Origin: a virus
Length of the DNA stretch: 64,000 nt
Reading direction: 5' to 3' (one strand)
IMG/VR virus record: IMGVR_UViG_3300036781_000275
Location: 1-64,000 of that record
Shown here one piece after another: positions 1-64,000 of this stretch. Each line of letters starts with the position of its first letter. Positions within the stretch are counted from its first letter, which is position 1. Below the pieces are notes generated by a model. The model made no database searches. It saw only the letters and a list, made by a program, of their open reading frames with translations, and was not told the origin of the DNA. The translations under genes and the position numbers were made by a program.

Positions 1-3000
1 TGTATTCGATCCGCGCCAACCACACGTTCGCCGATGCCAAATAGGACATCACGCTCGCGCCTTCCGCGGCGCTCACGCCCTGCAAACCGCCGCTATTCGA
101 GGCGGATGTCGGCGACGCTGCCCCACCGCCACCCCCACCGCCACCGCCGCCCGTGTCCGTGGCAGTCGTCGTCGGGTTCGCCTTCGCCTCGGCATCGAGA
201 AATTGTTGAATCTCCCGATTTAGCTCGCGCTGCGCGTCGGTCAGCTCCTGTCCGGGCGTGACCTTCGTGAACAGCGCGCGAATCTGATCATCTGACATGC
301 CGCCAAAGCCGAACAGATCCCTTAGTGTGTCGACCTGATCGCCGGGCGTCGTGCCAAACACGTCGAACTGCACCTGCAAATCACTGACGGCTTCGTTGAT
401 CTTCCGAATCGATTCGGCGATCGCGTCAGCAGCTGCCTGTGCGGCGCTGGCCTGATCCTCGTACTGATAAATCAGTTTGAGGATTTCTTTGTCTGAATCT
501 GACGCCGCGTCCATTTCCATCTGACGTTTCAGCGCGAGTTCATCGGCGCTATCACCTTCGGCTTGGTAGAGCCGAATCATCAGATTGTTCGTGGTCTCCA
601 GCTTCTGACGCGCTTCCTCGGCCTGCTTCGCTGCATACTCGGCAAAGTCGGCCGCCAACGTCAACGACGGATCGAGTCCATTGTCGATCGCATGCTGCAT
701 ATCGGCCAAGAGCCGGTTCTGGAATTCCAAAGCATCGGCTTCATCGTTGTGACCGGTCGCGCGGAGAATGCGCAAATTCGCATCCTGATCAATCTCCCGC
801 TGCGTCGCCGCGGTCGCTAAGACCACCGCCGTATGTAGCGCAAGCCATTGATCGATCACCGACTGCGGCACGCCGGCCCATGCCGGTGCGGTGCCGGTCG
901 TTTCGATCTGGTGCAAAATATCCGGCGTAAAATTGCCGTGCCCGGTCAGCCCGTTGCCTTGGGCGTCGTAACCGGCTGCTTCAAACTTGTCCTGTGCATC
1001 CTTGGCCGCCGACAGGACGCTCTGCAAGCGCTGAATGAACTGATCCTCGGTGCCCGCCATCGAGTCGGTAATTGACCGCACGGCCGTGTTCAGCGCCGTC
1101 ATTGAGTCGACAAACGCCTGCTCGCGCGCCGCCCACTCCGCCGCAATGCGTGCCTGCTCTGCTTCGAGCGCTTTTGTTTCCGCTAAGCCGCCTTCAAAAA
1201 TGCCGACGATCGCCCCAATGACGGCCCCAACCGGGCCGCCGGCGGATCCGCTCTGCGCGCCCGACGCCGCACCGGATCCGCCGTTGCCGCCGATCGTGCT
1301 GCTCTCGCGTGCGGCATCGGCCGCGGACTCGGCGACCTTCAGCATTGCCTGCACGAGTAGCGCCGTTTGCTGATCTGCTTGGCTTAGCGCGCCAACGATG
1401 CCGCCCACAACGTCGAACACGTTGCGCATCGACCGCTCCCATTCCTTCGTCGCGGCGTTCGCGTCCTTGATCTCTTGCTTGAGTCCAGCATCGAGATCGA
1501 CCGTACTAAACTTCTTCTGGCCAAACGCATCACCGCCCGGCCCGCCTTCGGCGGCCATCGCGGCCTGAAGATCCTTGAAGTTCTGCGTTTGCGCCGTCGC
1601 CGACGTGATCGCAGCCGTGTAGGCGTCCCATACCGCCGTCACATGGCCTGTCGTCTCGCCGGCCTTCGCGAGCGCCGCGTCGACGAGTTCCGCGGCGCTT
1701 TCTGCATCGAGAAACGATTGCGTGAATGCGTCTATCGGATGCACGATGGCATCCGCCGCCGACTCAAACGCCTGCACGGTTTCAATGTTCTTGTTGAACG
1801 CGTCGTCGGTACGTTGGATCTGCTCTTGTTGCTCCTTGAATTTCTGTGTTTCCTTGTCGAGCGAGTCGGCCAGCTCGGCCGCCGTCGACTTCGCGACTGC
1901 CATCTTATCGACGTAATCGTTGAGCGCTTTGACGATCTCCACCGTGTTCCCCACGGCGTTTTTCGTTTTCTGGATCTTCGCATCTTCCTGAATGTTCAGC
2001 AGGGCAATGGCGAGCGTACCTTTGTTATAGCCAGCGTTCAACGCATTCTGTTTGTCGAGTTCCTCCTGCGAAGCCCCCACCGCTTTTTTGATTGACGCGG
2101 CCGTTTCATCCTGTGCTTTTTGATGCGCCACTAGCGATGCCGTGCGCTTCTTCATGGCCGCGTCGGCCGCTTCGTATGCCTTCGTCTGCTCGTCGGTCAT
2201 GCCGTCGAGCGACTTGTAGCCCGTAATGACGCCCGCGATGGCCTGCTCCCACCCGCTCAGCGTGAGCAAATCGGGTTTCTGCGCCGTGACATTCGCGATC
2301 GCGTTCGTGAATTTGTCCCACGTGCTGAGGTTTGTTTTGAGCGCGAGATCCATCGACTGGACTGCCCACCCGAGTGCGTTGATGAACCCGGCGATCGGGC
2401 TCGATGTGCCCGGCGACAGTTCCAACAGATCGTGGAAGTCGTTCTTCAGCCCGCGTAGCGCGCCGCCAAGCGTATCCTTGGCCGCTGCGGCTGCGCCGCC
2501 GAACTTTTGCTGCACCACGTCGAGAATGATGTTCTGCGCCTTCGCCGCGTCGCCGGTCTCATACAACGACTTGATCAGCTCCTGCTGTCCTTCCGTGAAC
2601 GTGACGCCCGTGCGGCGCAGCATGGTCAGGCCGACGCTCGGATCCTCCAGCGCCTTTCCGAGCTGAAGCGCGGCGCTCTGCGCATCGGTGCCCATGCCGC
2701 GCGCGAGATCCGTAACCGCGGCCGTCGCGCGGACCAACACGTCGCCGCTAATGTTGCCCATCGTGAGCAGGAATGCTTCCGCACCCTCCACGGCCGCATG
2801 CGAAAACCCGGTCTGCTCCTGCAAGGCATAGGCGAGTTCGGTCAATTTGGAAACCGACTCGCCCGCCGCGCCGCCCGTCGAGCGAATGCGGGCTTCGAGC
2901 TGCGCGAGCGCATCTTCAGACTCTGACGACGACTTGATGATCTCGCGCGAGAGTGCCCCAGCGCCCAGTATTTCGGTGAGCCCACCAAATGCTTTGCTCA

Positions 3001-3142
3001 ACTGATCGAACGCGTCTTTGATCTGGTTCGCCGCCTTGGATCCGGCGTCACCGGCGTCGCGCGATGCGTTTTTGAAGTTGGCAAAACCGGAGACCGCGCC
3101 GGCCGAATCAACTGTCAGTGAAAGACTGTAGAGATCCGCCAT
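1..3142 (-). CDS. tail tape measure protein (N-terminal part; runs off the left edge)
   Basis: ATG at 3142 gives MADLYSLSLTVDSAGAVSGFANFKNASRD...; Ala/Asp-rich helical sequence; directly follows the tail assembly chaperone; missing from the ORF track, consistent with no stop in the window. Confidence 0.88.
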   Translation of the reverse strand, partial: MADLYSLSLTVDSAGAVSGFANFKNASRDAGDAGSKAANQIKDAFDQLSKAFGGLTEILGAGALSREIIKSSSESEDALAQLEARIRSTGGAAGESVSKLTELAYALQEQTGFSHAAVEGAEAFLLTMGNISGDVLVRATAAVTDLARGMGTDAQSAALQLGKALEDPSVGLTMLRRTGVTFTEGQQELIKSLYETGDAAKAQNIILDVVQQKFGGAAAAAKDTLGGALRGLKNDFHDLLELSPGTSSPIAGFINALGWAVQSMDLALKTNLSTWDKFTNAIANVTAQKPDLLTLSGWEQAIAGVITGYKSLDGMTDEQTKAYEAADAAMKKRTASLVAHQKAQDETAASIKKAVGASQEELDKQNALNAGYNKGTLAIALLNIQEDAKIQKTKNAVGNTVEIVKALNDYVDKMAVAKSTAAELADSLDKETQKFKEQQEQIQRTDDAFNKNIETVQAFESAADAIVHPIDAFTQSFLDAESAAELVDAALAKAGETTGHVTAVWDAYTAAITSATAQTQNFKDLQAAMAAEGGPGGDAFGQKKFSTVDLDAGLKQEIKDANAATKEWERSMRNVFDVVGGIVGALSQADQQTALLVQAMLKVAESAADAARESSTIGGNGGSGAASGAQSGSAGGPVGAVIGAIVGIFEGGLAETKALEAEQARIAAEWAAREQAFVDSMTALNTAVRSITDSMAGTEDQFIQRLQSVLSAAKDAQDKFEAAGYDAQGNGLTGHGNFTPDILHQIETTGTAPAWAGVPQSVIDQWLALHTAVVLATAATQREIDQDANLRILRATGHNDEADALEFQNRLLADMQHAIDNGLDPSLTLAADFAEYAAKQAEEARQKLETTNNLMIRLYQAEGDSADELALKRQMEMDAASDSDKEILKLIYQYEDQASAAQAAADAIAESIRKINEAVSDLQVQFDVFGTTPGDQVDTLRDLFGFGGMSDDQIRALFTKVTPGQELTDAQRELNREIQQFLDAEAKANPTTTATDTGGGGGGGGGGAASPTSASNSGGLQGVSAAEGASVMSYLASANVWLARIEY

Positions 3143-3168
3143 GGTCGGTCCCGGTTATTGCCCGTGCA

Positions 3169-3555
3169 CTATTTCCGTTTCTGTTGTTTCGACGCGAGGA
3201 ATTCGAGGAACGTCCCGTCCACCGCGTCAATCAATGCCAAGTCGAACAGTGAAAGCGTCTGCCGGTAGTTGTGCTCCCACGCCTGAATGTCCTGCTGCGT
3301 AATTCTGCTCACGCCGCCCATCCCAACCTGTCGCTTCGGATGCAACTGCGTGAGAAACACGGTCCGCCATATCCACTCCACCTCTTCCGGCAATGGGGGG
3401 CCATCGAGTGCGGTTTCATCGGGTTCCAACCCACTCTCGATCGCCCCTTCGATCGTTTGCCGCCACGTGAGCAGCGAGTCGTCGCTTACTCGGTCGTTGA
3501 TTCGCCAGTACCACTTGGCGTATTCGACGAGCTGCTCGCGGCAGGAGTCAAAAAA
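3169..3555 (-). CDS. -1 frameshift extension of the tail assembly chaperone (gpGT-like)
   Basis: -1 frame after T TTT TTG (3549-3555) is open to 3169: FFDSCREQLVEYAKWYW...IDAVDGTFLEFL. Confidence 0.75.
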   Translation of the reverse strand, partial: FFDSCREQLVEYAKWYWRINDRVSDDSLLTWRQTIEGAIESGLEPDETALDGPPLPEEVEWIWRTVFLTQLHPKRQVGMGGVSRITQQDIQAWEHNYRQTLSLFDLALIDAVDGTFLEFLASKQQKRK

Positions 3556-3971
3556 TTGGCGTTCTCTCCCATGAATTCGCCGACCTGTCCGCGCAACCAC
3601 GGCCGTACGCGATAGAGCATCGCGATGTTCGCCGGCGTGCATTCGAGCGGCTCACCCTTCCACTCGACGCCCCTCCACCACTTCGTGAGCGCCGTGTACA
3701 GCTCGATCAGATACGCCGTGGTCTCCGCGTCCGTCATGGGCCGGCCGAGCCGTTTGCGCTGACGATCGCGCGCTTTCTTTTTGATCGCTTCCGCCGTCGA
3801 CGACTCCAGTCCCAACAGACCGATCTGCATCGGCGTCTTCCCGTCCGCCGCATAAAGCTGCGACCGGTCGATCGGGCTGAGGACGTCCATCGTGGCCGCC
3901 TCGTCCTGCATGGCGGTCAGATCGAGGTCATCCAGCGTCGGCCGTTTGTCCTGCGTGTTGTCCGTGCTCAT
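3486..3971 (-). CDS. tail assembly chaperone (gpG-like)
   Basis: MSTDNTQDK... lies between tail tube and tape measure genes; contains slippery AAT TTT TTG near its 3' end. Confidence 0.8.
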   Translation of the reverse strand: MSTDNTQDKRPTLDDLDLTAMQDEAATMDVLSPIDRSQLYAADGKTPMQIGLLGLESSTAEAIKKKARDRQRKRLGRPMTDAETTAYLIELYTALTKWWRGVEWKGEPLECTPANIAMLYRVRPWLRGQVGEFMGENANFLTPAASSSSNTPSGTGESTTE

Positions 3972-4108
3972 ACGTTGCTGCCTCATCGTGCGATGCCGGC
4001 GCGCACCGCTGCGCGCCGGGTTCCGTTCCGCTCGCCGTAGAGACGTGTCGCCAGAGAGGAAGCGGCTCCCCCGAGCGCATGGCCGTAGCCCGACACGCCT
4101 CGCCGCTG

Positions 4109-5023
4109 TTACGGCGTGCGCGTGATTTTGAGTGTGGTGTCCGTCGCGTCGACGCGCGCCTTCCACCCGAGCTTTTGCGAAATGCTGTTGTTCGGCCCCG
4201 GATTCGGGTTGCCGAGTTCCGTGATGTACGCCTTCGCAATCGCGAACGCGTACTTGAGGCTCGACACTCCGCCGAATGTGAATGCGAGGGACGTCAGCGT
4301 ATGCGCGAGGAACTTCGCGGTGTACGTGTCGTCCTGAAAGTACAGCATGATCGAGCCTTCGAGCATGAACTGGCCCGGCAGAATGTCGAGCGGGTTCACG
4401 TTTGCAAGCTGCGGCTGGTTGATGATGCCGCGCGTGATTTTGAGTTGCAGCTCGGTCGCACCAGCCACCGACCCTGACCCGCCCTCCTGAATGAGCTGGA
4501 TCGAGTTGATCGGATCCATCACGGCGTTCGTGCCCACCGCCGTGTATGCGCCAGCGCCGGCCGTTGCGCTGGCCGAGATCATCGGGTTCGACGAGCCCTT
4601 CACGGATGCCGTCATGATCTTGCCGAGTGCCACGTCAATATCCAGCTCAGACGCCTGCCATCCCTTGTACGTCTGGAAACGGCCGATGTCCGTGAACGCC
4701 CGCTCCATCGTCAGCGCCTGTCGGGTCGTGCCCACCTTCAGCACGTTCGTCGCCCATGACGCCGCGAAGAGCGAGCCCATGATGTCGTCGAGCGCGCCAA
4801 ACGTGAGTTCCGAATCGAACCCAAGGTCTGCGCCCTGTTCGACCTGCACGATGTCCGCGATTTCCGCGTTCGCCGTGTTCTGCGCGCTGACGATGGTCGT
4901 TTTCTTCGGCGTGTCCGTGATCTTCGTGTACGGCAGTGCCTGCAACGCGGATGCTGGCGTGGTGCCACGCGTGACTTCCTTGATGTAGCCGAGCTGCTCT
5001 TTGTGGGAAATGGCAACGGTCAT
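4109..5023 (-). CDS. major tail (tube) protein
   Basis: 304 aa, N-terminal YIKEVTRGTTP motif typical of tail tube proteins; canonical position. Confidence 0.85.
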   Translation of the reverse strand: MTVAISHKEQLGYIKEVTRGTTPASALQALPYTKITDTPKKTTIVSAQNTANAEIADIVQVEQGADLGFDSELTFGALDDIMGSLFAASWATNVLKVGTTRQALTMERAFTDIGRFQTYKGWQASELDIDVALGKIMTASVKGSSNPMISASATAGAGAYTAVGTNAVMDPINSIQLIQEGGSGSVAGATELQLKITRGIINQPQLANVNPLDILPGQFMLEGSIMLYFQDDTYTAKFLAHTLTSLAFTFGGVSSLKYAFAIAKAYITELGNPNPGPNNSISQKLGWKARVDATDTTLKITRTP

Positions 5024-5043
5024 TGGTCAGTTCTCCGCGTGGT

Positions 5044-5487
5044 TCACTGGATGTACTGGTACTCGTACGTCACGAGCACCGGCAGTTTGTCCCAACCGTT
5101 CTCCGATCTGTTCCCGCCTTTCTGCGCGCTCAACACCATCGGTGCGGCGATCGCGCCGGCGAGCGTGAGCTGCGCCCCTTGAAACGCCACGACGATCGCG
5201 TTCGCGAGTGCCATCTGCGCGTTGTAGCCGTCGCCCAGCGGCACGCACACATCGACCTCGTACACAGACCGCACCGCCACATACTTCTGGTCGCCGCCCA
5301 TCGCGCGATACGTTTCGTTCGACACGAGCGACATTTCCTGAAGCCAGAAGACGCCTTTCCCAGTTTCTGGGTTCGGCTTCGCGAATGCCGGCGACTCGCG
5401 GTAATACGACACCTTCGTGTCGTCGATGCCCGCGACTGTCACCAGTCGGTTGCGCATCATGCCGAGTTCGCCGTCTTGAATGGCCAC
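5044..5487 (-). CDS. tail terminator/completion protein
   Basis: 147 aa immediately upstream of the tail tube gene; EVDVCVPLGDG...ALANAIVVAF pattern. Confidence 0.65.
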   Translation of the reverse strand: MAIQDGELGMMRNRLVTVAGIDDTKVSYYRESPAFAKPNPETGKGVFWLQEMSLVSNETYRAMGGDQKYVAVRSVYEVDVCVPLGDGYNAQMALANAIVVAFQGAQLTLAGAIAAPMVLSAQKGGNRSENGWDKLPVLVTYEYQYIQ

Positions 5488-5498
5488 TCATCGCGTCC

Positions 5499-5930
5499 TC
5501 AATCCTTCGCGTTCTGCACGGCGCGATCCATGATCGCTCCCCATGCCGCGATCCCTGACTTGATCATGCCCGCGTGCGGCTCCACGTACGGCGCGTAGTG
5601 CGCGCTGAAGCCCATGCGCACCATGTCGCCGATCTTGATTTGCGTGAGCGCAGCCTGCACCGACGCATCCGCGGCGGACGCCGCCGAGAGCACCGCCCCC
5701 GTGTGTCGGCCCGCGATGTGGCGCGGATACGGCGCGCTGAGCGCAAACCCGCCCTCGCCGTTCACCTGCACGCTCAGCGAGACGCGCAGATAGCCCGTGT
5801 CGACCGGCGTCGCGCGCGCAATTACTTCGTGGAGCTGCGTGATCCCGTCGAACATGACACGCTTGCCGCGCCGCGCCACTTCGGCCGGCACCGTGAAAGC
5901 CAACGCGTACGCAAAGGCGTCTCCGTCCAT
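5499..5930 (-). CDS. HK97 gp10-like neck/tail completion protein
   Basis: TPVDTGYLR and YAPYVE motifs. Confidence 0.75.
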   Translation of the reverse strand: MDGDAFAYALAFTVPAEVARRGKRVMFDGITQLHEVIARATPVDTGYLRVSLSVQVNGEGGFALSAPYPRHIAGRHTGAVLSAASAADASVQAALTQIKIGDMVRMGFSAHYAPYVEPHAGMIKSGIAAWGAIMDRAVQNAKD

Positions 5931-5933
5931 GGC

Positions 5934-6347
5934 TCATCGCTCGACCCTGATCGTCCACAGCGCCGGCGCGCCCGTTGGCCCAACCGGCGTCGCGCCCGTG
6001 ATCTTTTTTGTTTCGGTTGCGGTCGCGCTCGTCGACATCGTGATGTCCATGCCCTGCTGCGGATTGAACAGGACGTCGGCCGCCGGCACCGTGATCTCCG
6101 CGTACTTCGTGAGGTCTTGCCCGCTCGTTGACGGTTCCTCTGCCCATGCACGTTTCACGGCGTCGATAATGGCGGCCGTGCTCGTCCATTCCGTCACGTA
6201 GCCCGGCGTCGGCGACGCTGGCGGCGCGTACACGCCAGTCGTGCGGTTCATGACGCCGCGCTCGGCCGGCCGCTTGACCGTGACCGTGCCGCGCACGCCC
6301 GTAGGAATGGCGCGCATGCCGCTCGCGACGATCGCCCCGAGATCCAT
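5934..6347 (-). CDS. putative head closure protein
   Basis: 137 aa, position between adaptor and gp10-like gene. Confidence 0.55.
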   Translation of the reverse strand: MDLGAIVASGMRAIPTGVRGTVTVKRPAERGVMNRTTGVYAPPASPTPGYVTEWTSTAAIIDAVKRAWAEEPSTSGQDLTKYAEITVPAADVLFNPQQGMDITMSTSATATETKKITGATPVGPTGAPALWTIRVER

Positions 6348-6350
6348 AGC

Positions 6351-6866
6351 TCAGATCAACCGTGGCTGCGAGGATCCCAGCACGTTGCCGCGCCGGAGAA
6401 TGTCCGCAATGCGTCCATACAGAAACTGCTCCGCGGCGCTCGTGCTATCCGCGCGCCATTCGAGTTCGACCGGCCCTGCCTTCAGGCGCTGAAGCGCCTG
6501 CTCATCACCCGGCAACAGCTTGTCCGTCGCCAGTCCGTTCCCAGCCATCCAGCACTGCAACTCGCCTTGTGCCTGCTTCACGCACGCCGGAATCTCGGTC
6601 AGGCTGTACGCGATACCGCTCGGGTGATAGATGTCGAACCGCGGAAACTGAAGGATCTGCGTGTCCGTCACCGGTCTCCCCATCCACGGGAACTGCGCGT
6701 CGATGATGCGCACCGCGCGCACCATCATCAGAATTTTCCCCGACGATCCGAGCGCCGACCACTGCGCCGCATTGAGATGCGGCGCAGCGTAGGCGTTGGC
6801 CTCGACCAACGTTTGGTAGCTGTTGGTTGATGGCCCCCCGACTGTCGTATCGAGCAGAACCGACAC
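6351..6866 (-). CDS. head-tail adaptor (DnaT-like family)
   Basis: NSYQTLVEANAY, WMG...QILQFPR, IPACVKQAQGEL motifs. Confidence 0.75.
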   Translation of the reverse strand: MSVLLDTTVGGPSTNSYQTLVEANAYAAPHLNAAQWSALGSSGKILMMVRAVRIIDAQFPWMGRPVTDTQILQFPRFDIYHPSGIAYSLTEIPACVKQAQGELQCWMAGNGLATDKLLPGDEQALQRLKAGPVELEWRADSTSAAEQFLYGRIADILRRGNVLGSSQPRLI

Positions 6867-6879
6867 TGGCTACCGCTCG

Positions 6880-7227
6880 TTACGCTGACGGCGCGTCCTG
6901 CGCCGGGTCTTTCGGTGCACCGCCCTGCGCGAGCTTGTCGGCATCCTTGTCGCCAGACACGGTGCCGGCGTTCAAATCATTGCCCGTGCCCACCGGCGTG
7001 TTGCCATTGCCGGCTGCGTCGCTCCCGCTACCAGCGCCCTTCGGCGCGCTCACGCTGCGGCCGGCCGACGCGCCGGCTGCTTTCTTCGCCGCGTTCTCCT
7101 TGGCGATCTGCTCTTTCTTCGCGGCTTCCGCCTTGTCGAGCTGATCCTGCTTCAGCGCGAGCGGATGCGTCTCGTCGATGATGACGGTCTTCCCGAACTT
7201 CTCGATGTGCCGCCTCTGCGTTGCCAT
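6880..7227 (-). CDS. hypothetical low-complexity protein in the head region
   Basis: 115 aa in gene order with RBS-like GAGGGA. Confidence 0.55.
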   Translation of the reverse strand: MATQRRHIEKFGKTVIIDETHPLALKQDQLDKAEAAKKEQIAKENAAKKAAGASAGRSVSAPKGAGSGSDAAGNGNTPVGTGNDLNAGTVSGDKDADKLAQGGAPKDPAQDAPSA

Positions 7228-7299
7228 GGCCGTACGTCCCTCGATTCGAAGTGGAACTGCTCGCTAGCTCCTCTGCTTTCCAGCCCCGCACCCCGCGAT

Positions 7300-7983
7300 T
7301 TACAGCGAGGCAACCAGCACGTACGCCGTGCACGCCACGTTCGTGTTGTGTGCGGCCGTGAAACGCAACGTGTCGCCGGCCGCAAACACGACCTGTGCCG
7401 GGTCGAACGTGCCCGCACGAATGATCGCGTTCACGGTGGCCGTCTTCGCCAACGCGTTCGTGATCGCGGTCGCGCCTTTCTTGAGCTGCACGGTGTCCAG
7501 CGTGGCATGCGCTGCGATCCCCGTGTTCAGGATGAAGAAATCGAGCACGCGCAGCGCGTCGTCGACGATGATGTCCGTGTCAGCAGACGCGTCGAGAATG
7601 TTCTGCATTAGCAGCCGCGCCACGCTGCCCTTCGTGCTCGCGCTGGCAATCGCGGTCCGCGGCGTGAGCAGCGGATCCACGAGCCCCTGATGCCGCACGT
7701 CCGTGATGTCCGTGATGAGCGCGGTGCCCGTCTTCACGATGTACAGGAACGTGGTCGTCGACGAAAACTTCGACGTGTTGCTCGTGATGTTGCCGTTGTC
7801 GTCCACTTCGACGTAATTCGTGGCGCTCGCCGCCAGCGCCACCGTCGCGCCCGGCGTGGACACAGGACCGCGCGCCGCGTCGATCCGCGCGCCGCCACGG
7901 ATCCGCAAGTTCAGGCCCTTGGTCAAGTCGTAATCGACGTCGAACATGCGCGATGCAAAGATGAACTTGTCGTGAGACAGCAT
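7300..7983 (-). CDS. putative capsid decoration/structural protein
   Basis: 227 aa, beta-rich, Thr/Ala-rich, directly downstream of the capsid gene. Confidence 0.5.
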   Translation of the reverse strand: MLSHDKFIFASRMFDVDYDLTKGLNLRIRGGARIDAARGPVSTPGATVALAASATNYVEVDDNGNITSNTSKFSSTTTFLYIVKTGTALITDITDVRHQGLVDPLLTPRTAIASASTKGSVARLLMQNILDASADTDIIVDDALRVLDFFILNTGIAAHATLDTVQLKKGATAITNALAKTATVNAIIRAGTFDPAQVVFAAGDTLRFTAAHNTNVACTAYVLVASL

Positions 7984-8013
7984 CGGTGGGATCGCTCCAG
8001 CAAAAAGGTCGGG

Positions 8014-8056
8014 AAAAGAAACGAGGGGTCGGGGCTGCTCCCCCGGCCCCTCGTTC
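8014..8056 (-). terminator. intrinsic terminator after the major capsid gene
   Basis: minus strand GAACGAGGGGCCGGGG-loop-CCCCGACCCCTCGTT followed by TCTTTT. Confidence 0.7.
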
Positions 8057-8091
8057 GGGAATTCCTACTGGTCCTGCGCGGTCTCAGCCGA

Positions 8092-9234
8092 TTACGCTTG
8101 CACCACGCGCAGTGCGAGCTGCGGATCGAGCAGCTTGACGCCGAACAGCGCGTCGAGCGCCACGACCACCTTCGAGTTGGTCTGGTCGTACCACATCCGC
8201 ACGCGCAGCGCGAGCTGCGTCTTCGGATCCGAGATCGACGACATCCGCGTGCCGCCGAACGACGCGCCCATCGTGGAGAGCGGGGCCATCGCGAGCGCCG
8301 CGAAATTGCGGTGGAACATCAGGTTCTGCCGCTTCGATGCGCCGCCGAGATAGAACGTCAGCACCTCCGCGCCCACCGTCGCCTGCTTGAGCGCCGGCGT
8401 GAATGCCAACGTCGCCGCATTGCCGTCCGCGTCCGTGCCGTCCGTCGAGATCACGTACCGCTGCGCGTCGCCGGCGATCGAGAACGAGTCGCCCGCCTTG
8501 TACGTGATGCCCGCCGTGAAGCCCGAGGCGAGAATCGAGCTGACGCCGATCGCGTTCGCGCCGTCGACGGTGCCCGTGAAGTCCGCGGACACGCCCGACG
8601 TGTGCGTCGGCATGTTCTGGTTCTGGAACATTTCGAAGTCGAACAGGCGGCCCATCGTGCCGCGGCGCACCGCGACGTCCTGCTGATTCGGCTGCATGCC
8701 CGACGCGGCCAGTCCCTTCAGGATCGCGGCTTCCGTCGCGCCGGTCACCCCGAAGAACAGGTTCTCCGAATCTTCGAGCGGCCACAGCAAGTCCGTCGCC
8801 GCGGCGCGCGCGTCCGCGATGTCGTTCAGCGTGAACGGCGTCGCAGCGAGGTAGTAGTTGGGGAGCTGCTTGTAGATCGCCGCGAGTGCGAGATCGATCT
8901 TGTCGGCGAGCGCGTACGCAGCGGGCCGAATGTGGTCGGTGATGATCTGCGGCGCGGAGAGCGTCAGATCCTTGTCGTTCAACCCGAACCGGACGCCCTT
9001 CCACGTGTCGAGATTGATCGACAGCGAGTCCGTGTTCAGATCCTGAATCGACGACGGCTCGTCCTGTGCGGTGAACGTGCCCGGTCGGCGGATCTGGATC
9101 GTCGACCCCTTCTGCTGCACGGTCGGGTCATAGCCGCGATAGACGCGGCTCGCGAAACCGAGCGCCTTTTCGAGCTGAATCAGCGCTTCCTGCGCGAAAA
9201 AGTCTTCGTCGTAATTGCCAAGATTGTTCGGCAT
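8092..9234 (-). CDS. major capsid protein (P22 coat/gp5-like HK97 fold)
   Basis: 380 aa; GSTIQIRRP, IRPAAYALADKID, NLMFHRNFAALA, LDALFGVKLLDPQLA motifs; strong RBS GAGGAG. Confidence 0.9.
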   Translation of the reverse strand: MPNNLGNYDEDFFAQEALIQLEKALGFASRVYRGYDPTVQQKGSTIQIRRPGTFTAQDEPSSIQDLNTDSLSINLDTWKGVRFGLNDKDLTLSAPQIITDHIRPAAYALADKIDLALAAIYKQLPNYYLAATPFTLNDIADARAAATDLLWPLEDSENLFFGVTGATEAAILKGLAASGMQPNQQDVAVRRGTMGRLFDFEMFQNQNMPTHTSGVSADFTGTVDGANAIGVSSILASGFTAGITYKAGDSFSIAGDAQRYVISTDGTDADGNAATLAFTPALKQATVGAEVLTFYLGGASKRQNLMFHRNFAALAMAPLSTMGASFGGTRMSSISDPKTQLALRVRMWYDQTNSKVVVALDALFGVKLLDPQLALRVVQA

Positions 9235-9254
9235 TGTCGGTCTCGCTCCTCAAC

Positions 9255-9448
9255 GGTTGGAAAACGAAAAGGCGCGCCACGCGGACACCCACGGCTGAGC
9301 AGTTGCAGCTCAACAGCAGTGAATCAGCGGAGCGCGCCTTGCGCGGTATCCGTGCCAGCTTTGCCGGCGGGGTCGTCAGTTGTCTTGCACGGGCGGCCTT
9401 TGGCCCTCGTGCCGGGTCACATCGGCTTGGCTTCTGTGACCTTGCTGG
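9255..9448 (-). promoter_or_regulatory. structured 5' leader of the capsid gene with terminator-like element
   Basis: several inverted repeats; AAGGCGCGC...GCGCGCCTTTTCGTTTT just before the RBS. Confidence 0.5.
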
Positions 9449-9453
9449 GAAAC

Positions 9454-9482
9454 ACGATAGTAGGCGTATCCGATCGTGTCAA
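9454..9482 (-). promoter_or_regulatory. sigma70-like promoter for the capsid gene
   Basis: TTGACA-17 bp-TATCGT. Confidence 0.6.
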
Positions 9483-9929
9483 CTACCGTATCCCCGGCAA
9501 CGTGAGCACGTCGATCCCATCCCCGCAAAACACGTCGAAGTCACACGCCACCTCCACCGCCTTTGCGCGCATCGTGTCCGAGCGCCATAGCAGCCACAGC
9601 ATAATCGCGGCCGGATCCATCCGCGAAGAACTTCTCATGAATCGGCACCGGATACGGCTTGCCCTCGTACCGGCTCAAGCTGCCATCGGGAGCCACGACC
9701 AGTGCCCACACACGCGCTCGTCTTCCGTGTCCCCCATGTGGGGCGGCCAGCGGTCGGCGTGCGCTCCTGCCCTGAACCAGTCCATAAACGGTTCACACAG
9801 ATTGCGTCCGCTGAAACCGATCAAATGGTCATTCACGGCGTAAATCTTCGTCGCCGTCCGCCGCATGCCCTGACAAACCGTTCTCCGGTCTGCCGCGAGC
9901 ATGCGGCCATCCCACGCGATGACGGTCAC
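9483..9929 (-). pseudogene. Ntn-hydrolase (HslV/proteasome-beta-like) peptidase with two frameshifts
   Basis: MTVIAWDGRMLAADRR start; continues in another frame (VWALVVAPDG...FFADGSGRDYAVAAMALG), then returns (KAVEVACDFDVFCGDGIDVL*); indels at a GT repeat (9707-9713) and an A-run (9562-9564). Confidence 0.7.
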
Positions 9930-9933
9930 GTGG

Positions 9934-10851
9934 CTATTCTGGTCGCTTCTTGACCGACCCCCCTCGCTTGGCAGCCAGTGCCTTCGCGGCGCGGTACTTC
10001 TCAGGGATACGGAAATCTTCCGCGCTCAGCCAGACGTCGACGCCGCCCTCGCTCTGCCGGCCACCGTTCGCGCGGCCACCCGAGCCTGACGTATCGGGCG
10101 CGGGAAAGTTTTTCGCGAACTTCTTGTTCTCGCGCATCTCGGCGATTGCATCGGCGATCGTGACCGGCGCGCCGTCGAGCCCCTTCGTGCGCACGTTCCC
10201 TTCCGCGTCGACAACACGCGTCACGTAGCCCGTGCCTTCCTTGACCATCTTGAGTTGCTTGATCAGGTGCGGCAACAGTACGTCCACGTCGTCAGTCTGG
10301 CCGGCGAGCCCAGTCATCGCGCGCGCTTCGATCATTTCGGAGTGCAAGCTGACCAGCGCTTCATCGCGCTCCGCGGTGATCGTGGCGATCTGCTTCGCGG
10401 CTTCTTTCTTGACGCGTTCCTGCTCGGCCAATAGCGCGTCTTTGCCTGATGTGTCGACGCCCTTTTTGCGCAGCTCCGCCAGCTCGGCGCGTTCGGCTTG
10501 GATCTCTTCGATCGTCCCGAATTCCTCGTACCGTTTCTTTTCGTCGGCGAGTTTGCGATTCGCCTTGAGCAAGTCGTCGCGTTTTTTGATGACGCCCTGA
10601 ACTTCGCTCTCCTTGTATGTCTTCTCCGCTTTGGCCCCGGTGCCGCCCTCGCCACCGTCACCTCCGTCGCCGCCGGCCGCACCGTCGTCTCCCCCTGCGC
10701 CGCCCGTGCCGCCGCCCGTGCCGCCGCCCGCACCGCCATCGCCATCAGGAGGGAATTTGTAAAACGCCCTCGCATACCACCGACGTCCGCGCATGTCTAC
10801 CACCCGCCGCTGAGTGTGTTTGTCGGGCGTCGGGGCCGCTCCCCGCGCCAC
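9934..10851 (-). CDS. capsid scaffolding protein (start may be 10794)
   Basis: Gly/Asp-rich N-terminus, long coiled coil, C-terminal SGSGG; upstream of capsid gene. Confidence 0.75.
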   Translation of the reverse strand: MARGAAPTPDKHTQRRVVDMRGRRWYARAFYKFPPDGDGGAGGGTGGGTGGAGGDDGAAGGDGGDGGEGGTGAKAEKTYKESEVQGVIKKRDDLLKANRKLADEKKRYEEFGTIEEIQAERAELAELRKKGVDTSGKDALLAEQERVKKEAAKQIATITAERDEALVSLHSEMIEARAMTGLAGQTDDVDVLLPHLIKQLKMVKEGTGYVTRVVDAEGNVRTKGLDGAPVTIADAIAEMRENKKFAKNFPAPDTSGSGGRANGGRQSEGGVDVWLSAEDFRIPEKYRAAKALAAKRGGSVKKRPE

Positions 10852-10876
10852 TTGCTTTCAATCACGAACGGCATGG

Positions 10877-10905
10877 AGTATGCGTGCCCCTTGCGGAAAA
10901 CGCAA
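10877..10905 (-). promoter_or_regulatory. sigma70-like promoter for the scaffold gene
   Basis: TTGCGT-17 bp-CATACT. Confidence 0.5.
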
Positions 10906-10931
10906 CAGGGCAGGACGAGTTTTCTGGCGCG

Positions 10932-12002
10932 CTACGCGGCGCGCTGCTGATCTTCGCGCTGGCCTAACGGTTGCCGCGATGAGGCCGCAAGGAAATCGGC
11001 CCGCCGCGTCGCGTTGACCGGGAGCACGCTGATTACCTGCGTGCACCGGCAGTTGTAGACGCCATCGCCCGGCACCATGACGCCCCCGTCGACCGGATAT
11101 AGCTCGTTGATTCCGACTGTCGTCCCGTGGGCGTCGTGATGCTCGTCGCGTTCACGGCCGTCGAGTGTGGTCACCCACGTCTTCACGATGTCCTGCTCGT
11201 CGACGCCGGCCGCGTCCGCGAAGTTGAGCCACGCGCCGAACTGCGCGTTCTTCAGCGCGCCGAGTGAGGCCGTACGTGACCATGCCTCTGCGCGATTTGC
11301 GAGCAGCTTCCGGCCGTACGCGAGTACCATGCTGTCGATCTTTGCTTGCGTAATCGTGCCTTGCCCGGCAATCAGTTTTTCGAGTATCGAGTCATAGCGC
11401 TGATCACGGAGCGCGCGCGTCAGCACCTTCGGATCGCCAGCGATCGCGTTAATGACGTCCGCGCGAAACGATTGAATCAGCGAGTTGTCGTACGGGGTGA
11501 GCCCGATGAACTGTCGCGCCTCAACCGCCACTTGCCGCGGGTTGATGCCGGCCGCGAGTCCGCGCGAAATTACGTCGACGAACCCGGCGCGCGCCTGCCC
11601 CAAGAGCTGCGGCACCATCTGCTGCACGTAGCCAGCGAGCACTTCCTGCGCCGGCCCTATGTTCGGGTTCCATGTGAAGCGCGCCAGTGTCCCGCCGGCG
11701 GCCGTCACGATGCGCGGCAGATCGGCGTTCGACACGATCTGTCCGCCGCGGCTGAAGGTGTCCGCAATCGACCGCACGATCATCGCGGTTGCCGCGTTCG
11801 ACAGTCCTGAGCCGTACACGGCGTCGGCCGCGGCGAGCACGTTGCCTGAAGCGATCGCGTCGACGACCGCCTTGAACGCGATGTTATCCCTGATCTGCGC
11901 GATCGCCGATTCGAAGGCGCGCCGCACGACCGGCCCGCGCTCCGCGAGCAGCCGATCGAGCCGCGACAGGAGTCGCGCCTGCGTGCCGGTGAGCTGTGCC
12001 AC
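10932..12002 (-). CDS. head morphogenesis protein (Mu gpF/SPP1 gp7-like)
   Basis: KTWVTTLDGRERDEH...HG...PGD...NCRC motif. Confidence 0.85.
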   Translation of the reverse strand: MAQLTGTQARLLSRLDRLLAERGPVVRRAFESAIAQIRDNIAFKAVVDAIASGNVLAAADAVYGSGLSNAATAMIVRSIADTFSRGGQIVSNADLPRIVTAAGGTLARFTWNPNIGPAQEVLAGYVQQMVPQLLGQARAGFVDVISRGLAAGINPRQVAVEARQFIGLTPYDNSLIQSFRADVINAIAGDPKVLTRALRDQRYDSILEKLIAGQGTITQAKIDSMVLAYGRKLLANRAEAWSRTASLGALKNAQFGAWLNFADAAGVDEQDIVKTWVTTLDGRERDEHHDAHGTTVGINELYPVDGGVMVPGDGVYNCRCTQVISVLPVNATRRADFLAASSRQPLGQREDQQRAA

Positions 12003-12003
12003 G

Positions 12004-12300
12004 TTACGGCTTTTTGGTCTCCGCCTGTCGGCCCTTGATGGCTTCGACGAGCGCGCCCAAACACAGATCCTTCATGAACCGGCCGGCGGCGAATTGCGCT
12101 TGGGCTTCCGACATGCCGCCTTTCACGAGTCCGACGAAATACGCGGCGTGCATGAGGCCGAGCATCGTGGTACTCGCGGAGATTTCGCTTGCGCGCTGCG
12201 CGAGGAAGTTCGCGACGACCTCTTCGATCATGTCCCTCGCTTTTTCCCGATTCGCGTCACTCGGTTGGTCACTCATTCTCGACGACTCCCGGTCGTGCAT
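12004..12300 (-). CDS. hypothetical protein (start likely ~12276)
   Basis: in gene order, overlaps upstream stop. Confidence 0.45.
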   Translation of the reverse strand: MHDRESSRMSDQPSDANREKARDMIEEVVANFLAQRASEISASTTMLGLMHAAYFVGLVKGGMSEAQAQFAAGRFMKDLCLGALVEAIKGRQAETKKP

Positions 12301-12658
12301 CGTTGTACTCGCATTCCAGCGTCAACCGTTGATCGGTGTCCACGATGATCGTGATGATCGGCGTCGCGCCGCTCCCAAAGAGCTGCGACATCAAGGACGG
12401 CGTGAGGCCGACCGCATCGAAGTGAATCAGCCAATCACCAACTTCCTGTTCTGGCTGATCGCCGACATACACAACGGTCGCATCACAACCGGGATCCGGC
12501 GAGACGGTCGTTGAGGCGTCGCTCGCCGCGAGAAACGCCGACACCGCCTTCATCATGCTCGGGATGAGCGGCACTTTCGCGCCCGTCGTCAGATCAACCG
12601 TTTGTAGCGGCACAATCAGGTCGATGTCGTTGAGCGGACTTACCGGGATAGTCGCCAT
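12269..12658 (-). CDS. hypothetical structural protein
   Basis: 129 aa, beta-rich, RBS GGAG. Confidence 0.5.
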   Translation of the reverse strand: MATIPVSPLNDIDLIVPLQTVDLTTGAKVPLIPSMMKAVSAFLAASDASTTVSPDPGCDATVVYVGDQPEQEVGDWLIHFDAVGLTPSLMSQLFGSGATPIITIIVDTDQRLTLECEYNDARPGVVENE

Positions 12659-12668
12659 GTGGGCTCCG

Positions 12669-14300
12669 TTACGTGTTCGGCTCGATGCGTCGAATGCGAA
12701 TAATAGGGACCGTGTTGATGACGGTCACGGTTGGCGTCGTATCCAATGCCAGCACCGGCGCTGAGGTGTCGAGTAGCGCGACCGTACGCGAGACGTCGAG
12801 ATACTGGATCGCCGCCGGATCCGTCCGGTGCACGCGCGCCAGCGAGCGCCCGTAGCATCGCGCAAAGGCACGCGCCGTGCCGATCGAGATAAAGCCGGCG
12901 TCGCTGAGCGCGAACGCACGGGCCAGCGCACGCGCGGTGCCGGCCACTTCGATCGTGGTCCGTGCGTGCCCGGTCGCTCTGGAGAGCGCGCGCGCCGTGC
13001 CACGCACGTCGTCCGTGGTCGTGCTGCGGCCGACCGCGCGCGCCAGCGCCACCGCGTGCCCCGTGCAGCCGACGCGTGTTTCCGCTTGCCCGAAGGCTCG
13101 TGCCAGCGCACAGGCGGTGCCGCGAGCCGCGTCGACGTTCTCCGACTGTCCGAGAGCCCGGCCAAGCGCGCGCGCCATACCCTGCGCGGCGACTCCAGTG
13201 GCACCCGGCGCTTCCGCGCGGCTCAGGGCGCGGGCGGTGCCAGCCGTGGCCACCCGCGACGCCCCGTGGCCACTCAGCGCCCGGCTGAGCGCGCGCGCTA
13301 TGCCGGCCGATTCGAGCCGACTGGATCCGGGTCCGCCGAGTCCGCGGGCCAGCGCGCTCGCCCGCCCCGCGCACGGGATGATCGTGGTCGTAAAGCCAAG
13401 CCCAGTCCCGCGCGCGAGCGCGCGCGCTACGCCGGTGCAAGCGACGGTCGTGCCAATGATCTCCGACGTACCAACCGCGCGGCCAAGCGCGCGCGCCGTG
13501 CCCGCGCACGCAACCGTTGTTCCCGCGATCTGCGCCTGACCGTAGGCGCGCGCGAGCGCGCGAGCGGGCGCGGCCAGCGAATACAGTACGACTTCGCCCG
13601 GCGTGAATGCTCTGGCGAGCGCCCGCGCCGTGCCGGTGCATTCGACGAATGTGCCAGCCGTCGCGACGCCATAGGCGCGGGCGAGTGCGCGCGCCGGCGC
13701 GGCATAGCCGACAAGGTTGATCCCGGTCGCGAGCGCGCGCGGTAGCGCGTGCGCAATGCCAGCCGTTGGCACCGTGGTCCCGATGAGATCGCTGAGCCCG
13801 CTTGCGCGCGAGAGCGCGCGAGCGACGCCGACGCATTCGAGCCGCGTGTCACCGGGGCCAAGCCCGCGCGCGAACGTGCGTGCCGTGCCGGTGCACGGGA
13901 TGATTGTGGTCGTGAAGCTGAGCCCGGTGGCGCGTGGTAGCGTGCGCGCGAGACCGGCTGTCGCGACACGCGTCGCGCCCGGAGCGGTAACGCGACTGAG
14001 GCTGCGCGCCACGCCCGCCGTCGCGAGTCGGCTCGATCCAGCGCCGCCGAGCCCGCGCGTCAACGCTCGCGCTTTCCCGGCGCATGCTACGATGTCGCTG
14101 CCGCCGGCCGCCGTCGCCACACCGAATGCGCGCGGCAACGCCCTCGCCGGAGCTGCGTAGCCGACAAGGTTGACACTGAGCGCGAGTGCAACCGCCAACG
14201 CGCGCGCTTTGCCATTGCATGCGACGATGTTCGCCGGGTTGCCGACTTGGCCTTGCCCGACGTACGCGCTATTCGCGCCGACGACGATCCCGTTCGCCAT
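12669..14300 (-). CDS. Ala/Arg/Gly repeat protein (GxARALARAxG repeats), putative virion fibre
   Basis: more than 20 imperfect ~20-aa repeats with internal duplications. Confidence 0.65.
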   Translation of the reverse strand: MANGIVVGANSAYVGQGQVGNPANIVACNGKARALAVALALSVNLVGYAAPARALPRAFGVATAAGGSDIVACAGKARALTRGLGGAGSSRLATAGVARSLSRVTAPGATRVATAGLARTLPRATGLSFTTTIIPCTGTARTFARGLGPGDTRLECVGVARALSRASGLSDLIGTTVPTAGIAHALPRALATGINLVGYAAPARALARAYGVATAGTFVECTGTARALARAFTPGEVVLYSLAAPARALARAYGQAQIAGTTVACAGTARALGRAVGTSEIIGTTVACTGVARALARGTGLGFTTTIIPCAGRASALARGLGGPGSSRLESAGIARALSRALSGHGASRVATAGTARALSRAEAPGATGVAAQGMARALGRALGQSENVDAARGTACALARAFGQAETRVGCTGHAVALARAVGRSTTTDDVRGTARALSRATGHARTTIEVAGTARALARAFALSDAGFISIGTARAFARCYGRSLARVHRTDPAAIQYLDVSRTVALLDTSAPVLALDTTPTVTVINTVPIIRIRRIEPNT

Positions 14301-14311
14301 GCTCGCTTACG

Positions 14312-15292
14312 TCACACGAGTTCGACGGTCGCGGTTTCTACGACCAGCTCGTCCGATGCGTTGCTCACGTTCATCGTGAATTGCACGCTCAATACCCGAT
14401 CGCCGGCATTAGAGTCGACCGCCGCTGCACCCGAAAATGGGCCGCCTGTTGGTAGCGTGCCAGCCGTAGTCGGAAATGCTGGACCAATGCCAGTCGTCGC
14501 AGTCGTACGTGCCCCGATCGGGCTGATGCTGAGCATGCCGACCAACGCCTGATCGGCGTTCGCCTGCGCGCACACGTCGAACGTCAGGAACCACGCCGCG
14601 CGATCGGCGTCCGCGGTCGAGGCGGCTGACGTTACATCGAACATCGTGGTGCCACCGTAGATGATCTTGATGCGCACGGTGGGCGTGCCGCTATTCCAGA
14701 GGAAGTTTCCGCCCATGCGGACGCGCAGCGTCTTCCCCGACAAAAAGAGTCCGCTCGGGATCGTGACGCCAGACCCCGCCTTGTTGAGCGCCTCAATCGC
14801 CGACGATGTGGTGTTCGTGGTCTCGGCGGCCACCGTCTTGAAAATGGTGATCGGCCCCGATGCCTGAATGACGCGCATGTCGACAATCTGATCCGTACTG
14901 ATCGTCGTGTCTGAGGCCGGCACATACACCGCCGCAATCACCACGTCGTTCGCCGTGCGCGCCGGTGGTGCGGGGGTCGCCGATGGCGTGCCGGCGCGCA
15001 CGGCCTTCGTGCCAGAGGAATTGACCACGACGAGATCGATGCGCGGATTCGAGCCGTCCGCTGTCGTAATCGTCACGTTCCCAGCGGTGACCGGCTTGAG
15101 TATGCCGTTCGTGAGCACCGCGCCTTTCGCGACCGCGCATGTCATGTCGGGCGAGCCTTGCGCGGTGACTGCGCAGCCCGAGAGCACGCAATCGGTGCCC
15201 ACCATGCCGGCGGTGAGCACGTCGAGATATGCGCTGAACAGCACACTCTGAAAATCGCTCTGCGCGGTGCCCTTATCGGGAATCGTCCACAT
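14312..15292 (-). CDS. putative fibre/minor structural protein
   Basis: V..GCAVTAQGSPDMT.AVA.G, ADGSNPRIDLVVV, GTP...P.PP, I.D.R motifs seen in phage fibre N-termini. Confidence 0.65.
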   Translation of the reverse strand: MWTIPDKGTAQSDFQSVLFSAYLDVLTAGMVGTDCVLSGCAVTAQGSPDMTCAVAKGAVLTNGILKPVTAGNVTITTADGSNPRIDLVVVNSSGTKAVRAGTPSATPAPPARTANDVVIAAVYVPASDTTISTDQIVDMRVIQASGPITIFKTVAAETTNTTSSAIEALNKAGSGVTIPSGLFLSGKTLRVRMGGNFLWNSGTPTVRIKIIYGGTTMFDVTSAASTADADRAAWFLTFDVCAQANADQALVGMLSISPIGARTTATTGIGPAFPTTAGTLPTGGPFSGAAAVDSNAGDRVLSVQFTMNVSNASDELVVETATVELV

Positions 15293-15301
15293 GGTTCATC
15301 C

Positions 15302-16060
15302 TCAGAGTTTGATCAAGACCTTGACGTATTGCGCGAGCTGCCTGATGCGGAGCGTTGCGAGTGCGCGCGCGATCGCGATCGCCACGCCCGCTGTTGGCAC
15401 CGTCGTTGCACCGGTTGCCGGCAAGTAGGCGACGGCTAAGCCGAACCAGTTCAAATTCACGCCACAGTCCACCGTGAGCGCCGGCGAACTATCGCTGCCG
15501 ATCAGTTTGTATTGCACATAACCAGTGATGAAGCCGGTGCCGTTGTTCTGAGAAAATATCAGTGAGTCGCTAGCGGCCGTGTAGGTCAATACGCCAGAGC
15601 TATCTTCGTTGAGCAGCGAAACCACGACGCCGCCTGCATGTGCTCCTACTGCGCCGCTGCTCTCCGCTTCTGTCGATCCCGTATTTGTGACCGGCGAGCC
15701 GTCGAGCGGCGAGGCGTTGAAATTGGAATACTCGGCTGCCCCAGCAAATCCGAGATCTGAAGAGGGATCCGCTAATAGCGTCAGCGATCCGCTCCCGGTC
15801 ACCGGTACGCGCCATATCTGCTGCTTGAGGTGCCCGCTGAGTACAGAGTTCTCCGCATCCTTCACTGGCGTACCGAGGGTCGCCGTTCCAGCCGTTTTCG
15901 TTATAACAAACGACCCACCAGCACCGGCGGAGTTGAAGCTGGTTCCCGTTACGACAATCGTATTGCCATTCGTTACGTCGACCGACATAACGAGCGGTAT
16001 CGCGGCTACCGTAACCGACCATGCGGCACCCTGCGTCTGGACGCATGCGATAGAAGTCAT
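15302..16060 (-). CDS. putative beta-sandwich virion protein
   Basis: 252 aa, Ser/Thr/Gly-rich; ends with a ARALA-type motif. Confidence 0.55.
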   Translation of the reverse strand: MTSIACVQTQGAAWSVTVAAIPLVMSVDVTNGNTIVVTGTSFNSAGAGGSFVITKTAGTATLGTPVKDAENSVLSGHLKQQIWRVPVTGSGSLTLLADPSSDLGFAGAAEYSNFNASPLDGSPVTNTGSTEAESSGAVGAHAGGVVVSLLNEDSSGVLTYTAASDSLIFSQNNGTGFITGYVQYKLIGSDSSPALTVDCGVNLNWFGLAVAYLPATGATTVPTAGVAIAIARALATLRIRQLAQYVKVLIKL

Positions 16061-16067
16061 GAATCAA

Positions 16068-16760
16068 TCAAAGATTGTGAGCGGCCCACTGGCTGAATCC
16101 GTACTCGGCATTATGCCCCGCGCCTGCTGCTTCCAGATTGAAACCCATCCCCGGTGTCCCATCGGACCACTCGCTATCCGTGGCCGAGCCAATCAGCACG
16201 CCGTTCTTATACAGACTGATCACGTTGCCAATCGCGTCAGCGGTAATCGTATCGCCGGTCACGACGTTGTATTGCGATCCGCTGAATGGCGAACCGCCGA
16301 TGTAGTCGAAGTCTCCGAGATCGCCATGCCATACGACGATGATCGCGTACCCGCCGCCGCCCTGATCCATCGAGAGCGAACACTCGTATCCGCGGTTCGT
16401 ATTGGCGGAGATTGCTGAACGGAGGTTGACGATAGTGCCGGTCGCGCGCTGATTCGCCGAGAACGGCGTCGTCAGAATCGCGGTGGCGTCGCGGAACCCA
16501 CCGCTCACGTCGATCTGCTGGCGGCCGAATGCGAGTCCCGGCGTCTTCTGCACGTTGGCCCATTTGAGCCCCGTCGTGAACCCGCCCCTCCAGATGCCGC
16601 CCTCTGAAATGGGGTTCTCTGTGCCGGCAAACGCCGAGCCGTAGCCCAACAATCCGTTCGCGCGTGCGCGTGCGAGCGCACGCCCAGTTCCCAGCCCGTC
16701 TACAAACGTTTGGCTGGGAACTGGCGCAACGAGTCGGTTTCGAACACGTACGGACGGCAG
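16068..16760 (-). CDS. putative lectin/ConA-like virion protein (start uncertain)
   Basis: GDTITADAIGNVISLYKNGVLIGSATDS..SDGTPGMG; N-terminal GRALARA motif. Confidence 0.55.
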   Translation of the reverse strand: MPSVRVRNRLVAPVPSQTFVDGLGTGRALARARANGLLGYGSAFAGTENPISEGGIWRGGFTTGLKWANVQKTPGLAFGRQQIDVSGGFRDATAILTTPFSANQRATGTIVNLRSAISANTNRGYECSLSMDQGGGGYAIIVVWHGDLGDFDYIGGSPFSGSQYNVVTGDTITADAIGNVISLYKNGVLIGSATDSEWSDGTPGMGFNLEAAGAGHNAEYGFSQWAAHNL

Positions 16761-16761
16761 C

Positions 16762-17388
16762 TCAGATCTGGATGACCAGCGCGGCCGACGCGAATTCTGG
16801 CGTCGCATTCTGTGCGATCGCGAGCGCCGTGTACGGGATGAACATGGCCGCGCCTGATGCGGTCACGTCAACCGCGGATCCGCCCGACGTTGTGGAGAGC
16901 TTGAACGCGTCCGTCGTCAAACCCGACGCGAGCACGAAATACGCCGTGTTCTCTGCGAGCCCTGCTGGCAACACCGCGCCCGGCGCAGCGAGCACGAACA
17001 CGCGCTGATCCGTCGAGAGGCCATGCGCGGGCGCGGTGATCAAATCGCCCGTGTCCGCGGTGCCCACGATCGGCACATCCGAATCGAGCAGCCCGATCCA
17101 CTTGAGCGTGCCCGCCGTCGACGCGCTGTAAATGCCCCAGCCAATCGCGTTGACCGAGCCTGCGTCCGTCTTCTGGCCGCCCGTGCACGCGGAAGAGTTC
17201 GCGCGCTGACGGCCGCCCGCCGGCGACGTCGTGGCTGGTGAGCCGAACGTGATCGCGGCGCGCGCATAGCCCGCGTACGACAGCTCCGTGACGGTGCCGG
17301 CGCGGTAGTCGGTGATCGCGGACAACCACCCCACGTAATGCGAATCGAACGTGTTGAGGATGGCGTCGCGTGCTGATGTGGTAAGCAT
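16762..17388 (-). CDS. putative fibre/decoration protein
   Basis: ELSYAGYARAAITF...ANS...GIYSASTAG and LAENTAYFV..LTTDAFKLSTTSGG motifs. Confidence 0.6.
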   Translation of the reverse strand: MLTTSARDAILNTFDSHYVGWLSAITDYRAGTVTELSYAGYARAAITFGSPATTSPAGGRQRANSSACTGGQKTDAGSVNAIGWGIYSASTAGTLKWIGLLDSDVPIVGTADTGDLITAPAHGLSTDQRVFVLAAPGAVLPAGLAENTAYFVLASGLTTDAFKLSTTSGGSAVDVTASGAAMFIPYTALAIAQNATPEFASAALVIQI

Positions 17389-17440
17389 GAAATGTCTCCG
17401 AAAAGTGTGTGAGCTGTGATCCGATCAAAACACGCGAACG

Positions 17441-19174
17441 CTACGCCGCTTGCTGTCCTTTCCCCGGTGGCGGTGGCGCGCCGCCACCACCGCCCGGCCC
17501 TGCCGCTGATCCCGTCGCTTCGATGTTCGTACCGTCTGGCGTCGTGGCCGTGACGTGTACGCCTTCCGCCTCTGCGATCTTCACCCCCGACTTCGCTTCC
17601 GCGAGCATCCGGTCCTTCGTGAGCGCCGCGAGCTGCGTCAGGAGCGCATCATCGAGGCCCATGTCATCCGGCAACTTGCCGGTGCGCAGCACGTGCTGCA
17701 TCGCGGCCAAATCGATGCCGTCCTTGAGGTAAATCTCCCAGCACAGTTGCACGAACGGCAGGTTGAACTCTTCGAAGAACGACGTGTCGAATTCGAGCGA
17801 GCCGCCGGCCACGGGATCCAGTCCCATGTATGCGGCCATATCGCCCTGTGCGCCTTCGAGTGCGTCCTTGAGCGATTCGACGGCCGCCTTCAATCGGCCA
17901 TTGCGCGACCGTACCATGATCGCGACTTCCGTCGCGGTCATCGGGCTCGCGTCGGTCTTCCCTTCGAGCATGATGCCGCCCTGCAATTCCATGCGGCGTT
18001 CAAGATCGACGAGCCGCGTGCGCACTGCGCCAATGTCAACGCCAGATGTCTCCAGCATCTTCGCGTCGCCGCCCATCGGGACGTCGATGCCGTAACCGCC
18101 CATCTTCACGGTGCCTTCGCCTTTCGCTCTCGCGTCGCGGCCGATGAACACAGGCGTCGGGTTGCACATTTTGTGCATTTTTATCGCGTAATCGCTCGTG
18201 ACTTGCGTGTGCTCGACGTTCGTCTGCGCGAGCCCCCACAGATACGGCTCGCTCTTCAGCATGCCGAGCCGGCGGCCGAGGTACGCGACGCGCAGCGGAA
18301 TCGTCTTGGGGCCGCGCACGGTGCCCGACGTGTCAATCTGGATCGCGGTGCGACCGGTGCGCCGGCCATTGCTGGCCATGACGTCCTGCTCTTTCCAGAC
18401 CTCCCACGTGATTTCGCCGAGCCCAATAGGTTGCGGGTCGCCAACCGGATCGCCATCGTCGTTCATGCCGGTCGTCGTGGCCTGATCGTAAATGACTTCC
18501 TGCGTGAACACGCGGTACTGCTCGACTTCCTTCGTGCCGAAGCGTCCTTTCTTTTCTTCGATGCACTCTTTGATCACGACCTGCGCCAAGCGCTCGATGC
18601 CGCCAATGACCACGGGCACCCACGAGATGATCTGATCGGCGCGCACGACGCGCATGTACGGCCGGATCCCGCGCGTGTTGAGATCATCGAGCGTGAGATT
18701 CGATCCGACTGGCACGTTGGGATATTCCGTCAGAATCGCGACGTGCCCGTCGAGTCCTTCATCGAACGCCTGCCGCGCGAACACGTCGAGGTTTTGGCCT
18801 TCGCCGTCGATGTTCTCCAGCAGCTCAACGATCTTCTTGTCGATGTCGTCGCCGCGTTTGATGCCGCGGGCGAACACGATGCCCATCAGGCCCTGCGCGG
18901 TCTGCTCGTACGCGTCGAACGCCCACGTGATGGCGAGGCGGGCTTGATAGTCGAGCGTGTCTTCAGAGAGAAACTTGGGGAGATATTGCGCCGACTGGTT
19001 CTGCGAGTACGTCGCGTCGGGCATCATGGCGACGGAGCCGCGAAATGCCGGCGTGCCGCGGCGCACGTCGTGACAGAAGTCCCACTTCAGCTTCTGCAAG
19101 TCGTACGCGGCGCATGTCGCGTCTGGCGTATCGCCCGACGAGGCCGCGTCGGGTGTGTCGTTCGAAGATGCCAT
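17441..19174 (-). CDS. portal protein (DUF4055-like)
   Basis: 577 aa; YLPKFLSED..DYQARL, NIDGEGQNL, RPY...IISW, TATE motifs. Confidence 0.85.
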   Translation of the reverse strand: MASSNDTPDAASSGDTPDATCAAYDLQKLKWDFCHDVRRGTPAFRGSVAMMPDATYSQNQSAQYLPKFLSEDTLDYQARLAITWAFDAYEQTAQGLMGIVFARGIKRGDDIDKKIVELLENIDGEGQNLDVFARQAFDEGLDGHVAILTEYPNVPVGSNLTLDDLNTRGIRPYMRVVRADQIISWVPVVIGGIERLAQVVIKECIEEKKGRFGTKEVEQYRVFTQEVIYDQATTTGMNDDGDPVGDPQPIGLGEITWEVWKEQDVMASNGRRTGRTAIQIDTSGTVRGPKTIPLRVAYLGRRLGMLKSEPYLWGLAQTNVEHTQVTSDYAIKMHKMCNPTPVFIGRDARAKGEGTVKMGGYGIDVPMGGDAKMLETSGVDIGAVRTRLVDLERRMELQGGIMLEGKTDASPMTATEVAIMVRSRNGRLKAAVESLKDALEGAQGDMAAYMGLDPVAGGSLEFDTSFFEEFNLPFVQLCWEIYLKDGIDLAAMQHVLRTGKLPDDMGLDDALLTQLAALTKDRMLAEAKSGVKIAEAEGVHVTATTPDGTNIEATGSAAGPGGGGGAPPPPGKGQQAA

Positions 19175-19197
19175 CGTCCCCCGGATTGACGCGGGGA

Positions 19198-19227
19198 ACT
19201 ATGACGGCACGTATGCCTCTCTGTCAA
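19198..19227 (-). promoter_or_regulatory. sigma70-like promoter for the portal operon
   Basis: TTGACA-18 bp-CATAGT. Confidence 0.5.
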
Positions 19228-19336
19228 CGAGCTGTTTGGCAGCCTGAGCCGGTTTGGGCGGCCACTTTGCGCGTTTCGTCCCACCTGAACGCGACGATGG
19301 GCGGCATTTCGGCCGCCCATCTGTCACCCCGGCGAG

Positions 19337-20386
19337 TTACTCCTCTTCGTCCCCGTCCGGTTCCTCCTCCTCGTCTTCATCGTCGCTCGGCTCAACTGGC
19401 GGCTCCTCATCGATGAGCGCCGCAAGGTTGCCCGCGAAATCGTCGGGCATCTCTTTGCGCAGATCCTGCGCGACGGTCGTGTACGCATCGCTCACCAGCC
19501 CCAGCTCGGTGCGCGCCTCCTGCTCTGCGCGCAACACGCTGTTCCATGCGTCGACGTCCAGCTCTTTCATGACCTCGCGTTCCACGAGATCCGCGAGCAC
19601 GGTCGGATCGAGCGCGTCCAGCTCCCACGATTCGTCGCCGTACTTGAACTGGTAATCGTTGAACCGGCTGTCGGTTTCCTTCGCCGGGTTCGGCGGCGGC
19701 TTGTACCGATCTATCTGCGGCATGTTGAGCGCGAGCCGCCGCACCTCGACGCTGCGCGCGCCGAATAGCACGAGGCGATCACGAATGTCGCGCGTCATGT
19801 CGATCCCGCTCGGATCGTGATCGCCGAAATGCAGGATCAAAATGTCACGGCCCGGATTGATGCGCCCGACACCCTTCGGCTTGGTGCCGACGCTCACGTG
19901 CCTCAGTCGCTGCGCTGCGCCCCAGATTTCGGAATCGCTCGTGTAGCCGCGGCACGAGAAGAACGGCAACCGCCATTTGTGCGCGACGCGTTCGAACACG
20001 CCCATCAGTGCGTCTTTCTCGAACCACACTTCGATGTACGTGGGCTGCGTCAGCCACCGATCAAAGCGGAATTGTTCGGCGACGGCCTGCACGATGTCGG
20101 CCGGCGATTCCCACTTCGACAGATCCTGAAGGTTGCGTGTGCGATCGACAATCGCGCTCCAGTCAATCAGGCCAGCGCGCCGGCCCTTGCTGACGATGTT
20201 GCCGAGCCGGTTGTATTCGCGCGCCGTGTTCGGGATGTAATCACGGCTCACGAATTGGTAATAGAGCTGGCGCAGCGTGAGCGTGTAGCCGAGCGCTGCG
20301 TACTCGTCGATGATCTGGTTCGCCTGTACGATCACCGCGAGTGTGGCGTCCTTCATGCCGACGACTTCGTACGCAATCTTCGGCAT
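19337..20386 (-). CDS. topoisomerase VI-A/Spo11-like winged-helix plus TOPRIM protein
   Basis: TLRQLYYQ, EVWFEKDAL, RGYTS, GDHDPSG, WELDAL motifs; acidic tail. Confidence 0.8.
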   Translation of the reverse strand: MPKIAYEVVGMKDATLAVIVQANQIIDEYAALGYTLTLRQLYYQFVSRDYIPNTAREYNRLGNIVSKGRRAGLIDWSAIVDRTRNLQDLSKWESPADIVQAVAEQFRFDRWLTQPTYIEVWFEKDALMGVFERVAHKWRLPFFSCRGYTSDSEIWGAAQRLRHVSVGTKPKGVGRINPGRDILILHFGDHDPSGIDMTRDIRDRLVLFGARSVEVRRLALNMPQIDRYKPPPNPAKETDSRFNDYQFKYGDESWELDALDPTVLADLVEREVMKELDVDAWNSVLRAEQEARTELGLVSDAYTTVAQDLRKEMPDDFAGNLAALIDEEPPVEPSDDEDEEEEPDGDEEE

Positions 20387-20387
20387 G

Positions 20388-21029
20388 CTATTTCGCGTCG
20401 CCGCTCACGCAAAACTGATCCAGCCATGCGTGTACATCCGCCAAGGTGCGTTGATCCGCGTCATTCCATCCTCGCACAACGGACACCATCTCCTCTGTGC
20501 CACCAACTTCCAGCACCGCGCCGGCGAGACAGAAGCAATCGCCTTTGTCTGGCAGCACTTTCTTGTCAGCGCCCTTGATCCAATGTTCGGGGTCAAGCAA
20601 CGCTTTCGCTTTTGTTGCGATTTCGCACGTGGGTTGCGCATAAGGCTTCGGCGCGGCAATGAGACCGCCACCGTGCCAGTCGCCACCGTGCCAGTCGCCA
20701 CCGCGCCAGACGCCACCGCGCCAGTCGCCACCGCGCCAGACGCCACCGCGCCAGTCGCCACCGTGCCAGTCGCCACCGCGCCAGACGCCACCGCGCCAGT
20801 CGCCACCGCGCCAGACGCCACCGCGCCAGTCGCCACCGCGCCAGACGCCACCGCGCCAGTCGCCACCGTGCCAGACGCCACCGTGCCAGACGCCACCGCG
20901 CCAGACGCCACCGTGCCAGTCGCCACCGCGCCAGACAACGCGGCCTCGCGCGTCGATCTCTATGTCGGCGTTTTCGGTAATCGCGCGCACCAGCCATGCG
21001 GGCGCGTTTGAGAGTTCGGAAATTTTCAT
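20388..21029 (-). CDS. (D/V)W(R/H)GG pentapeptide-repeat protein with DUF6197-like C-terminus
   Basis: 18 pentapeptide units; C-terminal WIKG...CFCLAGA...WND...RT motif. Confidence 0.7.
   Translation of the reverse strand: MKISELSNAPAWLVRAITENADIEIDARGRVVWRGGDWHGGVWRGGVWHGGVWHGGDWRGGVWRGGDWRGGVWRGGDWRGGVWRGGDWHGGDWRGGVWRGGDWRGGVWRGGDWHGGDWHGGGLIAAPKPYAQPTCEIATKAKALLDPEHWIKGADKKVLPDKGDCFCLAGAVLEVGGTEEMVSVVRGWNDADQRTLADVHAWLDQFCVSGDAK
20667..20936. repeat. 15-bp tandem repeat, 18 copies
   Basis: unit GCCACCG(C/T)GCCAG(T/A)C. Confidence 0.95.
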
Positions 21030-21054
21030 TGCCTTAGAGAGAAGAATCTGGTCA

Positions 21055-21408
21055 TCACAAACCGTCCGCTTTGCGCATGAGCGTTTTCGCCTGCTCGATT
21101 GTAAACGCGCCACCCATGCGCCGATGAAACTGCTGCACTGCCGCTGCTTCCGACATATGCCTGAACAGTTTGATTTCCTCGGCGTTTGGAGCTGGCCATT
21201 GTGGCTGTACATCTGGCGCGAGCACGCGCACGCCGCCATCGGTTCTATAGACTTCGACCACGTTGATTGCCGGCGTAATGCCGTTGTCGAATTGGCGCAG
21301 TGAGATTAGCCCGCCAGTGCCATCGGGAAAGCTGAACTGCACGATCCGTTCGCCCGGCGCAGCACATTTCTGCGCGCCGGGCGCTGGTTCCACCTGTGCC
21401 AGCTTCAC
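21055..21408 (-). CDS. hypothetical protein
   Basis: GTG start overlapping the upstream stop; FSFPDGTGGLISLR. Confidence 0.5.
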   Translation of the reverse strand: MKLAQVEPAPGAQKCAAPGERIVQFSFPDGTGGLISLRQFDNGITPAINVVEVYRTDGGVRVLAPDVQPQWPAPNAEEIKLFRHMSEAAAVQQFHRRMGGAFTIEQAKTLMRKADGL

Positions 21409-21668
21409 AGTTCTTCCTCGGTGATTGGCAATGGTTCGCCCGTGTCCTCGTTGACCGCGCTCAGCGTGTACGCGTGCCGGTAGTCGAGGCACCGGCTGAT
21501 CTCGTGCCGCGCCATCGCGAACGCATGCTCGCGATCCTGCTCGGACCACGACGCGCTGACCGGCATGCCGTCCGTCGAGACCCAGCGGCGATGACCGCCG
21601 TTCACGGGATCTCGCTCGATGTGCAGCACGATGCTCGTGCGTTGCGTTTCGGTTTCCGTCATTGCCAC
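21405..21668 (-). CDS. hypothetical early protein
   Basis: first gene after an operator-promoter cassette, RBS GGAGTC. Confidence 0.6.
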   Translation of the reverse strand: MAMTETETQRTSIVLHIERDPVNGGHRRWVSTDGMPVSASWSEQDREHAFAMARHEISRCLDYRHAYTLSAVNEDTGEPLPITEEEL

Positions 21669-21669
21669 A

Positions 21670-21780
21670 TTGACTCCGCATTGGAAGTTGTTTGGTCTGG
21701 CCCTGCCCGATGAGATAAAGCTAACGCCTGTTAGGTGCCTGTCAAGCCCTCACGTAAAACATTGATTTTCCCACAGTTAG
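21670..21780 (-). repeat. ~110-bp promoter cassette repeat, copy 1
   Basis: TTGACA-N16-TAGCTT with CTAAC-N4-GTTAG (21721-21734); closely similar to 36133-36238 and 50684-50790. Confidence 0.85.
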
Positions 21781-23186
21781 AACCGCACACGCACTCGGCC
21801 CCATTTCCCGCGCACCGTATTCAGCCGGTAGCGCCACTCGTCGCCGATATGGTCCTCGTTCTCTGTGTTGACGTCGTTGATCTTGATCAAATCGCGCTGG
21901 AGCGCCGGCACGGTGCGAATGAATTGCGGGCACGTGTTCCAGCAGAAAAACCCCGCCTCTTCCATCGCCGATTTCTTCGCGTCCTTGAAATCGTGCGACG
22001 CCATTAGCATCGATCGGCATTTCTCCCAGCCATTGACGCGATGGTTGTCGGCGTCAATCCAATCAACGCCGCGCTCCTTCATCTGCTTCGCAATCGAGTC
22101 GCCGGTTGTGGCGTCGTGCGTGATCGTCGGATCAGCCGGCCCACCGTACACGGTCACACCGTACTTGTCCTGAATTGTTTTGTCTGCTGCGAGCACCGCC
22201 TCTGCGATCTGGCGGTTTGTCCAGTGCACGCCCTCGTTCGGCTTGCCTGACCACCCGTAAATCTCTGCGATGCGAAACACTGTGCCGGGCGGAAACTTGT
22301 ACATGCGCCCGTCCGCCAGCTCGCACGGCGTGCCGTCGCTCTCCGCGTAGTAGCCCACGCTGAACGGTTTCGCCGAGCCCCAGTCGAACGCACGGTCAAC
22401 GTACCACGCCTTCGGGATCCTGAATGGCTGCATCACGTGCACATCAGCGTTCCACAGATCATCGAAGAATCCGCCGGCCACTATGTCCCACCCACCCTTG
22501 AGCCACGCTTTGCGCCGGTGCGGATCCGTGTCGGCGGCCAAGATGTGCGGATACCGCGGGTCCGCTTTGATCAGCGCTTTGTTCTCGGACCAGTGGCCGC
22601 GCACGCGCACGCGTGTGATGCCGCCTTTGAGCCGGATGATCTTGCCGGCGGGCGCGGGATCGATGACGTACGCCTTCACGACGTGGTGCCCAACACCGAA
22701 CGGGTTCGTGGTCGCGCGGATCCGCCGCGGCACGCCCGGATGCGTCGAGCGACAGCACGTGTTCATCGCCTCATAGCACTGCATGTTCGGCCAGTTCGTT
22801 AGCTCATCCCAGCCGATCCACGGGTACTCGTGCCCGTGATAATTCCAGTAGTCTTTCGGCGATGCCATGTAGCGCAACAACAGCTCTTCGCCCGTTGCGA
22901 ATTTCCAAATGTGGTCGCTGGCGTTGTACTTGGCGTCAGGGAAGCATGCCGAGAACAGACGGATCGATTTCTCGATGACGTCGCTCAGCTCCTTGTAGGT
23001 GCGCCGGAACAGGATGCCGCGCCAGTATCGGCCGTACCCCTGCCCGACCTCGCTCGCGAAGTCCGCGAGCAGCGCGACGGTCTTACCGGGTCCGCGCGTC
23101 CCGTCGTAAATCGTCTCTAGCGCCGGCGATGTCAGGAACACGCGCTGCGAGCCGGGTTGCGCTTCCCACGCGGCGAAATCGATCAC
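21777..23186 (-). CDS. terL: terminase large subunit
   Basis: GTRGPGKT Walker A, IGWDELT Walker B, TTNP, FDWGSAKPF, EDHIGDEWRY nuclease motifs. Confidence 0.93.
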   Translation of the reverse strand: MIDFAAWEAQPGSQRVFLTSPALETIYDGTRGPGKTVALLADFASEVGQGYGRYWRGILFRRTYKELSDVIEKSIRLFSACFPDAKYNASDHIWKFATGEELLLRYMASPKDYWNYHGHEYPWIGWDELTNWPNMQCYEAMNTCCRSTHPGVPRRIRATTNPFGVGHHVVKAYVIDPAPAGKIIRLKGGITRVRVRGHWSENKALIKADPRYPHILAADTDPHRRKAWLKGGWDIVAGGFFDDLWNADVHVMQPFRIPKAWYVDRAFDWGSAKPFSVGYYAESDGTPCELADGRMYKFPPGTVFRIAEIYGWSGKPNEGVHWTNRQIAEAVLAADKTIQDKYGVTVYGGPADPTITHDATTGDSIAKQMKERGVDWIDADNHRVNGWEKCRSMLMASHDFKDAKKSAMEEAGFFCWNTCPQFIRTVPALQRDLIKINDVNTENEDHIGDEWRYRLNTVRGKWGRVRVRF

Positions 23187-23821
23187 CGTTGGTCCTCGGA
23201 TGATTCGTCATCAGCCGCGTCGTCTGTCACAGACGGCAGCGGTCGCATACCGAATTCCAGCGGTTTTGACGGCTCTCCTATCACAATCTGCGTCGGGTCG
23301 TCCTTCGATCTCCGCCGGCCGCGTCGCCATTCGCGGGTCACGTGCAGGTGGCACGGATAGCACAACAGACGCAAATTCGCCGGGCGATCATCACCGCCGT
23401 CTGCTACCGGGATAATGTGGTCACACTGCCACGGTGCTGCTGCGAGTGGGCACGCCGGTCCCTGCTCGCCTCGGTAGATCCGGCGCTTCTCGTTGTCCCA
23501 CGAACTGTGCCAGTCGTACCGCATCCAGCCCGGATGTTCGAGCTTGCATCGACGGCACCGCCTGTCGCGCCGCTTGATCGTCTCCGCGAGCGCCTCCCAC
23601 GACGCCACGCACAGAAATTGGTCGACGCACCCCTCGCCACAGAACGTCGATCGCCGCGGCGCGACTTCACGACCGCACCACCGACACAGCCGGCGGCCGT
23701 GCGCGCCGCGTCCAGCCGGCTGCTGCACGTCGAGCCCGCGCCGCACGCGCCACCGCCCCCATGGCGGGATGATGAGTTTTTTTACGCGATCGTGCGGACT
23801 GCCTTCGGCGAACCCGCTCAT
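23183..23821 (-). CDS. HNH endonuclease with Zn-finger
   Basis: CRWCG...FCGEGC, RD..CRRC, DHIIPVADGG...NLRLLCYPCH. Confidence 0.85.
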   Translation of the reverse strand: MSGFAEGSPHDRVKKLIIPPWGRWRVRRGLDVQQPAGRGAHGRRLCRWCGREVAPRRSTFCGEGCVDQFLCVASWEALAETIKRRDRRCRRCKLEHPGWMRYDWHSSWDNEKRRIYRGEQGPACPLAAAPWQCDHIIPVADGGDDRPANLRLLCYPCHLHVTREWRRGRRRSKDDPTQIVIGEPSKPLEFGMRPLPSVTDDAADDESSEDQR

Positions 23822-24459
23822 CGCGCGGGCTCATCATCGAGCGCGTTCACGGCACGCTCCGCTTCCGCGGCCAGCTCGGCCTGTTGGCGCGTCGATACCT
23901 TCTCCCACTCCGCCTCATCGGTAAGGCGCATCGGCAGCTTGAGCACGCCAGCCTTCGCGCGCTCTTGACTGTCGTCTTTCTCGACACTTGCCGCGGTTTC
24001 CTTCCCGTTCACGTCATGCGCGCGACGTTCGAGATCCGCCGAGAGCTTCGCCATGCGCGTCAAGTCGGTGACGTCTTTGATGTCCTCGGGCTTCATGCTG
24101 GCCAGCTTCTGCACGACCTGTAGCTGCATGGCCTTCGCGATCTTGATGTGTCGCGCCGCCATTTTTTTTCGCTCGGCCACCGCGCTCCGCGTCTCTTCGC
24201 GGGCGAGATGTCGGTCGTATTCAAGCGCCCGGCTTACCCAATCGTTTGCCTGTGACCACTTCTTGAGTTGTGGGACACCATACGGCAACCCCTTTGCAGT
24301 GCGTTTGCCGGCGGCGTTCTCAGCGGCGTAAACGATTGTCGCGGCTTCTCTTACGGTTCGTCGTGCGCCGAGATCGAGATAGACCGTGAACGCCCCGAAC
24401 GACCGCGACGATTCACGGTCGAGCGCATCCCATGGGTTGCGTTCGTCGGCTGCCGGCAT
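23818..24459 (-). CDS. terS: terminase small subunit
   Basis: PWD...ES...AF.VYLDLG.RR...WS...WVSRA.EYD; position upstream of terL. Confidence 0.75.
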   Translation of the reverse strand: MPAADERNPWDALDRESSRSFGAFTVYLDLGARRTVREAATIVYAAENAAGKRTAKGLPYGVPQLKKWSQANDWVSRALEYDRHLAREETRSAVAERKKMAARHIKIAKAMQLQVVQKLASMKPEDIKDVTDLTRMAKLSADLERRAHDVNGKETAASVEKDDSQERAKAGVLKLPMRLTDEAEWEKVSTRQQAELAAEAERAVNALDDEPAR

Positions 24460-24500
24460 GACGGACGTGCGCGCGTGCCCAGCGTCGGGCGAGCGCGGAG

Positions 24501-25292
24501 CTACACGGTGTACGGGAGTACGATCCGCCGGCGGCCCTTATTGAGTACGCGTTTCGTGAGCGGGTTTCCTTTCGGGCTGCCGCGTTGAATGGCTTCGCCG
24601 AAGTGCGCGCGCAGAAACTGGTACGCTTCTTCTTCGGCTGTTGGGTGCCGGAATTCGGCGAGCCCGCCTTGTCCGGTGTAGGTCTCTTTGAATCCGCATG
24701 CGAACCGCTGATCGAGCCAGCAGTACCGGTGCAGTGCCGCGTTGAGCAACGACAGCCAGAAATCGCTCACGGGCAGCGAGCTGTCGGGACAGAAGAGCTT
24801 CGAGCCGGCCGCGATGCCGATGCAGCCGTCGAGCACGTAGCCACCGAACGAGTAGGGTCTGAGCTGGCGGTACGAGGCGGGATTCACGTGGGTGGCGAAG
24901 CCGAACAGATACGTGTTCATCATGACGGCGGTCGCGTAGCAGTTCTGAATGATGTCGTACGCTTCGCGGCCGGTCGTGCGGGTTTTGCGTCTGGCGCGGT
25001 TCGGGGTTTTCGAATCGGGCGCTTTGCCCATGTAGAGCCGGAACAGGCCGATGAAGTCATCATCCACCATGCACACGGGCGCAAAGTTGTTGATGATCCA
25101 CGTGCGTTTTCTGGCGATACCGATGATCGAGTCGGGGTGTGTGACGATTTGATCGGCCGCGTGATGCTTGCGGTACTCGTCGTACTGGGCTTCAGGCACG
25201 CACAGCTTGCCGCCGTCGAGGAATTGCATCGTGGTCACGCGGCCGGCGCGCTTGTGCGACGGGATGATGATCGCGCAGTCGGGGCCGTTCAC
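24501..25292 (-). CDS. GREB1/TET-associated-type glycosyltransferase
   Basis: IIIPSHKRA, VPEAQYDEY, GIARKRTWI, MVDDD, GG.. motifs (GT-A fold); GTGA overlap with the ParB-like gene. Confidence 0.7.
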   Translation of the reverse strand: MNGPDCAIIIPSHKRAGRVTTMQFLDGGKLCVPEAQYDEYRKHHAADQIVTHPDSIIGIARKRTWIINNFAPVCMVDDDFIGLFRLYMGKAPDSKTPNRARRKTRTTGREAYDIIQNCYATAVMMNTYLFGFATHVNPASYRQLRPYSFGGYVLDGCIGIAAGSKLFCPDSSLPVSDFWLSLLNAALHRYCWLDQRFACGFKETYTGQGGLAEFRHPTAEEEAYQFLRAHFGEAIQRGSPKGNPLTKRVLNKGRRRIVLPYTV

Positions 25293-26110
25293 AGGTCGGT
25301 CCCCGTGGCAGCGGGACGCAGCTCTTCGGTGAGCGCGGCGAGATCCTCGGTGACGGCTTGCGCGTGTTCGCTCGGCGTGGGCTCTGCTGGTTTCGCTGAC
25401 GGCGCTGGCGCGGGTTGCGCGCGCTGCACGCATCGTTCGAGCACGTCGTTCGCGAACATGACGGCCGTTTGTCCGAGCGAGCCTTTGCGATCACGCATGA
25501 CCTGCGGGTTCAGGAGCGTCTTCAGTCGTGCCCACTCCATTTCCGTACGACAGACCAAGATGATCGCGTTGTAACCCTCGTCCCAGTTCGGCGCGATCGG
25601 ATACGCGACGGCGCTCGGCTTGTCGTCTTTTTCGGTGGGCACGTCGTCACTGGCTTCGCGGATCGTGAGCGCTTCGGCGAGTTCGGTGAGATTGGCGTCG
25701 CCGGCCATCTGGTCGAGCAACGCGGACAGGGCGAGTTCATCGGTCTCGGCCATTTGCCCGATCGCATCGTGTGACGCGATGACCGCATCGGCCTCGTCGT
25801 CGTTGAGATCGGTGAGCAACACGGGCACGTCGCCGGTCGCGAGTTCCTCGTGCCGCAAGTGCCCGTCGATGATCGTGAGCCCACCGTACCGCGGCGAGTC
25901 GTACACGACGAGCGCTGTCGTGAAGCCGAGCCGGTTTAGCGAGAGACGGAGCGCGCTGCGTTGATCCGCGCCGTGTATGCGCCAGTTCTTCGGGTGTGTG
26001 CGCAGCGTCGCGGCGTCGACGAGGCGCATCGCGGTGATGCGGTTACGGATCCCATTAGCCAAGGCCAAGGGTGTGCTGCTGTTCGCGCTGTTGTTGGCGG
26101 GGCTCGTCAT
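25289..26110 (-). CDS. ParB/Srx N-terminal domain protein
   Basis: LRTHPKNWRIH, SL.RLGF, IIDGHLR, VPV motifs. Confidence 0.75.
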   Translation of the reverse strand: MTSPANNSANSSTPLALANGIRNRITAMRLVDAATLRTHPKNWRIHGADQRSALRLSLNRLGFTTALVVYDSPRYGGLTIIDGHLRHEELATGDVPVLLTDLNDDEADAVIASHDAIGQMAETDELALSALLDQMAGDANLTELAEALTIREASDDVPTEKDDKPSAVAYPIAPNWDEGYNAIILVCRTEMEWARLKTLLNPQVMRDRKGSLGQTAVMFANDVLERCVQRAQPAPAPSAKPAEPTPSEHAQAVTEDLAALTEELRPAATGTDL

Positions 26111-26801
26111 GGACCGGTTCTGCGGGGGAGAGAGGTGGGGGCGCGAACGCTAACTGCCGGGCGTGATCCCAGCCATGGCTTCTGACCATGATGCCGAGCG
26201 CGCGGTGCGTGTCGTAATGCCCGGAGAGCATCGAGGGGCCGCGATTATCGCGACGGCCTTCGAATGTGTGATCATCGATCGCGAAAGCCGGCATGCCTGA
26301 CCATGGCATGAGGCACGGGGCGCGAAAAGCATCGGTCGACGGCTTCATGGTGAGCCAAGTCCAGAAAACGTTTCTGGCGCGCGTGGTCATCCAGAATCCG
26401 TAGCGCTTCGCTTCGGCCATCAGGAATTCAGTTTCCGCGTATTTCGCGGCGCGTGCTTCCTGTTCGAGATCGCAGAAGCGATCCGAGAGCGCGCGGATCC
26501 CGTGGTGTGTGTCGCGCGAGCAGAGCGCGGCGAAGTCTTCCGCCTTCAGCTCAGCGAGCGCCGCGGGGAAGCTGGCGAGCGAGGGGAAGGTGTCTTCGAA
26601 AAGCCCAACAGTGAGCGTGGCAGCAATCGTCGAACGGTTCAGCCGGTGGCGCGCCTGAAGGATTCCTTCAGGCCAGCCGATGCGCAGCGCCTTGACGGCG
26701 AGTGATTTCCATGCTGATTCGCTCCAGCCGTCGATAAATCGGATGGGCTTGGCCGCCTTCGGTGTCTTTGGTTCGGAAGTTCGTAACCGCTTTGTTGGCA
26801 C
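26055..26801 (-). CDS. hypothetical protein, weak resemblance to the MgsA/RarA C-terminal-like helical domain
   Basis: KSLAVKALRIG, ED, AIDDHTFEGR motifs; operator at 26833-26846 upstream. Confidence 0.45.
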   Translation of the reverse strand: MPTKRLRTSEPKTPKAAKPIRFIDGWSESAWKSLAVKALRIGWPEGILQARHRLNRSTIAATLTVGLFEDTFPSLASFPAALAELKAEDFAALCSRDTHHGIRALSDRFCDLEQEARAAKYAETEFLMAEAKRYGFWMTTRARNVFWTWLTMKPSTDAFRAPCLMPWSGMPAFAIDDHTFEGRRDNRGPSMLSGHYDTHRALGIMVRSHGWDHARQLAFAPPPLSPAEPVHDEPRQQQREQQHTLGLG

Positions 26802-27132
26802 TGGTTTAGCTCGTGTGAGAGATGCCCAAAAGCTAACACCCGTTAGGTGCTAGCGCTAGTGCCTCAGCGAGCGGAAATAGGCGTCGTCCGGGTTATCATT
26901 CATGGCCTGTTTGGCCTGTGGCGAGTAGTCTGGCCCACTGGCTCCTGATTGGATCGACTGGGCACGCGTCAGCGGCACTGGGCGGGCTACTAGGACGCAC
27001 GCGCAGCCGTCCCCCATGTCGCAGTCCTTGGGGTCGTTGAGGTACGGGCAGCGGGTCGCGCGGTACATGGGGATCGGTGCGGCTCGTGTGGCTCGGTCGG
27101 TGCGGGTCGTCATGGCGTCCGCCTGTGCTGAC

Positions 27133-27148
27133 TGTTTCACGTGAAACT
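27133..27148. promoter_or_regulatory. parS: parS-like centromere site
   Basis: TGTTTCACGTGAAACT = 15/16 match to consensus TGTTTCACGTGAAACA, at a gene boundary. Confidence 0.7.
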
Positions 27149-27556
27149 ATTCGGGCAGGTCCGCGTCGTCGCGGCCCTCGTACGGCAGTACCCACGCCTG
27201 TTCGAGCTGATCGAGCAACGCGAGCGTTTGCAGCGGTGACAACCGCCGGATCTGCTCTGAGAGCTGGTCACGCAGCGTGGTCAGCGGCTGATCGACGTCG
27301 AGATTGCTCACGTGCGCCCACAACAGCCGCGGATCAATCACGGTTCCCTTCAGGGCCTTCGCGAGAAACTCGACCTCGCCGGCCGTTACGCCGAGCTTGG
27401 TACGCTCCTCGCGCATCGCGGTATACGCGCGCAGCAGATCGTGTTTGATCTTCGACGAGAACGCTGCGCCGCCAGCGACGCGTCGCTCCAGCTCTTCACG
27501 CAACCCGCCGCCCAGATGCACCGACGCGTTATCGCGGAGCTTCGTCTTTTCATCAT
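27147..27556 (-). CDS. putative DNA-binding regulator; apparent 1-nt frameshift after the start
   Basis: RBS GGAGAC and ATG at 27556 are out of frame with the long ORF at the AAAAG run (27547-27550). Confidence 0.45.
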
Positions 27557-27584
27557 GACTGTCTCCGCTGTTCCTCACACGCAC

Positions 27585-27613
27585 ATCGTATCAACATACG
27601 GCGTGGATCGCAA
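27585..27613 (-). promoter_or_regulatory. sigma70-like promoter without the palindromic operator
   Basis: TTGCGA-17 bp-TACGAT. Confidence 0.55.
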
Positions 27614-27637
27614 GGGCCTACGCGGCGCATACGACAA

Positions 27638-27667
27638 CGCCCCCGGATCATCGCGGATCCGGGGGCG
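27638..27667 (-). terminator. GC-rich hairpin, possible terminator
   Basis: CGCCCCCGGATC-loop-GATCCGGGGGCG; weak U-tract. Confidence 0.45.
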
Positions 27668-27702
27668 CATGGTCGGCCGTGCGTACTGCGTCCTACCGCC
27701 GC

Positions 27703-30700
27703 TCAGGGTGGCGCTGATTTCGGCGAGACACCGGTATACGTACCGACGTACCCATACTCCTCACCCATAAGCGCACGCGTCAGATCTTCGAACGCCGTGA
27801 TCCAACCTTTTGTTGCATTGCTAAGCTGATCGTAGCTGTTCATGGACTTCCTGAGCGCGCCGGCCGAGCGCCGCATAGCCCATCGCAACCGCCGACGCGT
27901 CCGATTCGCTCGCCGGCGCAACCTGACCTCGCGTCGCCGGGTCACGTGCTCGCCTTCCCGCCGTTCTGCGGCTCGAACGGCGATTCGATGCCGAGACTGA
28001 CCGGTTGAAGCGACTCGCCGAAATTGGCCTGCGACAGCCACAGCTTGCCATGCACGAGCACGTGTAGTCGCTCGCGCAGCGTGAGGCTCCAGCGTAACAC
28101 GGTGGTCCGGGCGTCCGTGTAGGCCGGCAACGGCAAGTACGGCGGCTGATTCTCCGCCCATGTCGTGTTCTGCTCGGGAAATGTGATCGGCTTCATGTTG
28201 ATGAGGGTAAGTTGTGTTTTCGCTGGAACGCGCGCTTGGCCGCGGCCGATTCGCGCTCGCCAACCTCACTCGGTGCAGTCGCCTCACGGATAGCGTCCGC
28301 GATGTCGAACAGCGCGTAAACCAGCGCCGTCGTTGCATGCGCACGGTTGTTGTCTTGATCAGTACCGGAGATGTGCGCGAGCGCGTACTCGGATCTTTTC
28401 CGAGGTGTCATCACTTCGGGGCTCCCGGCGCTGGGGTGTCCTGAGCTAATACCGCGCTGCACCACGGACAAAAGACAAAGCGTTTGCCAGTATAGCCCTT
28501 GTAGCTCTGAGGATTTCTCGCGTGGAGCAACAATGTTGGTGCGTTGAGGTGGTCGATGTTTGCGGCCCAATCTTCACAGTCGCATTTCATTCCCCCGTCC
28601 TCCCGTCTTCTGGGGCAGCACCGCAGAGCCAGTCTTTGCGTGCGCCGGCCGCGTAGTGATATGCACATAGCAATCGGCTGCCGAAGTCTTCTGCTCGGAC
28701 GCCGACGTTCTGACATCGCTCACCATCGGGGCCGATGTACCAGCCGCACGCCGTTGGGGCTATTTGCCGTTGTTCTGCGCTCATCGGCTCGCTCCGTCTT
28801 CCAGAACATCATCTGAAAAATCGGCGGCGGTTTTCATCCCCCGCGCCGCGCGAATGACTTTGTTGAACGCATCGTCGCCAAACTTCTGACGTACGGTAGC
28901 CAGAATACCCGCCGCGATTCGCGCCACATCGTTCGGCGTGCCGTGCGCCATAATCGGAGAGTCGAGCCTCCCATCAATCGCCCCGAGCAGGAACGCGCTC
29001 GCGTCATCGACCACCACCGCCCGGCGCGATTCGTCAATTCCAGTGATCACGATTTTCATACCGTGTCTCCGTCTTCCGGTCGGGGGGAACGGGCGGCGTC
29101 AATGGCAGCAAGCAAACGATCTCTGACGCCATACCGCACTGGCCTTTCCATCGCCCAATCTCTCGTGTACGTGAGCGGATCACACGGGAAGCATTGACCC
29201 GCCTTACTCACCTGCTCATTTCCTCGGCCGCATTTGTCGCACGTTCCGATCATCATACTTTCACTCTGACTGGCCCGATGAGCAGATCAAGGACGACATC
29301 AGCAACCGCGTAAAAGTCGGTGGGTCTCATGCTGACAAATTGCCGCTGAAGTTCCAACGCAATCGCATCACCGACCTGTTTTCTTGTTACCGTGGCGACA
29401 TGGCTTGCTTCAAGCGCATGCATGCTGACGTGATTCTTCGCGCCCATTGTCTGCGCAGCATCCACGAGCGCGCGAATGAAGGGCCGCAGATCATCGTCAA
29501 ACGTTGCTTGGTAATCGTGGCGGCCGTTCTCGCGTAATTCTTGGTTGAGCACGTCGAGCAGCGAGGATTCGCGACTTTCCAGCACAACGCGCCGCTTCGT
29601 GTCTTCGCTTGGCTCCTCTCGCGGGACGCTGGCGGGGGTGGTGGCGCGCTTGACGAGTTCAGCAAGCGCACGCTCCTGCGACGGTAGCAATGACTTGTCT
29701 CGCCGTAGCGCCCATTCTCCATTGCGGACAATCGCCGCCAATTCATCGGCCTTCATTCTGTCGTCAATCATCGTGGCTCAGTAGGATCGGGTTTGACAAG
29801 CGCCTCTCCGCACCAATCGAAGGCCGTGGTCTTCGGCCAGTACGCTTCGACGTACGCCGGTTGAGGAGCGTAGCGATGGCATTTGCCCGTCGTGTGGCCA
29901 GTCTTCGGCTGTTCTTTCGTAGGGTCTTTCTCCCAGAAACAGCAATTGGCGCACCGCACTTTTTCGGTCATTCCGGCTTCTCCTGCGCTGAATGCCGCCG
30001 CATGATTTCTCGCAGATCACCCTGCAAGCGCCGACCATGACATTGACGGCAAATGGCCTTGTTCGGCGATCCGCTCTCTCTGTCAGGGACTTCCTTGGGA
30101 TTCTTGCCGCACAACTTGCACGGCTTGGTGGGTTTGGTCATTCCGGCTTCTCCGGGGTGGCCGAACTTGGATAGGGCGTTGCAGCAGCGACATGCAAACG
30201 ATGCAATGCGTTCTTGAATGCAGTCATCGGCAGACCGTTCTGCTCGCTCTCCATGATCGGCAGGAAATACGAGGCGGCGGCAAGCTGCTTGAAAATGTCC
30301 CCCAGTTCAGACCGAGGAATCAGCAGCGCCGAGACGTCCGCGCAACAGTCATCACACGTACACCGGAGATGGCCCTCGTCGTCGTTGGGCGGATTCACGG
30401 CGAGTTCTTCGCGCAGCACCTTCGCAATCGTGCTCACGTTATTTGGTCTCCGGGGTGGCGGCAAAGAGAGCGAGGACGTCATCACGACGCAGCCATTCTG
30501 TATCGTCAGCGCCAATGTCTGCTGGCAACGCTTCTACCTGCTCTCGCGTGACTCCGTCCACTCGGGGGGCGGCGGTCCGAAGTGGCATGTGCAGCGTTTC
30601 GCTATCGACCGCCACGTTCGCTTGTTCACGCGCGACGATTGGCGCTACCTGCTTCACGGCTTGCTCGATCATGTCATCAACGCCCCACGGTTTCTCCGGC

Positions 30701-33700
30701 GCTCGCGGCCCCTCTACGGGGAGGACGGCGGCTGGTTGTCGGCGGCGAATTGAAACAACAAAGCGCAGAGGGTCGCTCCGATCTTCAACGAGCTGCGATT
30801 CTGAGGGCAGCAGTCCAGTCTCAGCGACCCATGCTTGCACGTACTTTTCGCGTGCGCCAAGAATGGCCGTGGTGACCCTCATCGCCTCGGCTTCGATTTC
30901 CCCCTGCGTCAGTGCAATACGCTGTGCTACCTGTTCTGCGTCCCATTGGGCGTCGGGGATCGGATCAACAGCATCACGATCAAGCACGACACACTTCGCC
31001 ACACTGCCAGTGCCAAGCCTCGCGGCATAATGGAGCGCGCTTTCGTTCGAATCACAGAGCGCGGCAAACCCTTGGTCAATAACGCACCACTGTTCGTCGC
31101 ACAGCACCGCCCTGTGCGGCACTCTGATCGGGGGAGGACTGGCCGTCATATCGTGATCTCCAAGTCCAGCGTTTTACGTGACGGTTTGCGGTTAATCGTC
31201 CGCTGGTCGTCGGCAAACGCCTTTGCGATCTTCGCGGATTTCGCCAATGCGGCGGCGAGTTCTTTCTCGCGCCCCGTCCAGTCGATGAACGTGATCTGGG
31301 GAGGACTCATGGGAGAGGTCATCGGTCGATGATTTGCAAGAGAGTGATTTGCTTCTCGGGGCCACAGTGTTCTGTCTGCGCCTTCGCCTCATCCAGCGTC
31401 CAACGCCCAGCACTATCAAGGGCAGCCGAATAGCCCGCGGCATTCTTACGCCAAAATCGTCCGTGCTCACTGCTCCAAATCACAATCTTCGGTATGGCGG
31501 GGGCTGGCGTGGAGGGGGAGTCAGTCATCTTTTCCTCACGGTGTCGATCGGGATCACGTACACTTCGACCGCGTGCACGGGGAGCTGCGCGGCCGGCACG
31601 TGATAGTCGCCGTGGTTCCACTTGGCCACCTCGCTCGATGCGCGCCGCTGCGTGAGTAGATTACTCGTCATCTCGCCGCGTGCGTTCACGAGCACATACG
31701 CGTTCGCCAGCGGCACCGGGTCGATCGGCGTCGCCGGCGCTGCTCGCGGTAGATGCCAGCCAGAGATCGCCAACGCGCTCAGCACCATCACGAGCGCGAT
31801 TACCGTCTTCAGGGCGAACCAGTACGCGACGTCGCGCGTCTCGGCGCGTTTGCTTGCTCGGATCTCGCCTGTTGTCATTCTTCGCGCCCACGTCATGCCT
31901 CACCTCGCTTGAGTGCGACCACATACGCGTCGAATTCCTTGCTGATCTGATCCATCCACTGGAGATCGAAGTCGGTGGGCTCGGTGCCCGCATCCACGCC
32001 GCCCACGAGCATCGAGAACATGGTCAGCGCGCCTGTGTAGAACGCGCGGCGCATTTCAGTTTGTTGCCCGATCGGTGCGCGCGCTAACTGAATCGCTTGG
32101 AAGAAATCGTCCCATTGCTCGCGCACCGTGGTGCGTTCGCGTGGCGGGATGCCTTCGACGGGTTGTTGGCTCACAGCCCGGCTCCCTGTTCGATGCCGCG
32201 CACGATCCAGTATTCGCGCAACGCTTCGCCCGTCAGATGCCGCGACGGATCCTGCGGCGTCCAGTCTTCCGCGCGGTTGCGATACGTGCGGTCTTCGCGC
32301 GCCGGCCGAGTCGCCAGTACCCACCGTGCGCCCAGCGCGATATACGCGAGCAGGAGCGCCCACGCCACCACATGCGCGGTCATCGTAGCCCCCGCTCGAT
32401 TTGGGCCGTGTTGAGGGCACGCTGACTCTCCGCGGCCCAGTCGATGCCGTGCTCCTCCGCGAAATGCGCACAGTCGGCCAGCAGCGCACGGAACGGCTCC
32501 AGCTCGTCCGGGGTGTCACGCGGTCGCTCGATGAGCCCGCGCACCCGTCGCACCGCGGCGTCGGTGCGCGCCGCGATGCGTTGCCGCGCCCGGAACACCG
32601 ACGCGTGCGTCATCAGCACGCGTCTCACCGGCCGAGCGCCTTCACGGCTTCACGGTGCGCCTGTCGCATCGTGTTCGAGCGGTCCGCGAGCTTCTTGACG
32701 ATCGCGTCCAGCTCGCGCGCTAACTGCTCCTCTGGCCAGTTCAGCGCCTTGTTCAGGTTGCAGCACGTGCACGTCTCCACGCGCCGGTCGAGCGTCGCGA
32801 TGACCTGCTCCACCAGTTCGGCGGCCGTGTTCAGCTTGCCGGCGTTGACGCTGGCGACTCCAATGGCGCTCATGTTACGAACCCTCCAGTTCGGCCAGTT
32901 TGTTTTTGATCTCGTCGACGTTGACGCCTGCCTCGATCTCCGGTTCTTCCTCGGCCGAGTCCGCGGCATCGCTCAGAATTTCCGCGGCGCGCTCGATGGC
33001 CTGCCCGTTGTCGCCCTGCTGCAACCCCTCGCTCATGTTGTTAAACTTTTCCTGCTCGGCGTCAGCGAGATCCCGCAACGCGCCGCCGCATTCGTCCTTG
33101 ATGCGCTCGTTGACCGTTTCGATCTGCTCGACGAGCTTCGCGCGCGCCGCGGCTAGCTCGGTCAGCTTGCCTACGATGTCTTCCACCTGCTTCCGGTCTG
33201 CCTGATTCATGGTCGTTGACTCCTCGTTGTGAGTGTGTGGGTTACATCACGCAGTTGATGCACAGCTCGTCGTCTTTGTAGCTCAGATCTCCGCCGCACT
33301 TTGTGCAGAGGCGGCCCATTTCGTCGGCAATCTCCGTTAGTGCTTGCGCGCAGAATCTGAGATCGGCCCGGCACCCTGTGCTCGCATCGGCGTCGCTCGC
33401 TTCACCGACACTGAGCTGGTGCATGACGCCCTCAATCCGGCCGGCCCAGTTCTGGCGCTTGTTGTTCCCGTTCATGATCGCGCCGCCTTGCGCGCCGCGG
33501 CGCGCTGTTTCCGTTCACTGGTCTTGCGTCGCTTCTCGGCGTAGATGTGCAGCCGCACCGCTTCGAGCAGCGCCTGCCCGTACGGGAGCAAGTACGCCGT
33601 ACGCCGACCGCGCTCGCGCAACCAGATGCCTTCCGGGGCCATCGCGACCACAAGTGGCGTGTGCGCGAGCGTGAGGACCTTCCGCTTCACGGGCTTCGTG

Positions 33701-33914
33701 ATGTCGATCATCGCGCGCCCGCCCCAGTCATTTCTCCGGCGAAAGCGAACCATTCGTTGACAACAGCGGCCGTCGCTGGCTCGCTTGCATCGTATTCGGC
33801 GACCGCCGCAAACACCATGTCGTTGAGTGCGCGCATGACGCGTGCGCATGACACCGGGTTCGCTTCGTTGCTGGTCCGCGCAAAGTGCGCGTCGAACTGT
33901 GCTCTGGTCATCAT
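27703..33914 (-). other. array of ~20 small, tightly overlapping hypothetical early genes
   Basis: consecutive ATGA/GTGA-coupled ORFs, e.g. 27942-28196, 28781-29059, 29253-29771, 29768-29971, 29968-30141, 30439-31149, 31525-31896, 31893-32174, 32171-32383, 33242-33475, 33708-33914; several CxxC Zn-ribbons. Confidence 0.7.
32875..33210 (-). CDS. acidic helical phage protein
   Basis: MN..DRK...EQEKFNNMSEGLQQG.NG motif; very acidic; RBS GAGGAGTC. Confidence 0.6.
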   Translation of the reverse strand: MNQADRKQVEDIVGKLTELAAARAKLVEQIETVNERIKDECGGALRDLADAEQEKFNNMSEGLQQGDNGQAIERAAEILSDAADSAEEEPEIEAGVNVDEIKNKLAELEGS

Positions 33915-33968
33915 TGACTCCGCGTTGGAAGTGTCAAGAGTGCTGCTCTGCCATAAGCCTAACGCCTG

Positions 33969-34802
33969 TTAGCTCGGTGTCAAGTGCTCGGTTTCCGTCG
34001 CGCCGCCCAGAAATGACTCGTACCCGTCCGCCGACTCCGCCGGCCGTTCCTGCTCGGTCAGGCATGCCGGGAGCGCTTCCCTGCGCCCGCACCACTGGCC
34101 GCCACTCCAGCGGAACCCAGCGGCCTTCAGGGCGTCCAAGGTCGCCCGCGCCGGCTTCTCGGCGAAAGTGACTGCGCAGTACTCCGCGCCGCCCGTGATC
34201 GTGAACCCGTTCGGCGCGTCTTCCGCGGCGGCCGTGCGCTGCTGGCGCGCCTTGACTTCCCCGATTCGCTGCTCGGCCGTCTTGATCTTCGCGAGACGGT
34301 TCGAGAGTCGCGCCCGCGGCACCGGCTGTTTTTCCCAGCTATACGCGTCCGCAATCTGCGCATCGATCCGCGCGGCCGTCACGTCGTTCATGCCCGGATA
34401 CCCGACCATGGTCTTGTGTTTGCGCCACCACTGATTCAGCGCCTTGTCGCGCTCCTGTTCCGCGCGCAGCTCGACGACCTTCGCTTCGAGCTGCTCCACC
34501 GCGTCCGGGTCGTCGCTGAAGATGGTGCGGTCCAATTGGTCCGACAGCCCGTGCGCCCGACCGCGGTGATGCGCGGCCAGCTTCTGCTGGGCCACCGCCT
34601 TGTCCATGTTGCTCGCCATGCGATCGAGGTCGCGCCGGTGACGGCGCTCGGAGTGGTGACCCACGAGGATCGGCTGCCCGAGCGGGATCCCCGCGACCGC
34701 GCGGTGCGCTGCGTCGCTCGCGCGCTCTGAGCGCGCGTCAGCCTTCACGGCCCACTCCGCGCGTAGTGCCAGTTTCCTCTCCAGTCGCTCCCGTCGTGTC
34801 AT
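33969..34802 (-). CDS. DUF3560-like protein
   Basis: IPLGQPILVGHHSERRHRR, IFSDDPDAVEQL, LKAAGFRWS motifs. Confidence 0.8.
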   Translation of the reverse strand: MTRRERLERKLALRAEWAVKADARSERASDAAHRAVAGIPLGQPILVGHHSERRHRRDLDRMASNMDKAVAQQKLAAHHRGRAHGLSDQLDRTIFSDDPDAVEQLEAKVVELRAEQERDKALNQWWRKHKTMVGYPGMNDVTAARIDAQIADAYSWEKQPVPRARLSNRLAKIKTAEQRIGEVKARQQRTAAAEDAPNGFTITGGAEYCAVTFAEKPARATLDALKAAGFRWSGGQWCGRREALPACLTEQERPAESADGYESFLGGATETEHLTPS

Positions 34803-35268
34803 TGCTCGTTTTCTCCAGTAGTGAAAAGTTGACCGATGCTTCAGGCGTACCGCTCGTCGAGATTCGACGCGCGCTCGGCGTCATCGGGATTGCGCGCACT
34901 GATCCATTCCCGGCATTGCTGGCACGTGCCGTACCCGTGGTCGCGGCCGGGGTTGTGCGGCCTCGCATCGGCGAAGCGATGGCCGCAACAGCAACAGGAG
35001 TACGTCACGCCCGGTTTCTCCAGTCGGTGGCGGGGGTGAGCGTGGCGACGAAATCGCGCCACGCCGTGCGGTATTCGTCCTGTTCGATCGCCAACTCGTG
35101 CGCCACTTCGACCGGCCAGTGTCGCGGCCACGGCCCGTACAGCGCGGCGAGCGCGTGCCCGATGAAAAATTGTCGACACCCCGTGACTTCGCGCTCGCCG
35201 CGCCATGTGAATTCCGAAGTGAACAGCAGCGCCGACGACAGTGCGCTTTGCATGTGCGTCGCTCCGGG

Positions 35269-35751
35269 TTAGATGCGTTTCGCGCAGACTGGCCCGATGC
35301 CAGCCGCGACCGATTTCGCATCCTTCAGGAGCGCGCCGCAAACACAGCAGACTCCGTACTGGATCCCGAATGCTTTCGCCTGCTCCAGTGTCACGCGTTC
35401 CGTCGCGGTGAGCCGATAGATCGCGCCGGCCGCATAGCGGAATTCCCACTGCACGGTTTCGCCGTTCTCGGTGAGGCGGTCGCCGCCGATCGCGACGAGT
35501 TCCTTCGCGTAAAGGTTGCCGCTTTCCTTCGAGCGCTGGACCTTGAAAAGTCGCGCGTCCGCCGTGCGGTAAATGCCCGGCTCGGTCACTGGATCCGGCG
35601 CGGCTGGCGGAAGCGTCGCGAGTAAGCGCTCAATGATCGCGCTCGCATCGCGTTTCGTGAGCGGCTCGGCGGCCGTCACGGTGCCGCGTCCCTGTGCGAC
35701 GAGTTTCCCGATGAAAGCGCGCTGGTTCGTGGTGGCGAGTTCGAATGTCAT
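35269..35751 (-). CDS. DUF6011-like Zn-binding protein
   Basis: C-terminal CCVCG..L.D..SV..GIGPVCA. Confidence 0.7.
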   Translation of the reverse strand: MTFELATTNQRAFIGKLVAQGRGTVTAAEPLTKRDASAIIERLLATLPPAAPDPVTEPGIYRTADARLFKVQRSKESGNLYAKELVAIGGDRLTENGETVQWEFRYAAGAIYRLTATERVTLEQAKAFGIQYGVCCVCGALLKDAKSVAAGIGPVCAKRI

Positions 35752-35851
35752 GGCCCTTTGTCTCCGCGTTGGAAGATGATTTGTTTAGCCCTGCCCGATG
35801 CCTCAAGCCTAACGGGTGTTAGGTCGGTGTCAAGTGCCGTTGCGTGCTCGT

Positions 35852-36127
35852 TCAGTCTTGCGCGATTGCGCCCGGCGTATCTTGCGGGAATTCCACGGCG
35901 GTCGTCTCATCGATGCCGGCCGCGTTGAGCATATCCAGCGCGCGCCCCGCGTTCGCATTCTCGCATGCGCGCATGAGCCGGCGGCACAGTTTGCGCGTCG
36001 CCTTGTCCACGGTCGTGTCGATGGCGATCTCGCCGAAAAATGAACCGCAATCGTCGATCTCTTCCGCCGCGAGAAAAAGCCGCTGAAGTAGCGCGCTAAT
36101 GCGTTCCTGCGCCGTTGCCGTTGCCAT
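35852..36127 (-). CDS. hypothetical acidic early protein
   Basis: sole gene between two operator-promoter cassettes. Confidence 0.6.
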   Translation of the reverse strand: MATATAQERISALLQRLFLAAEEIDDCGSFFGEIAIDTTVDKATRKLCRRLMRACENANAGRALDMLNAAGIDETTAVEFPQDTPGAIAQD

Positions 36128-36132
36128 GGTCG

Positions 36133-36238
36133 TTGTCTCCGCATTGGAAGAGTGTTGGCCCTGCCCGATGAGGTAAAGCTAACAGGTGTTAGATGCCTGT
36201 CAAGGGCTTACGCAAAACCTTCATTTTCACACAGTTAG
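36133..36238 (-). repeat. promoter cassette repeat, copy 2
   Basis: TTGACA, operator 36179-36192, CATCGGGCAGGGC, CTTCCAATGCGGAGAC. Confidence 0.85.
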
Positions 36239-36243
36239 CCCCG

Positions 36244-36825
36244 CTACTCGCGCTCGCGCCGGCGGTAGGCCATTTCCTGCCTCACCATCCGGTCAGGCAA
36301 TCGGAGACCGCGCGCCTGTGCGACCGCACGTAGCTGCCGCTCCAGCGCCGGCATGACGATCGCGTTCGCGGCGTTGCGCACGCGTTTGTACACGTGGGCG
36401 TTTGGGATCCGCTGATCTTTCGTCATCCACTCTGGCCGCCACCGCTTGTTGCCGATGTGCATCGAGAGCGCCGCCGCCGCGGACACCGAGCGCCGCTTAC
36501 CGGCCTCGCAATGCACCACGAGTCGCTTGGCGCGTCGATGCTGGAACGCGAACCGTGCGATCTCGTTCGCATCGATCACGCTGCACGCGTCGTCATGCTC
36601 GCCGTCGATGTCATCGAACTTCAGCCGCAACAGGTCGTGCCAGCCCTCGCAGAGCACTGGATCCGGCGCGCTCTTCGAGACGATCGAAATGATCACGTGA
36701 TCTGCGCCCGGAATGAAGGTGCGCGCCTCGACCAGACCGCACGTGACGATCTCGGGGAACGGACGCGGCGCGTCCAAGAATTGTTGCAGCGCATGCGCGG
36801 CGTTCACGGCGTCTTTTTTGTTCAT
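36244..36825 (-). CDS. protein-tyrosine/dual-specificity phosphatase
   Basis: LRLKFDDI and VHCEAGKRRS (HCX5R) motifs. Confidence 0.8.
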   Translation of the reverse strand: MNKKDAVNAAHALQQFLDAPRPFPEIVTCGLVEARTFIPGADHVIISIVSKSAPDPVLCEGWHDLLRLKFDDIDGEHDDACSVIDANEIARFAFQHRRAKRLVVHCEAGKRRSVSAAAALSMHIGNKRWRPEWMTKDQRIPNAHVYKRVRNAANAIVMPALERQLRAVAQARGLRLPDRMVRQEMAYRRRERE

Positions 36826-37331
36826 AGCTCGAACGGGAGAAACGGTTGAGTTTTCGACACGTATAGCGGGTGTCGCGGGTTGCCGCTCTTCGTGAGTCCC
36901 AAACAGTGCACGGCGCGATTCGCGTGGCCGTCGCGGATCAGCGCGCTGACCGCGCGGTGTCGATCCTTGAACGTGCCGAGATCGCCCCACGCGACGACGG
37001 TAATTGCCTGCTCGTTGTGAATGAACCGGAGCAAGTTGTCGTCATTCGCCGGCCCCACGGGATCGGGGTGGCCGTGCAAATACGTCGGGTCCGTCGAGCG
37101 CAGCGCGAACAGGTTGAGCATGACGAGTCGCCGGCATTGCTCGCGAATCGCGAAGCCGACACACCGCCTGATCGTCGGATCGTCGACGTGGCCGTCCGCG
37201 GTGGACGGATTGAATCCGATCACGACGAGTGTTGGGCCGGGCGCAAGGCGCAGATCGCGCCAGAGCTGATACCGATACCGCTTGCACGGCGACAGGAGCG
37301 CGCCGCTCCCGAAATACATGGACGGTTTCAC
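36822..37331 (-). CDS. DUF1643 family protein
   Basis: YRYQLWR, NPSTAD...DDPTIRRC, NLFALRSTDP, AWG, G.PRHPLY. Confidence 0.85.
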   Translation of the reverse strand: MKPSMYFGSGALLSPCKRYRYQLWRDLRLAPGPTLVVIGFNPSTADGHVDDPTIRRCVGFAIREQCRRLVMLNLFALRSTDPTYLHGHPDPVGPANDDNLLRFIHNEQAITVVAWGDLGTFKDRHRAVSALIRDGHANRAVHCLGLTKSGNPRHPLYVSKTQPFLPFEL

Positions 37332-37771
37332 CGGGGCCGCGGCTCGCGCGTCGCGTTGAGATGATCCCTGACCAACGTATCGGGAATGTCGAAGAGCCCT
37401 TGCCTGCCCTTGTACGGGATCGGGTGCGTGAGCAACACGAAATGCGAGAACATCCACGCCCACCGATCGTCGTCGTAGTTGCCGAGTAACAGCTCGGTTG
37501 GGCTCAAGCTATCACGGATCGTTTCGACGCGAACGCAACCGTCGAGCTGCGCCAACGCGACGATCGCCCCCAGTGGCACCGTGTGTATGGTGAGCGGCGC
37601 GAGCAACTTCGCGATTTCTGGCCGTTCCGCGAACGCTCGCTCCTCGCGCTGGAATCGTTGCGCAGCGTGAATCGCAATGGCCCCGCGGTGCCGGGTGGAC
37701 CAGTGCCGGGTCTCGTTGCGTTTGATCCCGATCAACGATGCCCACGGTTGCCAGAGCGAGATCGCTTTCAT
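37328..37771 (-). CDS. ASCH domain protein
   Basis: MKAISLWQPWASLI, K.NETRHW.T.HRG.IAIHA, P.P.KG.QGLF. Confidence 0.85.
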   Translation of the reverse strand: MKAISLWQPWASLIGIKRNETRHWSTRHRGAIAIHAAQRFQREERAFAERPEIAKLLAPLTIHTVPLGAIVALAQLDGCVRVETIRDSLSPTELLLGNYDDDRWAWMFSHFVLLTHPIPYKGRQGLFDIPDTLVRDHLNATREPRPR

Positions 37772-38079
37772 CGCGCCGGCCGTTTCGGCGGCGAAGTGAA
37801 ATGCTGGCTGTAGAAATTCTTCAGCTTCGGGTTAGCGCCGATCAATGCGTGCACGCGAGTGATCGCTTGCTCCACGTTGCCGATCTCCGTGAGCAACTGA
37901 TTGATGTTGTTCACGCCGTCCATTTCGTACGGGTTCCTTTTGCGCCAGCCGAACCGACTGATCTTCGAGCCGGCCACGATGACCTCAGCGCATTCTTCCA
38001 TGAGCTGCGTCAGCGCACGCCGCTCCGGCTCACTCACATCGCGCGCGAGTTTCCGGCGCTTGAATTGTTCTTCACCCAT
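37768..38079 (-). CDS. MazG-like NTP pyrophosphohydrolase
   Basis: LMEECAEVI...SKI.RFG...EIGN. Confidence 0.65.
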   Translation of the reverse strand: MGEEQFKRRKLARDVSEPERRALTQLMEECAEVIVAGSKISRFGWRKRNPYEMDGVNNINQLLTEIGNVEQAITRVHALIGANPKLKNFYSQHFTSPPKRPAR

Positions 38080-38384
38080 TGCGCTTACCCCTTATCGTTG
38101 ATTGCCGCGCCCGCGGCCGCCGTGAGAATCCCCTCGACGCGCTTCACAAACTTCGGTTCGATCTTCGCGCGATCATAGCGTCGGTTCCTCTGGGGGCAAA
38201 ATGCTCGCGATGGCGCGAAACCGCGCTGGCGTGAATTTGACTCGTTGCACTTCGGTCCACCGTCCGTTGATCACGCGATGGTAGAGCTTGCCGCCCTGAA
38301 AGCCCCACTCGCCCGTGCCGTCGTGGTGCGGATCCCTGATCGTATATTCGCGCCGGATGTAGAACATGCGCGGCCGTAACGGGC

Positions 38385-38690
38385 TCACTCGTCGTCTCCG
38401 TCGAGTACCACGTGGAAAATCGCCGTGTAGCACGCATCGCAGTGAAACGCGCCTCGATCTTTCTTTTTCTTCCCACAGATCACGCACCGGCCGCGGCGCA
38501 GATATTTGAGCGCGAGCGTGCGTGATCTGTTTTGCGGCGCATCGACCGGTAGCATCGCCTCGTCCTTGAGCAGCTCCGGCATGGAACGCTGAAGGATCCC
38601 GCCATGGTTCGCGCCTTCGCACGCGCAGTGGCAGCGCTGACCCGTCGCGGCCTCGCAGCGCGCTGCCCAGCCCTTCGAGCATTCAGCCAC
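38385..38690 (-). CDS. Cys-rich Zn-binding protein
   Basis: C..A....CHCACEGANHG and CVICG...CDAC. Confidence 0.55.
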   Translation of the reverse strand: MAECSKGWAARCEAATGQRCHCACEGANHGGILQRSMPELLKDEAMLPVDAPQNRSRTLALKYLRRGRCVICGKKKKDRGAFHCDACYTAIFHVVLDGDDE

Positions 38691-39060
38691 CGGCCGTGCG
38701 GCCGATCCCCACGGCGCGCGCCTTGCGGATCGGTACGCGCTTTTTCTTCGTGGCGCGTTTGCCCGTGGCGGCCGTCGTCTCCGGGTCGGCCTCACGAATC
38801 ACGTAACAGCGGGTCTGCTCGTCGATCGATTCGGCGCGCGCGTACGTACCGTCATCGTGCTTGACCATGATCGCGTAGCCGCGCTTTTGCATGTCCTTCA
38901 GCATCTTGAGCGCGCGCTCAACGTCGACCTCGTTCTCGTCGCTGAACGTGACCTCGATGTCGCCCTCGCCCGTATTGAGCACGGACAGCATGCCCGTGAT
39001 GCCGGCGGGCAACGGTTCGCTGAGATCTTCGGCGCTGTCTACGATCATGCTCGCGGTCAT
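38683..39060 (-). CDS. small protein with C-terminal Gly-Gly (possible ubiquitin-like modifier)
   Basis: 125 aa; LSVLNTGEGD, GYAI, ends VGIGRTAGG-stop. Confidence 0.5.
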   Translation of the reverse strand: MTASMIVDSAEDLSEPLPAGITGMLSVLNTGEGDIEVTFSDENEVDVERALKMLKDMQKRGYAIMVKHDDGTYARAESIDEQTRCYVIREADPETTAATGKRATKKKRVPIRKARAVGIGRTAGG

Positions 39061-39091
39061 TGCATCGCTCCGGTTAAATCGGGAATCGCGC

Positions 39092-39799
39092 TCACAAGCC
39101 GCTCTCCGCGGTGTCGAGCGCGTGCTGGTTCGCCTTGCGCCAGAACATGGCCTCATCGCCCCGCATCAGCAACAGATGCGCGATCACGTCGTCAGTCGGC
39201 GTCATCGAGCCGACGAACGTTTTGTCGTAAAACCCGATCGGGTGCAAACAGAGCGCGCAGAGCGGATACGTGTGCTCGCCGCGGTCCTTCAGGGCGAGCG
39301 TCGGCCGGCCTTTTCGGAACACGTAGCTCACCCCGGAGCGCTTGCTCGTCTCGACGAACATGCCGAGCAGCATGAACTGCGTGAACTGTCGGTCCGTGAC
39401 GTGATTCGCGAGCAGCTTGAGCGCGAGCGCCTCGGCTTGCATGTCGAACACCATGGACGCCGCACCCATCGAATTCACCATGAGCGCGATGCGCATCATG
39501 ACCGGATCCCGTGACGACTTCATGGCGCGGCGCTTCCCGGTCGCGGCCGATTCGAGGACCATCACGCACTGCCCGGTCGAGCGCGTCACCCACGAGTTGA
39601 TCACGTGGAACCGTTCCTCCTGATCGTCCTCGGGACGCTCCGGTTTGTCGAACATGTGCTCTAGCCGGTCCTTGTCGGGATAACCGGGAGCAACGGTGAG
39701 CGGAAACTCGGTGGTGGGCATCGGACACCCAGCCCATTCGCCGCGCTCGCGCATCAGGCGCGCCAGTGCGCGGCGTACCTCATCCCACGTGACGCTCAT
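39092..39799 (-). CDS. hypothetical protein with LCLHP motif, partner of the GG protein
   Basis: A..LL..HVT..Q, SKRSGVSY, LCALCLHP, PTDDVIAHLLL...DE..FW.KAN. Confidence 0.5.
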   Translation of the reverse strand: MSVTWDEVRRALARLMRERGEWAGCPMPTTEFPLTVAPGYPDKDRLEHMFDKPERPEDDQEERFHVINSWVTRSTGQCVMVLESAATGKRRAMKSSRDPVMMRIALMVNSMGAASMVFDMQAEALALKLLANHVTDRQFTQFMLLGMFVETSKRSGVSYVFRKGRPTLALKDRGEHTYPLCALCLHPIGFYDKTFVGSMTPTDDVIAHLLLMRGDEAMFWRKANQHALDTAESGL

Positions 39800-39983
39800 C
39801 GCGGTTCCTTGAACGTGGCCACGGCTTTCCGTGTGGCCTCGTTGAATTCGGTGACCGTGTACTCGGCCGGGATCCACGGCGGAGCGATCGGACAGAGGAT
39901 CGTCACACCCCGGCTCGGCGCGTGCACGTTCATGTCGAGCCGGATCCCATCGTACGAGCCGCCGCGGAATTCCATGTCGAGAA

Positions 39984-40724
39984 TCACAGGAGCTGCCCGC
40001 CCATGTATTTCTGGATCATCGCATGATGCGTCACCCCGTCGAGCAGCGCCTTGTCATGGGCGCGCGCGTCGGGCCAGCCGCCCAGTTGCTTCAGATCGAA
40101 CTTCGTGCCCGTGTCGCGGCACTCATCGCGCAGCCGGCGCGCCCACGCGAGATCCATGGGGCGCGGATCGTGACCGCTCTCGCCGCCCGTGATGACCAAC
40201 GAGATCGGGTTGCCTCGCTCGTCGGCCCGGAGTGCCGTGTACAGGGACAGCGGCCCCAAGAGCGGCTCCGCCGAAATGAACCGGCCGCCGATGCTGGGAA
40301 TCTGGTTCAGCAAATCCGCGCGATGCGCGAACCGTTGATTCTCCACGCTCACTCCGAGCACCACGTTCGGCCAGCCTTGACCCCACGATTTCGGCGCGCA
40401 CTCTGGCCAGCGCTCGATTCGCTTCGTGAGGATCATGTACGTGTGTGGCGTGTCCGCGATGATCTCCCACGCCTCATCGCGCCACGCGTCGGCCGCGGGA
40501 TGCAGGAAGTCGCTCATCGAGCACGTAAACACGATGAGCGGCTCTTTCCATTTGCGCGGATCCGCAAACGTGGTCTTCGAGCGCGTCACGGTATCGAAGT
40601 CCTGACCGAACCGTTTCATTTCGCGCTCAGCGTAGCAATGAGCGCAGCCAGCGCTCACCTTGTTGCACCCTCTCCACGGATTCCAGCTCGCTTCCGTCCA
40701 ACCGATACCGGTATGCTTACCCAC
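39984..40724 (-). CDS. phage Gp37/Gp68 (DUF5131, radical-SAM-like) protein
   Basis: IGWT..SWNPWRGC.KVSAGCAHCYA, SMSDFLH, LTKR, SAEPLLG, GGESG. Confidence 0.9.
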   Translation of the reverse strand: MGKHTGIGWTEASWNPWRGCNKVSAGCAHCYAEREMKRFGQDFDTVTRSKTTFADPRKWKEPLIVFTCSMSDFLHPAADAWRDEAWEIIADTPHTYMILTKRIERWPECAPKSWGQGWPNVVLGVSVENQRFAHRADLLNQIPSIGGRFISAEPLLGPLSLYTALRADERGNPISLVITGGESGHDPRPMDLAWARRLRDECRDTGTKFDLKQLGGWPDARAHDKALLDGVTHHAMIQKYMGGQLL

Positions 40725-41124
40725 GCGGTGCCTCCAGCGCGACGCTGGCATTGAGTAATGGACACACCTCCGCATGCGCGAGAATCGCGCGCAGCGTCGC
40801 CACACTTACCTCTTCGTTACCGATCTGCACGTACGGTTCTCTCGGCTCTCGTTCGTCCGCTTTCCCCGTGTGGCACGAGAAAAATTCATCATCCGGCGTC
40901 AGATGCTGATGGTCGATCTCGATTAGCGGGCGATTGTGTTCCTTACCCATGGCGATTGCGCTCCCGTTTACGCGCGCGCTTTTCTCGGGCGCGCTCCAGC
41001 GCCGCGCGATCACCGTCGTTGCGCGGCGTTTTTGGTTTGTACTCGGGCGTCGGCTTCGACGGATCCGGCCGGCCGAGCGGCGTGACGCCGGGATGCACGT
41101 ACCGCTTCTGCGGTTGACGTCGCC

Positions 41125-41541
41125 TCATTGCGCTTCCGCCTTCCGTTTGATTCGGCGCTCCGCGGCTTTCCGCGCACGCACAACCTCTGAGAATGAACCG
41201 TACAGCGAGTTGCGGTGCGCCGGCGGATCATACCAGACGGCACGCCACATGTCGGGCGTTCTCGCCCGGCTGACGCCACGAATGCCGCTCTGCGCCCGTA
41301 CCGGCGTGCGATGGATGCAGTAGCGCCCGCGCTGGCCCTGCCCGTTCAGGCGTGGCCGTTTGCGGAGCCGGGCGGCCAACCGTGTCGCGCGTCGACGCGC
41401 CTCGATCTGTCCGAGTTGCTTCACAGAAAAATATCGTTGATAGGTCTGATGTTGCCGTTGCACGTGCACGCGATAACACCGGAACGGCACGATGTACGTG
41501 ACGCCCGGTGCTATGCGTATGCAGCGCCCATCGCCTTTCAC
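41125..41541 (-). CDS. AP2-like DNA-binding protein
   Basis: two repeats of G(V/I)..V...Y/W.V/A...FS pattern; SGIRGVSR. Confidence 0.5.
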   Translation of the reverse strand: MKGDGRCIRIAPGVTYIVPFRCYRVHVQRQHQTYQRYFSVKQLGQIEARRRATRLAARLRKRPRLNGQGQRGRYCIHRTPVRAQSGIRGVSRARTPDMWRAVWYDPPAHRNSLYGSFSEVVRARKAAERRIKRKAEAQ

Positions 41542-41707
41542 GTCGACGGAGACTCCGGCGCAGTCACCTTGGACCGCCTGCGCCTCGGCGTGGATGGCGT
41601 GAGTAAGCGCGCCATCTTGAGCAACGACGGCGGTTCCTCGACCGACGCGCGGAACACGATCTGCTCGCCGCTCTCGTCGATCGCGGTGACGGTGACTTCG
41701 AAGCGCT

Positions 41708-42187
41708 TCATCGCGTGCGCTTCCGCCATGCCGTCTTCACTGCGTTGCGCTTCGCGCGTGCGGCGCGGCCGGCGACGGTCGTCGGGCGCAGCAGTTTTCT
41801 GTTGCTCACGCGGCTCAGCCGGCGCTTCTCGACCGACGCCAGTTTCTTCGCGACCGCTATCGCCGCGAGTTCGGCGGCCTTTTCCTGCTCTGCCCTGAGT
41901 TCATCCGTGGCCTTGACGAAATCGCGCCGGAATGAATCGGCGGTGTCGCGCATCGTCTCCATGTCGGGCTGGCGCAGCACGGTCAGCTTCCGATCCTTGA
42001 ATTCGTCCAACGCGCGGAACAATACGTTCCGATTCATCGGAGAGAGGAACAACGCTGCGTTCGCCGGCGCGGTGCGGATGGTTTCCATCAGCGACTGCGC
42101 AATGCTCGTGTCGGCCGCCGCGGCGTCGCGCCCGGTCAGTCCTTCCTGTTTCGTGCCGTCAACACTGACGGTTTCCTTGAGTGCCAT
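41708..42187 (-). CDS. hypothetical protein
   Basis: first gene after operator 42238-42251. Confidence 0.5.
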   Translation of the reverse strand: MALKETVSVDGTKQEGLTGRDAAAADTSIAQSLMETIRTAPANAALFLSPMNRNVLFRALDEFKDRKLTVLRQPDMETMRDTADSFRRDFVKATDELRAEQEKAAELAAIAVAKKLASVEKRRLSRVSNRKLLRPTTVAGRAARAKRNAVKTAWRKRTR

Positions 42188-43088
42188 AGCGAATGTGTGT
42201 GCGAAGAGTGGAACAGCGCGGTTCGTGAGCCCATACCCTAACACCTGTTAGGATTCTGCGCAAGTACCGGCCTCGTTATGCGCCCGCGCTCAGCTTTTTG
42301 CTGCGATATTCGACCAGCGCCTGCGCGACGCACCGGTGCAGCGTCACGAGCGGATCCTCGCCGTGCTGGTATGCTCGCGACAGTGCGTCCTGTGTCACTT
42401 CGACGTTCGCGCCGCTCGGCGCATGCGTGACCCGATAGGCCGCATGCAAATAGTCGTACGCGATCGTCAACGGCTGATCTTTCCAGAGCGGATGCGCGCG
42501 GATGTGCTCCAAGCTCGGCGCGAGATGCCCGTACGCCACGCTAACTCTCCCTGATCGGCAGCACCAGTACGCAGTCGCCGGGGTGCCCGCTCCACACAAA
42601 CGGCAACCCCGCCTTGCGCAGCGCCGCGCACACCGCGTGCCCGATCTGCTCGTTCGCGTAGTAGTCGCCGCTGCACATAGCAAACTGAATCGGCAGCGGC
42701 GTCTTGAGCGCGCCGCGCGGCGTCACGGCCTCACGCGTGACTTCCCGTGTCACGTAGATCGTGGTCTGCCCAACCGCGCACCCATTCGAGAAGCGCGCCG
42801 ATGCGTGCTCGTTGCAGCAGATCGTGTCGACCTCCACGATGGGCCGATGCGTCGCGCGCGGAAACGCGTCCTTCATCGGGGCCAGCGCGCGCTTCACGTC
42901 GTCCAGCGTGATCACTGGATCCTCATGGCAAGCCGTCGCGCCGGATCATGGTGCGAATCTGCGTGGGCGTTCGGCCGGCGACCAGCTCGAACAGGCGCGG
43001 CGCGCGCACCCCGTGCTGGCGCGCGACACGCTCGACCCGCGTGCGGAATGTCGCGCGCATCGTGGCGATCTCGCGCAACGCGGCCCGT

Positions 43089-44420
43089 TCAGCCACCGTC
43101 AGATGCAACCGCTTGCTCGCCGGAATCGGCCGCGGGCGGGCGCGGGACGTCGTGGCCTTCGGCCGTGCCTTCCGGCGTGCTGTGCGCTTCCTCACCACTG
43201 TGAGACTCCGGGTTTTGGGATGCCGCTAACCTACCTACGACGGCCGCCGCTGCGCTACGCCGCCGGGCATGGTGCGCGCCGATCGCCTCCACGGCCGCAC
43301 GGTCGCGTGCCTCTCGGCGGACGTCGTACGTCTTGTTCACGCTCCCGCGCTCAGCGTTGCCTCTGACTTGTTGGTGCCAGAAGTAGGTGCCGACCGCACG
43401 ACCGAACAACGGACGCTCCTCCGTGAACGTCTTGAAATGCCCGCGCGCGATATGCAGCGCGGCCTCGATGCGCTGCGCACCCGTCTTCCCGCGCGATTCG
43501 CGCAGAATCTGCTTGAGCGGCTCCACGACGACCGTGCTCCACCGGACCAGTGGCTTGCGCCGATTGATCTCGCGGATCCGGTTGAGCTTGGCGAAGCTCT
43601 CCGGTGTGTGCATCGGCTCGACCGTGACGTTCTTGCAATTCATGAACCCGAGCGTCATCAGCGCCGGCGTGACGAGCCCGCGGAGATAATGCAGCGCAAA
43701 CTCGCGCGTTTCGGCGTTCGCGGCCAGCACGATCAAGTGATCGTCAAACGTGCCGTCTGTTGGATCCGGCAGGATGAGCTTGCCCAGCTCATCGAGATAG
43801 ACAAACACGGTTCCCATCGGGCCGACCACGATTTCGCCGGCCTCGTGGTGCCTGTACCCGACAAACCCGCTGATCGCGAGCATCCAGCGCGCCACGCGGG
43901 CATGGCGTCGCAGCGCGCGCGCCATGTTGATCGTGCGGGGCGGCGCGTTGATGTCACCCATGATGCCCGCGGTGAGCTGATCCGTCAGCACTTCGATGGT
44001 GATGCGGTCGCTCTGGGTCTCCACGAGTGCGGCCGTCGCATAGAGTCCCTTGCCACGTTCGACGTTGCCCGCGCCATTCGTCGTGTATTCCGGTACGCGC
44101 CCCTCGACCCACATCACTTCGAACGGCGGCGCAATCGGCGGCAGATCGGTCCACGCGTGATCGTCCATCGAGGTTCCGTACAGATGCGACCACACGTCAT
44201 CTGCGATGATCGGGGTCGCCTGATTCAGCGACTTGACGAGCGCGCGCGCCGTGTCGTCGCCGACGACCTCGTGATACGGCACGTACCCGCGCTGGATCTC
44301 TGGCGGGCCGGGCAGTTTCGCCGCGGCGCTGTCGCGGGCGGCCGGCCGCGGTACTGCGACTCGGCCGAGGATGCAGGGCGGTCCTTCCTGCAACGCCGCG
44401 AGAATCCGCTCGTGCCGCAC
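43089..44420 (-). CDS. hypothetical protein with H..RGHF motif
   Basis: APPFEVMWVE, FMNCKNV, LHIARGHFK, FWH...RG. Confidence 0.55.
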   Translation of the reverse strand: MRHERILAALQEGPPCILGRVAVPRPAARDSAAAKLPGPPEIQRGYVPYHEVVGDDTARALVKSLNQATPIIADDVWSHLYGTSMDDHAWTDLPPIAPPFEVMWVEGRVPEYTTNGAGNVERGKGLYATAALVETQSDRITIEVLTDQLTAGIMGDINAPPRTINMARALRRHARVARWMLAISGFVGYRHHEAGEIVVGPMGTVFVYLDELGKLILPDPTDGTFDDHLIVLAANAETREFALHYLRGLVTPALMTLGFMNCKNVTVEPMHTPESFAKLNRIREINRRKPLVRWSTVVVEPLKQILRESRGKTGAQRIEAALHIARGHFKTFTEERPLFGRAVGTYFWHQQVRGNAERGSVNKTYDVRREARDRAAVEAIGAHHARRRSAAAAVVGRLAASQNPESHSGEEAHSTPEGTAEGHDVPRPPAADSGEQAVASDGG

Positions 44421-44424
44421 GCGG

Positions 44425-44985
44425 CTACCGTCGCGAAGAGAAGACGGTGACCGGGGAGATCGGCCGCACAAGGTTCGTGATGTTGCGGCCGTCTTCGGTG
44501 CCCACGACGATCGCGCGCAGTTTGAGCGTGGTCGTGCGCGGTTCCGTCGAGGTGTAATACGCGGTCACCACTGGGCCGGATTGGCCCAGCCGGTCAGCAG
44601 AGAATGCGGCGACGGCGAGCGTTGAGTCGTCGAGTTGATTCGCAAAGGCAGTCCAGCCGGCCACGTTCACGGTGACCGAATCGAAATGCAGCGGATGACC
44701 GCTCGGGATCGATGCCGAAATCAGGCGCACATCCAGCGATGCGACGGTCTCGGTGTCCGCTTGCGAGAGGTCGACCACGACCGGGAACGCGTGAGACACG
44801 CCGACTTTCACAGTGGTCGGCGATGGCACGCCGATCGAAAGGCCAATCGAAGGGCCGGTGACATGCGCGCGATCCACGACGACACTGGCAGCGGCTGGCG
44901 GTGCGATGGGATCGCCGGCACACGCGGCGAGCGCGATCACGGCGAGGACACGGCGGATACTGCTACTGCGGCTGACGGAATTCAT
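44425..44985 (-). CDS. putative lipoprotein with cohesin/Ig-like beta domain
   Basis: RRVLAVIALAAC lipobox followed by beta-rich domain. Confidence 0.6.
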   Translation of the reverse strand: MNSVSRSSSIRRVLAVIALAACAGDPIAPPAAASVVVDRAHVTGPSIGLSIGVPSPTTVKVGVSHAFPVVVDLSQADTETVASLDVRLISASIPSGHPLHFDSVTVNVAGWTAFANQLDDSTLAVAAFSADRLGQSGPVVTAYYTSTEPRTTTLKLRAIVVGTEDGRNITNLVRPISPVTVFSSRR

Positions 44986-45566
44986 GCGGTACGCTCCTTG
45001 GGTTGGTTGTGCCGGGTTTTCCGGTGTGCAGCGTGCGGGAGGTTGTCGACCCGTAGCTGCGTCAGGGCCGTAACATAGGGGGCGAAGAGGGTGACGCGCA
45101 TCTGCTCGATGAGCGCGGCCGATGTTTGCGTGCGACGGAACTCGGTGGCGGTCATGCCGCACTCAATGCGCACGAACCGCTGGAAATTCTGCGGCGCAGC
45201 CCACCCCTCGTCCAGCGCGATCAACGAGATCGACCGGCGCGGGTTCGCTTCGAGCGCGCCCGCCATGCACGCCAATTTGATCGCGCTGAGATAGCGCTTT
45301 GGCGATGGCAACCCGAGCCGATCAAACCGGCTCACCATGCTTTGCGGGTGGCTCATGCAGAAGTCGGCGACCATGCCGCGCACCGTCGACCACCGCGTGC
45401 GCCGCGCGGCCATGCCGGCGAAAAGCTGATGCGTGCTCCAGTGCAACGCCACTGTGTCCGCGATCGCGATCATAATGCGATGCTCCATCGGCACACCGGC
45501 GTCAATCGGTTTCGTCTGGCGCGACGGCAGTCGCTGCCCGCACGCCAGACACGTTTCAGAATTCAT
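44982..45566 (-). CDS. AraC-type HTH regulator (C-terminal domain)
   Basis: SRF.RLGLPSPKRYL...SISLIA...PQNFQRFVR..CGMTATEFRR. Confidence 0.7.
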   Translation of the reverse strand: MNSETCLACGQRLPSRQTKPIDAGVPMEHRIMIAIADTVALHWSTHQLFAGMAARRTRWSTVRGMVADFCMSHPQSMVSRFDRLGLPSPKRYLSAIKLACMAGALEANPRRSISLIALDEGWAAPQNFQRFVRIECGMTATEFRRTQTSAALIEQMRVTLFAPYVTALTQLRVDNLPHAAHRKTRHNQPKERTA

Positions 45567-45571
45567 CGCGC

Positions 45572-46258
45572 TTATCTCGTTTGCTTGAGTAGTTCGCCCG
45601 CGTCGAACTCGATCGAGGCGAGGATTTTGCCGACGTAAGCATCGGTCGCGCCGCTCGTGGCGTTCCGCGCACGCTGCACTTCGCGCTGGATCCGCCGCGC
45701 GATCTTCGCGAGCGCGTTTTTTTCAGCGTTCGTCATGCCGCGCATTGCGGGCGCTTCCGGCTCGGCTGGCGTTTCCACTGCCACCGGCTCCGGCTCGATG
45801 GCCGGCTCTGGCGCTGTGACCGTCTCGGCCGCCTCCGCCATCGCGCCGACGTCGGCCGCGCTCATGTCGGGTTCATTCGTAAATACCAGCGGGCGCGCAT
45901 CAACCAGCGCCCGCTCCTCACGGGTCAGCTTGAATAGCGAAGGTGGCGCGACGATTGGCCGATCATCAGGCGTCAGCGCGAACTCCGCACCCGGTGTGGG
46001 CATCGGTCCGCGATGCGATCGACGCCAGCTTCCGACGCTCTTGGCGACTTTGAGGCACGATGTGAGCGGCAACACTTCACCGTAGCTCGCCTCGTTGTCG
46101 GCGAATTTCTTCCGTATGCTCGCCTGTAGCTTGCGCTGTTCGATCTCGTCGGGGAACGACAGCGGATATTCCGCGCCGGCGCTCTTGGCGTGCGGCCGGC
46201 ATGGCGCGAGATATGCGCCAGTGTAGGCCATGATACCGTCGATCTTGCTGTCGATCAT
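45572..46258 (-). CDS. hypothetical early protein
   Basis: follows operator 46302-46315 and conserved leader. Confidence 0.55.
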   Translation of the reverse strand: MIDSKIDGIMAYTGAYLAPCRPHAKSAGAEYPLSFPDEIEQRKLQASIRKKFADNEASYGEVLPLTSCLKVAKSVGSWRRSHRGPMPTPGAEFALTPDDRPIVAPPSLFKLTREERALVDARPLVFTNEPDMSAADVGAMAEAAETVTAPEPAIEPEPVAVETPAEPEAPAMRGMTNAEKNALAKIARRIQREVQRARNATSGATDAYVGKILASIEFDAGELLKQTR

Positions 46259-46337
46259 CGTTGACTCCGCGTTGGAAGTGGGAAGTGTCTACACCCCTAG
46301 CCTAACATGTGTTAGGTAGGGCGCAAGCCCCCCCGGT

Positions 46338-47501
46338 TTAGCCGTCGATCCCCACTACCTCGCCGAAGGGGGCCGCCTCGATGGTTCCGGTGACTGCCCA
46401 GAGCACTGGGAGCGCCGGCGGCTCACTGGGGAAGCTCCCGGCAAGGTCCGTCAGATACACCGCGCAGACTGGCGGCTCGTCCATCGTGTCGACCGCCTCC
46501 AGTGCCGGCGCGAAGTCGGTGCCGCCGCCGCCCATGGGGCGCAGCTCGACCGGCTCGCCCTGCTCGAAGGTCTCCGCCGCGTTCACCGCCGCGTCCGCGT
46601 ACACCACGTGAATGCGCGCGGGCTGTAACTCGTCGGCAATCGCGTTGATTTCGGCCGCGAACTTCGCGAGCGTCACGTCGTCAATCGAGCCCGACGTATC
46701 CACGATCACCGCGATCGCGCCGAGCTGTTCCGAGCGCAGCGACGGCAGATACAGCCGGCGCGCCAGATAGCGAGTGTTCGGGCGCGTCCACGCGTAGTCC
46801 GCCTGTGCGGCTTGCTGCACGAATCGGCGGAGCGCTGATCGCCAGTCGACTCGCGGCTTCACGGCTTGCTTTACGAATCGGCCGAGCCCCGCCGGCAGTG
46901 CACCGCGCGCCCGTGCTGCCGCCGCGGCTTGCTGCACCGCTTCGCGCCACTCCGGTTCTGTGTTGCTGTCTTCGGTGGCATCGGCTGGCGCGTCGCGCAC
47001 TTCACCCGGCTGTTCCTGCTCGGTGCCGTGCGGCTCGCTCTGCTCTGCGTCCGGTTGCGGCGCGCCGTTCTCGTCTGGCGTTCCCTTGCCGTCCTGCCCG
47101 TCTGAGCGCGGCAACCGATCGTAAATCCACTCCGACGCTTTGCCCGTGAACTGCGCCTCGCAGAGCACGCCTTTCGGCAGCTTGAACCCCGACTCGCGGA
47201 GCATCGTGTTGATCGCGTGGTCGCACGCAATGTTCCATTTTTTCTGTTCGCGCCCGTCTCTGCGCCACGGGTGTCCGCATGCGCAGTGCATCACTTCGTG
47301 CGCGATGATGCCGACGATCACGTTGTGTGATTGCGCATCGATAAACTCGGCGTTGTAGCCGAGTGTGCGGCCGTCGACCCACGCCGTTTTGCAGCTCGGA
47401 TCCTCCACGAGCTTCAGGCGAAGCGCCAGCGCGCCGAAAAACGGTTGATCGATCACGAGCGCCGCGCGCGCCACCATCATTTTCTTTTCCGTCTGGTTCA
47501 T
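46338..47501 (-). CDS. metallopeptidase-vWA domain protein (DUF2201-like)
   Basis: TAWVDG, AHEVMH (HExxH), WNIACD.AIN, VDTSGS (MIDAS), GGGGTDF, YLTD. Confidence 0.88.
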   Translation of the reverse strand: MNQTEKKMMVARAALVIDQPFFGALALRLKLVEDPSCKTAWVDGRTLGYNAEFIDAQSHNVIVGIIAHEVMHCACGHPWRRDGREQKKWNIACDHAINTMLRESGFKLPKGVLCEAQFTGKASEWIYDRLPRSDGQDGKGTPDENGAPQPDAEQSEPHGTEQEQPGEVRDAPADATEDSNTEPEWREAVQQAAAAARARGALPAGLGRFVKQAVKPRVDWRSALRRFVQQAAQADYAWTRPNTRYLARRLYLPSLRSEQLGAIAVIVDTSGSIDDVTLAKFAAEINAIADELQPARIHVVYADAAVNAAETFEQGEPVELRPMGGGGTDFAPALEAVDTMDEPPVCAVYLTDLAGSFPSEPPALPVLWAVTGTIEAAPFGEVVGIDG

Positions 47502-47615
47502 TCGCGTTGACTCCACGTTGTGAGTGTCTCGCCTGCCTGATCCCAGCCTAACGCCTGTTAGGTGCGATGGCAAGGGGAGAAGCGGCCGGCGGCCGTCTCT
47601 CCCGATGCCGGTGGG

Positions 47616-48539
47616 CTATTCCTGCTCGGCGGGCGGCTCATAGAAGCCACTCATTGCGTCGAGAATCGACTGGGTGCGCGCCGCCGCGTCTGCCCGGAGT
47701 GTCTCCGCGGCTGACCCCGTTTCACGCAGCAGCTTGGGACTGAGCGTCATGATCTCCCGCGCGACTCGCGTGCGGATCACTTCGAGGTTCGCGTCATCCA
47801 CCACGTTCAGCCGGGCCACGAGGTCCGTCGTGTCCGTGGTTTGCTTCACGATCGCGTCGCGAATCGCGGCGCGCTTCGCCTGACCGGTTGGGCTGTCCTC
47901 GTTGATCGCGGGATCCGCGACGAGTCGGTGAATTCTGGCCACCGCCTCATAGACTCGCGACCATGTGTCCGTCATGGCATCCTTCACGGCGCTCTCCACA
48001 CGGTCCGTGATGGACTTCTCCAGCTCGGCGATTTGATCCGCCGGCAACGCGAGCCGAAAATCGCCCTGCGCTGGGAGCGGCGCGAAGTGGAGCGCGAACT
48101 CGAACTTGCCGCGCACTTCGCTCTCGGCGGGATAGTCCGCCTCGTTGTACAGGCCGTTCAGGCGCACTTTCGCCTGTTCCTTCAGCGCCGTGTAGTCGCT
48201 GACGAATTGATCAACTGCGGCCTCGAAGGCTACACGGGCCTTGCGGAGCTGCTCCGTGTACTGGAAATAGTTGGTCGACGGCAGCAGCCTCCAGCCCTTG
48301 TCAGACCACGGCAGCGCGTTGACGTCGTGGAGTGCGCGCGCGGCCGTCGCGGCGGAAATCACCTTGTTGAGACTGGTATCGGGGCCGCCGAGCAGATGTT
48401 TGTTGTACCGGCCCGCGTCACGCCCCGCGGCGTGCTCAGTGTTCACCTTGTCGGTGACCTTCTTGTCGAAGCGTCGCGCCGTCCATGTCGAGACATGGAG
48501 CTTCACGGTCAGCGCGCGGGATTGAATGTCGATGCTCAT
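47616..48539 (-). CDS. conserved helical phage protein (DUF3150-like)
   Basis: V.LHVSTWTARRFD, LPWSDKGWRLLP, LNGLYNEADYP; coupled to the AAA gene. Confidence 0.6.
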   Translation of the reverse strand: MSIDIQSRALTVKLHVSTWTARRFDKKVTDKVNTEHAAGRDAGRYNKHLLGGPDTSLNKVISAATAARALHDVNALPWSDKGWRLLPSTNYFQYTEQLRKARVAFEAAVDQFVSDYTALKEQAKVRLNGLYNEADYPAESEVRGKFEFALHFAPLPAQGDFRLALPADQIAELEKSITDRVESAVKDAMTDTWSRVYEAVARIHRLVADPAINEDSPTGQAKRAAIRDAIVKQTTDTTDLVARLNVVDDANLEVIRTRVAREIMTLSPKLLRETGSAAETLRADAAARTQSILDAMSGFYEPPAEQE

Positions 48540-49570
48540 TACTTGGTTTCTCCAGAGAGAAGTTGACCCAGCTCGCCAGAGCTGAGTTTGATGAAATCGG
48601 CTGTCTGTGTGATCGCGGGGTTCCGCCGGCTTGCATCGCGCGCCAGCAGCGCCGCGAACTCGCCGTGTTGCGCATCGATCAAGCGTTGCGCGTACAGCGC
48701 GACTCGACCGAAGTTGGTGGGCGTCGCCTTGGTCGCGAGCGCCGTGGTGATCGCATAGAGCGCCGCGGGCTTTTCAGGAATCGGCGCGACGTCGGGATTG
48801 AGCAGCACCATGTCGATGCTCGGCAACTCTTTGAAAAGTTGCAGGAAGCCGCGCAGCTCGACCGCCGCGCCATCGCCAACCGCTCCAGCAAGCGCCGCCT
48901 GCTCCACGGCCGCCGGCAAATTCATTCCGAGCACGCGGGCCGCGTTCGACCATGTGCGCGGCGTCGGACTGTTCGTGAGATCAGCGCTCGCCTTGAACTG
49001 GCTCAGCAGCTCCGGGCGGAAGCGTAGGAAGGCAATCAGCTCGGCCGGAATGTGCGACTGCGTGAATGCCCACTGGCACCACTCATCAAGATCGGCCTCC
49101 AGCTCGACGATCGCCGTGAAGCGCGACTTGACCGGTTCGAGAATGCCGCTGACGCCGGCCTTGTCGGTGCGACGATTCGTTGCCGCGATGAATGTCACAC
49201 AGTCGGGCAATTTGTGCCCGTTGACTCGGCGCGCAAGCAGGAGCTGCATGAAACTGGCCTGCACCGCCGGCGTTGCCTGTCCGAGATCATCGAGAAACCA
49301 CACGGTCGGTGCGGTCGCGTTGATCGCGCGCGCCAATTCGCCGAACGGGAGAAAGTGTGCGGACTGCTCGTCTTTGCCGACCCACGGCAAGCCCTTGACG
49401 TCGGTGGGATCCGATACGGCGGGATGGCTCAGGATCAGCTCGGCACCGACCGCCGTGGCGGCCTTGGCCACGATGTCAGATTTGCCGATGCCCGGCGCGC
49501 CCGTGATGAGGACCGGCTGTCGTGCGGCGATCGCACTGCCCAGCAGGGTAGAAAGTTCCGATGGTTTCAT
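48539..49570 (-). CDS. MoxR/dynein-related AAA+ ATPase
   Basis: GAPGIGKS, FLDDL, AATNR..DKAG, SRF, PTPRTW. Confidence 0.88.
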   Translation of the reverse strand: MKPSELSTLLGSAIAARQPVLITGAPGIGKSDIVAKAATAVGAELILSHPAVSDPTDVKGLPWVGKDEQSAHFLPFGELARAINATAPTVWFLDDLGQATPAVQASFMQLLLARRVNGHKLPDCVTFIAATNRRTDKAGVSGILEPVKSRFTAIVELEADLDEWCQWAFTQSHIPAELIAFLRFRPELLSQFKASADLTNSPTPRTWSNAARVLGMNLPAAVEQAALAGAVGDGAAVELRGFLQLFKELPSIDMVLLNPDVAPIPEKPAALYAITTALATKATPTNFGRVALYAQRLIDAQHGEFAALLARDASRRNPAITQTADFIKLSSGELGQLLSGETK

Positions 49571-49627
49571 GCGTTGACTCCTCGTTGGAAGTGGAATGTT
49601 GTCGTGCTTCGCGTAGCCTAACGGGTG

Positions 49628-49885
49628 TTAGGTCGTGGGCGCAAGGGGGGTAATGATCGAGCGCGGCGCAGTGAAGACCATGAACTGTCGGTGGCCCGTC
49701 TCCAGCACGACGACCGGGCAGCCGTCGCGGTCGAACACTGGCACCGACTGGCTGTAGCGGTACGGCTGGTATGGGTAGAGATGGCTCGGCGCTTCGCCGA
49801 TGGGCTCAGCGCTCAACTCGGCGCAAAAGCGGGCATGCGCCGAGTATCCGCGCAGCGTCTTGATTTTGGTAGGGGTCGTGTTCAT
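49628..49885 (-). CDS. hypothetical early protein flanked by duplicated promoters
   Basis: lies between ~30-bp direct repeats at 49616 and 49922. Confidence 0.5.
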   Translation of the reverse strand: MNTTPTKIKTLRGYSAHARFCAELSAEPIGEAPSHLYPYQPYRYSQSVPVFDRDGCPVVVLETGHRQFMVFTAPRSIITPLAPTT

Positions 49886-50205
49886 GGCGTTGCCTCCACG
49901 TTGGGAAGGTTGATGCGTGAAGCCTAACGGGTGTTAGGTCGTGGCGCAAGTGGGCGCAGTGGCGCGCATCGCGAGCCGCGCGAGGATCGACTCGGTGGAC
50001 TCCATTTCGCGCGCCTCGCCGCCGAAAGTTTTGGCGTAGTCTTTCGCGCGCGCCTCTGTGATGTTGACCATGTGCTGCGAGATGAACTGGCCCGTCCACT
50101 CCCACGTTTTCGGTTCGGGTCCGCTCATGCGCGCAGCGAGATCGCGGAAGTACTGGAGTGTTGCCTCGGTCATTATCGTTGCCCTCTCGTTGGAAGGTTG
50201 GGGGT

Positions 50206-50679
50206 TTAGTGCTGTTCGTCGTTGTTGATCACGACCACTGTGTCCGTCTCGCGGCTCACGATGTCGAAGCTCGTTGCGATGTCGCGAGATTTTTCGGTCA
50301 GAATCTGCGCCGGCACCGTCCGTGCGCGCTGCGCATTGCGTACCATCGCCGTGTTCAGCGAGCAAACCACGTAGCATAGCTCGGTCGTGAAGCCGGCCGC
50401 GCGCGCATCGCGAATGCGCCGCGTCATGCGCTCGGCGTTCGTGCCAGTGCCGTCGATGATCCAGTTACCGGCCTTGCCCGCCACCGCCGCCGCGAACTGC
50501 TGCTCGGCGATTTCCATCGAGTAGTTGTGCAGGGGAGCCGGGTTTTTCGGATCGTAATCCGGGTGTGCCGCTTTGATCGCGTCGGGATCGATCACGGTGA
50601 ATCCTTCGTAGCGCGCCCGTCCAACTGTGCTCTTGCCAGCGGCCGGAAGCCCCATGAGAAAGATCATCGTTGCCGTCAT
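50206..50679 (-). CDS. zeta-toxin-like/AAA_33 P-loop kinase
   Basis: MGLPAAGKST, IDPDAIK, IIDGTG, RN..RAR.VP. Confidence 0.75.
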   Translation of the reverse strand: MTATMIFLMGLPAAGKSTVGRARYEGFTVIDPDAIKAAHPDYDPKNPAPLHNYSMEIAEQQFAAAVAGKAGNWIIDGTGTNAERMTRRIRDARAAGFTTELCYVVCSLNTAMVRNAQRARTVPAQILTEKSRDIATSFDIVSRETDTVVVINNDEQH

Positions 50680-50683
50680 GTCG

Positions 50684-50790
50684 TTGTCTCCGCGTTGGAA
50701 GATCAGTGAGCCCTGCCCGATGAGAGAAAGCTAACACCTGTTAGGTCCGTGTCAAGCCCTCACGTAAAACATTGATTCTGGCACAGTTAG
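50684..50790 (-). repeat. promoter cassette repeat, copy 3
   Basis: TTGACA, operator 50731-50744; shares CCCTCACGTAAAACATTGATT with copy 1. Confidence 0.85.
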
Positions 50791-51242
50791 CGAGTCTTGC
50801 GCCGGAACTGGGTGGGGCGGCCGGGTCGTTTCGTCGGTTCCTTGCGGTATCCCTTGCTCGCCCATCGCGCGACGAGCTGCCGGCAATGATCAAGGCTGTT
50901 CGATATTCTCCCGCCCAACATGACCGCATGCGTGGCGTGCAGGTCATCGAACGTGCCACAGATCGCGAGCACGCCCGCGTCGAGCCGCGCGACGAGAAAC
51001 TCGTGCTGCGCGCGCGTCAACTGTCCCTTGGCGGCCTTCGCTTCCCACCACAGCGCGTGACCGTACTTGTCGTAATAGCGATCGCTCACGCCTTTCGTCA
51101 TGCCAATCACGTGCATCGGGAGCGAGAACTCAACGCGCGAGAACCCGGCACGCAACATGTAGTCGTCGCCGAGCTGCTCCTCGTCGGTCTCGCTGCGCAC
51201 GCGTGGTTTCGCGAAGTCGGGGAGCGGTGGCATGTCGCTCAT
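50787..51242 (-). CDS. VRR-NUC nuclease
   Basis: GVSD...WWEAKAAKGQLT.AQ.EF. Confidence 0.75.
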   Translation of the reverse strand: MSDMPPLPDFAKPRVRSETDEEQLGDDYMLRAGFSRVEFSLPMHVIGMTKGVSDRYYDKYGHALWWEAKAAKGQLTRAQHEFLVARLDAGVLAICGTFDDLHATHAVMLGGRISNSLDHCRQLVARWASKGYRKEPTKRPGRPTQFRRKTR

Positions 51243-51778
51243 TTCAGGCATACGGTCGCTCCCTTTCGCCATGGGGCGCGTTCTCTGAACCGAGCCAGCT
51301 CGGTCTCGCTGACAGCCCACCCGTCGTCGTTCGCAGCCATGACTTCTACCTGCACCTTCACCTCATCGCGTAGCCGATCTAACTGCATCTTCATGCGATA
51401 GTCAGTCTTAAATCGCGACGTAACTCGCTCATCGAGCGCTTTGATCGCCGCCGTCATGGCCGGTTTCACGCCTGTTCCCATTAGCTCGGCGAAACGCACA
51501 GGATCGCGTGACGTCATGCCTGCGAATGCGTACGCCGCATAGTCGCATCGCGGCATGTCCCGTGCAAGAACGCTGAACCTGACTTCGCGCCACTGATCGA
51601 GCGTGACGGAATCGCGCAGCGGCGTGAAACCCGGCACGAGCAGCCGCCGTGGCGCGGCGCGCTCCAGCGCTTCGAGCAAGCTTGGCACTACCAGCAGTCC
51701 AGCGCCGACCGCGGCCGTGATCTTCGCCGACGTCAGCAGGAATCTGCGCCGGCTCTGCACGAGATCAAATTCTCTCAT
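51239..51778 (-). CDS. hypothetical protein with twin-arginine-like N-terminus
   Basis: SRRRFLLTSAK plus hydrophobic stretch. Confidence 0.5.
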   Translation of the reverse strand: MREFDLVQSRRRFLLTSAKITAAVGAGLLVVPSLLEALERAAPRRLLVPGFTPLRDSVTLDQWREVRFSVLARDMPRCDYAAYAFAGMTSRDPVRFAELMGTGVKPAMTAAIKALDERVTSRFKTDYRMKMQLDRLRDEVKVQVEVMAANDDGWAVSETELARFRERAPWRKGATVCLK

Positions 51779-51799
51779 CGTGTTCCCTCGGTGTGAAGG

Positions 51800-51872
51800 T
51801 ATGCCGTGAGGGACTCGAACCCTCGACCTTCCGATTAAAAGTCGAATGCTCTACCTGTTGAGCTACCGGCGC
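51800..51872 (-). tRNA. tRNA-Lys(UUU), imperfect acceptor stem
   Basis: D-arm GCTC/GAGC, anticodon loop CTTTTAA, T-arm GAGGG-TTCGAGT-CCCTC; mismatches C2:A71 and G7:A66; no encoded CCA. Confidence 0.8.
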
Positions 51873-51880
51873 TGACGTGC

Positions 51881-52168
51881 TCAAATGCCACGGATCGAGC
51901 GGAGGACTCGCCGATCTTTCCGTTCGGCGTCAAACAGGTCCACTTCTCGCTGCACATTGAGCCAGAACTGAACTGACGTGTTCAGCGCCTTCGATAGGCG
52001 TAGCGCCACCGCCGCCGTGACCTGTGCGCGGCCTCGCACGATGTTGCGAACACGATGAGCTGGAAACTTCATGCGGGCCGCTAAGCCTTTCTGCGTTAGA
52101 TCAGGATGTTCGCGAATGTAATTGCCGAGCACTTCGCCCGGCGTTGGCGGCCGTACCGGTCTTCTCAT
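51881..52168 (-). CDS. higA: HigA-family antitoxin (orphan)
   Basis: PPTPGEVL, LTQ..LA, IVRGRA.VT..VALRLSKALNTS.QFWLNVQ. Confidence 0.85.
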   Translation of the reverse strand: MRRPVRPPTPGEVLGNYIREHPDLTQKGLAARMKFPAHRVRNIVRGRAQVTAAVALRLSKALNTSVQFWLNVQREVDLFDAERKDRRVLRSIRGI

Positions 52169-52193
52169 GTCGCGCTCCACGGAGTGTGTTCTG

Positions 52194-52664
52194 TCATTCG
52201 CCGCGCACGTCGAGCGGCTTGCCGTCCCGCATGTACCGGAAGAATCTGACACGGACCATCACATCATCACCGAGCCCCGGCCGATAATTCCCCTCATGCA
52301 AAAAGTCGTCCGCTACCGCAACCCACCCTGCGCGATCTCGCCGATTCTCCAGCAACACACTCTCGATATACGCGGCCGTCTCCGTGCTCGGCTGCCGCGT
52401 CCCACCAGCGTCAACCGTGAATTGCACTCGTGATTTGCGAATCACGAGATCGCGTTCTTCGAGTTCACGCGTCGCGCCCAGCAGCGCTAAGTGCTCGACA
52501 TCGCACGTCAGCAACTGCACGCTGCGCGTCATGATGATCTCCGCGAGCTGCGACGCCAGCATCGTAAACTGAATGAAATCAGCGCGGCTCTGTTCGTCCT
52601 GCACGCTGAATACGATGCTGCCGCCGGCGGTCGCGTGAATGGATACGTTCGTGAGAAGTCTCAT
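52194..52664 (-). CDS. hypothetical protein
   Basis: ATG just after variant operator 52676-52689. Confidence 0.5.
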   Translation of the reverse strand: MRLLTNVSIHATAGGSIVFSVQDEQSRADFIQFTMLASQLAEIIMTRSVQLLTCDVEHLALLGATRELEERDLVIRKSRVQFTVDAGGTRQPSTETAAYIESVLLENRRDRAGWVAVADDFLHEGNYRPGLGDDVMVRVRFFRYMRDGKPLDVRGE

Positions 52665-52787
52665 GGCACGCAAACCTAACACATGTGAGGACAGGCACGG
52701 AAGGCTTCGAGGATCTCCACATTCCCACGCGGTTGTTCTGGTAGTGCCAGTTAGTCGACACACCGGAACCAGTAACTGTAATAGTAG

Positions 52788-52971
52788 CGTGGATAAGCGT
52801 GGATAACTCTGTAACTGATTGCGGTTGCTAACGTTGACGCTGATTTACTTCTGTGGAAATCGTGTGCATAACGTGTCGACAAGTCCGGTTGTCCACTCAC
52901 CGTGAGGCGCGCGCCGCGGGCGAGGTGGAGAACGGGAGCGGATCCACAAGTAATCCACCGAGTTGTCAACA
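52788..52971. promoter_or_regulatory. DnaA-box cluster, putative replication origin
   Basis: ~10 TT(A/G)TNCAC(A)-like 9-mers in a lower-GC intergenic gap. Confidence 0.7.
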
Positions 52972-52981
52972 GTCGTGCGGG

Positions 52982-53449
52982 TCAATACGGCCAGCATTCA
53001 ACGCGGCGCGGCACACTGGCCGCTTCCTCCGCGCTCGATGCTACGCGGATCGGCCCCATAGGCACGTGAAACCTGACGGGCTCGCGCTGGCCAGTCGTGA
53101 TGTCGCGCACGAGCACGCAGACCACGCGGCGCGCCAACCACTCGTGGTCCTTCGGGTCATAGATCTTCTCTCCGAATAGCACGAACGGCCGCCGCTCTTC
53201 GTGGTACAGCTTCCTGAGAGCGCTCTCCGCCACGCTGCGCACCATGTGATAAATCGCGTCTTCGTCTGCATTCACATTCGCGAGGAAATCAACCGTGAAC
53301 GTGCATGGCAGTTCGCGCGGAGATCGATCGACCACGTTCCCGCTGAGCTGGATCCAGTACCGTACGGAGAGCACGTTGTCGATCAATTCGATGCGCCGCC
53401 CCAGTTTGCCGACGATGCTATGCTCGCCCGGATACGTACCGACGCTCAC
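52982..53449 (-). CDS. hypothetical protein
   Basis: ORF overlapping the upstream stop. Confidence 0.45.
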   Translation of the reverse strand: MSVGTYPGEHSIVGKLGRRIELIDNVLSVRYWIQLSGNVVDRSPRELPCTFTVDFLANVNADEDAIYHMVRSVAESALRKLYHEERRPFVLFGEKIYDPKDHEWLARRVVCVLVRDITTGQREPVRFHVPMGPIRVASSAEEAASVPRRVECWPY

Positions 53450-53781
53450 CCGATGGCACCGGTTCCGAAAACCCGGTGCTGTGCGCCCAGATTGCCCGTG
53501 GAGAGCCGATCGCGCCCTGACCGGTAGAGGAGTCCCATCTTGACCAGTTCGGCCCGCCGCGAGCGAATGCCGCTCGCCGTCTGTGCGACTAGCGCCACCC
53601 CGGTCTCCCGGTGTTTCAGATAGAGCGAGATGGCTTGCTCGTCCGTGAGCGGCGCTTTCGCGTCGACGAACACGTACAGCACGTCGCGATGCGATTGCAG
53701 CAGCTTGAGGCCGCGATACGGGTCGAGCTGGAGCGGGAGCTGCGCCGGGTCATCCGGCGCAGCAAGTTTCGCGGATCCCAC
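53446..53781 (-). CDS. winged-helix DNA-binding protein
   Basis: PLTDEQ...SGIRSRRAELVKMGL..SG. Confidence 0.6.
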   Translation of the reverse strand: MGSAKLAAPDDPAQLPLQLDPYRGLKLLQSHRDVLYVFVDAKAPLTDEQAISLYLKHRETGVALVAQTASGIRSRRAELVKMGLLYRSGRDRLSTGNLGAQHRVFGTGAIG

Positions 53782-53784
53782 GGC

Positions 53785-54723
53785 TCAGCGCGGACGTGTC
53801 ACGTTGTAATACTGCGACAGCCCCTGCACGTGGTACGGCGCGATGATCCGCGCGAGTGCCCGCGTCCCGTCGACGTCGCCGAAGTTGTACGTGATGATGT
53901 CCTCGTGCTTGCCGGCCAGATAGGCCGCGTATACCTCGCTCCCGTGCATGCCCGCCTTACCGGGCAACCCGAACGCGGCAAGCCACTCGTCGAGTTTCCC
54001 GGTCGCCCGCATGTCCCAATTCGAGAGCGCCATGCGCACGTCGAAGTGCGGACAGTGCCGGTAGCGTTGAAACAACGTGCCAAGCTCGAACGGGTTCGGC
54101 AACGCCAGCGGCACGGTTAACTCGTCTGGCAATACGATGCGCTCACCCACCGGGATCTTCGCGACTAGCGCATCGCGCGTGCGCTTGATCTGCCCGCGCA
54201 GAATGTGCGAGCGCACCACGCCGAACGTGAGGTCGAATGCGCCACTGTACGTGACCACGAGCGCTGCGCCGCTGATCTGGCGCAGCATCGAGTCAACGAC
54301 GCCCGTTTCCTCCTGCTCATCCTTCGCGTAGAAACACACGCGATCGCGCGCGGTCTCGTCGCGCCAAAAGGTTTCCGGGGTATCCGTGAGCACCGCACAG
54401 CTCAGAATGCGGCCCGTGCGCGCCGACAAGCCCAGTTCGCCCACGCGCTCGGCGCGCTCGACTTCGAGCTTCATCATTCGCTCAACCTGCTTCTCGGCCC
54501 ACGTGGTTTTATCCGTCTCGCGCCACGCATCGATCGTGTCTTGCTTCTTGTAGCTCTTCGGTGCCGGCCGGTCCTCTTCGCTGTAGGTCTCCGCGTTGAT
54601 GACGGCTGACCGCTTCTGAATCTCCTCGTCGATGCGCGCCACCTCCGCGTTGATCGGGATCGTCTCGATGTCCACGGTACAGATCGCGCCGCCGTGGTAC
54701 TCGTACTGATTGTCGTACGCCAT
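53785..54723 (-). CDS. DnaQ/PolB-type 3'-5' exonuclease
   Basis: VDIET (ExoI), VTYSGAFDL (ExoII), HFD, YNFGDV (ExoIII). Confidence 0.8.
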   Translation of the reverse strand: MAYDNQYEYHGGAICTVDIETIPINAEVARIDEEIQKRSAVINAETYSEEDRPAPKSYKKQDTIDAWRETDKTTWAEKQVERMMKLEVERAERVGELGLSARTGRILSCAVLTDTPETFWRDETARDRVCFYAKDEQEETGVVDSMLRQISGAALVVTYSGAFDLTFGVVRSHILRGQIKRTRDALVAKIPVGERIVLPDELTVPLALPNPFELGTLFQRYRHCPHFDVRMALSNWDMRATGKLDEWLAAFGLPGKAGMHGSEVYAAYLAGKHEDIITYNFGDVDGTRALARIIAPYHVQGLSQYYNVTRPR

Positions 54724-54800
54724 GTCGTGTGTACTCCGCCGCTGGAGTGAAATAGGTGAGCGCGCAACCTAACAGGTGTTAGCGCTCATTCGCAAGCCGC

Positions 54801-55784
54801 TCAGGGATCGTCTTCCGCAAACGTGGGTGCCAATTCCAGATCGACCTGCTCGGTCTCTAGCGCACCAATAGCGCCCACGTTTTTCACGGCCTGTCGATAG
54901 TACGACGGTTTCAGTTCCGCGCCAACCGCGCGTCGGCCAGCGCTCACTGCGCTATAAACTTCCGAGCCAACGCCCATAAACGGCGTGAGCACCGTCTCGT
55001 TTGGATTGGACCAAAGCACAAGGCACCGATCTATCACGTCGAGCTGCAACGGATGCACGTGCTTCTCGTCTTCGGCATCACGCGCAGCGCGATATGGTAG
55101 TACGCGGCCGAGGCGAATGTCATCCCAAAACGCTGACGCATATTGTCGCCAGATCCAATGCGAGTAGCGGTTCTCGATTTGGTTGCCGGTCCAGCCGCGA
55201 TACCGTAGTAACTCAGCCGGCATCACGCGTTCTCCCGCGTACTCCATAAGTCCCGTGGGATGCGCAATCGGAATCGTGTTCTGTCCAGAGCGCCTGAACA
55301 CAAGAAGATAATCGGCCGACGCCACCGTGCACCGCGACGAATCTTCCACGATAGACTTATGCGCAAGCGCTTTCGTCATGGTGCGATTGCGCACGGCGAG
55401 CGGTTCCTTCCAGATGTGGTAGCGCGCGACGTAGTGAAAGCCGATCTTCTCGTGGAGGCGAATGATGTCACCGGGAAAATCGGTCAGCGAATCGAGTCCA
55501 GTGTTGCCGGTTGGAACGTCCATGCAATGCACGGCCGTCATGCGCCCCGGCAGGGTGAGGCGATGGATCTCCCTGACCACAAACTCGTAGTGGGCGAAAA
55601 ACTCCTCGCGGTTGGCGCAGTTCGATAGATCGCGGTCGCTGGATGAGTAATGGTAGAGCCCAGCGAACGGCGGAGAATAAATAGACAGATGGATGCTGGA
55701 GTCTGGGAGATTCTGCATGACCTCCATACAGTCGCCAGAATAGAGCGCGTACCTATCGGTGATTACCTGTTCGGCAATAGCCAT
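54801..55784 (-). CDS. DNA amino-methyltransferase (N4-C/N6-A, beta class)
   Basis: SPPF motif IV, KHVHPLQLDVI, VLTPFMGVGS motif I. Confidence 0.88.
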   Translation of the reverse strand: MAIAEQVITDRYALYSGDCMEVMQNLPDSSIHLSIYSPPFAGLYHYSSSDRDLSNCANREEFFAHYEFVVREIHRLTLPGRMTAVHCMDVPTGNTGLDSLTDFPGDIIRLHEKIGFHYVARYHIWKEPLAVRNRTMTKALAHKSIVEDSSRCTVASADYLLVFRRSGQNTIPIAHPTGLMEYAGERVMPAELLRYRGWTGNQIENRYSHWIWRQYASAFWDDIRLGRVLPYRAARDAEDEKHVHPLQLDVIDRCLVLWSNPNETVLTPFMGVGSEVYSAVSAGRRAVGAELKPSYYRQAVKNVGAIGALETEQVDLELAPTFAEDDP

Positions 55785-57142
55785 GATGGTATTTGTGTTG
55801 ATTCGCTAAATGTGGATTGGCGCTCGAGCGCCATCTCGTGATTCATATGCTGAACCAACGAGGAGAACATTTGATCGGCGGCCTGTGATTTCCGCTGGAG
55901 ATTCTGCTTGATCCCTTGCCCGCCAGCCGTGGTCACAATGTCAACGGTCACCGGCCGGTTCTGCCCGAAGCGCAATGAGCGGCGCACCGCTTGATAGTAT
56001 GCCTCGAACGAATGCGATGGAAAAAACGTCATGTGCGCGCAATGCTGCCAGTTTAGGCCCCACGCGCCGATCTTGGGTTTCGTAATAAGCACGCGGATCT
56101 GACCGCGCGCAAATCGTAGAAAGGCGTCCTCTTTCTCGTCGTCAGAATTGGCCCCGCTGATCTCTACAGCGTCGGGGATTAACTGCCGAAGTTGCTTGCC
56201 CTCGTCGTTCAGGTGGCACCAGACAACGGCGGGCTCGCCCGTATTGTTTACGAGCGATGCCGCACGCTCACAGCGTTCCGCGAGCGTGCGACGTGCTTCT
56301 TCGCGTTCTTCCCAGAGTCCATGCGCTGGGAGATCGAACAGCATGCCTTCGCGCGTATTTCTAGCATCCACGACGTGCTCTTGCTCGATCAATGGCGGTA
56401 GCACAAACCGCATGTCGCTAAACCCGAGATCGGATGGCCGTCGAATCGCCCGTGCCCACGAGCACACCCACCGCCAAAAATGCTGTTCGGCGTGACCCTT
56501 GAATCGCCATTTCGCCGCACCGCCGTATTGCCGGCCGGTTGCGGAATTGTTCAGATCGTTCTTGAAAAACCGATTCAGCATGTCCATATACCCAAGACAC
56601 CCGAGCGCTTCGCTCGTCGTCCCCAGCTCTATGTAGTCGTTCGGGGCGGCAGTCGCCGTGCAGAGTAACCGGTATTGCATTTTCTTCATGAACGCCGTCA
56701 CGGCCTGTCGTCGCGCGCCGTCAAATGATTTGATCGCGCTCGATTCATCACAGATCACACCGACATAATCAGCCGGATTGAAATGGTGTAGCCGTTCATA
56801 GTTCGTGACTGTGATACCGGCATGGCGGGTGCCGTCGATGGACTTGCGCACTTCGATGCCGAACTTGGCCCCCTCCTCAACGGTTTGCGCCGAGACCGCC
56901 AGTGGAGTGAGAATCAACACACGGCCGTTTGTATGCCTGACCACGTTGTCAGCCCATGCCAATTGCATCGGCGTTTTCCCGAGCCCGCAATCCGCGAAGA
57001 TCGCACCACGTCCCTTGCGGGTAATCCATTCGACGAGTGCCGCCTGAAAATCGAACAGGAACCCGTGTGCTGAGGTCGCCGCGAATCCATCCATCGACCC
57101 AATCTGGGCTTTCGCATCGAGAAACTTCTCGTAGTCCGTCAT
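55763..57142 (-). CDS. SNF2/DEAD-like helicase
   Basis: ADCGLGKT, DESS, TATAAPND, GLNWQ, QAVRRS.RFGQ. Confidence 0.88.
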   Translation of the reverse strand: MTDYEKFLDAKAQIGSMDGFAATSAHGFLFDFQAALVEWITRKGRGAIFADCGLGKTPMQLAWADNVVRHTNGRVLILTPLAVSAQTVEEGAKFGIEVRKSIDGTRHAGITVTNYERLHHFNPADYVGVICDESSAIKSFDGARRQAVTAFMKKMQYRLLCTATAAPNDYIELGTTSEALGCLGYMDMLNRFFKNDLNNSATGRQYGGAAKWRFKGHAEQHFWRWVCSWARAIRRPSDLGFSDMRFVLPPLIEQEHVVDARNTREGMLFDLPAHGLWEEREEARRTLAERCERAASLVNNTGEPAVVWCHLNDEGKQLRQLIPDAVEISGANSDDEKEDAFLRFARGQIRVLITKPKIGAWGLNWQHCAHMTFFPSHSFEAYYQAVRRSLRFGQNRPVTVDIVTTAGGQGIKQNLQRKSQAADQMFSSLVQHMNHEMALERQSTFSESTQIPSWLLPNR

Positions 57143-57927
57143 CCGCGAAACCGTCCGCACTCCGCCATCATATGCGGCTCCTCGATCGGGCATTCGAGGT
57201 GCGCGTGATGACATGTCATGTCGGGATACGCGATCGAAAACGTCACGGTCTCATGGCTCGGATAGTGCGGCTCGTGGCGGCAGTTGTACGGCGCACGCCG
57301 CTCGGTTTTGCCTTCCTCCAACCACACGCCGTGCATCAGCTCGTACAGCACTTCTTCATCGGCGCTGAGTGGCCACGTTGGTACTATCTCATCCTCGGAC
57401 CGGTCGCTCATCTCGCGCGAATGCTCGGCGCAAACAGTTCGTCATGCGATTCGATCTCGCAGAAATAGTCCACCCCGATCCGCCGACGCGCCGGCCGCAA
57501 ACACTGCGTGCTATGCGGCGCTGAATGGTGCTGGCAATACCGGCCGGGAATGATCGGCGGGAGCACGCGCGGCGCATACTCGCCGCGCCGGCGTGACGTG
57601 ATGTAATCGCCCACTGATTCGTATCCGTGCCAGAACATCACGGATCTCCACGCGTCGCAGCGTCAACGATTTGGCGCTCCGTGATCCCCATGCGGCCAAG
57701 CCCAGCCGCCAAACCATGCCGCGCCAGCTTCATCAGCCACTGACGCTGCGTCTCCGACGTCTCGTTCCATTCCTCATCGCTCAGCTCGAACGGCGTCGTC
57801 GAGAACGCGCTGCCATGCGGCTCCTGCTCGGCCATCGCGGCCGCAATATGATCGGGAAGGCACGACGCGCGCATCGCGCGCGCCGCGGCCTCAACCGCGA
57901 CAACTGGTAAGCGGACGGTGCCCATGG

Positions 57928-58401
57928 TCAATCGGGAATGTCGTCGTCGTTCGTGAGTCCGTCCTTCCACGGCTCGGGCGGATCATCGCTGGCGGGGCGC
58001 TGTGAATCGCTCGTCGGATCGAACGCGTGATCCGTCGAATCAAATGCGCCGCCGTCGCCCTCGACGCGCTCTTCGCCATCGCGCTCATCACCGGGGATCG
58101 TGCCACCGGTCAAGTCGATGACCTCGCCGCCCTTCGCGGGCGGTTCGTCGAACGGGAGATCCGGCTGCTCTCCGACCACGTGCGATTCCGGCGCGGGCTC
58201 GTCCATGATCTGCGGTTTGATCTGATCGCGAATTTCCGCCGCGATCGACAACATCGTGTCGTACCCATCCGTGGGCACGCCGAACTCGCTCGCCTTTTTC
58301 TTCTGCTTGCTCAGGGCGCTTTCGTATTCGGCGAGCGCGTTGTTCACGACGTTGCGCTGCCGGCCGAAGAGCCTGAGTACCATTTCGCCATTCTCGTCCA
58401 C
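57928..58401 (-). CDS. hypothetical protein with acidic tail
   Basis: ends DGLTNDDDIPD, reminiscent of SSB-like acidic tips. Confidence 0.45.
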   Translation of the reverse strand: MDENGEMVLRLFGRQRNVVNNALAEYESALSKQKKKASEFGVPTDGYDTMLSIAAEIRDQIKPQIMDEPAPESHVVGEQPDLPFDEPPAKGGEVIDLTGGTIPGDERDGEERVEGDGGAFDSTDHAFDPTSDSQRPASDDPPEPWKDGLTNDDDIPD

Positions 58402-58441
58402 GTGCCGCTCCGTGTTCGTCAGGGGGGAGAAAGAGTGTGCG

Positions 58442-59956
58442 CTACGCGCAGACGCCGACCTCGCTCTGCATTTTGCGTTTCATCGCGATGATCGCGTCAG
58501 CCCGTGCGCCCGGAAACATCTCACGAATCTTCTCCGGTGCCAAGGTCTCGGCCGCGCGGAGATTTGTGGCGGTATCGATGCGCGCTCTTTCGAACGCGGC
58601 TTCGTCTTCGTCCTGTGCGTCGAGCTGTTCCGGCGTGCGATCGCGCAGCAAGTCGCCGAGCGGTGGCTCGCTGGGCAACGGCACCGGTGTCTCCGTGGTC
58701 GTGGCGAGATGCACCACGCAGAACGGATCCTCAACGCCGTCCTTGCACGTGCATTCCTGCGAGAGCGCGGCGGGCGTTGGTTCGCCGCGCGACAGGTGAT
58801 CCGCGATTTGCGCGGCGCTCGCCGAGCCCAACGGTGGAAGCGGCGCGCGGAGCTGCGGAGCCTTGGCGTCTGGCGCTGGCGTCGCGCCGGCCATCGACTC
58901 AGCGCGCAGTCCTGCCGCCGCCCTGAACAGGCCAGTCGGCTCTAGCCCAGCTACCGGGTCTCCGTCCAGTGTCACGACGTCGCCGCCGAGCGATTCGGCG
59001 AGCGCCGCGTCGGCCGCCGCGTTGTTGCGGTCCTCCAGCTCCGCGGAGAGATCCGCAAACACCTGCGCGATGCGCTCGTTGTCGGGCTGTTTCGCCGCGG
59101 CACCTTGAGCGCGCGCGTACCCGTCCTTCAGCACGTCGAGTGGCAGTTCGGGCAGCGGCTTGCCCGCGTGCTCTTCGAGCCCCTTCATCTTCACGAACCG
59201 CGGCCCCTCATATTTCCGCGCCACGACCTTCTCCTCGGCTTTCGCCGACGACAACCATCGGCGAATGTCGCCAGCCACGTCCGGGTCTTTGAGATCCCAC
59301 AGCGTGTCCGCGTCCGTCCCGAACAAGCCCGTGTTGTCTTTCGTGCAATGCGCCGAGTGCGATGGCATCACGTCGAAGACCAGCGCGAATTCATATTCCG
59401 TGCCCTCGCGCACCGTGGGGTTCACGCCGAGCTTGATGGGCTTCTTGCCGCCGTTGTGGTCGACGAGCTGATACTCCTGCTTCGAGCGCGACGTCGCGAT
59501 CACGTGCACGGGCGCTTCCAGAATGTGCCGGATCAGATCGTCCCATTCGCGGCCGAACATCTTCCAATTCGCGAAGCCATTCGAGCCGGGGTTCGCCTTG
59601 TCGTACTTCTCCTTGCGGTCGAGCAAGTCCTGCCACGCGTGATGCAGCGAATCGATCACGACCACTTTGAATCCGGCCGCGACGGCCGCATCGAGCGCGG
59701 CTTTGTACGCGGCCGGCGTGACCGAACCGATGTCGCTGAGCGAGAGATGCTTGAACGGAAACTCGTCCGCGTAGTACAGCATGCGGTCGTTCTCGCTGTC
59801 GATGGCCGCGATCTCGCCCACGTCGAGCCCGCGCGCCAAGTAGAGCGCGCCTTTGCTTTTGCCGGATCCGCTCGGCCCGTTGATCATGGCTTTGAGCTTG
59901 ACCTTGGCTCGTTCGGCGGTGCGAAAGACGAACGCCGTGTCTGGTTTGGCTGTCAT
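58442..59956 (-). CDS. Sak4-like (AAA_24) ATPase/recombinase with long C-terminal extension
   Basis: GPSGSGKS, IDSE, VVIDSL.H.W, REGTEYEF, KDNTGLF. Confidence 0.85.
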   Translation of the reverse strand: MTAKPDTAFVFRTAERAKVKLKAMINGPSGSGKSKGALYLARGLDVGEIAAIDSENDRMLYYADEFPFKHLSLSDIGSVTPAAYKAALDAAVAAGFKVVVIDSLHHAWQDLLDRKEKYDKANPGSNGFANWKMFGREWDDLIRHILEAPVHVIATSRSKQEYQLVDHNGGKKPIKLGVNPTVREGTEYEFALVFDVMPSHSAHCTKDNTGLFGTDADTLWDLKDPDVAGDIRRWLSSAKAEEKVVARKYEGPRFVKMKGLEEHAGKPLPELPLDVLKDGYARAQGAAAKQPDNERIAQVFADLSAELEDRNNAAADAALAESLGGDVVTLDGDPVAGLEPTGLFRAAAGLRAESMAGATPAPDAKAPQLRAPLPPLGSASAAQIADHLSRGEPTPAALSQECTCKDGVEDPFCVVHLATTTETPVPLPSEPPLGDLLRDRTPEQLDAQDEDEAAFERARIDTATNLRAAETLAPEKIREMFPGARADAIIAMKRKMQSEVGVCA

Positions 59957-60097
59957 GCGATGGTTCTCCCTTGCGTCCACGTGATGAGCGTCCTACGTTG
60001 CTCGGTGTTGCACGCCTCCGGGGCGTGTAGTGAATGGCCTGTGTAATACCCTTGCCTTCGGCGGCTCGCACGTCATCTCGTGCGGGCCGCTGTTGCA

Positions 60098-60358
60098 TCA
60101 GACGGCGGCCGGCTCCGCCTCAACCGGTTCAGCGCGTGGAAAGAGATCGTTCACGCTGCGTCCAACACGGTTCGCGATCTCATGCTTGATCGCCGGGTTA
60201 TCCCACTTATCCATCAGCACGGCGTGCACGTTCGTGCGGTGAAAGCCGGTCGCTTTCGCGATGGCTGTCTGCGGCACCCCGTACTCTCGTAGCAACGCGA
60301 ACCGCTCCGCCTGAAGTGGCGTGAGTGCCGGTTTCGGTTTGGTTGGCTTTTTGCCCAT
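60098..60358 (-). CDS. Cro/Ner-like HTH regulator (candidate operator-binding protein)
   Basis: GVPQTAIAKATGFHRTNVHAVL...IA..VGRSV.DLFP; operator at 60380-60393 directly upstream. Confidence 0.75.
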   Translation of the reverse strand: MGKKPTKPKPALTPLQAERFALLREYGVPQTAIAKATGFHRTNVHAVLMDKWDNPAIKHEIANRVGRSVNDLFPRAEPVEAEPAAV

Positions 60359-60402
60359 GGTTCCCTCCGTGCGAGCAATCTAACGGGTGTTAGGCATCCG
60401 CG

Positions 60403-61221
60403 CTAGTGCTTTTGATGTTCCTTCCCATCAACAACGTTGAATCCAATCGCCCAGACAAAGGGATTTGATTCCCACGAATGGCCACGCTTCGCGTTCAGCG
60501 AGTCCCAGAGCGCGGCATACGTCTTTACCGGGTTGTCGAGTACGCCCGTGTTCATGCAGTCGAAGCACGCGAGACTCGTCGGCGGCTGATCAAGATGCGT
60601 ACATCGCGTATACGGCACGCCCTCAAGAATGGCGTCGTTGAGCGTGATGTCCTGCACGCGCTGCGCGCGCACCTCGGTCACTTCGAGCGTGATCCGTGAT
60701 GCCCACCGCGGCATGAAGATCGACGGTGTTCGGCGGATCCCGTAATCTTCGGCGGCATCCCCATCTGGGCACGACGCCACGTACTGCACTACTCGGCCGT
60801 CGTCGTGCGTGGCCTCAGCATCCCGCGCAAAGTGCGCCGGCGAGATGTAGGCGGTCTCTTTGACCCAGAGCTGCGACGCCGGCGGCGTGTACGGGTCACG
60901 CCTGTCGGTGCTCGGCTTCTGATCGTAGCAGCGCGCGGGCGCAATCTTCGGCCGTAGTCGATCGACCACCCCGTCACACCCCATGGTTTCACACCATACG
61001 CAACCGTTCGCGCTCTGATGCACCGGCACGTGCAGATATTCAGCGCCGCTCCCAATGCCGTCGCGCCAAGCTCGCGCGAAATCGGCATGCGCGAAGAACT
61101 GACGGCCCCACGCGCCGAACTGCGCGTTATCTGGCGTGATGACGCGCCGCGTCTGCGTCTTCGTGCCGGCGAGAATCGCGCGCACGCTCTCTGCGCCGAA
61201 GATCATACCGCGCTCTGTCAT
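60403..61221 (-). CDS. ASCH-like phage protein
   Basis: VRAILAGTKTQTRR, LWVKET, PSIFMPRWASRITLEV, W.SNPFVW. Confidence 0.75.
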   Translation of the reverse strand: MTERGMIFGAESVRAILAGTKTQTRRVITPDNAQFGAWGRQFFAHADFARAWRDGIGSGAEYLHVPVHQSANGCVWCETMGCDGVVDRLRPKIAPARCYDQKPSTDRRDPYTPPASQLWVKETAYISPAHFARDAEATHDDGRVVQYVASCPDGDAAEDYGIRRTPSIFMPRWASRITLEVTEVRAQRVQDITLNDAILEGVPYTRCTHLDQPPTSLACFDCMNTGVLDNPVKTYAALWDSLNAKRGHSWESNPFVWAIGFNVVDGKEHQKH

Positions 61222-61579
61222 TTGTTAACGGTCTCTCCGCACGTGCTCCAACAAAACCAGTGATCGCCGTAGTCGACCCAATTGTGATTGCACTCCGCGC
61301 TATTAGGTGGCGGCCCAATGATCATCGCGACTGTCTTCTCCGCGCTACGCCAGCGCTCAGCGTCCACCTTGTCCGCCTCGGTCGCGTCAGACCGCGCCTC
61401 CTCGATCGCCACGATCAGCGCGTCGCGCCATTTCGGTAGCTCGCAGTCGTCGACGTGCTTGCCGCTGCGGCATTTACAGACGCGGGCGCGCAAGATCAGT
61501 CCCTCCACGAGCCCCGTACGGTCGAAGCGCCACGCCTCTCGTTGGCGTGGCGCGGCGACCGATTCCGCCGGCGTGTCGC

Positions 61580-61891
61580 TCACGAGCCGAGCGGTTCCAG
61601 TTCGCCGAGCGGGTTTACTTCGCTCTTCAGCTCGCCGCGCGCGTTTAGTTCGCCCACGCGTACCGGCCTGCCATCGGATGGCTTGTACTCGACGCTGCCA
61701 TCGACCGGGTGGATGTTGAAGTTTTTCGGCGCGTCGATCAGCACGAATTTCTTGGCGTAGCTCGGCGCTTCGGCCTTGCAATTGCGCAGCGCGATCTTCG
61801 CGTCTGCGCCCTGACCCCAGCAGTTCGAGCCCATGACGAGCGCCGTGCGTCCTGCCGGCGCGGTCCAGATTGCTTTCGCTGATTTCACCAT
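61580..61891 (-). CDS. hypothetical early protein
   Basis: follows operator 61942-61955 and conserved leader. Confidence 0.55.
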   Translation of the reverse strand: MVKSAKAIWTAPAGRTALVMGSNCWGQGADAKIALRNCKAEAPSYAKKFVLIDAPKNFNIHPVDGSVEYKPSDGRPVRVGELNARGELKSEVNPLGELEPLGS

Positions 61892-61974
61892 ACCGTTGTC
61901 TCCGCGTTGGAAGCGCGAGTGAATTCTCGCATATCTCTAGCCTAACAGGTGTTAGCTCGGCGCGCAAGGGCCAG

Positions 61975-62403
61975 CAGAAAAGCCGCCCGGTGCGCGATAA
62001 TCAGTCGCGTCCGGTACGGCTTTCACTTCAGGCGTTCACGGTTTCCAATATGACCGCGCATGGCCGGGCACACAAGAGAACGAGCCGCTTAGGGACGAAT
62101 CCCCGCGGCTCGTTGCGCGACAGAAGCTTAGCGCTTCCTGTAAGCCGGTCTCTTGCGGCGGCCCGGATGATTTGCGATCAAGCGCGCTCCCTCGTGAGAG
62201 TTCGTGCGTCCGTGAACCTCGCATGGTTAACGCCTCTGGCCCGAAAGCGCAACGGCCGTAGCACAACCGGGTTCAGCGCTCGCTCTTCGCTGATGGAGCC
62301 GGTGCTACGACCGTTGCAAAAGCTGACCACCTATCCTGAGCTGATCCGATGCGCTCGTCCACGCACAAGCAGGAAGAGGCCGGGGCCTTTTGTCAGTGGT
62401 CAA
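61975..62403 (-). ncRNA. candidate large structured non-coding RNA
   Basis: nested inverted repeats over ~430 nt between tRNA-Met and a terminal hairpin with U-tract; no credible ORF. Confidence 0.6.
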
Positions 62404-62404
62404 A

Positions 62405-62477
62405 GAGCAGGGACCGGACTCGAACCGGCAACCTCCGAGTTATGAGCCCGGTGCGCTACCAATTGCGCTACCCTGCG
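62405..62477 (-). tRNA. tRNA-Met(CAU), initiator-like
   Basis: cloverleaf with CTCATAA loop, GGG 5' anticodon stem, unpaired C1:U72; no encoded CCA. Confidence 0.85.
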
Positions 62478-62524
62478 ATCGTCAATCTATGCGGCTGTCT
62501 GCTGTCTCCACCAGAGCCATTCAG

Positions 62525-62980
62525 TCAGGGCGTGCGCGTGATCGTGATACCGTCGGGACCCGACGAGGTGTTCGAAAAGATGACCGACTCCGTGAGCGGA
62601 TCTTTCCGATAGCTCACGCTGGCCGGTTTGCGTGGTTTGCGACGCCACTCCACCGTGACACCGCCGTGCATGGTCGCGTACAACGCTTCGCCGTGTGCGA
62701 GCACAATGTGGCCGTCAGGATCTTCGCGGTACACCGTGATCCAATCCTGATCGAGATCGTACGCAACAACGCCACTCTTGAGTTCGCGCCCGTATCGGCG
62801 GAACACGATGTCCCAGTCTTTCGTGCCGAAGAAATTCTCGTCTTTCCTGACGTCGAGCTTGCGCGGAATTTCCCGCTCAGGCTGCGCGAACAGTTTCGTG
62901 ATCGGCGAGAGCGCGACCACACCGACCGCCGTAGCGAGTGCCGTGGCGTTGCGGAAGAAACTGCGACGGTCTTGATCCAT
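62525..62980 (-). CDS. hypothetical protein with twin-arginine-like N-terminus
   Basis: DRRSFFRNA plus hydrophobic stretch. Confidence 0.5.
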   Translation of the reverse strand: MDQDRRSFFRNATALATAVGVVALSPITKLFAQPEREIPRKLDVRKDENFFGTKDWDIVFRRYGRELKSGVVAYDLDQDWITVYREDPDGHIVLAHGEALYATMHGGVTVEWRRKPRKPASVSYRKDPLTESVIFSNTSSGPDGITITRTP

Positions 62981-63003
62981 GGCCGTACGGTAGCGCCAGC
63001 CAG

Positions 63004-63711
63004 CTAGAACCGCAACGTCAGCATGCGGAGCTGCACGGGGCCTTGCTTGACCGTGATGTTCGTGGCGCTCGGCTTCTGATCATGCACGGCCAGATAGACG
63101 ATCGTACCGACCGCTACCGCGTGCCCCACCCAGTGCCATGCCGTGCCGGCCGACGCCTGTTTCTTCAGTACCGCGATCTCTCGGTTCCCGTCGTCGACGA
63201 GCCCTTGCAAGGCAAGCCGGGCGCGTTCACCGGCCGCGATCGTACTGGAGTCGTTCGCGATCAAATGGCCCGCCTCGACCAGCCGCGCCTGTAGCGCCAC
63301 GTCCCTCTCGGCGTGTGCGTGTTCTGCCGAGTCACTCGCCGCAACCAGTAACTCTACGTGGTCTCGGAGCTGCGCGGCCGTGCTCGCGGAATCGTGCGCC
63401 GCGGCCAGTGCGGCATCGCGTTCGTTGGCGAGTTGCCTCGTGACGCTATCGGCGTGTGCCGTGGTGCGGTATAGGGCGGCCGTATCGGCACGGTAGATGG
63501 TCCGCGCCTTCGCGTTCACGATGGCCGCCTTGACGGCCGTGTCGACGGCAGCGCGGGTCTCTTTCCCGTGCACGGCTCTGATCGAATCGAGCTGCGCCGT
63601 GAGCAGCTTCCGCGCGCCGACGTCGCGCTCGTGTACGACCAGCATGGTGCCCACGGCCACCGCGACCGTGAGCACCACCGCTGCAACAACCAGCTTCGCT
63701 CCGCTCGTCAC
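63004..63711 (-). CDS. membrane-anchored coiled-coil protein (spanin-like)
   Basis: N-terminal TM, long Ala-rich coiled coil, C-terminal hydrophobic segment. Confidence 0.5.
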   Translation of the reverse strand: MTSGAKLVVAAVVLTVAVAVGTMLVVHERDVGARKLLTAQLDSIRAVHGKETRAAVDTAVKAAIVNAKARTIYRADTAALYRTTAHADSVTRQLANERDAALAAAHDSASTAAQLRDHVELLVAASDSAEHAHAERDVALQARLVEAGHLIANDSSTIAAGERARLALQGLVDDGNREIAVLKKQASAGTAWHWVGHAVAVGTIVYLAVHDQKPSATNITVKQGPVQLRMLTLRF

Positions 63712-63715
63712 GCGT

Positions 63716-64000
63716 TTACGCCTTCAGACCGATCTTCTTGCGCGTCCAGTGGTAGAAATCGGCCATCATGTGGCGGAACGAGTCCCACTCCCGCTCGATC
63801 CACGGCTCGTTCGCCTTGCCGCCCGGCACCGCGGTCGGCGGCACGCTCGCCGCGACACGGCCGCTCTGATCGATCACGACCGCCTTCACGCCCACCGGCA
63901 GATTGTGCGCCGGATCGCCTTCGGGCAGCAGCGTCGCGACGGGCGAATCCGGGTGCTGAATGGTGGCACCGGCGTCCGTCACCGTGAGCGTCGCGCCCAC
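63716..64000 (-). CDS. hypothetical protein (5' end outside window)
   Basis: open to the window edge. Confidence 0.4.
   Translation of the reverse strand: MGATLTVTDAGATIQHPDSPVATLLPEGDPAHNLPVGVKAVVIDQSGRVAASVPPTAVPGGKANEPWIEREWDSFRHMMADFYHWTRKKIGLKA

What the first reader, a model, noticed from the sequence alone, without database searches (positions are those of the whole stretch)
27133..27148. Chromosomal-type parS site; with the DnaA boxes, a possible chromosome-mimic phage
Seen: TGTTTCACGTGAAACT at a gene boundary, with a perfect 14-bp palindromic core and 15/16 identity to the bacterial parS consensus. Known: parS is loaded by host ParB/Spo0J, and phi29 carries parS sites that exploit the host segregation machinery. 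No ParA or integrase was recognised in the window. Inference: parS plus the DnaA-box cluster could let the phage persist or position itself extrachromosomally using only host cis-acting signals, a phage-plasmid without its own Rep/Par proteins.
Basis: partly seen in the sequence, partly recalled or inferred. Interest (0 to 1): 0.8.

Follow-up and report, generated by a model that had tools for sequence, protein, structure and literature searches.

The report
Conserved parS site beside phage ParB-like cassette
A soil phage carries one perfect copy of the bacterial chromosome-partition site parS, and two distantly related phages keep the same kind of site at the same spot next to a DNA-modification gene set, so it is probably a working host-protein landing site and not an accident.

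Summary
TGTTTCACGTGAAACT lies at 27133-27148 and its 14-bp palindromic core occurs once in the complete 73,323-bp phage record. It sits in the 33-nt spacer between two minus-strand ORFan genes. About 1e-4 to 6e-4 copies are expected by chance.

The decisive result came from relatives. No close kin exist, but the gene two places downstream (P0004 family) let me fetch 14 viral loci. Two of them (G012, G013) are phages with an unrelated terminase. They carry TGTTCCACGTGGAAC(A/G), a symmetric variant that still fits the parS consensus. It lies 2-3 nt after a stop codon and just upstream of the same gene order: small ORF, P0004-like, ParB-like protein with no recognisable DNA-binding domain, TAGT glycosyltransferase, terminase. 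Each record has exactly one such site. A third lineage with the cassette has none.

The site is therefore very probably functional. Its sequence points to host ParB as the binder. The "phage-plasmid or chromosome mimic" reading is only partly supported:
- a DnaA-box cluster does exist, 25.6 kb away;
- no integrase, ParA or Rep was found;
- a ParB-fold gene does lie 1 kb away;
- nothing shows episomal persistence, and the two parS-bearing relatives show no DnaA-box cluster.

My preferred model is that host ParB loads at this site and is coupled to the ParB-like DNA-modification cassette.

The parts
27133..27148 (.). parS-consensus palindrome TGTTTCACGTGAAACT (14-bp perfect core at 27134-27147)
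   Evidence: Syntenic counterparts lie in L352 (5608-5623) and L350 (5526-5541).
27147..27584 (-). Upstream gene P0003 (145 aa), an ORFan; its TAG stop overlaps the site
   Evidence: the only hit among 5.8 billion proteins is itself. The single-sequence AF2 model has pLDDT 63.8 and no fold match at E<=0.001. It is not alignable with the upstream genes of L350 or L352 (22-24% identity).
26856..27113 (-). Small ORF P0002 (85 aa from ATG 27113), the first gene after the site
   Evidence: ORFan. A non-homologous small ORF of 64-65 aa holds the same place in L352 and L350 (15-16% identity).
26055..26801 (-). P0004-family protein (248 aa). Function unknown; nearly invariant E69, D70, H100, D176, H178, H199, R215
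   Evidence: 95 representatives at E<=1e-3. Searches give the conserved residues. No Pfam hit in 0 of 30 members and no PDB sequence hit. Its neighbours elsewhere are sugar epimerase, TAGT-like glycosyltransferase, amidoligase and ParB-like genes.
25289..26110 (-). ParB-N-like protein P0001: N-terminal ParB/Srx-type domain with invariant IDGHLR, a conserved small C-terminal domain and no recognisable HTH. The public gene call is 246 aa.
   Evidence: PHROG 620, 723 and 498. No Pfam family at E<=1. PF02195 was not found in six frames at E<=0.01. Family alignments. 36% identity over the full length to the L352 homologue.
24501..25433 (-). TAGT-like (TET-associated) glycosyltransferase
   Evidence: PF20691, 1.2e-9. 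phrog_842. 40% identity to the L352 homologue.
21777..24459 (-). Packaging genes just downstream of the cassette: TerS 23818-24459, HNH 23183-23821, TerL 21777-23186
   Evidence: This TerL is unrelated to the TerL of L352.
52713..52971 (.).

Best explanation
The palindrome is a genuine, selected parS-type landing site, not a chance motif.

It marks the 5' edge of a mobile three-gene DNA-modification cassette that sits just ahead of the terminase genes. The cassette comprises a P0004-family protein, a ParB-like protein with no recognisable DNA-binding domain, and a TAGT-like glycosyltransferase.

The complete phage encodes no ParB-type HTH, and the site equals the chromosomal consensus. The binder is therefore most likely the host's chromosomal ParB.

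Inferred mechanism. Host ParB-CTP nucleates at this single site on incoming or replicating phage DNA and slides outward. The phage ParB-like protein has the N-terminal fold and a C-terminal domain but no DNA-reading part. It would use the host-loaded complex to get itself and its partner enzymes onto phage DNA in cis.

What is shown: the site, its uniqueness, its conserved position, and its linkage to the cassette.
What is inferred: host ParB binding, and the coupling to the phage ParB-like protein.

My odds: functional site about 0.9; host ParB as binder about 0.65; the whole coupled model 0.45.
For: (1) Exact 14/14 core and 15/16 consensus. It is unique in the genome, with 1e-4 to 6e-4 copies expected by chance.

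(2) Positional conservation across deep divergence.
- Of 14 viral loci that encode a P0004 relative, 2 carry a site that fits GTTNCACGTGNAAC with no mismatch. L352 has TGTTCCACGTGGAACA and L350 has TGTTCCACGTGGAACG.
- In both loci the core starts 2-3 nt after the stop codon of the preceding gene. It lies 48-77 nt before a small ORF that has a strong SD sequence. In the window it overlaps the stop codon and lies 20 nt before the ATG.
- The difference from our site is a symmetric pair of changes (T to C and A to G) that keeps both the palindrome and the consensus.
- The chance of the 12 specified bases falling in a 100-nt spacer is 4-6e-6.

(3) Each of G000, G012 and G013 has exactly one such site in its whole record.

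(4) The linkage is to the cassette, not to the phage backbone.
- Cassette proteins are 36-47% identical.
- TerL shows no similarity.
- The flanking upstream gene and the small ORF are not homologous.

(5) No ParB HTH, canonical ParB or ParA was found anywhere in the complete genome.

(6) Host-type parS on phages is a real, recurrent thing.
- In the 113 single-site loci the flanks are T at -1 in 88 and A at +1 in 90. Of the 112 with both flanks readable, both fit in 71 and neither in 6.
- The longest ORF of 0 of 131 loci is a ParB or ParA.

(7) Precedent. phi29 carries five Spo0J-bound parS sites (PMC2731898, passages). [quoted passage not shown]
Against: - Only two independent lineages carry the site: our phage, and G012 with G013, which are 72% identical to each other in P0004.
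- A third lineage has the same cassette order but no site within 1 mismatch in its record. This is G014 and its 84%-identical relative L363. G014 is 51% complete.
- The other 10 of the 14 P0004 loci, where the gene sits in other contexts, have no site within 2 mismatches.
- Conversely, 0 of 48 other parS-bearing IMG/VR records (15 of them at least 90% complete) encode a P0004 relative. The positive control rang in 4 of 4. Phage parS therefore does not need this cassette.
- P0004 is not recognisably a TET/JBP dioxygenase. PF12851 is absent in six frames and 0 of 30 family members hit any relevant Pfam family. The analogy to the published ParB-dependent system rests on the ParB-like and glycosyltransferase genes only.
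- Host and host ParB are unknown.
- If the cassette modifies thymine or cytosine, the site itself may be modified, with unknown effect on binding.
- No binding, expression or modification data exist.
- The scan that produced this finding covers many windows, so some exact 14-mers are expected by chance overall. The everted control's 93 stretches show the size of that background.
Confidence: 0.45

Rival explanations
1. The site lets the phage genome ride the host ParABS/SMC machinery. Copies would be positioned or inherited by daughter cells, spores or cysts during a carrier or pseudolysogenic state. The DnaA-box cluster would serve as a host-driven origin. The cassette linkage would be incidental.
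For: - phi29 precedent.
- The DnaA-box cluster is real.
- No integrase, Rep or ParA was found, so any persistence would have to use host factors.
- Many IMG/VR phages without the cassette also carry consensus parS, including phi29-like contigs with DNA_pol_B_2, the Phi29 scaffolding protein, Gp16 and the GP10 connector.
- A HigA-family antitoxin gene lies beside the DnaA-box region.
Against: - There is a single site, against five in phi29.
- No repressor-type lysogeny module was recognised.
- G012 and G013 show no DnaA-box cluster (these records are incomplete).
- The exact syntenic placement at the cassette edge in phages with unrelated backbones is not predicted by a pure segregation role.
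- The circular assembly does not show an episome.
Confidence: 0.2
2. The site is read by a phage-encoded factor, independently of host ParB. Candidates are the ParB-like/P0004 complex or the small ORF product. It would serve as the loading or operator site of the cassette and late operon.
For: - Tight linkage of the site with the cassette in two lineages.
- ParB-family genes commonly sit next to their own sites (recalled).
- PMC13229309 reports structural predictions that place the enzyme where the DNA-binding domain of chromosomal ParB would be (passage).
Against: - P0001 and its relatives have no HTH or other recognisable DNA-reading domain.
- The small ORFs are not homologous between lineages.
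- An unrelated binder would have to share, by coincidence, the 16-bp specificity of chromosomal ParB in two allelic forms.
- The third cassette lineage lacks the site.
Confidence: 0.15
3. The site is a host-ParB-dependent transcriptional switch or insulator. ParB clamps spreading from it would damp or time expression of the modification and packaging operon that starts there.
For: - In all three phages the site lies between a stop codon and the first gene of the cassette-terminase block.
- ParB-family clamps such as KorB regulate transcription (PMC13229309 discussion passage; otherwise recalled).
Against: - No promoter-like site is found next to it.
- The RNA fold of the spacer is unremarkable, z = -0.01.
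- There is no expression data.
Confidence: 0.1
4. It is a chance palindrome with no function.
For: - Palindromes of 14 bp are at chance level in this genome.
- The everted control 14-mer occurs in 93 IMG/VR stretches.
- One flank departs from the consensus.
- Distant capsid and TerL relatives lack it: 0 of 3 Nanhaivirus genomes and 0 in G001 at up to 1 mismatch.
Against: - Expectation is 1e-4 to 6e-4 per genome.
- A consensus-preserving variant sits at the same syntenic position in two other phages, each with one site per record.
Confidence: 0.07

Closest known systems
parS sites of phage phi29 bound by host Spo0J/ParB (PMC2731898, passages read)
   Same: A chromosomal-consensus parS lies on a phage that encodes no canonical ParB or ParA, so host ParB is the presumed reader.
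   Different: phi29 has five sites and a shown link to spore entrapment. Here there is one site, the host is unknown, the phage is an unrelated 73-kb siphovirus-like phage, and the site is tied to a ParB-like DNA-modification cassette.
ParB-dependent phage thymine dioxygenase (5mYOX clade C1) cassettes (PMC13229309; abstract, sections 5 and 8, passages read)
   Same: A ParB homologue with an N-terminal domain and a C-terminal domain but no recognisable DNA-binding domain is encoded next to a DNA-modifying enzyme gene. Glycosyltransferase and terminase genes lie nearby.
   Different: The partner here (P0004 family) is not detected as TET/JBP. In the parts of that paper I read, parS is mentioned only for chromosomal ParB and not for the cassettes. 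The conserved consensus parS at the cassette edge is the new element. I did not open that paper's supplements, which hold its gene neighbourhoods.
Chromosomal ParABS centromere (consensus TGTTNCACGTGAAACA; Livny et al. 2007 as cited in PMC10197239, otherwise recalled)
   Same: Same 16-bp palindromic consensus. One site is enough to nucleate ParB (recalled).
   Different: It is not next to parAB or an origin, and it lies on a virus.
Plasmid-prophage partition modules (P1, N15, cluster A mycobacteriophages; PMC7157519 seen in a search listing only, otherwise recalled)
   Same: Both are cis sites for DNA partition on a phage genome.
   Different: Those encode their own ParA and an HTH-bearing ParB with their own non-chromosomal sites. 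None of that is present here.

Membership tests
Chromosomal-type parS | Match to the 16-bp palindromic consensus TGTTNCACGTGAAACA | tested here: met
   15/16 overall and 14/14 in the core. The relatives carry TGTTCCACGTGGAAC(A/G).
Chromosomal-type parS | Specific binding and CTP-dependent loading of ParB | not testable with these tools
   No binding data exist and the host is unknown.
Chromosomal-type parS | Conserved under selection among relatives | tested here: met
   Syntenic sites in 2 of 14 P0004 loci, with one site per record in G000, G012 and G013, and none in G014.
phi29-type phage parS | Several sites spread over the phage genome | tested here: not met
   There is a single site within 1 mismatch in 73,323 bp.
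phi29-type phage parS | No phage-encoded canonical ParB or ParA, so the host protein is used | tested here: met
   Pfam and NCBIfam on all ORFs, and PF02195 searched in six frames.
Phage-plasmid partition system (ParA, HTH-ParB, own parS) | ParA ATPase and a ParB with an HTH encoded beside the site | tested here: not met
   There is no ParA. P0001 has only a ParB-N-like domain and no Pfam HTH at E<=1.
Phage-plasmid or temperate lifestyle | Integrase, Rep initiator, protelomerase or repressor module | tested here: not met
   None in 143 ORFs scanned with Pfam or 70 with NCBIfam. Only a HigA-type HTH and an AraC-type HTH were found.
ParB-dependent 5mYOX cassette | ParB homologue with N-terminal and C-terminal domains but no DNA-binding domain | tested here: met
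   PHROG ParB-like hits cover residues 28-159. The C-terminal block is conserved in 4 subfamily members. No HTH was found. No structure was obtained.
ParB-dependent 5mYOX cassette | Adjacent TET/JBP-fold Fe(II)/2OG dioxygenase (PF12851) | tested here: not met
   PF12851 is absent in six frames at E<=0.1. In the P0004 family, 0 of 30 members hit it.
ParB-dependent 5mYOX cassette | Neighbouring glycosyltransferase and terminase genes | tested here: met
   TAGT, TerS and TerL lie directly downstream here and in L350, L352 and L357.
oriC-like DnaA-box cluster | Several DnaA boxes clustered in an intergenic stretch | tested here: met
   3 of 3 strict matches and 9 of 30 relaxed matches lie within 52713-52971, and 0 of 60 simulations cluster as tightly. 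An unwinding element and DnaA dependence were not tested.

The most novel reading that the evidence does not exclude
Host ParB, loaded at the phage's single parS, serves as the missing DNA-reading and loading subunit for a phage ParB-like protein that has no DNA-binding domain. The mixed or relayed clamp then carries base-modifying enzymes (P0004-family protein, glycosyltransferase) along the phage genome. Hypermodification is thereby aimed in cis at DNA that bears the site. This would be self-marking by centromere mimicry. [quoted passage not shown]
Probability: 0.3. Interest if true: 0.85.

Novelty: new variant of a known kind. Interest (0 to 1): 0.68.

Why it matters
Host-type parS on a phage has one studied precedent that I could find, the phi29 family. 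My paper searches found no other.

Two things go beyond that precedent.

First, the IMG/VR scans suggest that orphan consensus parS sites are widespread on viral contigs of many kinds. These include phi29-like, microvirus-like and tailed phages, 15 of them at least 90% complete.

Second, in this phage and in an unrelated phage lineage the site is fixed at the edge of a cassette built around a ParB-like protein with no recognisable DNA-binding domain. A 2026 paper left the working of such activators open (PMC13229309). A conserved chromosomal parS beside the cassette gives a concrete, testable idea: the host's ParB supplies the DNA recognition.

If true, it links chromosome-partition machinery to targeted DNA hypermodification. 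It would also offer a way to direct modification to chosen DNA.

Tried and rejected
Searches for close relatives.
- Megablast and blastn of the region against 50,697 phage records gave no match.
- P0003, P0001 and TerL against IMG/VR gave none, none, and one 50% TerL relative without the site.
- TerL against JGI metagenomes gave only 50% and 34% relatives.
- P0003 and P0002 have no homologue but themselves.

Host inference.
- The lysin matched nothing in phages or in 185,579 genomes. The ESM Atlas gave only generic M15 clusters.
- The best DUF5131 hits are spread over Methylocystis, Gemmatimonadota, Marmoricola and others. The capsid was not found in those 5 genomes.
- The host is unresolved.

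Other readings of the site.
- Operator family: half-sites GTTTCAC (6) and GTGAAAC (7) occur at expectation, 5.6 and 4.8.
- RNA element or terminator: fold z = -0.01, Rfam finds only two tRNAs, and no terminator or promoter lies next to the site.
- A dif-like motif (recalled E. coli-type core) gave 0 matches within 3 mismatches in the window. Other hosts' dif sites were not tested.

Protein structure and interaction.
- P0003 fold: the model is low-confidence and the fold search gave nothing at E<=0.001.
- P0004 with P0001: complex prediction was never accepted because the queue was full, so there is no result either way.

Sequencing runs and other tools.
- One DNA holder is listed, probably the source of the window, and no RNA holder is listed.
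- Laying that run's contigs showed a 72,994-base contig at depth about 45 with no difference at the site. It gives no information on ends or episomal state.
- A TET/JBP domain and a C5 methyltransferase were not found in six frames.
- The L363 word with 2 mismatches lies inside a 535-aa ORF and was set aside as chance.

Full report
1. THE OBSERVATION

Window 27133-27148 reads TGTTTCACGTGAAACT. The 14-bp core GTTTCACGTGAAAC is a perfect palindrome. The 16-mer matches 15 of 16 positions of the chromosomal parS consensus TGTTTCACGTGAAACA, which is the form quoted in the methods of PMC10197239 (passage). That position 5 is variable is recalled.

The window is bases 1-64000 of a 73,323-bp virus record. 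The record has a 127-bp terminal repeat and is rated 100% complete. GC content is 63%, and practically all genes are on the minus strand.

On that strand the site overlaps the TAG stop of a 145-aa ORF (27147-27584). It ends 20 nt before the ATG of an 85-aa ORF (26856-27113).

The core occurs once in the whole record. The next best 14-mer has 3 mismatches.

2. IS IT MORE THAN CHANCE?

- Expected copies of the exact 14-mer in this genome are 9e-5 to 5.6e-4, depending on the Markov order.
- Palindromy alone is unremarkable: 11 perfect palindromes of 14 bp or more, against 12.2 in simulations.
- The loose 16-mer pattern at up to 3 mismatches is not enriched.
- Half-sites are at expectation, so there is no operator family.
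- Only 5.9% of positions are non-coding.
- The spacer RNA does not fold unusually (z = -0.01). Rfam finds only two tRNAs in the window. No promoter or terminator consensus lies beside the site.

A background estimate came from IMG/VR. The reversed control gives 29. An everted control with identical dinucleotide content gives 93. Chance copies of such a word therefore do exist in a large collection.

Among the 113 single-site loci, the base before the core is T in 88 and the base after it is A in 90. Of the 112 with both flanks readable, both fit in 71, one fits in 35 and neither fits in 6. In loci with GC of 0.58 or more the split is 11, 12 and 5 of 28 sites. Random flanks would rarely fit, so most sampled hits are true 16-mer consensus sites. 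The sample is whatever the scan returned first and may not be representative.

3. WHAT THE PHAGE IS

It is a tailed phage. Pfam and PHROGs identify a P22-type coat protein, a tail tube protein, a tape measure protein, a portal, TerS, HNH and TerL. They also find a helicase, a Sak4-like ATPase, an N6/N4 methylase, a MoxR-VWA pair, DUF5131 and two tRNAs.

- The capsid is closest (38%) to Nanhaivirus phages of Dinoroseobacter and Pseudanabaena.
- TerL is closest (51%) to Xanthomonas, Stenotrophomonas and Pseudomonas siphophages.
- No integrase, recombinase, Rep, ParA or canonical ParB was found in 100 plus 43 ORFs (Pfam) or 70 ORFs (NCBIfam), or in six frames for PF02195.
- The only run that holds the stretch is one soil metagenome, probably the source of the window. 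Its 72,994-base contig, at depth about 45, agrees at the site.
- The host could not be assigned.

4. THE NEIGHBOURHOOD

Reading along the minus strand the order is:
- P0003 (ORFan)
- the site
- P0002 (ORFan)
- P0004 (248 aa, no family)
- P0001
- a TAGT-like glycosyltransferase
- TerS, HNH, TerL

P0001 hits PHROG 'ParB-like partition protein' families over residues 28-159 but no Pfam model, even at E<=1. Its relatives are proteins of about 185 aa or N-terminal modules of N6/N4 methyltransferases. They share an invariant IDGHLR motif and have no HTH. A ParB-fold gene lies 1 kb from the site, but it is not a canonical centromere binder.

5. RELATIVES: THE DECISIVE RESULT

The wider kin lack the site: 0 of 3 Nanhaivirus genomes within 2 mismatches, and the 50% TerL relative has none within 1 mismatch. 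Close kin do not exist in the collections.

P0004 does have a family: 95 representatives at E<=1e-3 among 1.84 billion proteins. A profile of 30 of them fetched 14 IMG/VR loci.

Two of the 14 carry a perfect fit to GTTNCACGTGNAAC upstream of the P0004 homologue:
- L352 (record G013, 29.8 kb): TGTTCCACGTGGAACA
- L350 (record G012, 36.9 kb): TGTTCCACGTGGAACG

The other 12 have none within 2 mismatches.

In both loci the core starts 2-3 nt after the stop of the preceding gene and lies 48-77 nt before a small ORF with a strong SD. The gene order then matches ours: small ORF, P0004-like (44-47% identity), ParB-N-like (36% over the full length), TAGT (40%), TerS-like, TerL.

The backbones differ:
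- TerL shows no similarity to ours.
- The portal is Mu-type.
- The upstream gene and the small ORF are not homologous to P0003 or P0002.

Relative to our site the change is symmetric (TTTCAC/GTGAAA to TTCCAC/GTGGAA). It keeps the palindrome and the consensus. That this form is a natural chromosomal variant is recalled.

Each of G000, G012 and G013 has exactly one such site in its record. The chance of the 12 specified bases falling in a 100-nt spacer is 4-6e-6.

6. RESULTS AGAINST A STRICT LINKAGE

- G012 and G013 are one lineage (72% identity in P0004). That makes two independent lineages with the site.
- A third lineage has the same cassette order but lacks it: G014, which is 51% complete, and its 84%-identical relative L363.
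- Of 48 other parS-bearing IMG/VR records, none encodes a P0004 relative. I picked these from the 131 loci for high GC and long contigs, and 15 are at least 90% complete. The positive control rang in 4 of 4.
- The longest ORFs of the 131 loci include no ParB or ParA. They do include phi29-type hallmarks: DNA_pol_B_2 in 3 loci, and the Phi29 scaffolding protein, Gp16 and connector in 1 each. Microvirus proteins appear in 2. A gpA terminase, a portal and a prohead protease also appear.
- Of 4 large parS-bearing records, 2 have a ParB_N-like ORF and 2 have none.

Orphan consensus parS on phages is therefore a wider phenomenon. The cassette is one context of it.

7. MECHANISM

What is shown:
- a consensus-grade, unique site;
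- its conserved position at the 5' edge of a mobile cassette in two deeply diverged phage lineages;
- no phage gene with a ParB-type DNA-reading domain.

What is inferred:
- The reader of the site is host chromosomal ParB, because the site equals that protein's consensus in two allelic forms.
- ParB nucleates there and spreads as a CTP clamp (established for chromosomal ParB; passages in PMC12704722 and PMC13229309).
- This is coupled to the ParB-like protein next door.

The nearest described system is the ParB-dependent phage thymine dioxygenases of PMC13229309. I read its abstract, sections 5 and 8, and passages; I did not open its supplements. Its main points are these:
- The activator there keeps the nucleotide-binding and C-terminal domains but lacks an obvious DNA-binding domain.
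- It is needed only on double-stranded DNA.
- Mutating its nucleotide-binding residues had no effect in E. coli.
- Glycosyltransferases (31%), ParBs (27%) and terminases (19%) are the commonest neighbours.
- In the parts I read, parS is named only for chromosomal ParB.

Membership in that system is not established here. P0004 is not detected as TET/JBP, and I could not fold it.

The DnaA-box cluster is real. It lies beside a HigA-family gene and a tRNA, 25.6 kb from the site. It may well be a host-dependent origin.

The pairing with parS is not seen in G012, G013 or G014 (these records are incomplete). No lysogeny or plasmid gene was found. The circular assembly does not separate an episome from permuted virion DNA.

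A phi29-like segregation role remains a live rival (0.2). It does not explain the cassette linkage.

9. VERDICT

- Observation: confirmed.
- Interpretation: partly supported.
- The site is very likely functional (about 0.9) and most likely read by host ParB (about 0.65).
- Its coupling to the ParB-like modification cassette is my preferred but untested model (0.45).
- Novelty: a new variant of known kinds, namely phi29-type host parS and ParB-like activator cassettes. The new element is a consensus parS fixed at the edge of such a cassette. My paper searches found no description of it.

Noticed in passing
window 52713-52971: A dense cluster of DnaA-box-like words in a low-GC intergenic stretch. 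It includes a tandem AGCGTGGATA AGCGTGGATA. It lies next to a HigA-family antitoxin-like gene (51881-52252, 72.6 bits against a cut-off of 47.7) and tRNA-Lys (51798-51872). It is a possible host-DnaA-dependent origin or regulatory region.
   Followed up: partly
IMG/VR loci L008-L138: Consensus parS sites are common on viral contigs and mostly carry full 16-mer flanks. Some contigs hold arrays, for example L044 with 5 sites in about 800 bp. Several are phi29-like (protein-primed polymerase, Gp16, connector) and two are microvirus-like. None of the 131 longest ORFs is a ParB or ParA.
   Followed up: partly
L345, L353, L355, L356: The P0004 family, which has no Pfam or PDB sequence match, recurs next to nucleotide-sugar epimerases, TAGT-like glycosyltransferases, an amidoligase and ParB-like genes. 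It looks like an uncharacterised enzyme of phage DNA glyco-modification. Nearly invariant residues are E69, D70, H100, D176, H178, H199 and R215.
   Followed up: partly
window 46338-49570: A MoxR-type AAA ATPase (48539-49570) lies two genes from a DUF2201 metallopeptidase/VWA protein (46338-47573), with a family-less 307-aa ORF (47616-48539) between them.
   Followed up: no
window 50206-50679: A small P-loop kinase (Zeta_toxin/AAA_33 hits). PMC13229309 lists P-loop kinases among thymidine-hypermodification genes, so it may belong to the same pathway although it lies 24 kb from the cassette.
   Followed up: no
window about 20704-20907: The run's long contig is broken here. Several very short records of differing depth (3 to 123) cover the gap. 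This suggests a local repeat or a population variant inside the DUF6197-containing gene.
   Followed up: no
L352 5640-5650 (G013:4417-4425): A single DnaA-box-like word (TCATCCACA) lies about 20 nt from the parS of G013. It is not seen in L350 or in the window, so it is probably chance.
   Followed up: no

Follow-up and report, generated by a model that had tools for sequence, protein, structure and literature searches.

We found that two neighbouring genes of an uncultured tailed phage, one coding for a small protein that ends in Gly-Gly and the other for a partner protein with a conserved Cys-x-His-Pro loop, make up a widespread gene module that is tightly linked and has not yet been named. 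The window, that is, the whole stretch of 64,000 nucleotides analyzed here, belongs to the complete genome of this phage (record of 73,323 bp, ~73 kb). Possibly, the products of the two genes form an obligate module of two proteins; just as tentatively, we regard the pair as a ubiquitin-style tail combined with a cysteine enzyme that relies on activation by the host. The genes and their parts lie as follows.

38683..39060, minus strand: gene for the small Gly-Gly-tailed protein (125 aa plus stop; translation ends ...RAVGIGRTAGG-stop)
38791..38997, minus strand: N-terminal alpha/beta domain of the small protein, residues 22-90 (alignment A3, AF2 model, and predicted interface)
38737..38790, minus strand: variable linker of the small protein, residues 91-108 in this phage (linker comparison across relatives)
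38686..38736, minus strand: conserved C-terminal 17 residues of the small protein, 109-125 (position-wise counts and predicted interface)
38686-38703, minus strand: last six codons of the small-protein gene (translation)
39092..39799, minus strand: partner gene (235 aa plus stop; translation)
39122..39394, minus strand: C-terminal domain of the partner, residues 136-226 (secondary structure of the AF2 model)
39239..39250, minus strand: codons of the invariant site Cys184-Leu185-His186-Pro187 (conservation and predicted interface)
38385-38600, following the pair: short Cys-rich ORF (weak Pfam matches to C1_2 and DZR_2, below the cut-off)

Translation confirmed both ORFs where the sequence-only reading had placed them on the minus strand, together with the C-terminus of the small protein and the partner motifs LCALCLHP and PTDDVIAHLLLMRGDEAMFWRKANQH. 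The Cys-rich neighbour claimed there is also present, as the short ORF listed last, and is kept in 0/77 related loci. Third-position GC is 0.80–0.82 in both genes, as in neighbouring phage genes, and Shine-Dalgarno-like motifs precede the ATG of each.

Relatives of the partner were found at 199 loci in viral, genome, and metagenome collections, and the small gene lies on the same strand in 175/199. Where the partner is full length and each flank measures at least 500 nt, the small gene adjoins it on the same strand in 132/132 loci. The linkage expected by the sequence-only reading was thus borne out almost without exception, as was the recurrence of the pair in phages that it had put forward. 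Among the 175 pairs, the small gene is upstream of the partner in 166 and downstream in 9. Partner genes lacking it are contig ends (14) or truncated remnants (10), on which ground free-standing partner genes were rejected. Counted over 72 non-redundant viral loci, the members of the pair are present in 70 and 69 loci. There is no conserved third gene; the next real neighbour, a DUF5131 gene, is found in about a quarter of these loci and in 18/77 related loci. In this phage, the DUF5131 gene, with a Cx6CxxC motif, is separated from the pair by one small ORF on the upstream side. Across loci, the genes around the pair form a mosaic of methylases, recombinases, helicases, ParB, a Mom-like gene, and DUF5131.

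The phages and prophages that carry the module have been assigned to at least nine phyla. At E<=1e-3, the small-protein family comprises 783 representative clusters and the partner family at least 1073 relatives, none of which is named beyond 'hypothetical'. GenBank phages gave no DNA match to the locus, no protein match to the small protein, and a single distant protein match to the partner; the GenBank phage record KX853510 contains a distant pair, in which L-C-V-H, the Asp, and the Glu are retained. Longer proteins containing a fused partner were also sought, and the one obtained, of 527 aa with beta-helix domains, was uninformative. No description of the pair turned up in the main texts of the literature searched.

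The Gly-Gly end is conserved in two collections, directly preceding the stop in 150/160 distinct small proteins from the loci and in 148 of the best 150 representatives in an independent library, as the sequence-only reading had expected. Over the 150 distinct tails, both terminal positions are Gly (150 and 150), position −3 is Ala in 143, position −4 is Ser or Thr in 139, and position −5 is Arg in 125 and Pro in 23. Moreover, G124 and G125 are invariant, along with G33, G61, and Y86, in the 69-sequence alignment A3. Because the terminal Gly codons vary among relatives (GGC, GGA, GGG, and GGT), the constraint on Gly-Gly acts at the protein level. A Shine-Dalgarno signal for the downstream gene was rejected as the reason for its retention, since the codons vary and Gly-Gly is also kept when the small gene is the downstream one. 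Residues beyond Gly-Gly occur in 4/160 locus proteins, including an in-frame fusion, and in 2/150 representatives: L059, L096, and L121 add 9–20 residues, P0188 and P0246 add 10 and 23, and in the fusion, L195, the Met of the partner directly follows Gly-Gly. Such extended or fused variants would need trimming after Gly-Gly to be equivalent to the Gly-Gly-ended forms. The small protein therefore carries, in nearly all members, an exposed C-terminal Gly-Gly as found in ubiquitin-like and ThiS/MoaD modifiers.

The N-terminal domain of the small protein shows a conserved LN-G-GD hairpin, a DM..RGY helix end, and Tyr86 (alignment A3), and its C-terminal 17 residues comprise a strand followed by the tail ...A-V-x-[VI]-[AG]-[RP]-[ST]-A-G-G. 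The linker between these parts spans 7–94 residues (median, 35) in 141 relatives and is acidic in its first half and basic in its second; an RGRP core lies within it in 34/150 proteins, and Pfam AT_hook matches 5/69 members. The AF2 model has a pLDDT of 59.6 overall and 70–78 over residues 40–90. Foldseek against the PDB found nothing at E<=0.001 for this low-confidence model. In VIA-align, papain-type beta sub-domains and Sm/Pelota folds, with Z up to 6.1, were among its best 50 matches, and ubiquitin-like chains were not. In hhalign, the profile of the small protein gave a probability of 0.3% against 28 PF02597 (ThiS/MoaD) members, which came from one bacterial class and end in TGG (20), GGG (7), or AGG (1). 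These results leave the ThiS/MoaD-type label of the sequence-only reading unsupported. Like ThiS/MoaD proteins (PF02597), the small protein is made with a ready, unprocessed x-Gly-Gly end; unlike them and other beta-grasp modifiers, it shows no beta-grasp in its low-confidence model and has a loop of variable length before the last strand.

Although members of the partner family are only 35–45% identical in sequence, S152, T167, C184, H186, P187, D203, R213, E216, and W220 are invariant in 132/132 distinct sequences, and H208 is kept in 128/132. The central motif is L-C184-x-H186-P187-[IV]. Conservation of the partner Cys, as anticipated by the sequence-only reading, holds for the second Cys of LCALC (Cys184) but not for the first: of 62 partner sequences, 33 have Cys at that position and 25 have Ala. 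An invariant Cys and His with an acidic residue, as in thiol peptidases, is thus present (C184, H186, D203, and E216), while the structure searches with the partner model matched no peptidase fold. The AF2 model of the partner (pLDDT, 91.5; pTM, 0.82) shows a C-terminal domain composed of one helix, a four-stranded antiparallel sheet, the Cys-x-His-Pro loop, with His-Pro directly after strand 4, and two helices. An extra 135-residue N-terminal region contains its own invariant W-x-G-x-P loop.

In the order helix, four antiparallel strands, His-Pro, and two helices, the C-terminal domain is like UBC/RWD proteins, with weak matches to Ubc9 (4y1l_C; Z 4.2, 83 aligned, rmsd 3.1), RWD domains (2yz0, Z 3.8, and 2daw, Z 3.7; 90–91 aligned), and Atg10 (3vx7_B; Z 3.3, 91 aligned). 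The best structural match reached Z 4.3, none of 48,161 chains attained Z>=5, and Foldseek against the PDB, the tool proposed in the sequence-only reading for comparison with beta-grasp and E2 folds, gave nothing at E<=0.001 for the partner either. The E2 motif is His-Pro-Asn, with the catalytic Cys downstream. By contrast, the partner has Cys-x-His-Pro-[IV], in which the Cys stands two residues before His-Pro, no Asn follows His-Pro, and no downstream Cys is conserved, and it differs from E2 also in the extra N-terminal region. Cap2-type E2 domains from 8 genomes have His-x7-Cys (consensus PHVExDGxLCL), and these Prok-E2_B domains, the sole prokaryotic E2 family compared by profile, gave an hhalign probability of 0.2% with the partner; Prok-E2_A domains were found neither in the three genomes tried nor in any control genome. 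Pfam E2 families at E<=0.1 matched 0/48 partner members, and any Pfam family at that threshold matched no more than 1/48. An E2 label for the partner is accordingly unsupported.

Searches of known families were similarly unproductive. Pfam, PHROG, NCBIfam, and PADLOC gave no family match for either protein or for the 69 and 48 family members; the weak matches seen in the family libraries were, besides AT_hook in the 5/69 noted above, DUF3892 (E 0.065) and CitMHS (E 0.035). When family profiles were run against PDB sequences, no match fell below E 0.06. Structure searches of BFVD returned an unnamed viral protein alone (E 1e-4), and those of the ESM Atlas, unnamed viral clusters alone.

The complex prediction for the small protein and the partner scored 0.81 versus 0.49 for the best of three controls, a mark reached by 58/80 solved complexes and 2/110 mismatched pairs, this calibration being only approximate with the custom alignments used. 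The runs shared at least 68% of contacts, and the pLDDT of the partner chain was at least 79. The predicted interface comprises residues 184–190, 197–200, and 203–215 of the partner and residues 26–36, 53–75, and 115–125 of the small protein (in the tail, 115, 117, and 119–125), with partner residues 187/188 contacting tail residues 119, 120, and 122. The sheet of the small protein is placed on the first helix that follows the loop, and the tail reaches the Cys-x-His-Pro loop. The prediction thus supports binding of the small protein to the partner with its tail at this loop, as the docking of Gly-Gly at the Cys suggested by the sequence-only reading would have it. Ubiquitin occupies such a position, with its tail directed to the loop, in the closed state of E2~ubiquitin; the predicted arrangement appears to resemble that state, as judged from the contact list rather than by superposition. 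Exchange of Arg for Pro at tail position −5 went together with Arg at partner position 39 (10/11 versus 5/51 in the viral set of 62 pairs; 14/19 versus 37/112 in a larger set), and this co-variation was rejected as evidence because a phylogenetically controlled test was not significant.

The search for an activating enzyme agreed with the sequence-only reading, which had recognised no E1/ThiF or JAB gene. Indeed, neither ThiF (PF00899) nor Prok-JAB has a match in the whole 73,323-bp phage record, and none is linked to the pair across loci. ThiF matches at E<=0.001 occurred in 2/50 module-bearing virus records, of which one exceeded the Pfam cut-off, and there the gene lies apart from the pair; a ThiF-like query matched 1/199 loci by tblastn; and ThiF was absent among the families listed for 258 flanking ORFs (on the upstream side, 25 of 35 families). 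No linked sulfurtransferase was seen near the pair, and no ThiF/MoeB, ThiG/ThiH, or MoaE partner was seen with it.

According to the available descriptions, the bacterial ubiquitination-like defences Bil, CBASS, and Bub activate terminal glycines (PMC10097602, 10.1101/2023.09.04.556158, PMC10557695, and PMC11601596). As in Bil (BilABCD), type II CBASS Cap2/Cap3, and Bub, so far as these reports describe them, a glycine-ended protein or enzyme tail, handled there by a cysteine (in Bub, serine) enzyme, is found in a setting of phage–bacterium conflict. In the same descriptions, however, those systems are host-encoded, always with an E1 adenylating domain and usually with JAB or another peptidase, whereas the present pair consists of two genes on phages and prophages, without E1 or JAB and without a PADLOC match.

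Linkage, invariance, and predicted docking are what the data show; a covalent step, its energy source, and its target are inferred, and the following course is possible. The small protein would fold as a compact alpha/beta domain, with its C-terminal strand packing back across the variable loop, and the tail end (Arg/Pro, Ser/Thr, Ala, Gly, and Gly-COOH) would insert into the partner at a conserved site that centres on Cys184-x-His186 and has Asp203 and Glu216 close by. The chemistry would be directed at the terminal glycine carboxyl, the partner Cys carrying or cleaving an acyl bond at Gly125, and the partner could act as an E2-like thioester carrier, as a Gly-Gly-specific thiol peptidase/isopeptidase, or as both. 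Formation of a thioester from a free carboxylate is impossible without activation. Since no adenylating enzyme is encoded by the pair or elsewhere in the phage, the host would need to provide this activation, through a MoeB/ThiF-type or other E1-like enzyme.

A somewhat less probable reading is that the two proteins form a non-covalent obligate heterodimer, in which the tail is a docking peptide for a tight groove admitting Gly alone, Cys184 and His186 are structural or metal-binding, and the role, unrelated to tagging, lies in an early DNA-handling phase, for example as a DNA-associated or anti-restriction factor using the charged, AT-hook-like linker. Binding is indeed what the complex prediction supports, the prediction being silent on chemistry, and neither E1, JAB, nor any other enzyme partner accompanies the pair. 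The mosaic of neighbouring genes, the linker with its RGRP core and acidic-then-basic polarity, and the possibility that C184, H186, D203, E216, and H208 form a metal site fit such a heterodimer as well. However, invariant Cys, His, Asp, Arg, Glu, Ser, and Thr at 35–45% identity resemble an active site more than a groove, and a chain end exactly at Gly-Gly in ~94–99% of members points to a free carboxylate and not merely to small side chains.

Quite improbable is a counter-defence decoy, which the sequence-only reading had offered as its other option and in which the tail mimics the C-terminus of a host ubiquitin-like protein (the Bil Ubl or the type II CBASS CD-NTase) and traps or competes for host E1/E2, the partner serving as a chaperone or conjugate-stripping enzyme. 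The phage-borne module does stand among accessory, anti-restriction-type genes with a mosaic distribution, its terminal Gly-Gly with Arg at −5 is ubiquitin-style, and host systems activating terminal glycines exist in Bil, CBASS, and Bub as reported. Its spread over at least nine phyla, however, far exceeds that of any one sporadic defence system; moreover, a decoy has no obvious need for an invariant partner that is inherited together with it and accommodates the tail at a conserved site, and neither protein matches any PADLOC model. Least probable, a ThiS/MoaD-like sulfur carrier would be adenylated and thiocarboxylated at its tail by host MoeB/ThiF, and the partner, sometimes with the DUF5131 protein, would use the sulfur for nucleic-acid modification. 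The terminal x-G-G agrees with that of the 28 PF02597 matches, and the DUF5131 gene with its Cx6CxxC motif lies close upstream here; on the other hand, the ThiS/MoaD profile probability is 0.3%, DUF5131 is missing from about three quarters of loci, and neither a sulfurtransferase nor ThiF is linked. Among the papers searched, the term DUF5131 was found in the RadicalSAM.org resource paper (PMC9477430) alone.

For the reading as a Gly-Gly tail handled by a cysteine enzyme, we counted the linkage, the tail itself, the invariance of the partner, the complex prediction, the topology of the C-terminal domain, and the rare Gly-Gly-extended variants; against it, the lack of an E1, the lack of a profile link to E2 or ThiS/MoaD, the weak structural matches, and a Cys preceding His-Pro. 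Weighed together, these place it somewhat below an even chance. Of the sequence-only reading, the terminal Gly-Gly, the partner Cys, the linkage, and the predicted docking are supported, while the ubiquitin/ThiS/MoaD and E2 family labels are not, and no E1 or JAB is linked.

A bolder form, which we consider unlikely, is a minimal two-protein tagging device of phages across many bacterial phyla. In that form, a Gly-Gly modifier of non-ubiquitin fold would be charged onto Cys184 by host MoeB/ThiF or by a composite site of the pair, would then be conjugated to targets, of host or phage origin, at an early stage of infection, and the system would have evolved, or been pared down, independently of E1-E2-E3. 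Even on a modest reading, two large unnamed protein families are defined here. If chemistry on the terminal glycine holds true, the pair would be the smallest ubiquitin-style system known, encoded by a virus rather than by a host, and it would bear on the origin of protein tagging and on the answers of phages to the recently found ubiquitin-like defences.

The virus record (73,323 bp, the first 64 kb of which form the window) has direct terminal repeats, and the phage genome is therefore taken as complete. The window has 63% GC and almost every gene on the minus strand, with a structural block at 8–23 kb (portal, large terminase, major head, and head-morphogenesis genes) and DNA-handling genes at 30–60 kb, the block in which the gene pair is located. 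The genes of this region are as follows.

Genes at and around the pair
35269–35751, minus strand: DUF6011 protein gene, accessory phage gene downstream of the pair
36822–37463, minus strand: DUF1643 protein gene, accessory phage gene downstream of the pair
37328–37771, minus strand: ASCH-like phrog_3193 protein gene, accessory phage gene downstream of the pair
38385–38600, minus strand: Cys-rich ORF following the small gene; C1_2 and double-zinc-ribbon matches, both weak and below threshold
38683–39060, minus strand: small gene, 125 residues, C-terminus ...AVGIGRTAGG-stop
39092–39799, minus strand: partner gene, 235 residues, containing LCALCLHP and PTDDVIAHLLLMRGDEAMFWRKANQH
39984–40805, minus strand: DUF5131 (phage Gp37/Gp68) gene, Cx6CxxC motif; Pfam E 1e-60, phrog_2045

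Translation bore out the sequence-only reading of both ORFs in the pair (coordinates, Gly-Gly end, and LCALCLHP motif), and both genes have Shine-Dalgarno-like motifs and high third-position GC. The Cys-rich zinc protein that it placed next to them is present as an ORF, but its zinc-domain matches are sub-threshold; being absent from all 77 related loci, the ORF is assigned outside the module. The genes at 35269–37771 (minus strand) are further unexplained phage accessory genes; the longest ORFs of the DUF1643 and phrog_3193 genes share 136 nt, so that the DUF1643 start probably lies further in. The DUF5131 gene is located upstream of the pair, separated by one 63-codon ORF.

The small gene adjoins the partner gene on the same strand in 175 of 199 loci carrying a partner relative (69 viral, 50 genome, and 80 metagenome), lying upstream in 166 and, as in the window, downstream in 9. 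In loci where the partner match spans the full length and each flank reaches 500 nt or more, the pairing was complete (132/132), which upholds the recurrence of this gene pair in phages given in the sequence-only reading; the two genes form a unit. Of the 24 loci without the small gene, 14 break off at a contig end and 10 carry a truncated remnant of the partner, the latter mostly in genomes of Verrucomicrobiota. An apparent absence of linkage in a word-based search (6 small-protein versus 1073 partner relatives) was overturned by six-frame searches of the DNA around the partner genes. Because some metagenome and viral loci are the same contigs, protein counts are restricted to distinct sequences. 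Among 144 distinct pairs with the small gene upstream, 56 have the partner start at most 4 nt from the small-gene stop; the remaining distances are unreliable because start codons could not be fixed. Bacterial genomes, mostly of Verrucomicrobiota, carry C-terminal pieces of the partner gene that are truncated or frameshifted and have no small gene beside them (loci L112, L114, L120, and L124–L128); these are probably decayed prophage copies.

A Gly-Gly-stop end is present in 150 of 160 distinct small proteins (AGG, 143; SGG, 6; GGG, 1), with the consensus A-[VTI]-A-V-[AG]-[RP]-[ST]-A-G-G. Moreover, when an independent library of 1.84 billion representatives was searched by profile, 783 family members emerged (E ≤ 1e-3), and 148 of the best 150 end in Gly-Gly; both collections thus attest the near-invariance of this end, from which a ubiquitin-like conjugation module or decoy had been proposed. 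Since the Gly codons vary and the Gly-Gly is kept in both gene orders, the constraint acts on the protein. Residues beyond the Gly-Gly (9–23) occur in three locus proteins (L059, L096, and L121) and two representatives (P0188 and P0246), an in-frame fusion in locus L195 (2501–3145 region) places the first Met of the partner directly after the Gly-Gly, and four other small proteins have deleted or shifted C-terminal ends. Two independent extensions start with an identical YDPNL, probably because translation runs on into the partner gene, whose start region is conserved.

In the partner, S152, T167, C184, H186, P187, D203, R213, E216, and W220 are invariant in all 132 distinct proteins, which are only about 35–45% identical to that of the window, and E150, S155, Y159, and R162 show one change each, so that invariant polar residues cluster densely around Cys-x-His. 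As to the LCALC motif singled out from the sequence, the second Cys (C184, 132/132) is invariant but the first is not. The AlphaFold model of the partner is confident (pLDDT 91.5), with no Foldseek match at E ≤ 0.001 and a top VIA-align Z of 4.3 among 48,161 chains. Its C-terminal domain (about 112–228) aligned weakly, over 83–91 residues, with Ubc9 (Z 4.2), two RWD domains (Z 3.7–3.8), and Atg10 (Z 3.3). The modeled order of elements (helix, four antiparallel strands, His-Pro directly past strand 4, and two helices) matches that of the UBC/RWD fold, although at these scores the likeness is a resemblance, not a demonstration. No similarity was found to a profile of eight Cap2-type Prok-E2_B domains (hhalign probability 0.2%), which have His-x7-Cys, whereas the partner has Cys two residues ahead of His. 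Being two residues apart, Cys184 and His186 would direct their side chains the same way if located on a strand, and with Asp203 or Glu216 could form a metal site or the catalytic residues of a thiol enzyme. In P0128 (527 aa), the only longer partner relative found, a region resembling the partner (57% of the query, at 49% identity) shares the chain with pectate-lyase/beta-helix Pfam domains (PF13229 and PF12708), an arrangement that may reflect a true fusion or an error in gene calling.

In the small protein, an alpha/beta domain of about 65 residues, in which G33, G61, and Y86 are invariant, is followed by a linker of 7–94 residues and a conserved 17-residue end. The linker (38737–38790 in the window) turns from acidic (mean net charge −3.4) to basic (+3.7) and, in 34 of 150 distinct proteins, includes an RGRP core resembling an AT-hook, features that hint at DNA contact. 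In loci L022, L025, and L032, a Cys-rich, zinc-ribbon-like extension (CxC...CxxC) precedes the conserved domain. The AlphaFold model, built on a 7-sequence alignment, is poor (pLDDT 59.6); in it, five strands come after a helix, and the conserved C-terminal segment supplies the fourth and fifth. In structure it best matches Sm/Pelota folds and the beta sub-domains found in papain-type proteases (Z up to 6.1), with no ubiquitin-like chain among the best 50. A profile comparison with 28 ThiS/MoaD members also revealed no similarity (hhalign probability 0.3%). The ubiquitin likeness proposed for this protein is therefore that of its terminal Gly-Gly, likeness to the beta-grasp fold being undetected in this low-confidence model.

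A complex of the two proteins was predicted with a score of 0.81 (runs, 0.77–0.86) against 0.49 for the best control; in calibration, 58 of 80 solved complexes attained that mark, as did 2 of 110 mismatched pairs, counts that apply only roughly to our own alignments of 48 (partner) and 69 (small protein) rows. The runs agreed in at least 68% of contacts, with a partner-chain pLDDT of at least 79. The confidently predicted interface comprises partner residues 184–190 (Cys-x-His-Pro loop), 197–200, 203–215, and 119–133 and N-terminal loops 22–27 and 35–40, and small-protein residues 26–36, 53–75, and 115–125 (tail), Pro187 and Ile188 contacting tail residues 119, 120, and 122. The prediction thus places the tail at the Cys-x-His-Pro loop, as had been envisaged, and supports binding of the small protein to the partner, while speaking to binding and not to chemistry. 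A compensating change between the fifth residue from the C-terminus and partner position 39 (Arg in 10/11 pairs with Pro instead of Arg in the tail versus 5/51 otherwise, among 62 pairs) was dropped as contact evidence, because the contrast fell to 14/19 versus 37/112 among 132 pairs and was not significant on independent pairs (4 supported pairs; median p 0.125, then 0.5).

Among 33 window genes tested across 77 loci, the pair alone recurs (73/77 and 74/77), followed by DUF5131 (18/77), the ASCH-like gene (5/77), and DUF1643 (4/77). In some of these loci (L011, L047, L062, and L063), the DUF5131 relative directly adjoins the pair. All-against-all clustering of flanking ORFs again gave the pair as the sole conserved unit, the third cluster being inflated by alternative-frame ORFs. 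Pfam tallies of 258 flanking ORFs showed a mosaic of DNA methylases, recombinases, helicases, ParB, RusA, one Mom-like gene, and DUF5131, with neither ThiF nor JAB among the listed families (upstream, 25 of 35 families listed). According to record titles, prophage or binned copies occur in Pseudomonadota, Verrucomicrobiota, Planctomycetota, Acidobacteriota, Elusimicrobia, Actinomycetota, Chloroflexota, Armatimonadota, Myxococcota, and Clostridia, assignments that binned phage contigs can mislead, although several copies lie on contigs of 0.6–2.9 Mb.

Neither protein has a usable match in Pfam, PHROGs, NCBIfam, or PADLOC, and one-by-one Pfam scans of 69 relatives of the small protein and 48 of the partner gave none either; profiles of both families matched no PDB sequence, ESM Atlas gave only unnamed, mostly viral clusters, and a full-text literature search found no description of the pair. 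The two proteins define two undescribed families. GenBank phages contain a single distant partner relative (KX853510), which keeps L-C-V-H, Asp, and Glu but has lost Pro and His208, and its small neighbor ends in a single Gly (...IPG). This record (KX853510.1, phage Rctr197k; locus L219, 114442–119717), with its distant version of the pair, also has another partner-like paralogue, 1.2 kb downstream, and an annotated CRISPR repeat region about 1.2 kb upstream.

Any explanation has to cover the exact Ala-Gly-Gly-COOH end, the always co-inherited partner with its invariant polar residues, the predicted docking, and the occasional residues after the Gly-Gly. The most economical reading, which we put forward tentatively, has the terminal glycine undergo chemistry at Cys184, with activation from the host. 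Its main rival is a purely non-covalent heterodimer, with Cys and His structural or metal-binding and a role in the DNA-handling phase; the AT-hook-like core of the linker and the gene neighborhood both fit such a role. We consider this rival somewhat less likely than the first reading. That the pair serves as a decoy against host ubiquitin-like defenses appears improbable; still less probable is that the small protein is a sulfur carrier of ThiS type acting with DUF5131. Some of the probability falls to none of these four readings.

For chemistry at Cys184, the partner would act on the terminal glycine through an acyl-thioester carrier step, Gly-Gly-specific cleavage, or both. The phage record gave no ThiF or Prok-JAB match, whereas control genomes did, in agreement with the earlier failure to recognize either gene. 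Among 50 other module-bearing virus records (27 at least 90% complete), two had a ThiF-like match, one of which exceeds the cut-off, its gene not being adjacent to the pair; tblastn with that protein matched 1 of 199 loci. Because nothing in the phage can adenylate, activation of the tail would be supplied by the host. Compared with the recently found bacterial ubiquitin-type systems Bil, type II CBASS, and Bub, the pair falls outside membership, having no E1, no peptidase gene, and no detectable E2 or Ubl homology, with a different Cys position and a viral instead of a host location; in its working, however, it would by analogy be most like these systems.

Follow-up and report, generated by a model that had tools for sequence, protein, structure and literature searches.

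The element described here lies in IMGVR_UViG_3300036781_000275, a complete siphovirus record of 73.3 kb (73,323 bp) from a soil metagenome, the first 64,000 nucleotides of which form the window analysed. The phage encodes capsid, portal, terminase and tail genes and lacks dnaA; as a complete phage genome, the record does not provide the setting of a bacterial chromosomal oriC next to dnaA/dnaN. Its portal protein has matches at 28-29% identity in phages of Pseudomonas, Stenotrophomonas and Xanthomonas. The terminal repeat of the record measures 127 bp, is possibly an assembly overlap, and lies about 20 kb from the element. A homologue of the TET-associated glycosyltransferases (TAGT) is also encoded according to Pfam; if the phage DNA were hypermodified, this could alter DnaA recognition.

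The whole element is contained in a non-coding gap of 317 bp (52665-52981) between two minus-strand ORFan genes, and the ORF map places this gap within a long co-directional transcription unit. An earlier sequence-only reading had estimated the gap at about 230 bp; the borders of the called genes give the larger value, and the boxes span 52713-52971. The lower GC content described in that reading holds, with 0.55 in the gap and about 0.63 in the genome. It had also named a conserved coding region in the gap among the findings that would speak against it. Here, codon-position GC is informative: ORFs overlapping the gap show flat GC1/2/3 values (e.g. 0.48/0.56/0.53), real neighbouring genes values of about 0.65/0.43/0.78, and the gap is therefore non-coding. 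A structured RNA was considered and dropped, as an Rfam search of the gap gave no match and RNA folding a z-score of -1.03.

Both flanking proteins are without recognisable kin. The product of the upstream gene (52982-53449, minus strand, 155 aa) retrieved only itself in an exhaustive phmmer search of 1.84 billion representatives and matched no family in PHROGs, Pfam or NCBIfam. That of the downstream gene (52194-52664, minus strand, 156 aa) matched only itself among 5.8 billion clusters, had no Pfam, PHROG or NCBIfam match, and its Atlas model reaches a pLDDT of 0.39; the ESM Atlas yielded no usable match for either protein. Together with the 156-aa ORFan, the downstream block comprises a HigA-like HTH protein and a tRNA-Lys. 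At 52675-52712 on the minus strand we found a degenerate promoter/operator-like unit, which points toward the 156-aa gene and away from the boxes and consists of a -35-like hexamer, a palindrome CCTAAC-N4-GTTAGG with one mismatch and a TAnnnT -10-like hexamer. This unit is recurrent in the phage, with 13 further copies, none of which is accompanied by a comparable box cluster, and therefore the 260 bp of boxes represent an extra element and not ordinary expression signals. A generic scan of 52500-53100 for sigma-70 promoters and terminators found nothing.

Just upstream of the gap, PHROGs and Pfam define a replication/recombination module (53785-59980), encoding on the minus strand a PolB-exo2-like exonuclease (53785-54723), an N6/N4 DNA methylase (54801-55784), an SF2 helicase (55763-57214) and an AAA_24 (Sak4-like) ATPase (58442-59980). 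The earlier premise about replication genes therefore holds only in part. Of the initiator, primase and polymerase reported as unrecognised, a polymerase and a Rep-type initiator are indeed lacking, whereas a DUF3560 protein has a weak 'primase' PHROG match. Among the 95 ORFs of the window, PHROGs recovered neither a Rep/O-type initiator nor DnaB, DnaC, a P-type loader or a DNA polymerase, nor were these families found by Pfam in 81 ORFs or by NCBIfam in 19 ORFs, and the 12 ORFs of the 64-73 kb part contain no Rep-type initiator, DnaB, loader or polymerase families. An unrecognised initiator could be hidden among the many ORFans of the phage. Iterons or another repeat cluster marking a different origin were not found; the only repeat in the gap is a 10-bp sequence present twice, and the several 17-22-bp iterons and adjacent initiator gene of iteron/Rep-type origins such as P1 oriR and lambda ori were not seen. 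The GC skew, proposed earlier as a check, turned out to be uninformative, with no origin-type switch at the gap in the raw or detrended curve: all genes are co-oriented, and after detrending the cumulative skew peaks at 50,850 and is lowest at 24,292. A scan of 3.5 kb around the gap for WATCARNNNNTTR, which we take to be the IHF consensus, gave no match with up to one mismatch, although the motif of the host may differ. The IHF site that in an E. coli-type oriC lies between unwinding element and arrays was accordingly not seen.

The gap holds eleven DnaA-box-like sites, which we scored against the consensus TTATCCACA, a motif that may differ from the one preferred by the host. Ten of these 9-mers had been listed in the sequence-only reading, and every one is present at the coordinates and on the strand given there; the eleventh, ATCTCCACA (52713-52721, plus strand), is located immediately upstream of the promoter-like unit. 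The strongest boxes form a co-oriented tandem pair of TTATCCACG with a 1-bp gap (52788-52806, minus strand), which is a perfect 10-bp duplication. A low-stability spacer of 45 bp (52807-52851, GC about 0.42-0.45) separates this pair from array A, in which three co-oriented minus-strand boxes (52852-52882), TTGTCGACA at 52874, TTATGCACA at 52863 and ATTTCCACA at 52852, follow each other with gaps of exactly 2 bp; TTATGCACA fits TTWTNCACA exactly. Next comes a plus-strand box, TTGTCCACT (52889-52897), with one mismatch to the high-GC variant TTGTCCACA, and then an isolated weak box on the minus strand, TTCTCCACC (52924-52932), adjoined by a segment of 72-80% GC at about 52898-52923. Array B comprises three co-oriented weak boxes on the plus strand (52940-52971), namely GGATCCACA at 52940, TAATCCACC at 52951 and TTGTCAACA at 52963, and starts 11 nt past the stop codon of the upstream gene. 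Arrays A and B are oppositely oriented. None of the eleven boxes is a perfect TTATCCACA, and the best sites carry a G at position 9.

The claimed box density above background is borne out by mismatch scans, simulations and permuted motifs, with 11 sites in the gap against about 0.7 expected. Allowing one mismatch to TTATCCACA, the 73,323-bp genome contains three sites, all of them inside the gap; with two mismatches there are 91 sites genome-wide, 11 of which fall into 52700-52990, where an even spread predicts 0.36. First-order Markov simulations of the gap composition (n=3000) gave a mean of 0.71 sites and a maximum of 5, motifs with permuted letters (n=1679) averaged 0.73 sites with at most 7, and neither set ever reached 11 (0/3000 and 0/1679); the reversed motif has no site in the gap. 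Among all 300-bp windows of the genome, the gap is the best with 11 sites, the next best elsewhere having 3. The consensus built from the eleven sites reads T8 T9 (A5/G3) T11 C10 C9 A11 C11 A6, the most repeated 9-mer seeds within the gap likewise give the DnaA-box motif, and by sequence the gap-derived consensus is that of a DnaA box. The spacing is non-random as well: in 200,000 random placements, three co-oriented neighbour pairs with gaps of exactly 2 bp correspond to P=0.002, and five such pairs with gaps of 1-3 bp to P=0.0005.

In addition to the boxes, the gap carries the signature of the bacterial basal unwinding system (BUS). According to PMC8287927, the search for such modules requires a box with at most two mismatches, a second box with at most four, a spacer of 0-16 nt and at least three NAN trios, the trios, of consensus 3'-GAT-5', being counted on the strand opposite 5'-TTATCCACA-3'; published spacer lengths peak at 10-13 nt. 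The phage module agrees with this published search (Pelliciari 2021) in all sequence features. The first box, TTATCCACG at 52798-52806, has one mismatch; the second, TTATCCACG at 52788-52796, is co-oriented and, with a 1-bp gap, within the 3 bp allowed; and the better box is 10 nt (1 + 9 + 0) away from the trios. Abutting the proximal box in BUS orientation are three consecutive consensus DnaA-trios, 3'-GAT GAT AAT-5' (plus strand, 52787-52779), an orientation that we checked against the rows of Table S1, and after one break three more NAN triplets follow at 52767-52775 (minus strand 52806-52770: TTATCCACGCTTATCCACGCTACTATTACAGTTACTG). The trio score of 11 for the three trios is an estimate inferred from rows of Table S1, in which Pelobacter GATGATGAT has 12 and S. 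aureus 19. While the pattern ([TA]A[GA])x3 occurs seven times on both strands of the whole genome, the stricter (TA[GA])x3 is found once, at the trios of 52779-52787. In 596 Gbp of bacterial genomes, the strict pattern TTATCCACN{2,4}TTATCCACN{1,6}CTACTA has just 11 matches, several of which look like genuine oriC BUS elements. Only three trios are contiguous, the GC-rich gap of 3-5 bp in front of them is absent (0 bp), and there is no long AT-rich tract past them, GC being about 48% there. In a nearest-neighbour free-energy scan of the entire 73-kb genome, 52771-52870 is the least stable of all 100-bp windows, and 52771-52820 ranks second among those of 50 bp. The former overlaps the box pair and the trios and is a candidate unwinding region.

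Near and distant searches of the gap region against phage and plasmid DNA returned no match, the gap likewise had none in bacterial, plasmid and phage DNA, and the exact 19-mer of the tandem boxes is absent from IMG/VR. Locus searches of IMG/VR with both flanking genes and the exonuclease identified no relatives, nor did the major capsid protein in bacterial genomes; the exonuclease retrieved itself and one protein at 29% identity, and the collections searched contain no syntenic relative. The sole structural relative (terminase at 50% identity) is a 26.9-kb fragment of 44% completeness that does not include the gap region, has no exonuclease homologue and contains 1 box against 1 in the control. 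Among sequencing runs, the phage is listed for one DNA data set, a soil metagenome in the form of contigs that is possibly its source, and for no RNA data set. None of the nine loci with AAA_24 homologues in IMG/VR has a box cluster: the eight with a GC content of 0.45-0.67 reach at most 4 boxes per 300 bp and the one with 30% GC reaches 6. Since no other neighbouring gene is common to these loci, they do not constitute a test of conservation. Elements resembling the box pair with CTACTA do occur in other viral contigs, where they adjoin terminase and not replication genes. Taken together with the boxes of T5, this implies that DnaA boxes in phages need not be origins.

The combination of oriC-like DNA signals in one gap suggests that the phage probably borrows host DnaA for its replication. 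The sequence evidence for recognition of the gap by DnaA is strong, and from the observed architecture and statistics we infer that DnaA binds and unwinds the gap and that the gap is used as an origin. The reading we favour, to which we assign an about even chance, is that of a compact, oriC-like and Rep-less replication origin dependent on host DnaA, with DnaA titration as a side effect. Points that weigh against it are the imperfect boxes, the short run of trios with neither a GC-rich gap nor a long AT-rich tract, the missing IHF consensus, the GC skew and the box sets of other viruses that adjoin terminase genes or, as in T5, are argued to be no origin. The earlier reading had left the choice between initiation and titration; it is supported in part, as the box pair, the trios and the low-stability region would favour initiation with host DnaA over pure titration. 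In such an origin, host DnaA would first bind the two strongest sites, the TTATCCACG tandem (52788-52806), and would then cooperatively fill the weak-site arrays at 52852-52882 and 52940-52971, thereby raising the local DnaA concentration, with the 2-bp spacing placing DnaA on one face of the helix. An ATP-DnaA oligomer could grow from the tandem pair onto the trios (52779-52787, plus strand) and separate the strands where the genome is least stable. Transcription from the unit at about 52675-52712, which leaves the module, may assist this opening through the negative supercoiling that a transcribing polymerase leaves in its wake. Loading of host DnaB and Pol III would come next, and the AAA_24 ATPase, SF2 helicase and exonuclease of the phage may take over in a later, recombination-driven phase of replication. 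Each new phage copy would bring 11 more DnaA sites, so that, as a side effect, the host oriC would be expected to run short of DnaA.

Several other functions of the cluster have to be weighed against such an origin. DnaA is a known transcription factor, and host DnaA might repress or activate the unit at about 52675-52712 together with upstream read-through, in which case expression of the downstream block would track the replication or growth state of the host. The promoter-like unit of standard type at the low-coordinate end of the gap, the placement of box 11 (52713-52721) immediately ahead of the -35-like hexamer of this unit and the location of the gap inside a long co-directional transcription unit fit this idea. 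We nevertheless consider it unlikely: eleven sites over 260 bp, opposed arrays with 2-bp spacing and trios exceed the needs of promoter control, the strongest boxes lie 70-130 bp upstream of the promoter unit and do not overlie it, the 13 other copies of the unit do without such a cluster, and the generic sigma-70 scan of 52500-53100 recovered no promoter. Lower still is the probability of a pure DnaA sink of the datA type, in which the amplified cluster would drain the host oriC and halt host initiation while not serving as a phage origin. Site density is very high, 11 sites are added per genome copy, and titration would follow automatically if DnaA binds. However, titration requires neither trios in BUS register nor the least stable DNA beside the strongest boxes, and an IHF site as in datA was not found. 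Moreover, a sink works only once some origin has fired, and we found no other origin candidates.

The sites might also belong to a phage-encoded DNA-binding protein, an unrecognised initiator or regulator for which a flanking ORFan would be a candidate, the motif being DnaA-box-like by coincidence. Phage origins are usually located in or beside the initiator gene, the two flanking ORFans have no recognised fold, and the gap contains two GTCGAC-centred palindromes. This appears slightly less probable than the sink, as the consensus of the 11 sites matches the DnaA box at each position and the sites are graded, non-palindromic 9-mers, not uniform 17-22-bp iterons or dyad operators; besides, trios and a 2-bp spacing are features specific to DnaA, and the recurrent operator-like palindrome of the phage differs in sequence. 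Least probable by a clear step is a signal that stops injection or anchors the DNA to the membrane, as proposed for the T5 iss, or else a decaying fragment of a captured host oriC with no present function. Indeed, T5-like phages have 8 conserved, non-coding DnaA boxes whose function as an origin has been argued against (bioRxiv 10.1101/866236), but the gap lacks long inverted repeats and T5-style box pairs 3 bp apart within them, and the element lies away from the terminal repeat of the record. A captured relic is difficult to reconcile with a gap that matches nothing in bacterial, plasmid or phage DNA, and the ordered spacing speaks against decay.

The origins of phages in textbooks are fired by a phage initiator (lambda O, P2 A, P4 alpha, SPP1 G38P), by transcription or by recombination. 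To our knowledge, host DnaA acts at them as a helper at most, as in P1 oriR. Our literature search did not reveal a description of DnaA-trios or of a BUS in a phage, the T5 iss proposal being nearest. Against this background, we tentatively put forward, with less confidence than the origin function as such, that this virulent-looking soil siphovirus replicates as a true mini-chromosome, whose only origin is a complete, Rep-less oriC-type module that, through its amplification, also strips DnaA from the host origin. By means of the box pair as anchor, the trios and the two arrays with 2-bp spacing, this module would capture host DnaA, DnaB and Pol III. If so, a minimal BUS would be portable and sufficient outside chromosomes, and the 260 bp would represent a natural 'minimal oriC' of a high-GC system that is useful for biochemistry. 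Phage replication, and possibly host shut-off via DnaA titration, would be tied to the initiation potential of the host, and related box-pair/trio elements in uncultured phage contigs would point to a wider, undescribed class of DnaA users.

Among known systems, datA combines about 5 boxes over about 1 kb with an essential IHF site, the two together promoting DnaA-ATP hydrolysis, and is not known to have an unwinding module. Like the gap, it is a box cluster outside oriC that could lower free DnaA, whereas the phage gap packs 11 boxes into 260 bp, carries trios and lacks an IHF consensus. The P1 plasmid-prophage oriR and the iteron plasmids with auxiliary DnaA boxes depend on a Rep protein that binds iterons of 17-22 bp, while DnaA assists; they share with the phage gap DnaA boxes at the origin that recruit host DnaA, but neither a Rep gene nor iterons were found in the phage. 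The low-affinity arrays of E. coli oriC were reportedly described by Rozgaja in 2011. According to the review PMC4451416, their sites are 'exactly two base pairs' apart, co-oriented within each half and opposite between the halves. Weak 9-mer arrays with 2-bp spacing, opposed to each other and with stronger anchoring sites alongside, are also what we see in the phage, and its arrays have the E. coli-type low-affinity layout, with gaps of 2 and 3 bp in array B. The differences are three sites per array instead of four and the one 3-bp gap; unlike oriC, the phage gap has no detected IHF site, 13-mer-type unwinding element or GATC clustering (two GATC by eye). The T5 iss comprises 8 boxes in pairs 3 bp apart, set in large inverted repeats of the terminal repeat, and arguments have been made against an origin function there (bioRxiv 10.1101/866236). 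With the gap it shares dense, ordered, consensus or near-consensus boxes in non-coding DNA of a virulent siphovirus. The boxes of the present phage are internal and beside replication genes, trios are present, and such inverted repeats are missing. Inverted repeats in the gap are imperfect and no longer than 16 nt, which does not correspond to a T5-type iss.

The closest parallel is the bacterial BUS, which is said to go back also to Richardson in 2016 and 2019. The phage module differs from it in not lying beside dnaA on a chromosome and in lacking the GC-rich 4-bp gap and the long AT tract past the trios. It has 3 contiguous trios, whereas B. subtilis has 9 and S. coelicolor 4; the entry for E. 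coli gives 3 trios and a spacer of 10 (PMC8287927 including Table S1). In Table S1, the upstream BUS box of two high-GC bacteria, S. coelicolor and Phenylobacterium zucineum, is the phage variant TTATCCACG (PMC8287927). As in bacterial modules such as B. subtilis incC boxes 6/7, a tandem co-oriented pair is followed immediately 3' by trios on the complementary strand, and the first three trios listed for B. subtilis, GAT GAT AAT, are those of the phage (PMC8287927).

Between the called genes at 52982-53449 (upstream) and 52194-52664 (downstream, ATG at 52664-52662), the phage carries a cluster of 11 DnaA boxes that exceeds chance. The gap spans 52665-52981 and measures 317 bp (GC 0.55) instead of the ~230 bp given by the sequence-only reading, which rightly called it intergenic: ORFs overlapping it lack the codon-position GC signature, so it is non-coding. 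All ten 9-mers listed by that reading were recovered at its positions and on its strands, and an eleventh box, ATCTCCACA, lies at 52713-52721. Three sites genome-wide match TTATCCACA with at most one mismatch, all of them inside the gap; at up to two mismatches there are 91 sites, 11 of them in the gap vs 0.36 expected, and the runner-up 300-bp window of the genome holds 3. None of 3000 composition-matched simulations of the gap reached 11 sites (mean 0.71, maximum 5), nor did any of 1679 other letter orders of the motif (maximum 7), and the proposed box density was above chance in all controls run. The TCCAC core occurs eight times in the gap vs 0.58 expected. The consensus of the 11 sites, T8 T9 (A5/G3) T11 C10 C9 A11 C11 A6 (counts out of 11), is a DnaA box, and a motif seeded from the gap's own 9-mers returned the same motif. 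DnaA probably binds the gap.

Taken in transcription order on the minus strand, the boxes start 11 nt past the stop codon of the upstream gene with array B, three weak, co-oriented plus-strand boxes (52963, 52951, 52940; gaps of 3 and 2 bp), followed by a lone box (52924-52932), a segment of 72-80% GC and the box TTGTCCACT at 52889. Array A comes next, with three minus-strand boxes (52874, 52863, 52852) whose neighbours are exactly 2 bp apart, and a low-GC spacer of 45 bp separates it from a tandem pair of TTATCCACG (52798 and 52788, 1-bp gap), immediately past which lies CTACTATTA. The eleventh box, a promoter-like unit and the start codon at 52664 complete the layout. Placing 11 sites at random 200,000 times gave P=0.002 for three co-oriented neighbours at exact 2-bp gaps and P=0.0005 for five at 1-3-bp gaps. 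In E. coli oriC, too, the sites of the low-affinity arrays lie exactly 2 bp apart, with one orientation inside each array and the opposite one in the other half (PMC4451416).

The tandem pair and the DNA beyond it resemble the bacterial basal unwinding system (BUS), a DnaA-box pair with DnaA-trios. As set out in the criteria and Table S1 of Pelliciari et al. (2021; PMC8287927), a BUS combines a DnaA box of at most 2 mismatches with, in most cases, a second box of like orientation (at most 4) and, beyond a 0-16-nt spacer that peaks at 10-13, with three or more DnaA-trios (NAN, consensus 3'-GAT-5'), the latter directly 3' of the boxes on the complement of the strand reading 5'-TTATCCACA-3'; since Table S1 prints the elements 3'-to-5', the trio orientation is fixed. 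The phage minus strand reads TTATCCACGCTTATCCACGCTACTATTACAGTTACTG from 52806 to 52770, so the plus strand bears 3'-GAT GAT AAT-5' at 52787-52779, with no gap to the proximal box of the pair, and after one break (GTC) three further NAN triplets follow. The element agrees with all four of these published criteria, with a spacer of 10, and its trio score would be about 11, going by the Table S1 rows for Pelobacter and S. aureus. Within the phage genome (TA[GA])x3 occurs once, at the trio site, and ([TA]A[GA])x3 seven times, both strands summed. A strict pattern, two exact 8-mers and then CTACTA at most 5 nt from the second box, matched 11 times across 596 Gbp of bacterial genome sequence; several of these sites are plainly oriC-like, with CTA repeat runs and then AT-rich DNA. 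Besides, 52771-52870 is the least stable 100-bp window of the genome and 52771-52820 its second least stable 50-bp window.

The best-supported reading of the gap, drawn from sequence analysis of one uncultured genome, is an oriC-like origin that would depend on host DnaA and work without a phage Rep protein; we consider it about as likely as not. Just upstream of the gap in transcription, PHROG/Pfam matches identify an AAA_24 ATPase (58442-59980), an SF2 helicase (55763-57214), an N6/N4 DNA methylase (54801-55784) and a PolB-exo2-like exonuclease (53785-54723). No DNA polymerase, DnaB-type helicase, helicase loader, DnaA homologue or Rep/O-type initiator was found in scans with PHROGs (95 ORFs, and 12 of 64-73 kb), Pfam (81) and NCBIfam (19), a set of ORFs ≥45 aa that includes a minority of those on the plus strand and many ORFans. 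The earlier statement that no initiator, primase or polymerase was recognised stands for initiator and polymerase; further along, a DUF3560 protein (33969-34802) weakly matches a 'primase' PHROG at 4e-18. No iteron-like repeat cluster was found elsewhere in the window, whose remaining tandem repeats are coding. Just downstream of the gap lie genes for a HigA-like HTH protein (51881-52252) and tRNA-Lys(UUU) (51798-51872), and for a short kinase-like protein of the Zeta_toxin/AAA_33 type (50206-50679). A further tRNA, for Met, maps to 62405-62477. The early region also pairs a MoxR-like AAA ATPase (48539-49570) with a DUF2201 metallopeptidase/VWA protein (46338-47573).

The full IMG/VR record has 73,323 bp and a CheckV completeness of 100%; the 127-bp repeat at its ends may simply come from overlap in a circular assembly. 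Nearly all genes are on the minus strand, and the gene content in PHROG and Pfam scans is that of a siphovirus, with major head protein (8092-9234), portal (17441-19174), large (21777-23186) and small terminase (23818-24459), tape-measure and tail proteins, and endolysin and Dit in the final 9 kb; no integrase or repressor was matched in these ORF scans. An HNH endonuclease gene (23183-23821) sits between the terminase genes, and right before the gene for the small terminase, at 24501-26110, a homologue of TET-associated glycosyltransferase (24501-25433) adjoins a ParB-like/methylase-like protein; the glycosyltransferase hints that the phage DNA may be (hyper)modified. Among repeats, a 15-bp unit (x17.9, 92% match, 20666-20934) encodes a string of 5-residue repeats inside a 283-aa ORF (20388-21239, weak DUF6197 match), and a 543-aa ORF among the head genes (12669-14300), in a 74%-GC stretch with degenerate 60/120-nt periodic repeats, has no family match. 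No DNA match was found among 50,697 phage records, portal relatives reach at most 29% identity, and a terminase relative at 50% lies on one IMG/VR fragment; a single sequencing run, of a soil metagenome, contains this phage's DNA and may be its source.

Among the rivals, DnaA-controlled transcription is unlikely, though the least so, and draws on the promoter unit in the gap. The palindrome CCTAAC-N4-GTTAGG has 14 copies in the window at ≤1 mismatch vs 0.04 expected (16-nt sites at 21720, 26832, 33958, 35808, 42237, 46301, 47547, 49617, 49923, 50730, 52675, 54768, 60379 and 61941), always intergenic and in the early/middle region. In a minus-strand alignment, each copy has a TTGACA- or TTGCGC-like hexamer 4-6 nt ahead and runs into a TAnnnT hexamer, then a conserved leader with GGAG, so that these units look like sigma-70-type early/middle promoters with an embedded operator for some phage regulator. 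The gap has a degenerate copy (52675-52690) directed away from the boxes. Since no 300-bp window outside the gap exceeds 3 boxes, the other copies lack a cluster, which makes the 260-bp stretch of boxes an extra element. Under the origin reading, transcription from this promoter would leave negative supercoiling behind it at the BUS, a geometry that helps origin opening according to a review (PMC5043065).

Several observations speak against an origin: no box of the 11 is a perfect consensus, only three trios are contiguous, and they have neither a GC-rich gap ahead of them nor a long AT tract after. A scan of 3.5 kb around the gap found no IHF consensus at up to 1 mismatch, and the GC-skew check suggested by the sequence-only reading gave no origin signal over the whole genome. 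As for conservation, homologue searches returned no relative of either flanking protein (both ORFans) and a single one of the exonuclease, at 29% identity; the terminase relative, a fragment, does not contain the gap region, and the cluster occurs in 0/9 loci with an AAA_24 homologue, which have no further gene in common with the phage. A pure sink, whose boxes would simply hold DnaA, would have no need of the trios, and we regard it as improbable; slightly less probable still are sites belonging to a phage protein, against which the DnaA-box consensus speaks. A T5-like injection signal, or a relic, is very improbable. [quoted passage not shown]

Other IMG/VR viral contigs hold related arrangements. 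At L049:1461-1708 (50,088-bp contig, locus GC 0.60), ~10 DnaA-box-like sites, 7 within 1 mismatch, occupy an AT-rich gap directly downstream of a 459-aa ORF that encodes a DUF5906 (primase-helicase-type NTPase) domain, and L018:1462-1761 has a comparable cluster of 12 sites. Six contigs (L110, L115, L116, L117, L120, L121) have in common a conserved element in which a tandem pair of TTATCCACA is followed by CTACTATTAGCTATTGACA and a third box, a BUS-like motif in packaging-gene context; in L116 (L116:2001-2031) it lies ~200 bp upstream of the terminase large-subunit gene. Many low-GC loci carry 2-5 tandem 10-bp repeats of TTATCCACCT and then a conserved TTTAGAAAAGGTGGAGCCAAA-like tail, an element recurring across low-GC viral and giant-virus contigs (L066:1501-1693, L073, L024, several GVMAG records).

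DnaA boxes at phage and plasmid origins are already known (P1 oriR), as are the T5 box set and the bacterial BUS. Literature searches on the subject yielded no phage in which DnaA-trios or a BUS had been described, nor a Rep-less oriC-type phage origin; the T5 proposal comes nearest. In Table S1 of PMC8287927, the first three trios listed for B. subtilis are the phage's first three, E. coli is listed with 3 trios, spacer 10 and score 7, and S. coelicolor and P. zucineum are entered with the phage's TTATCCACG variant as their upstream box.
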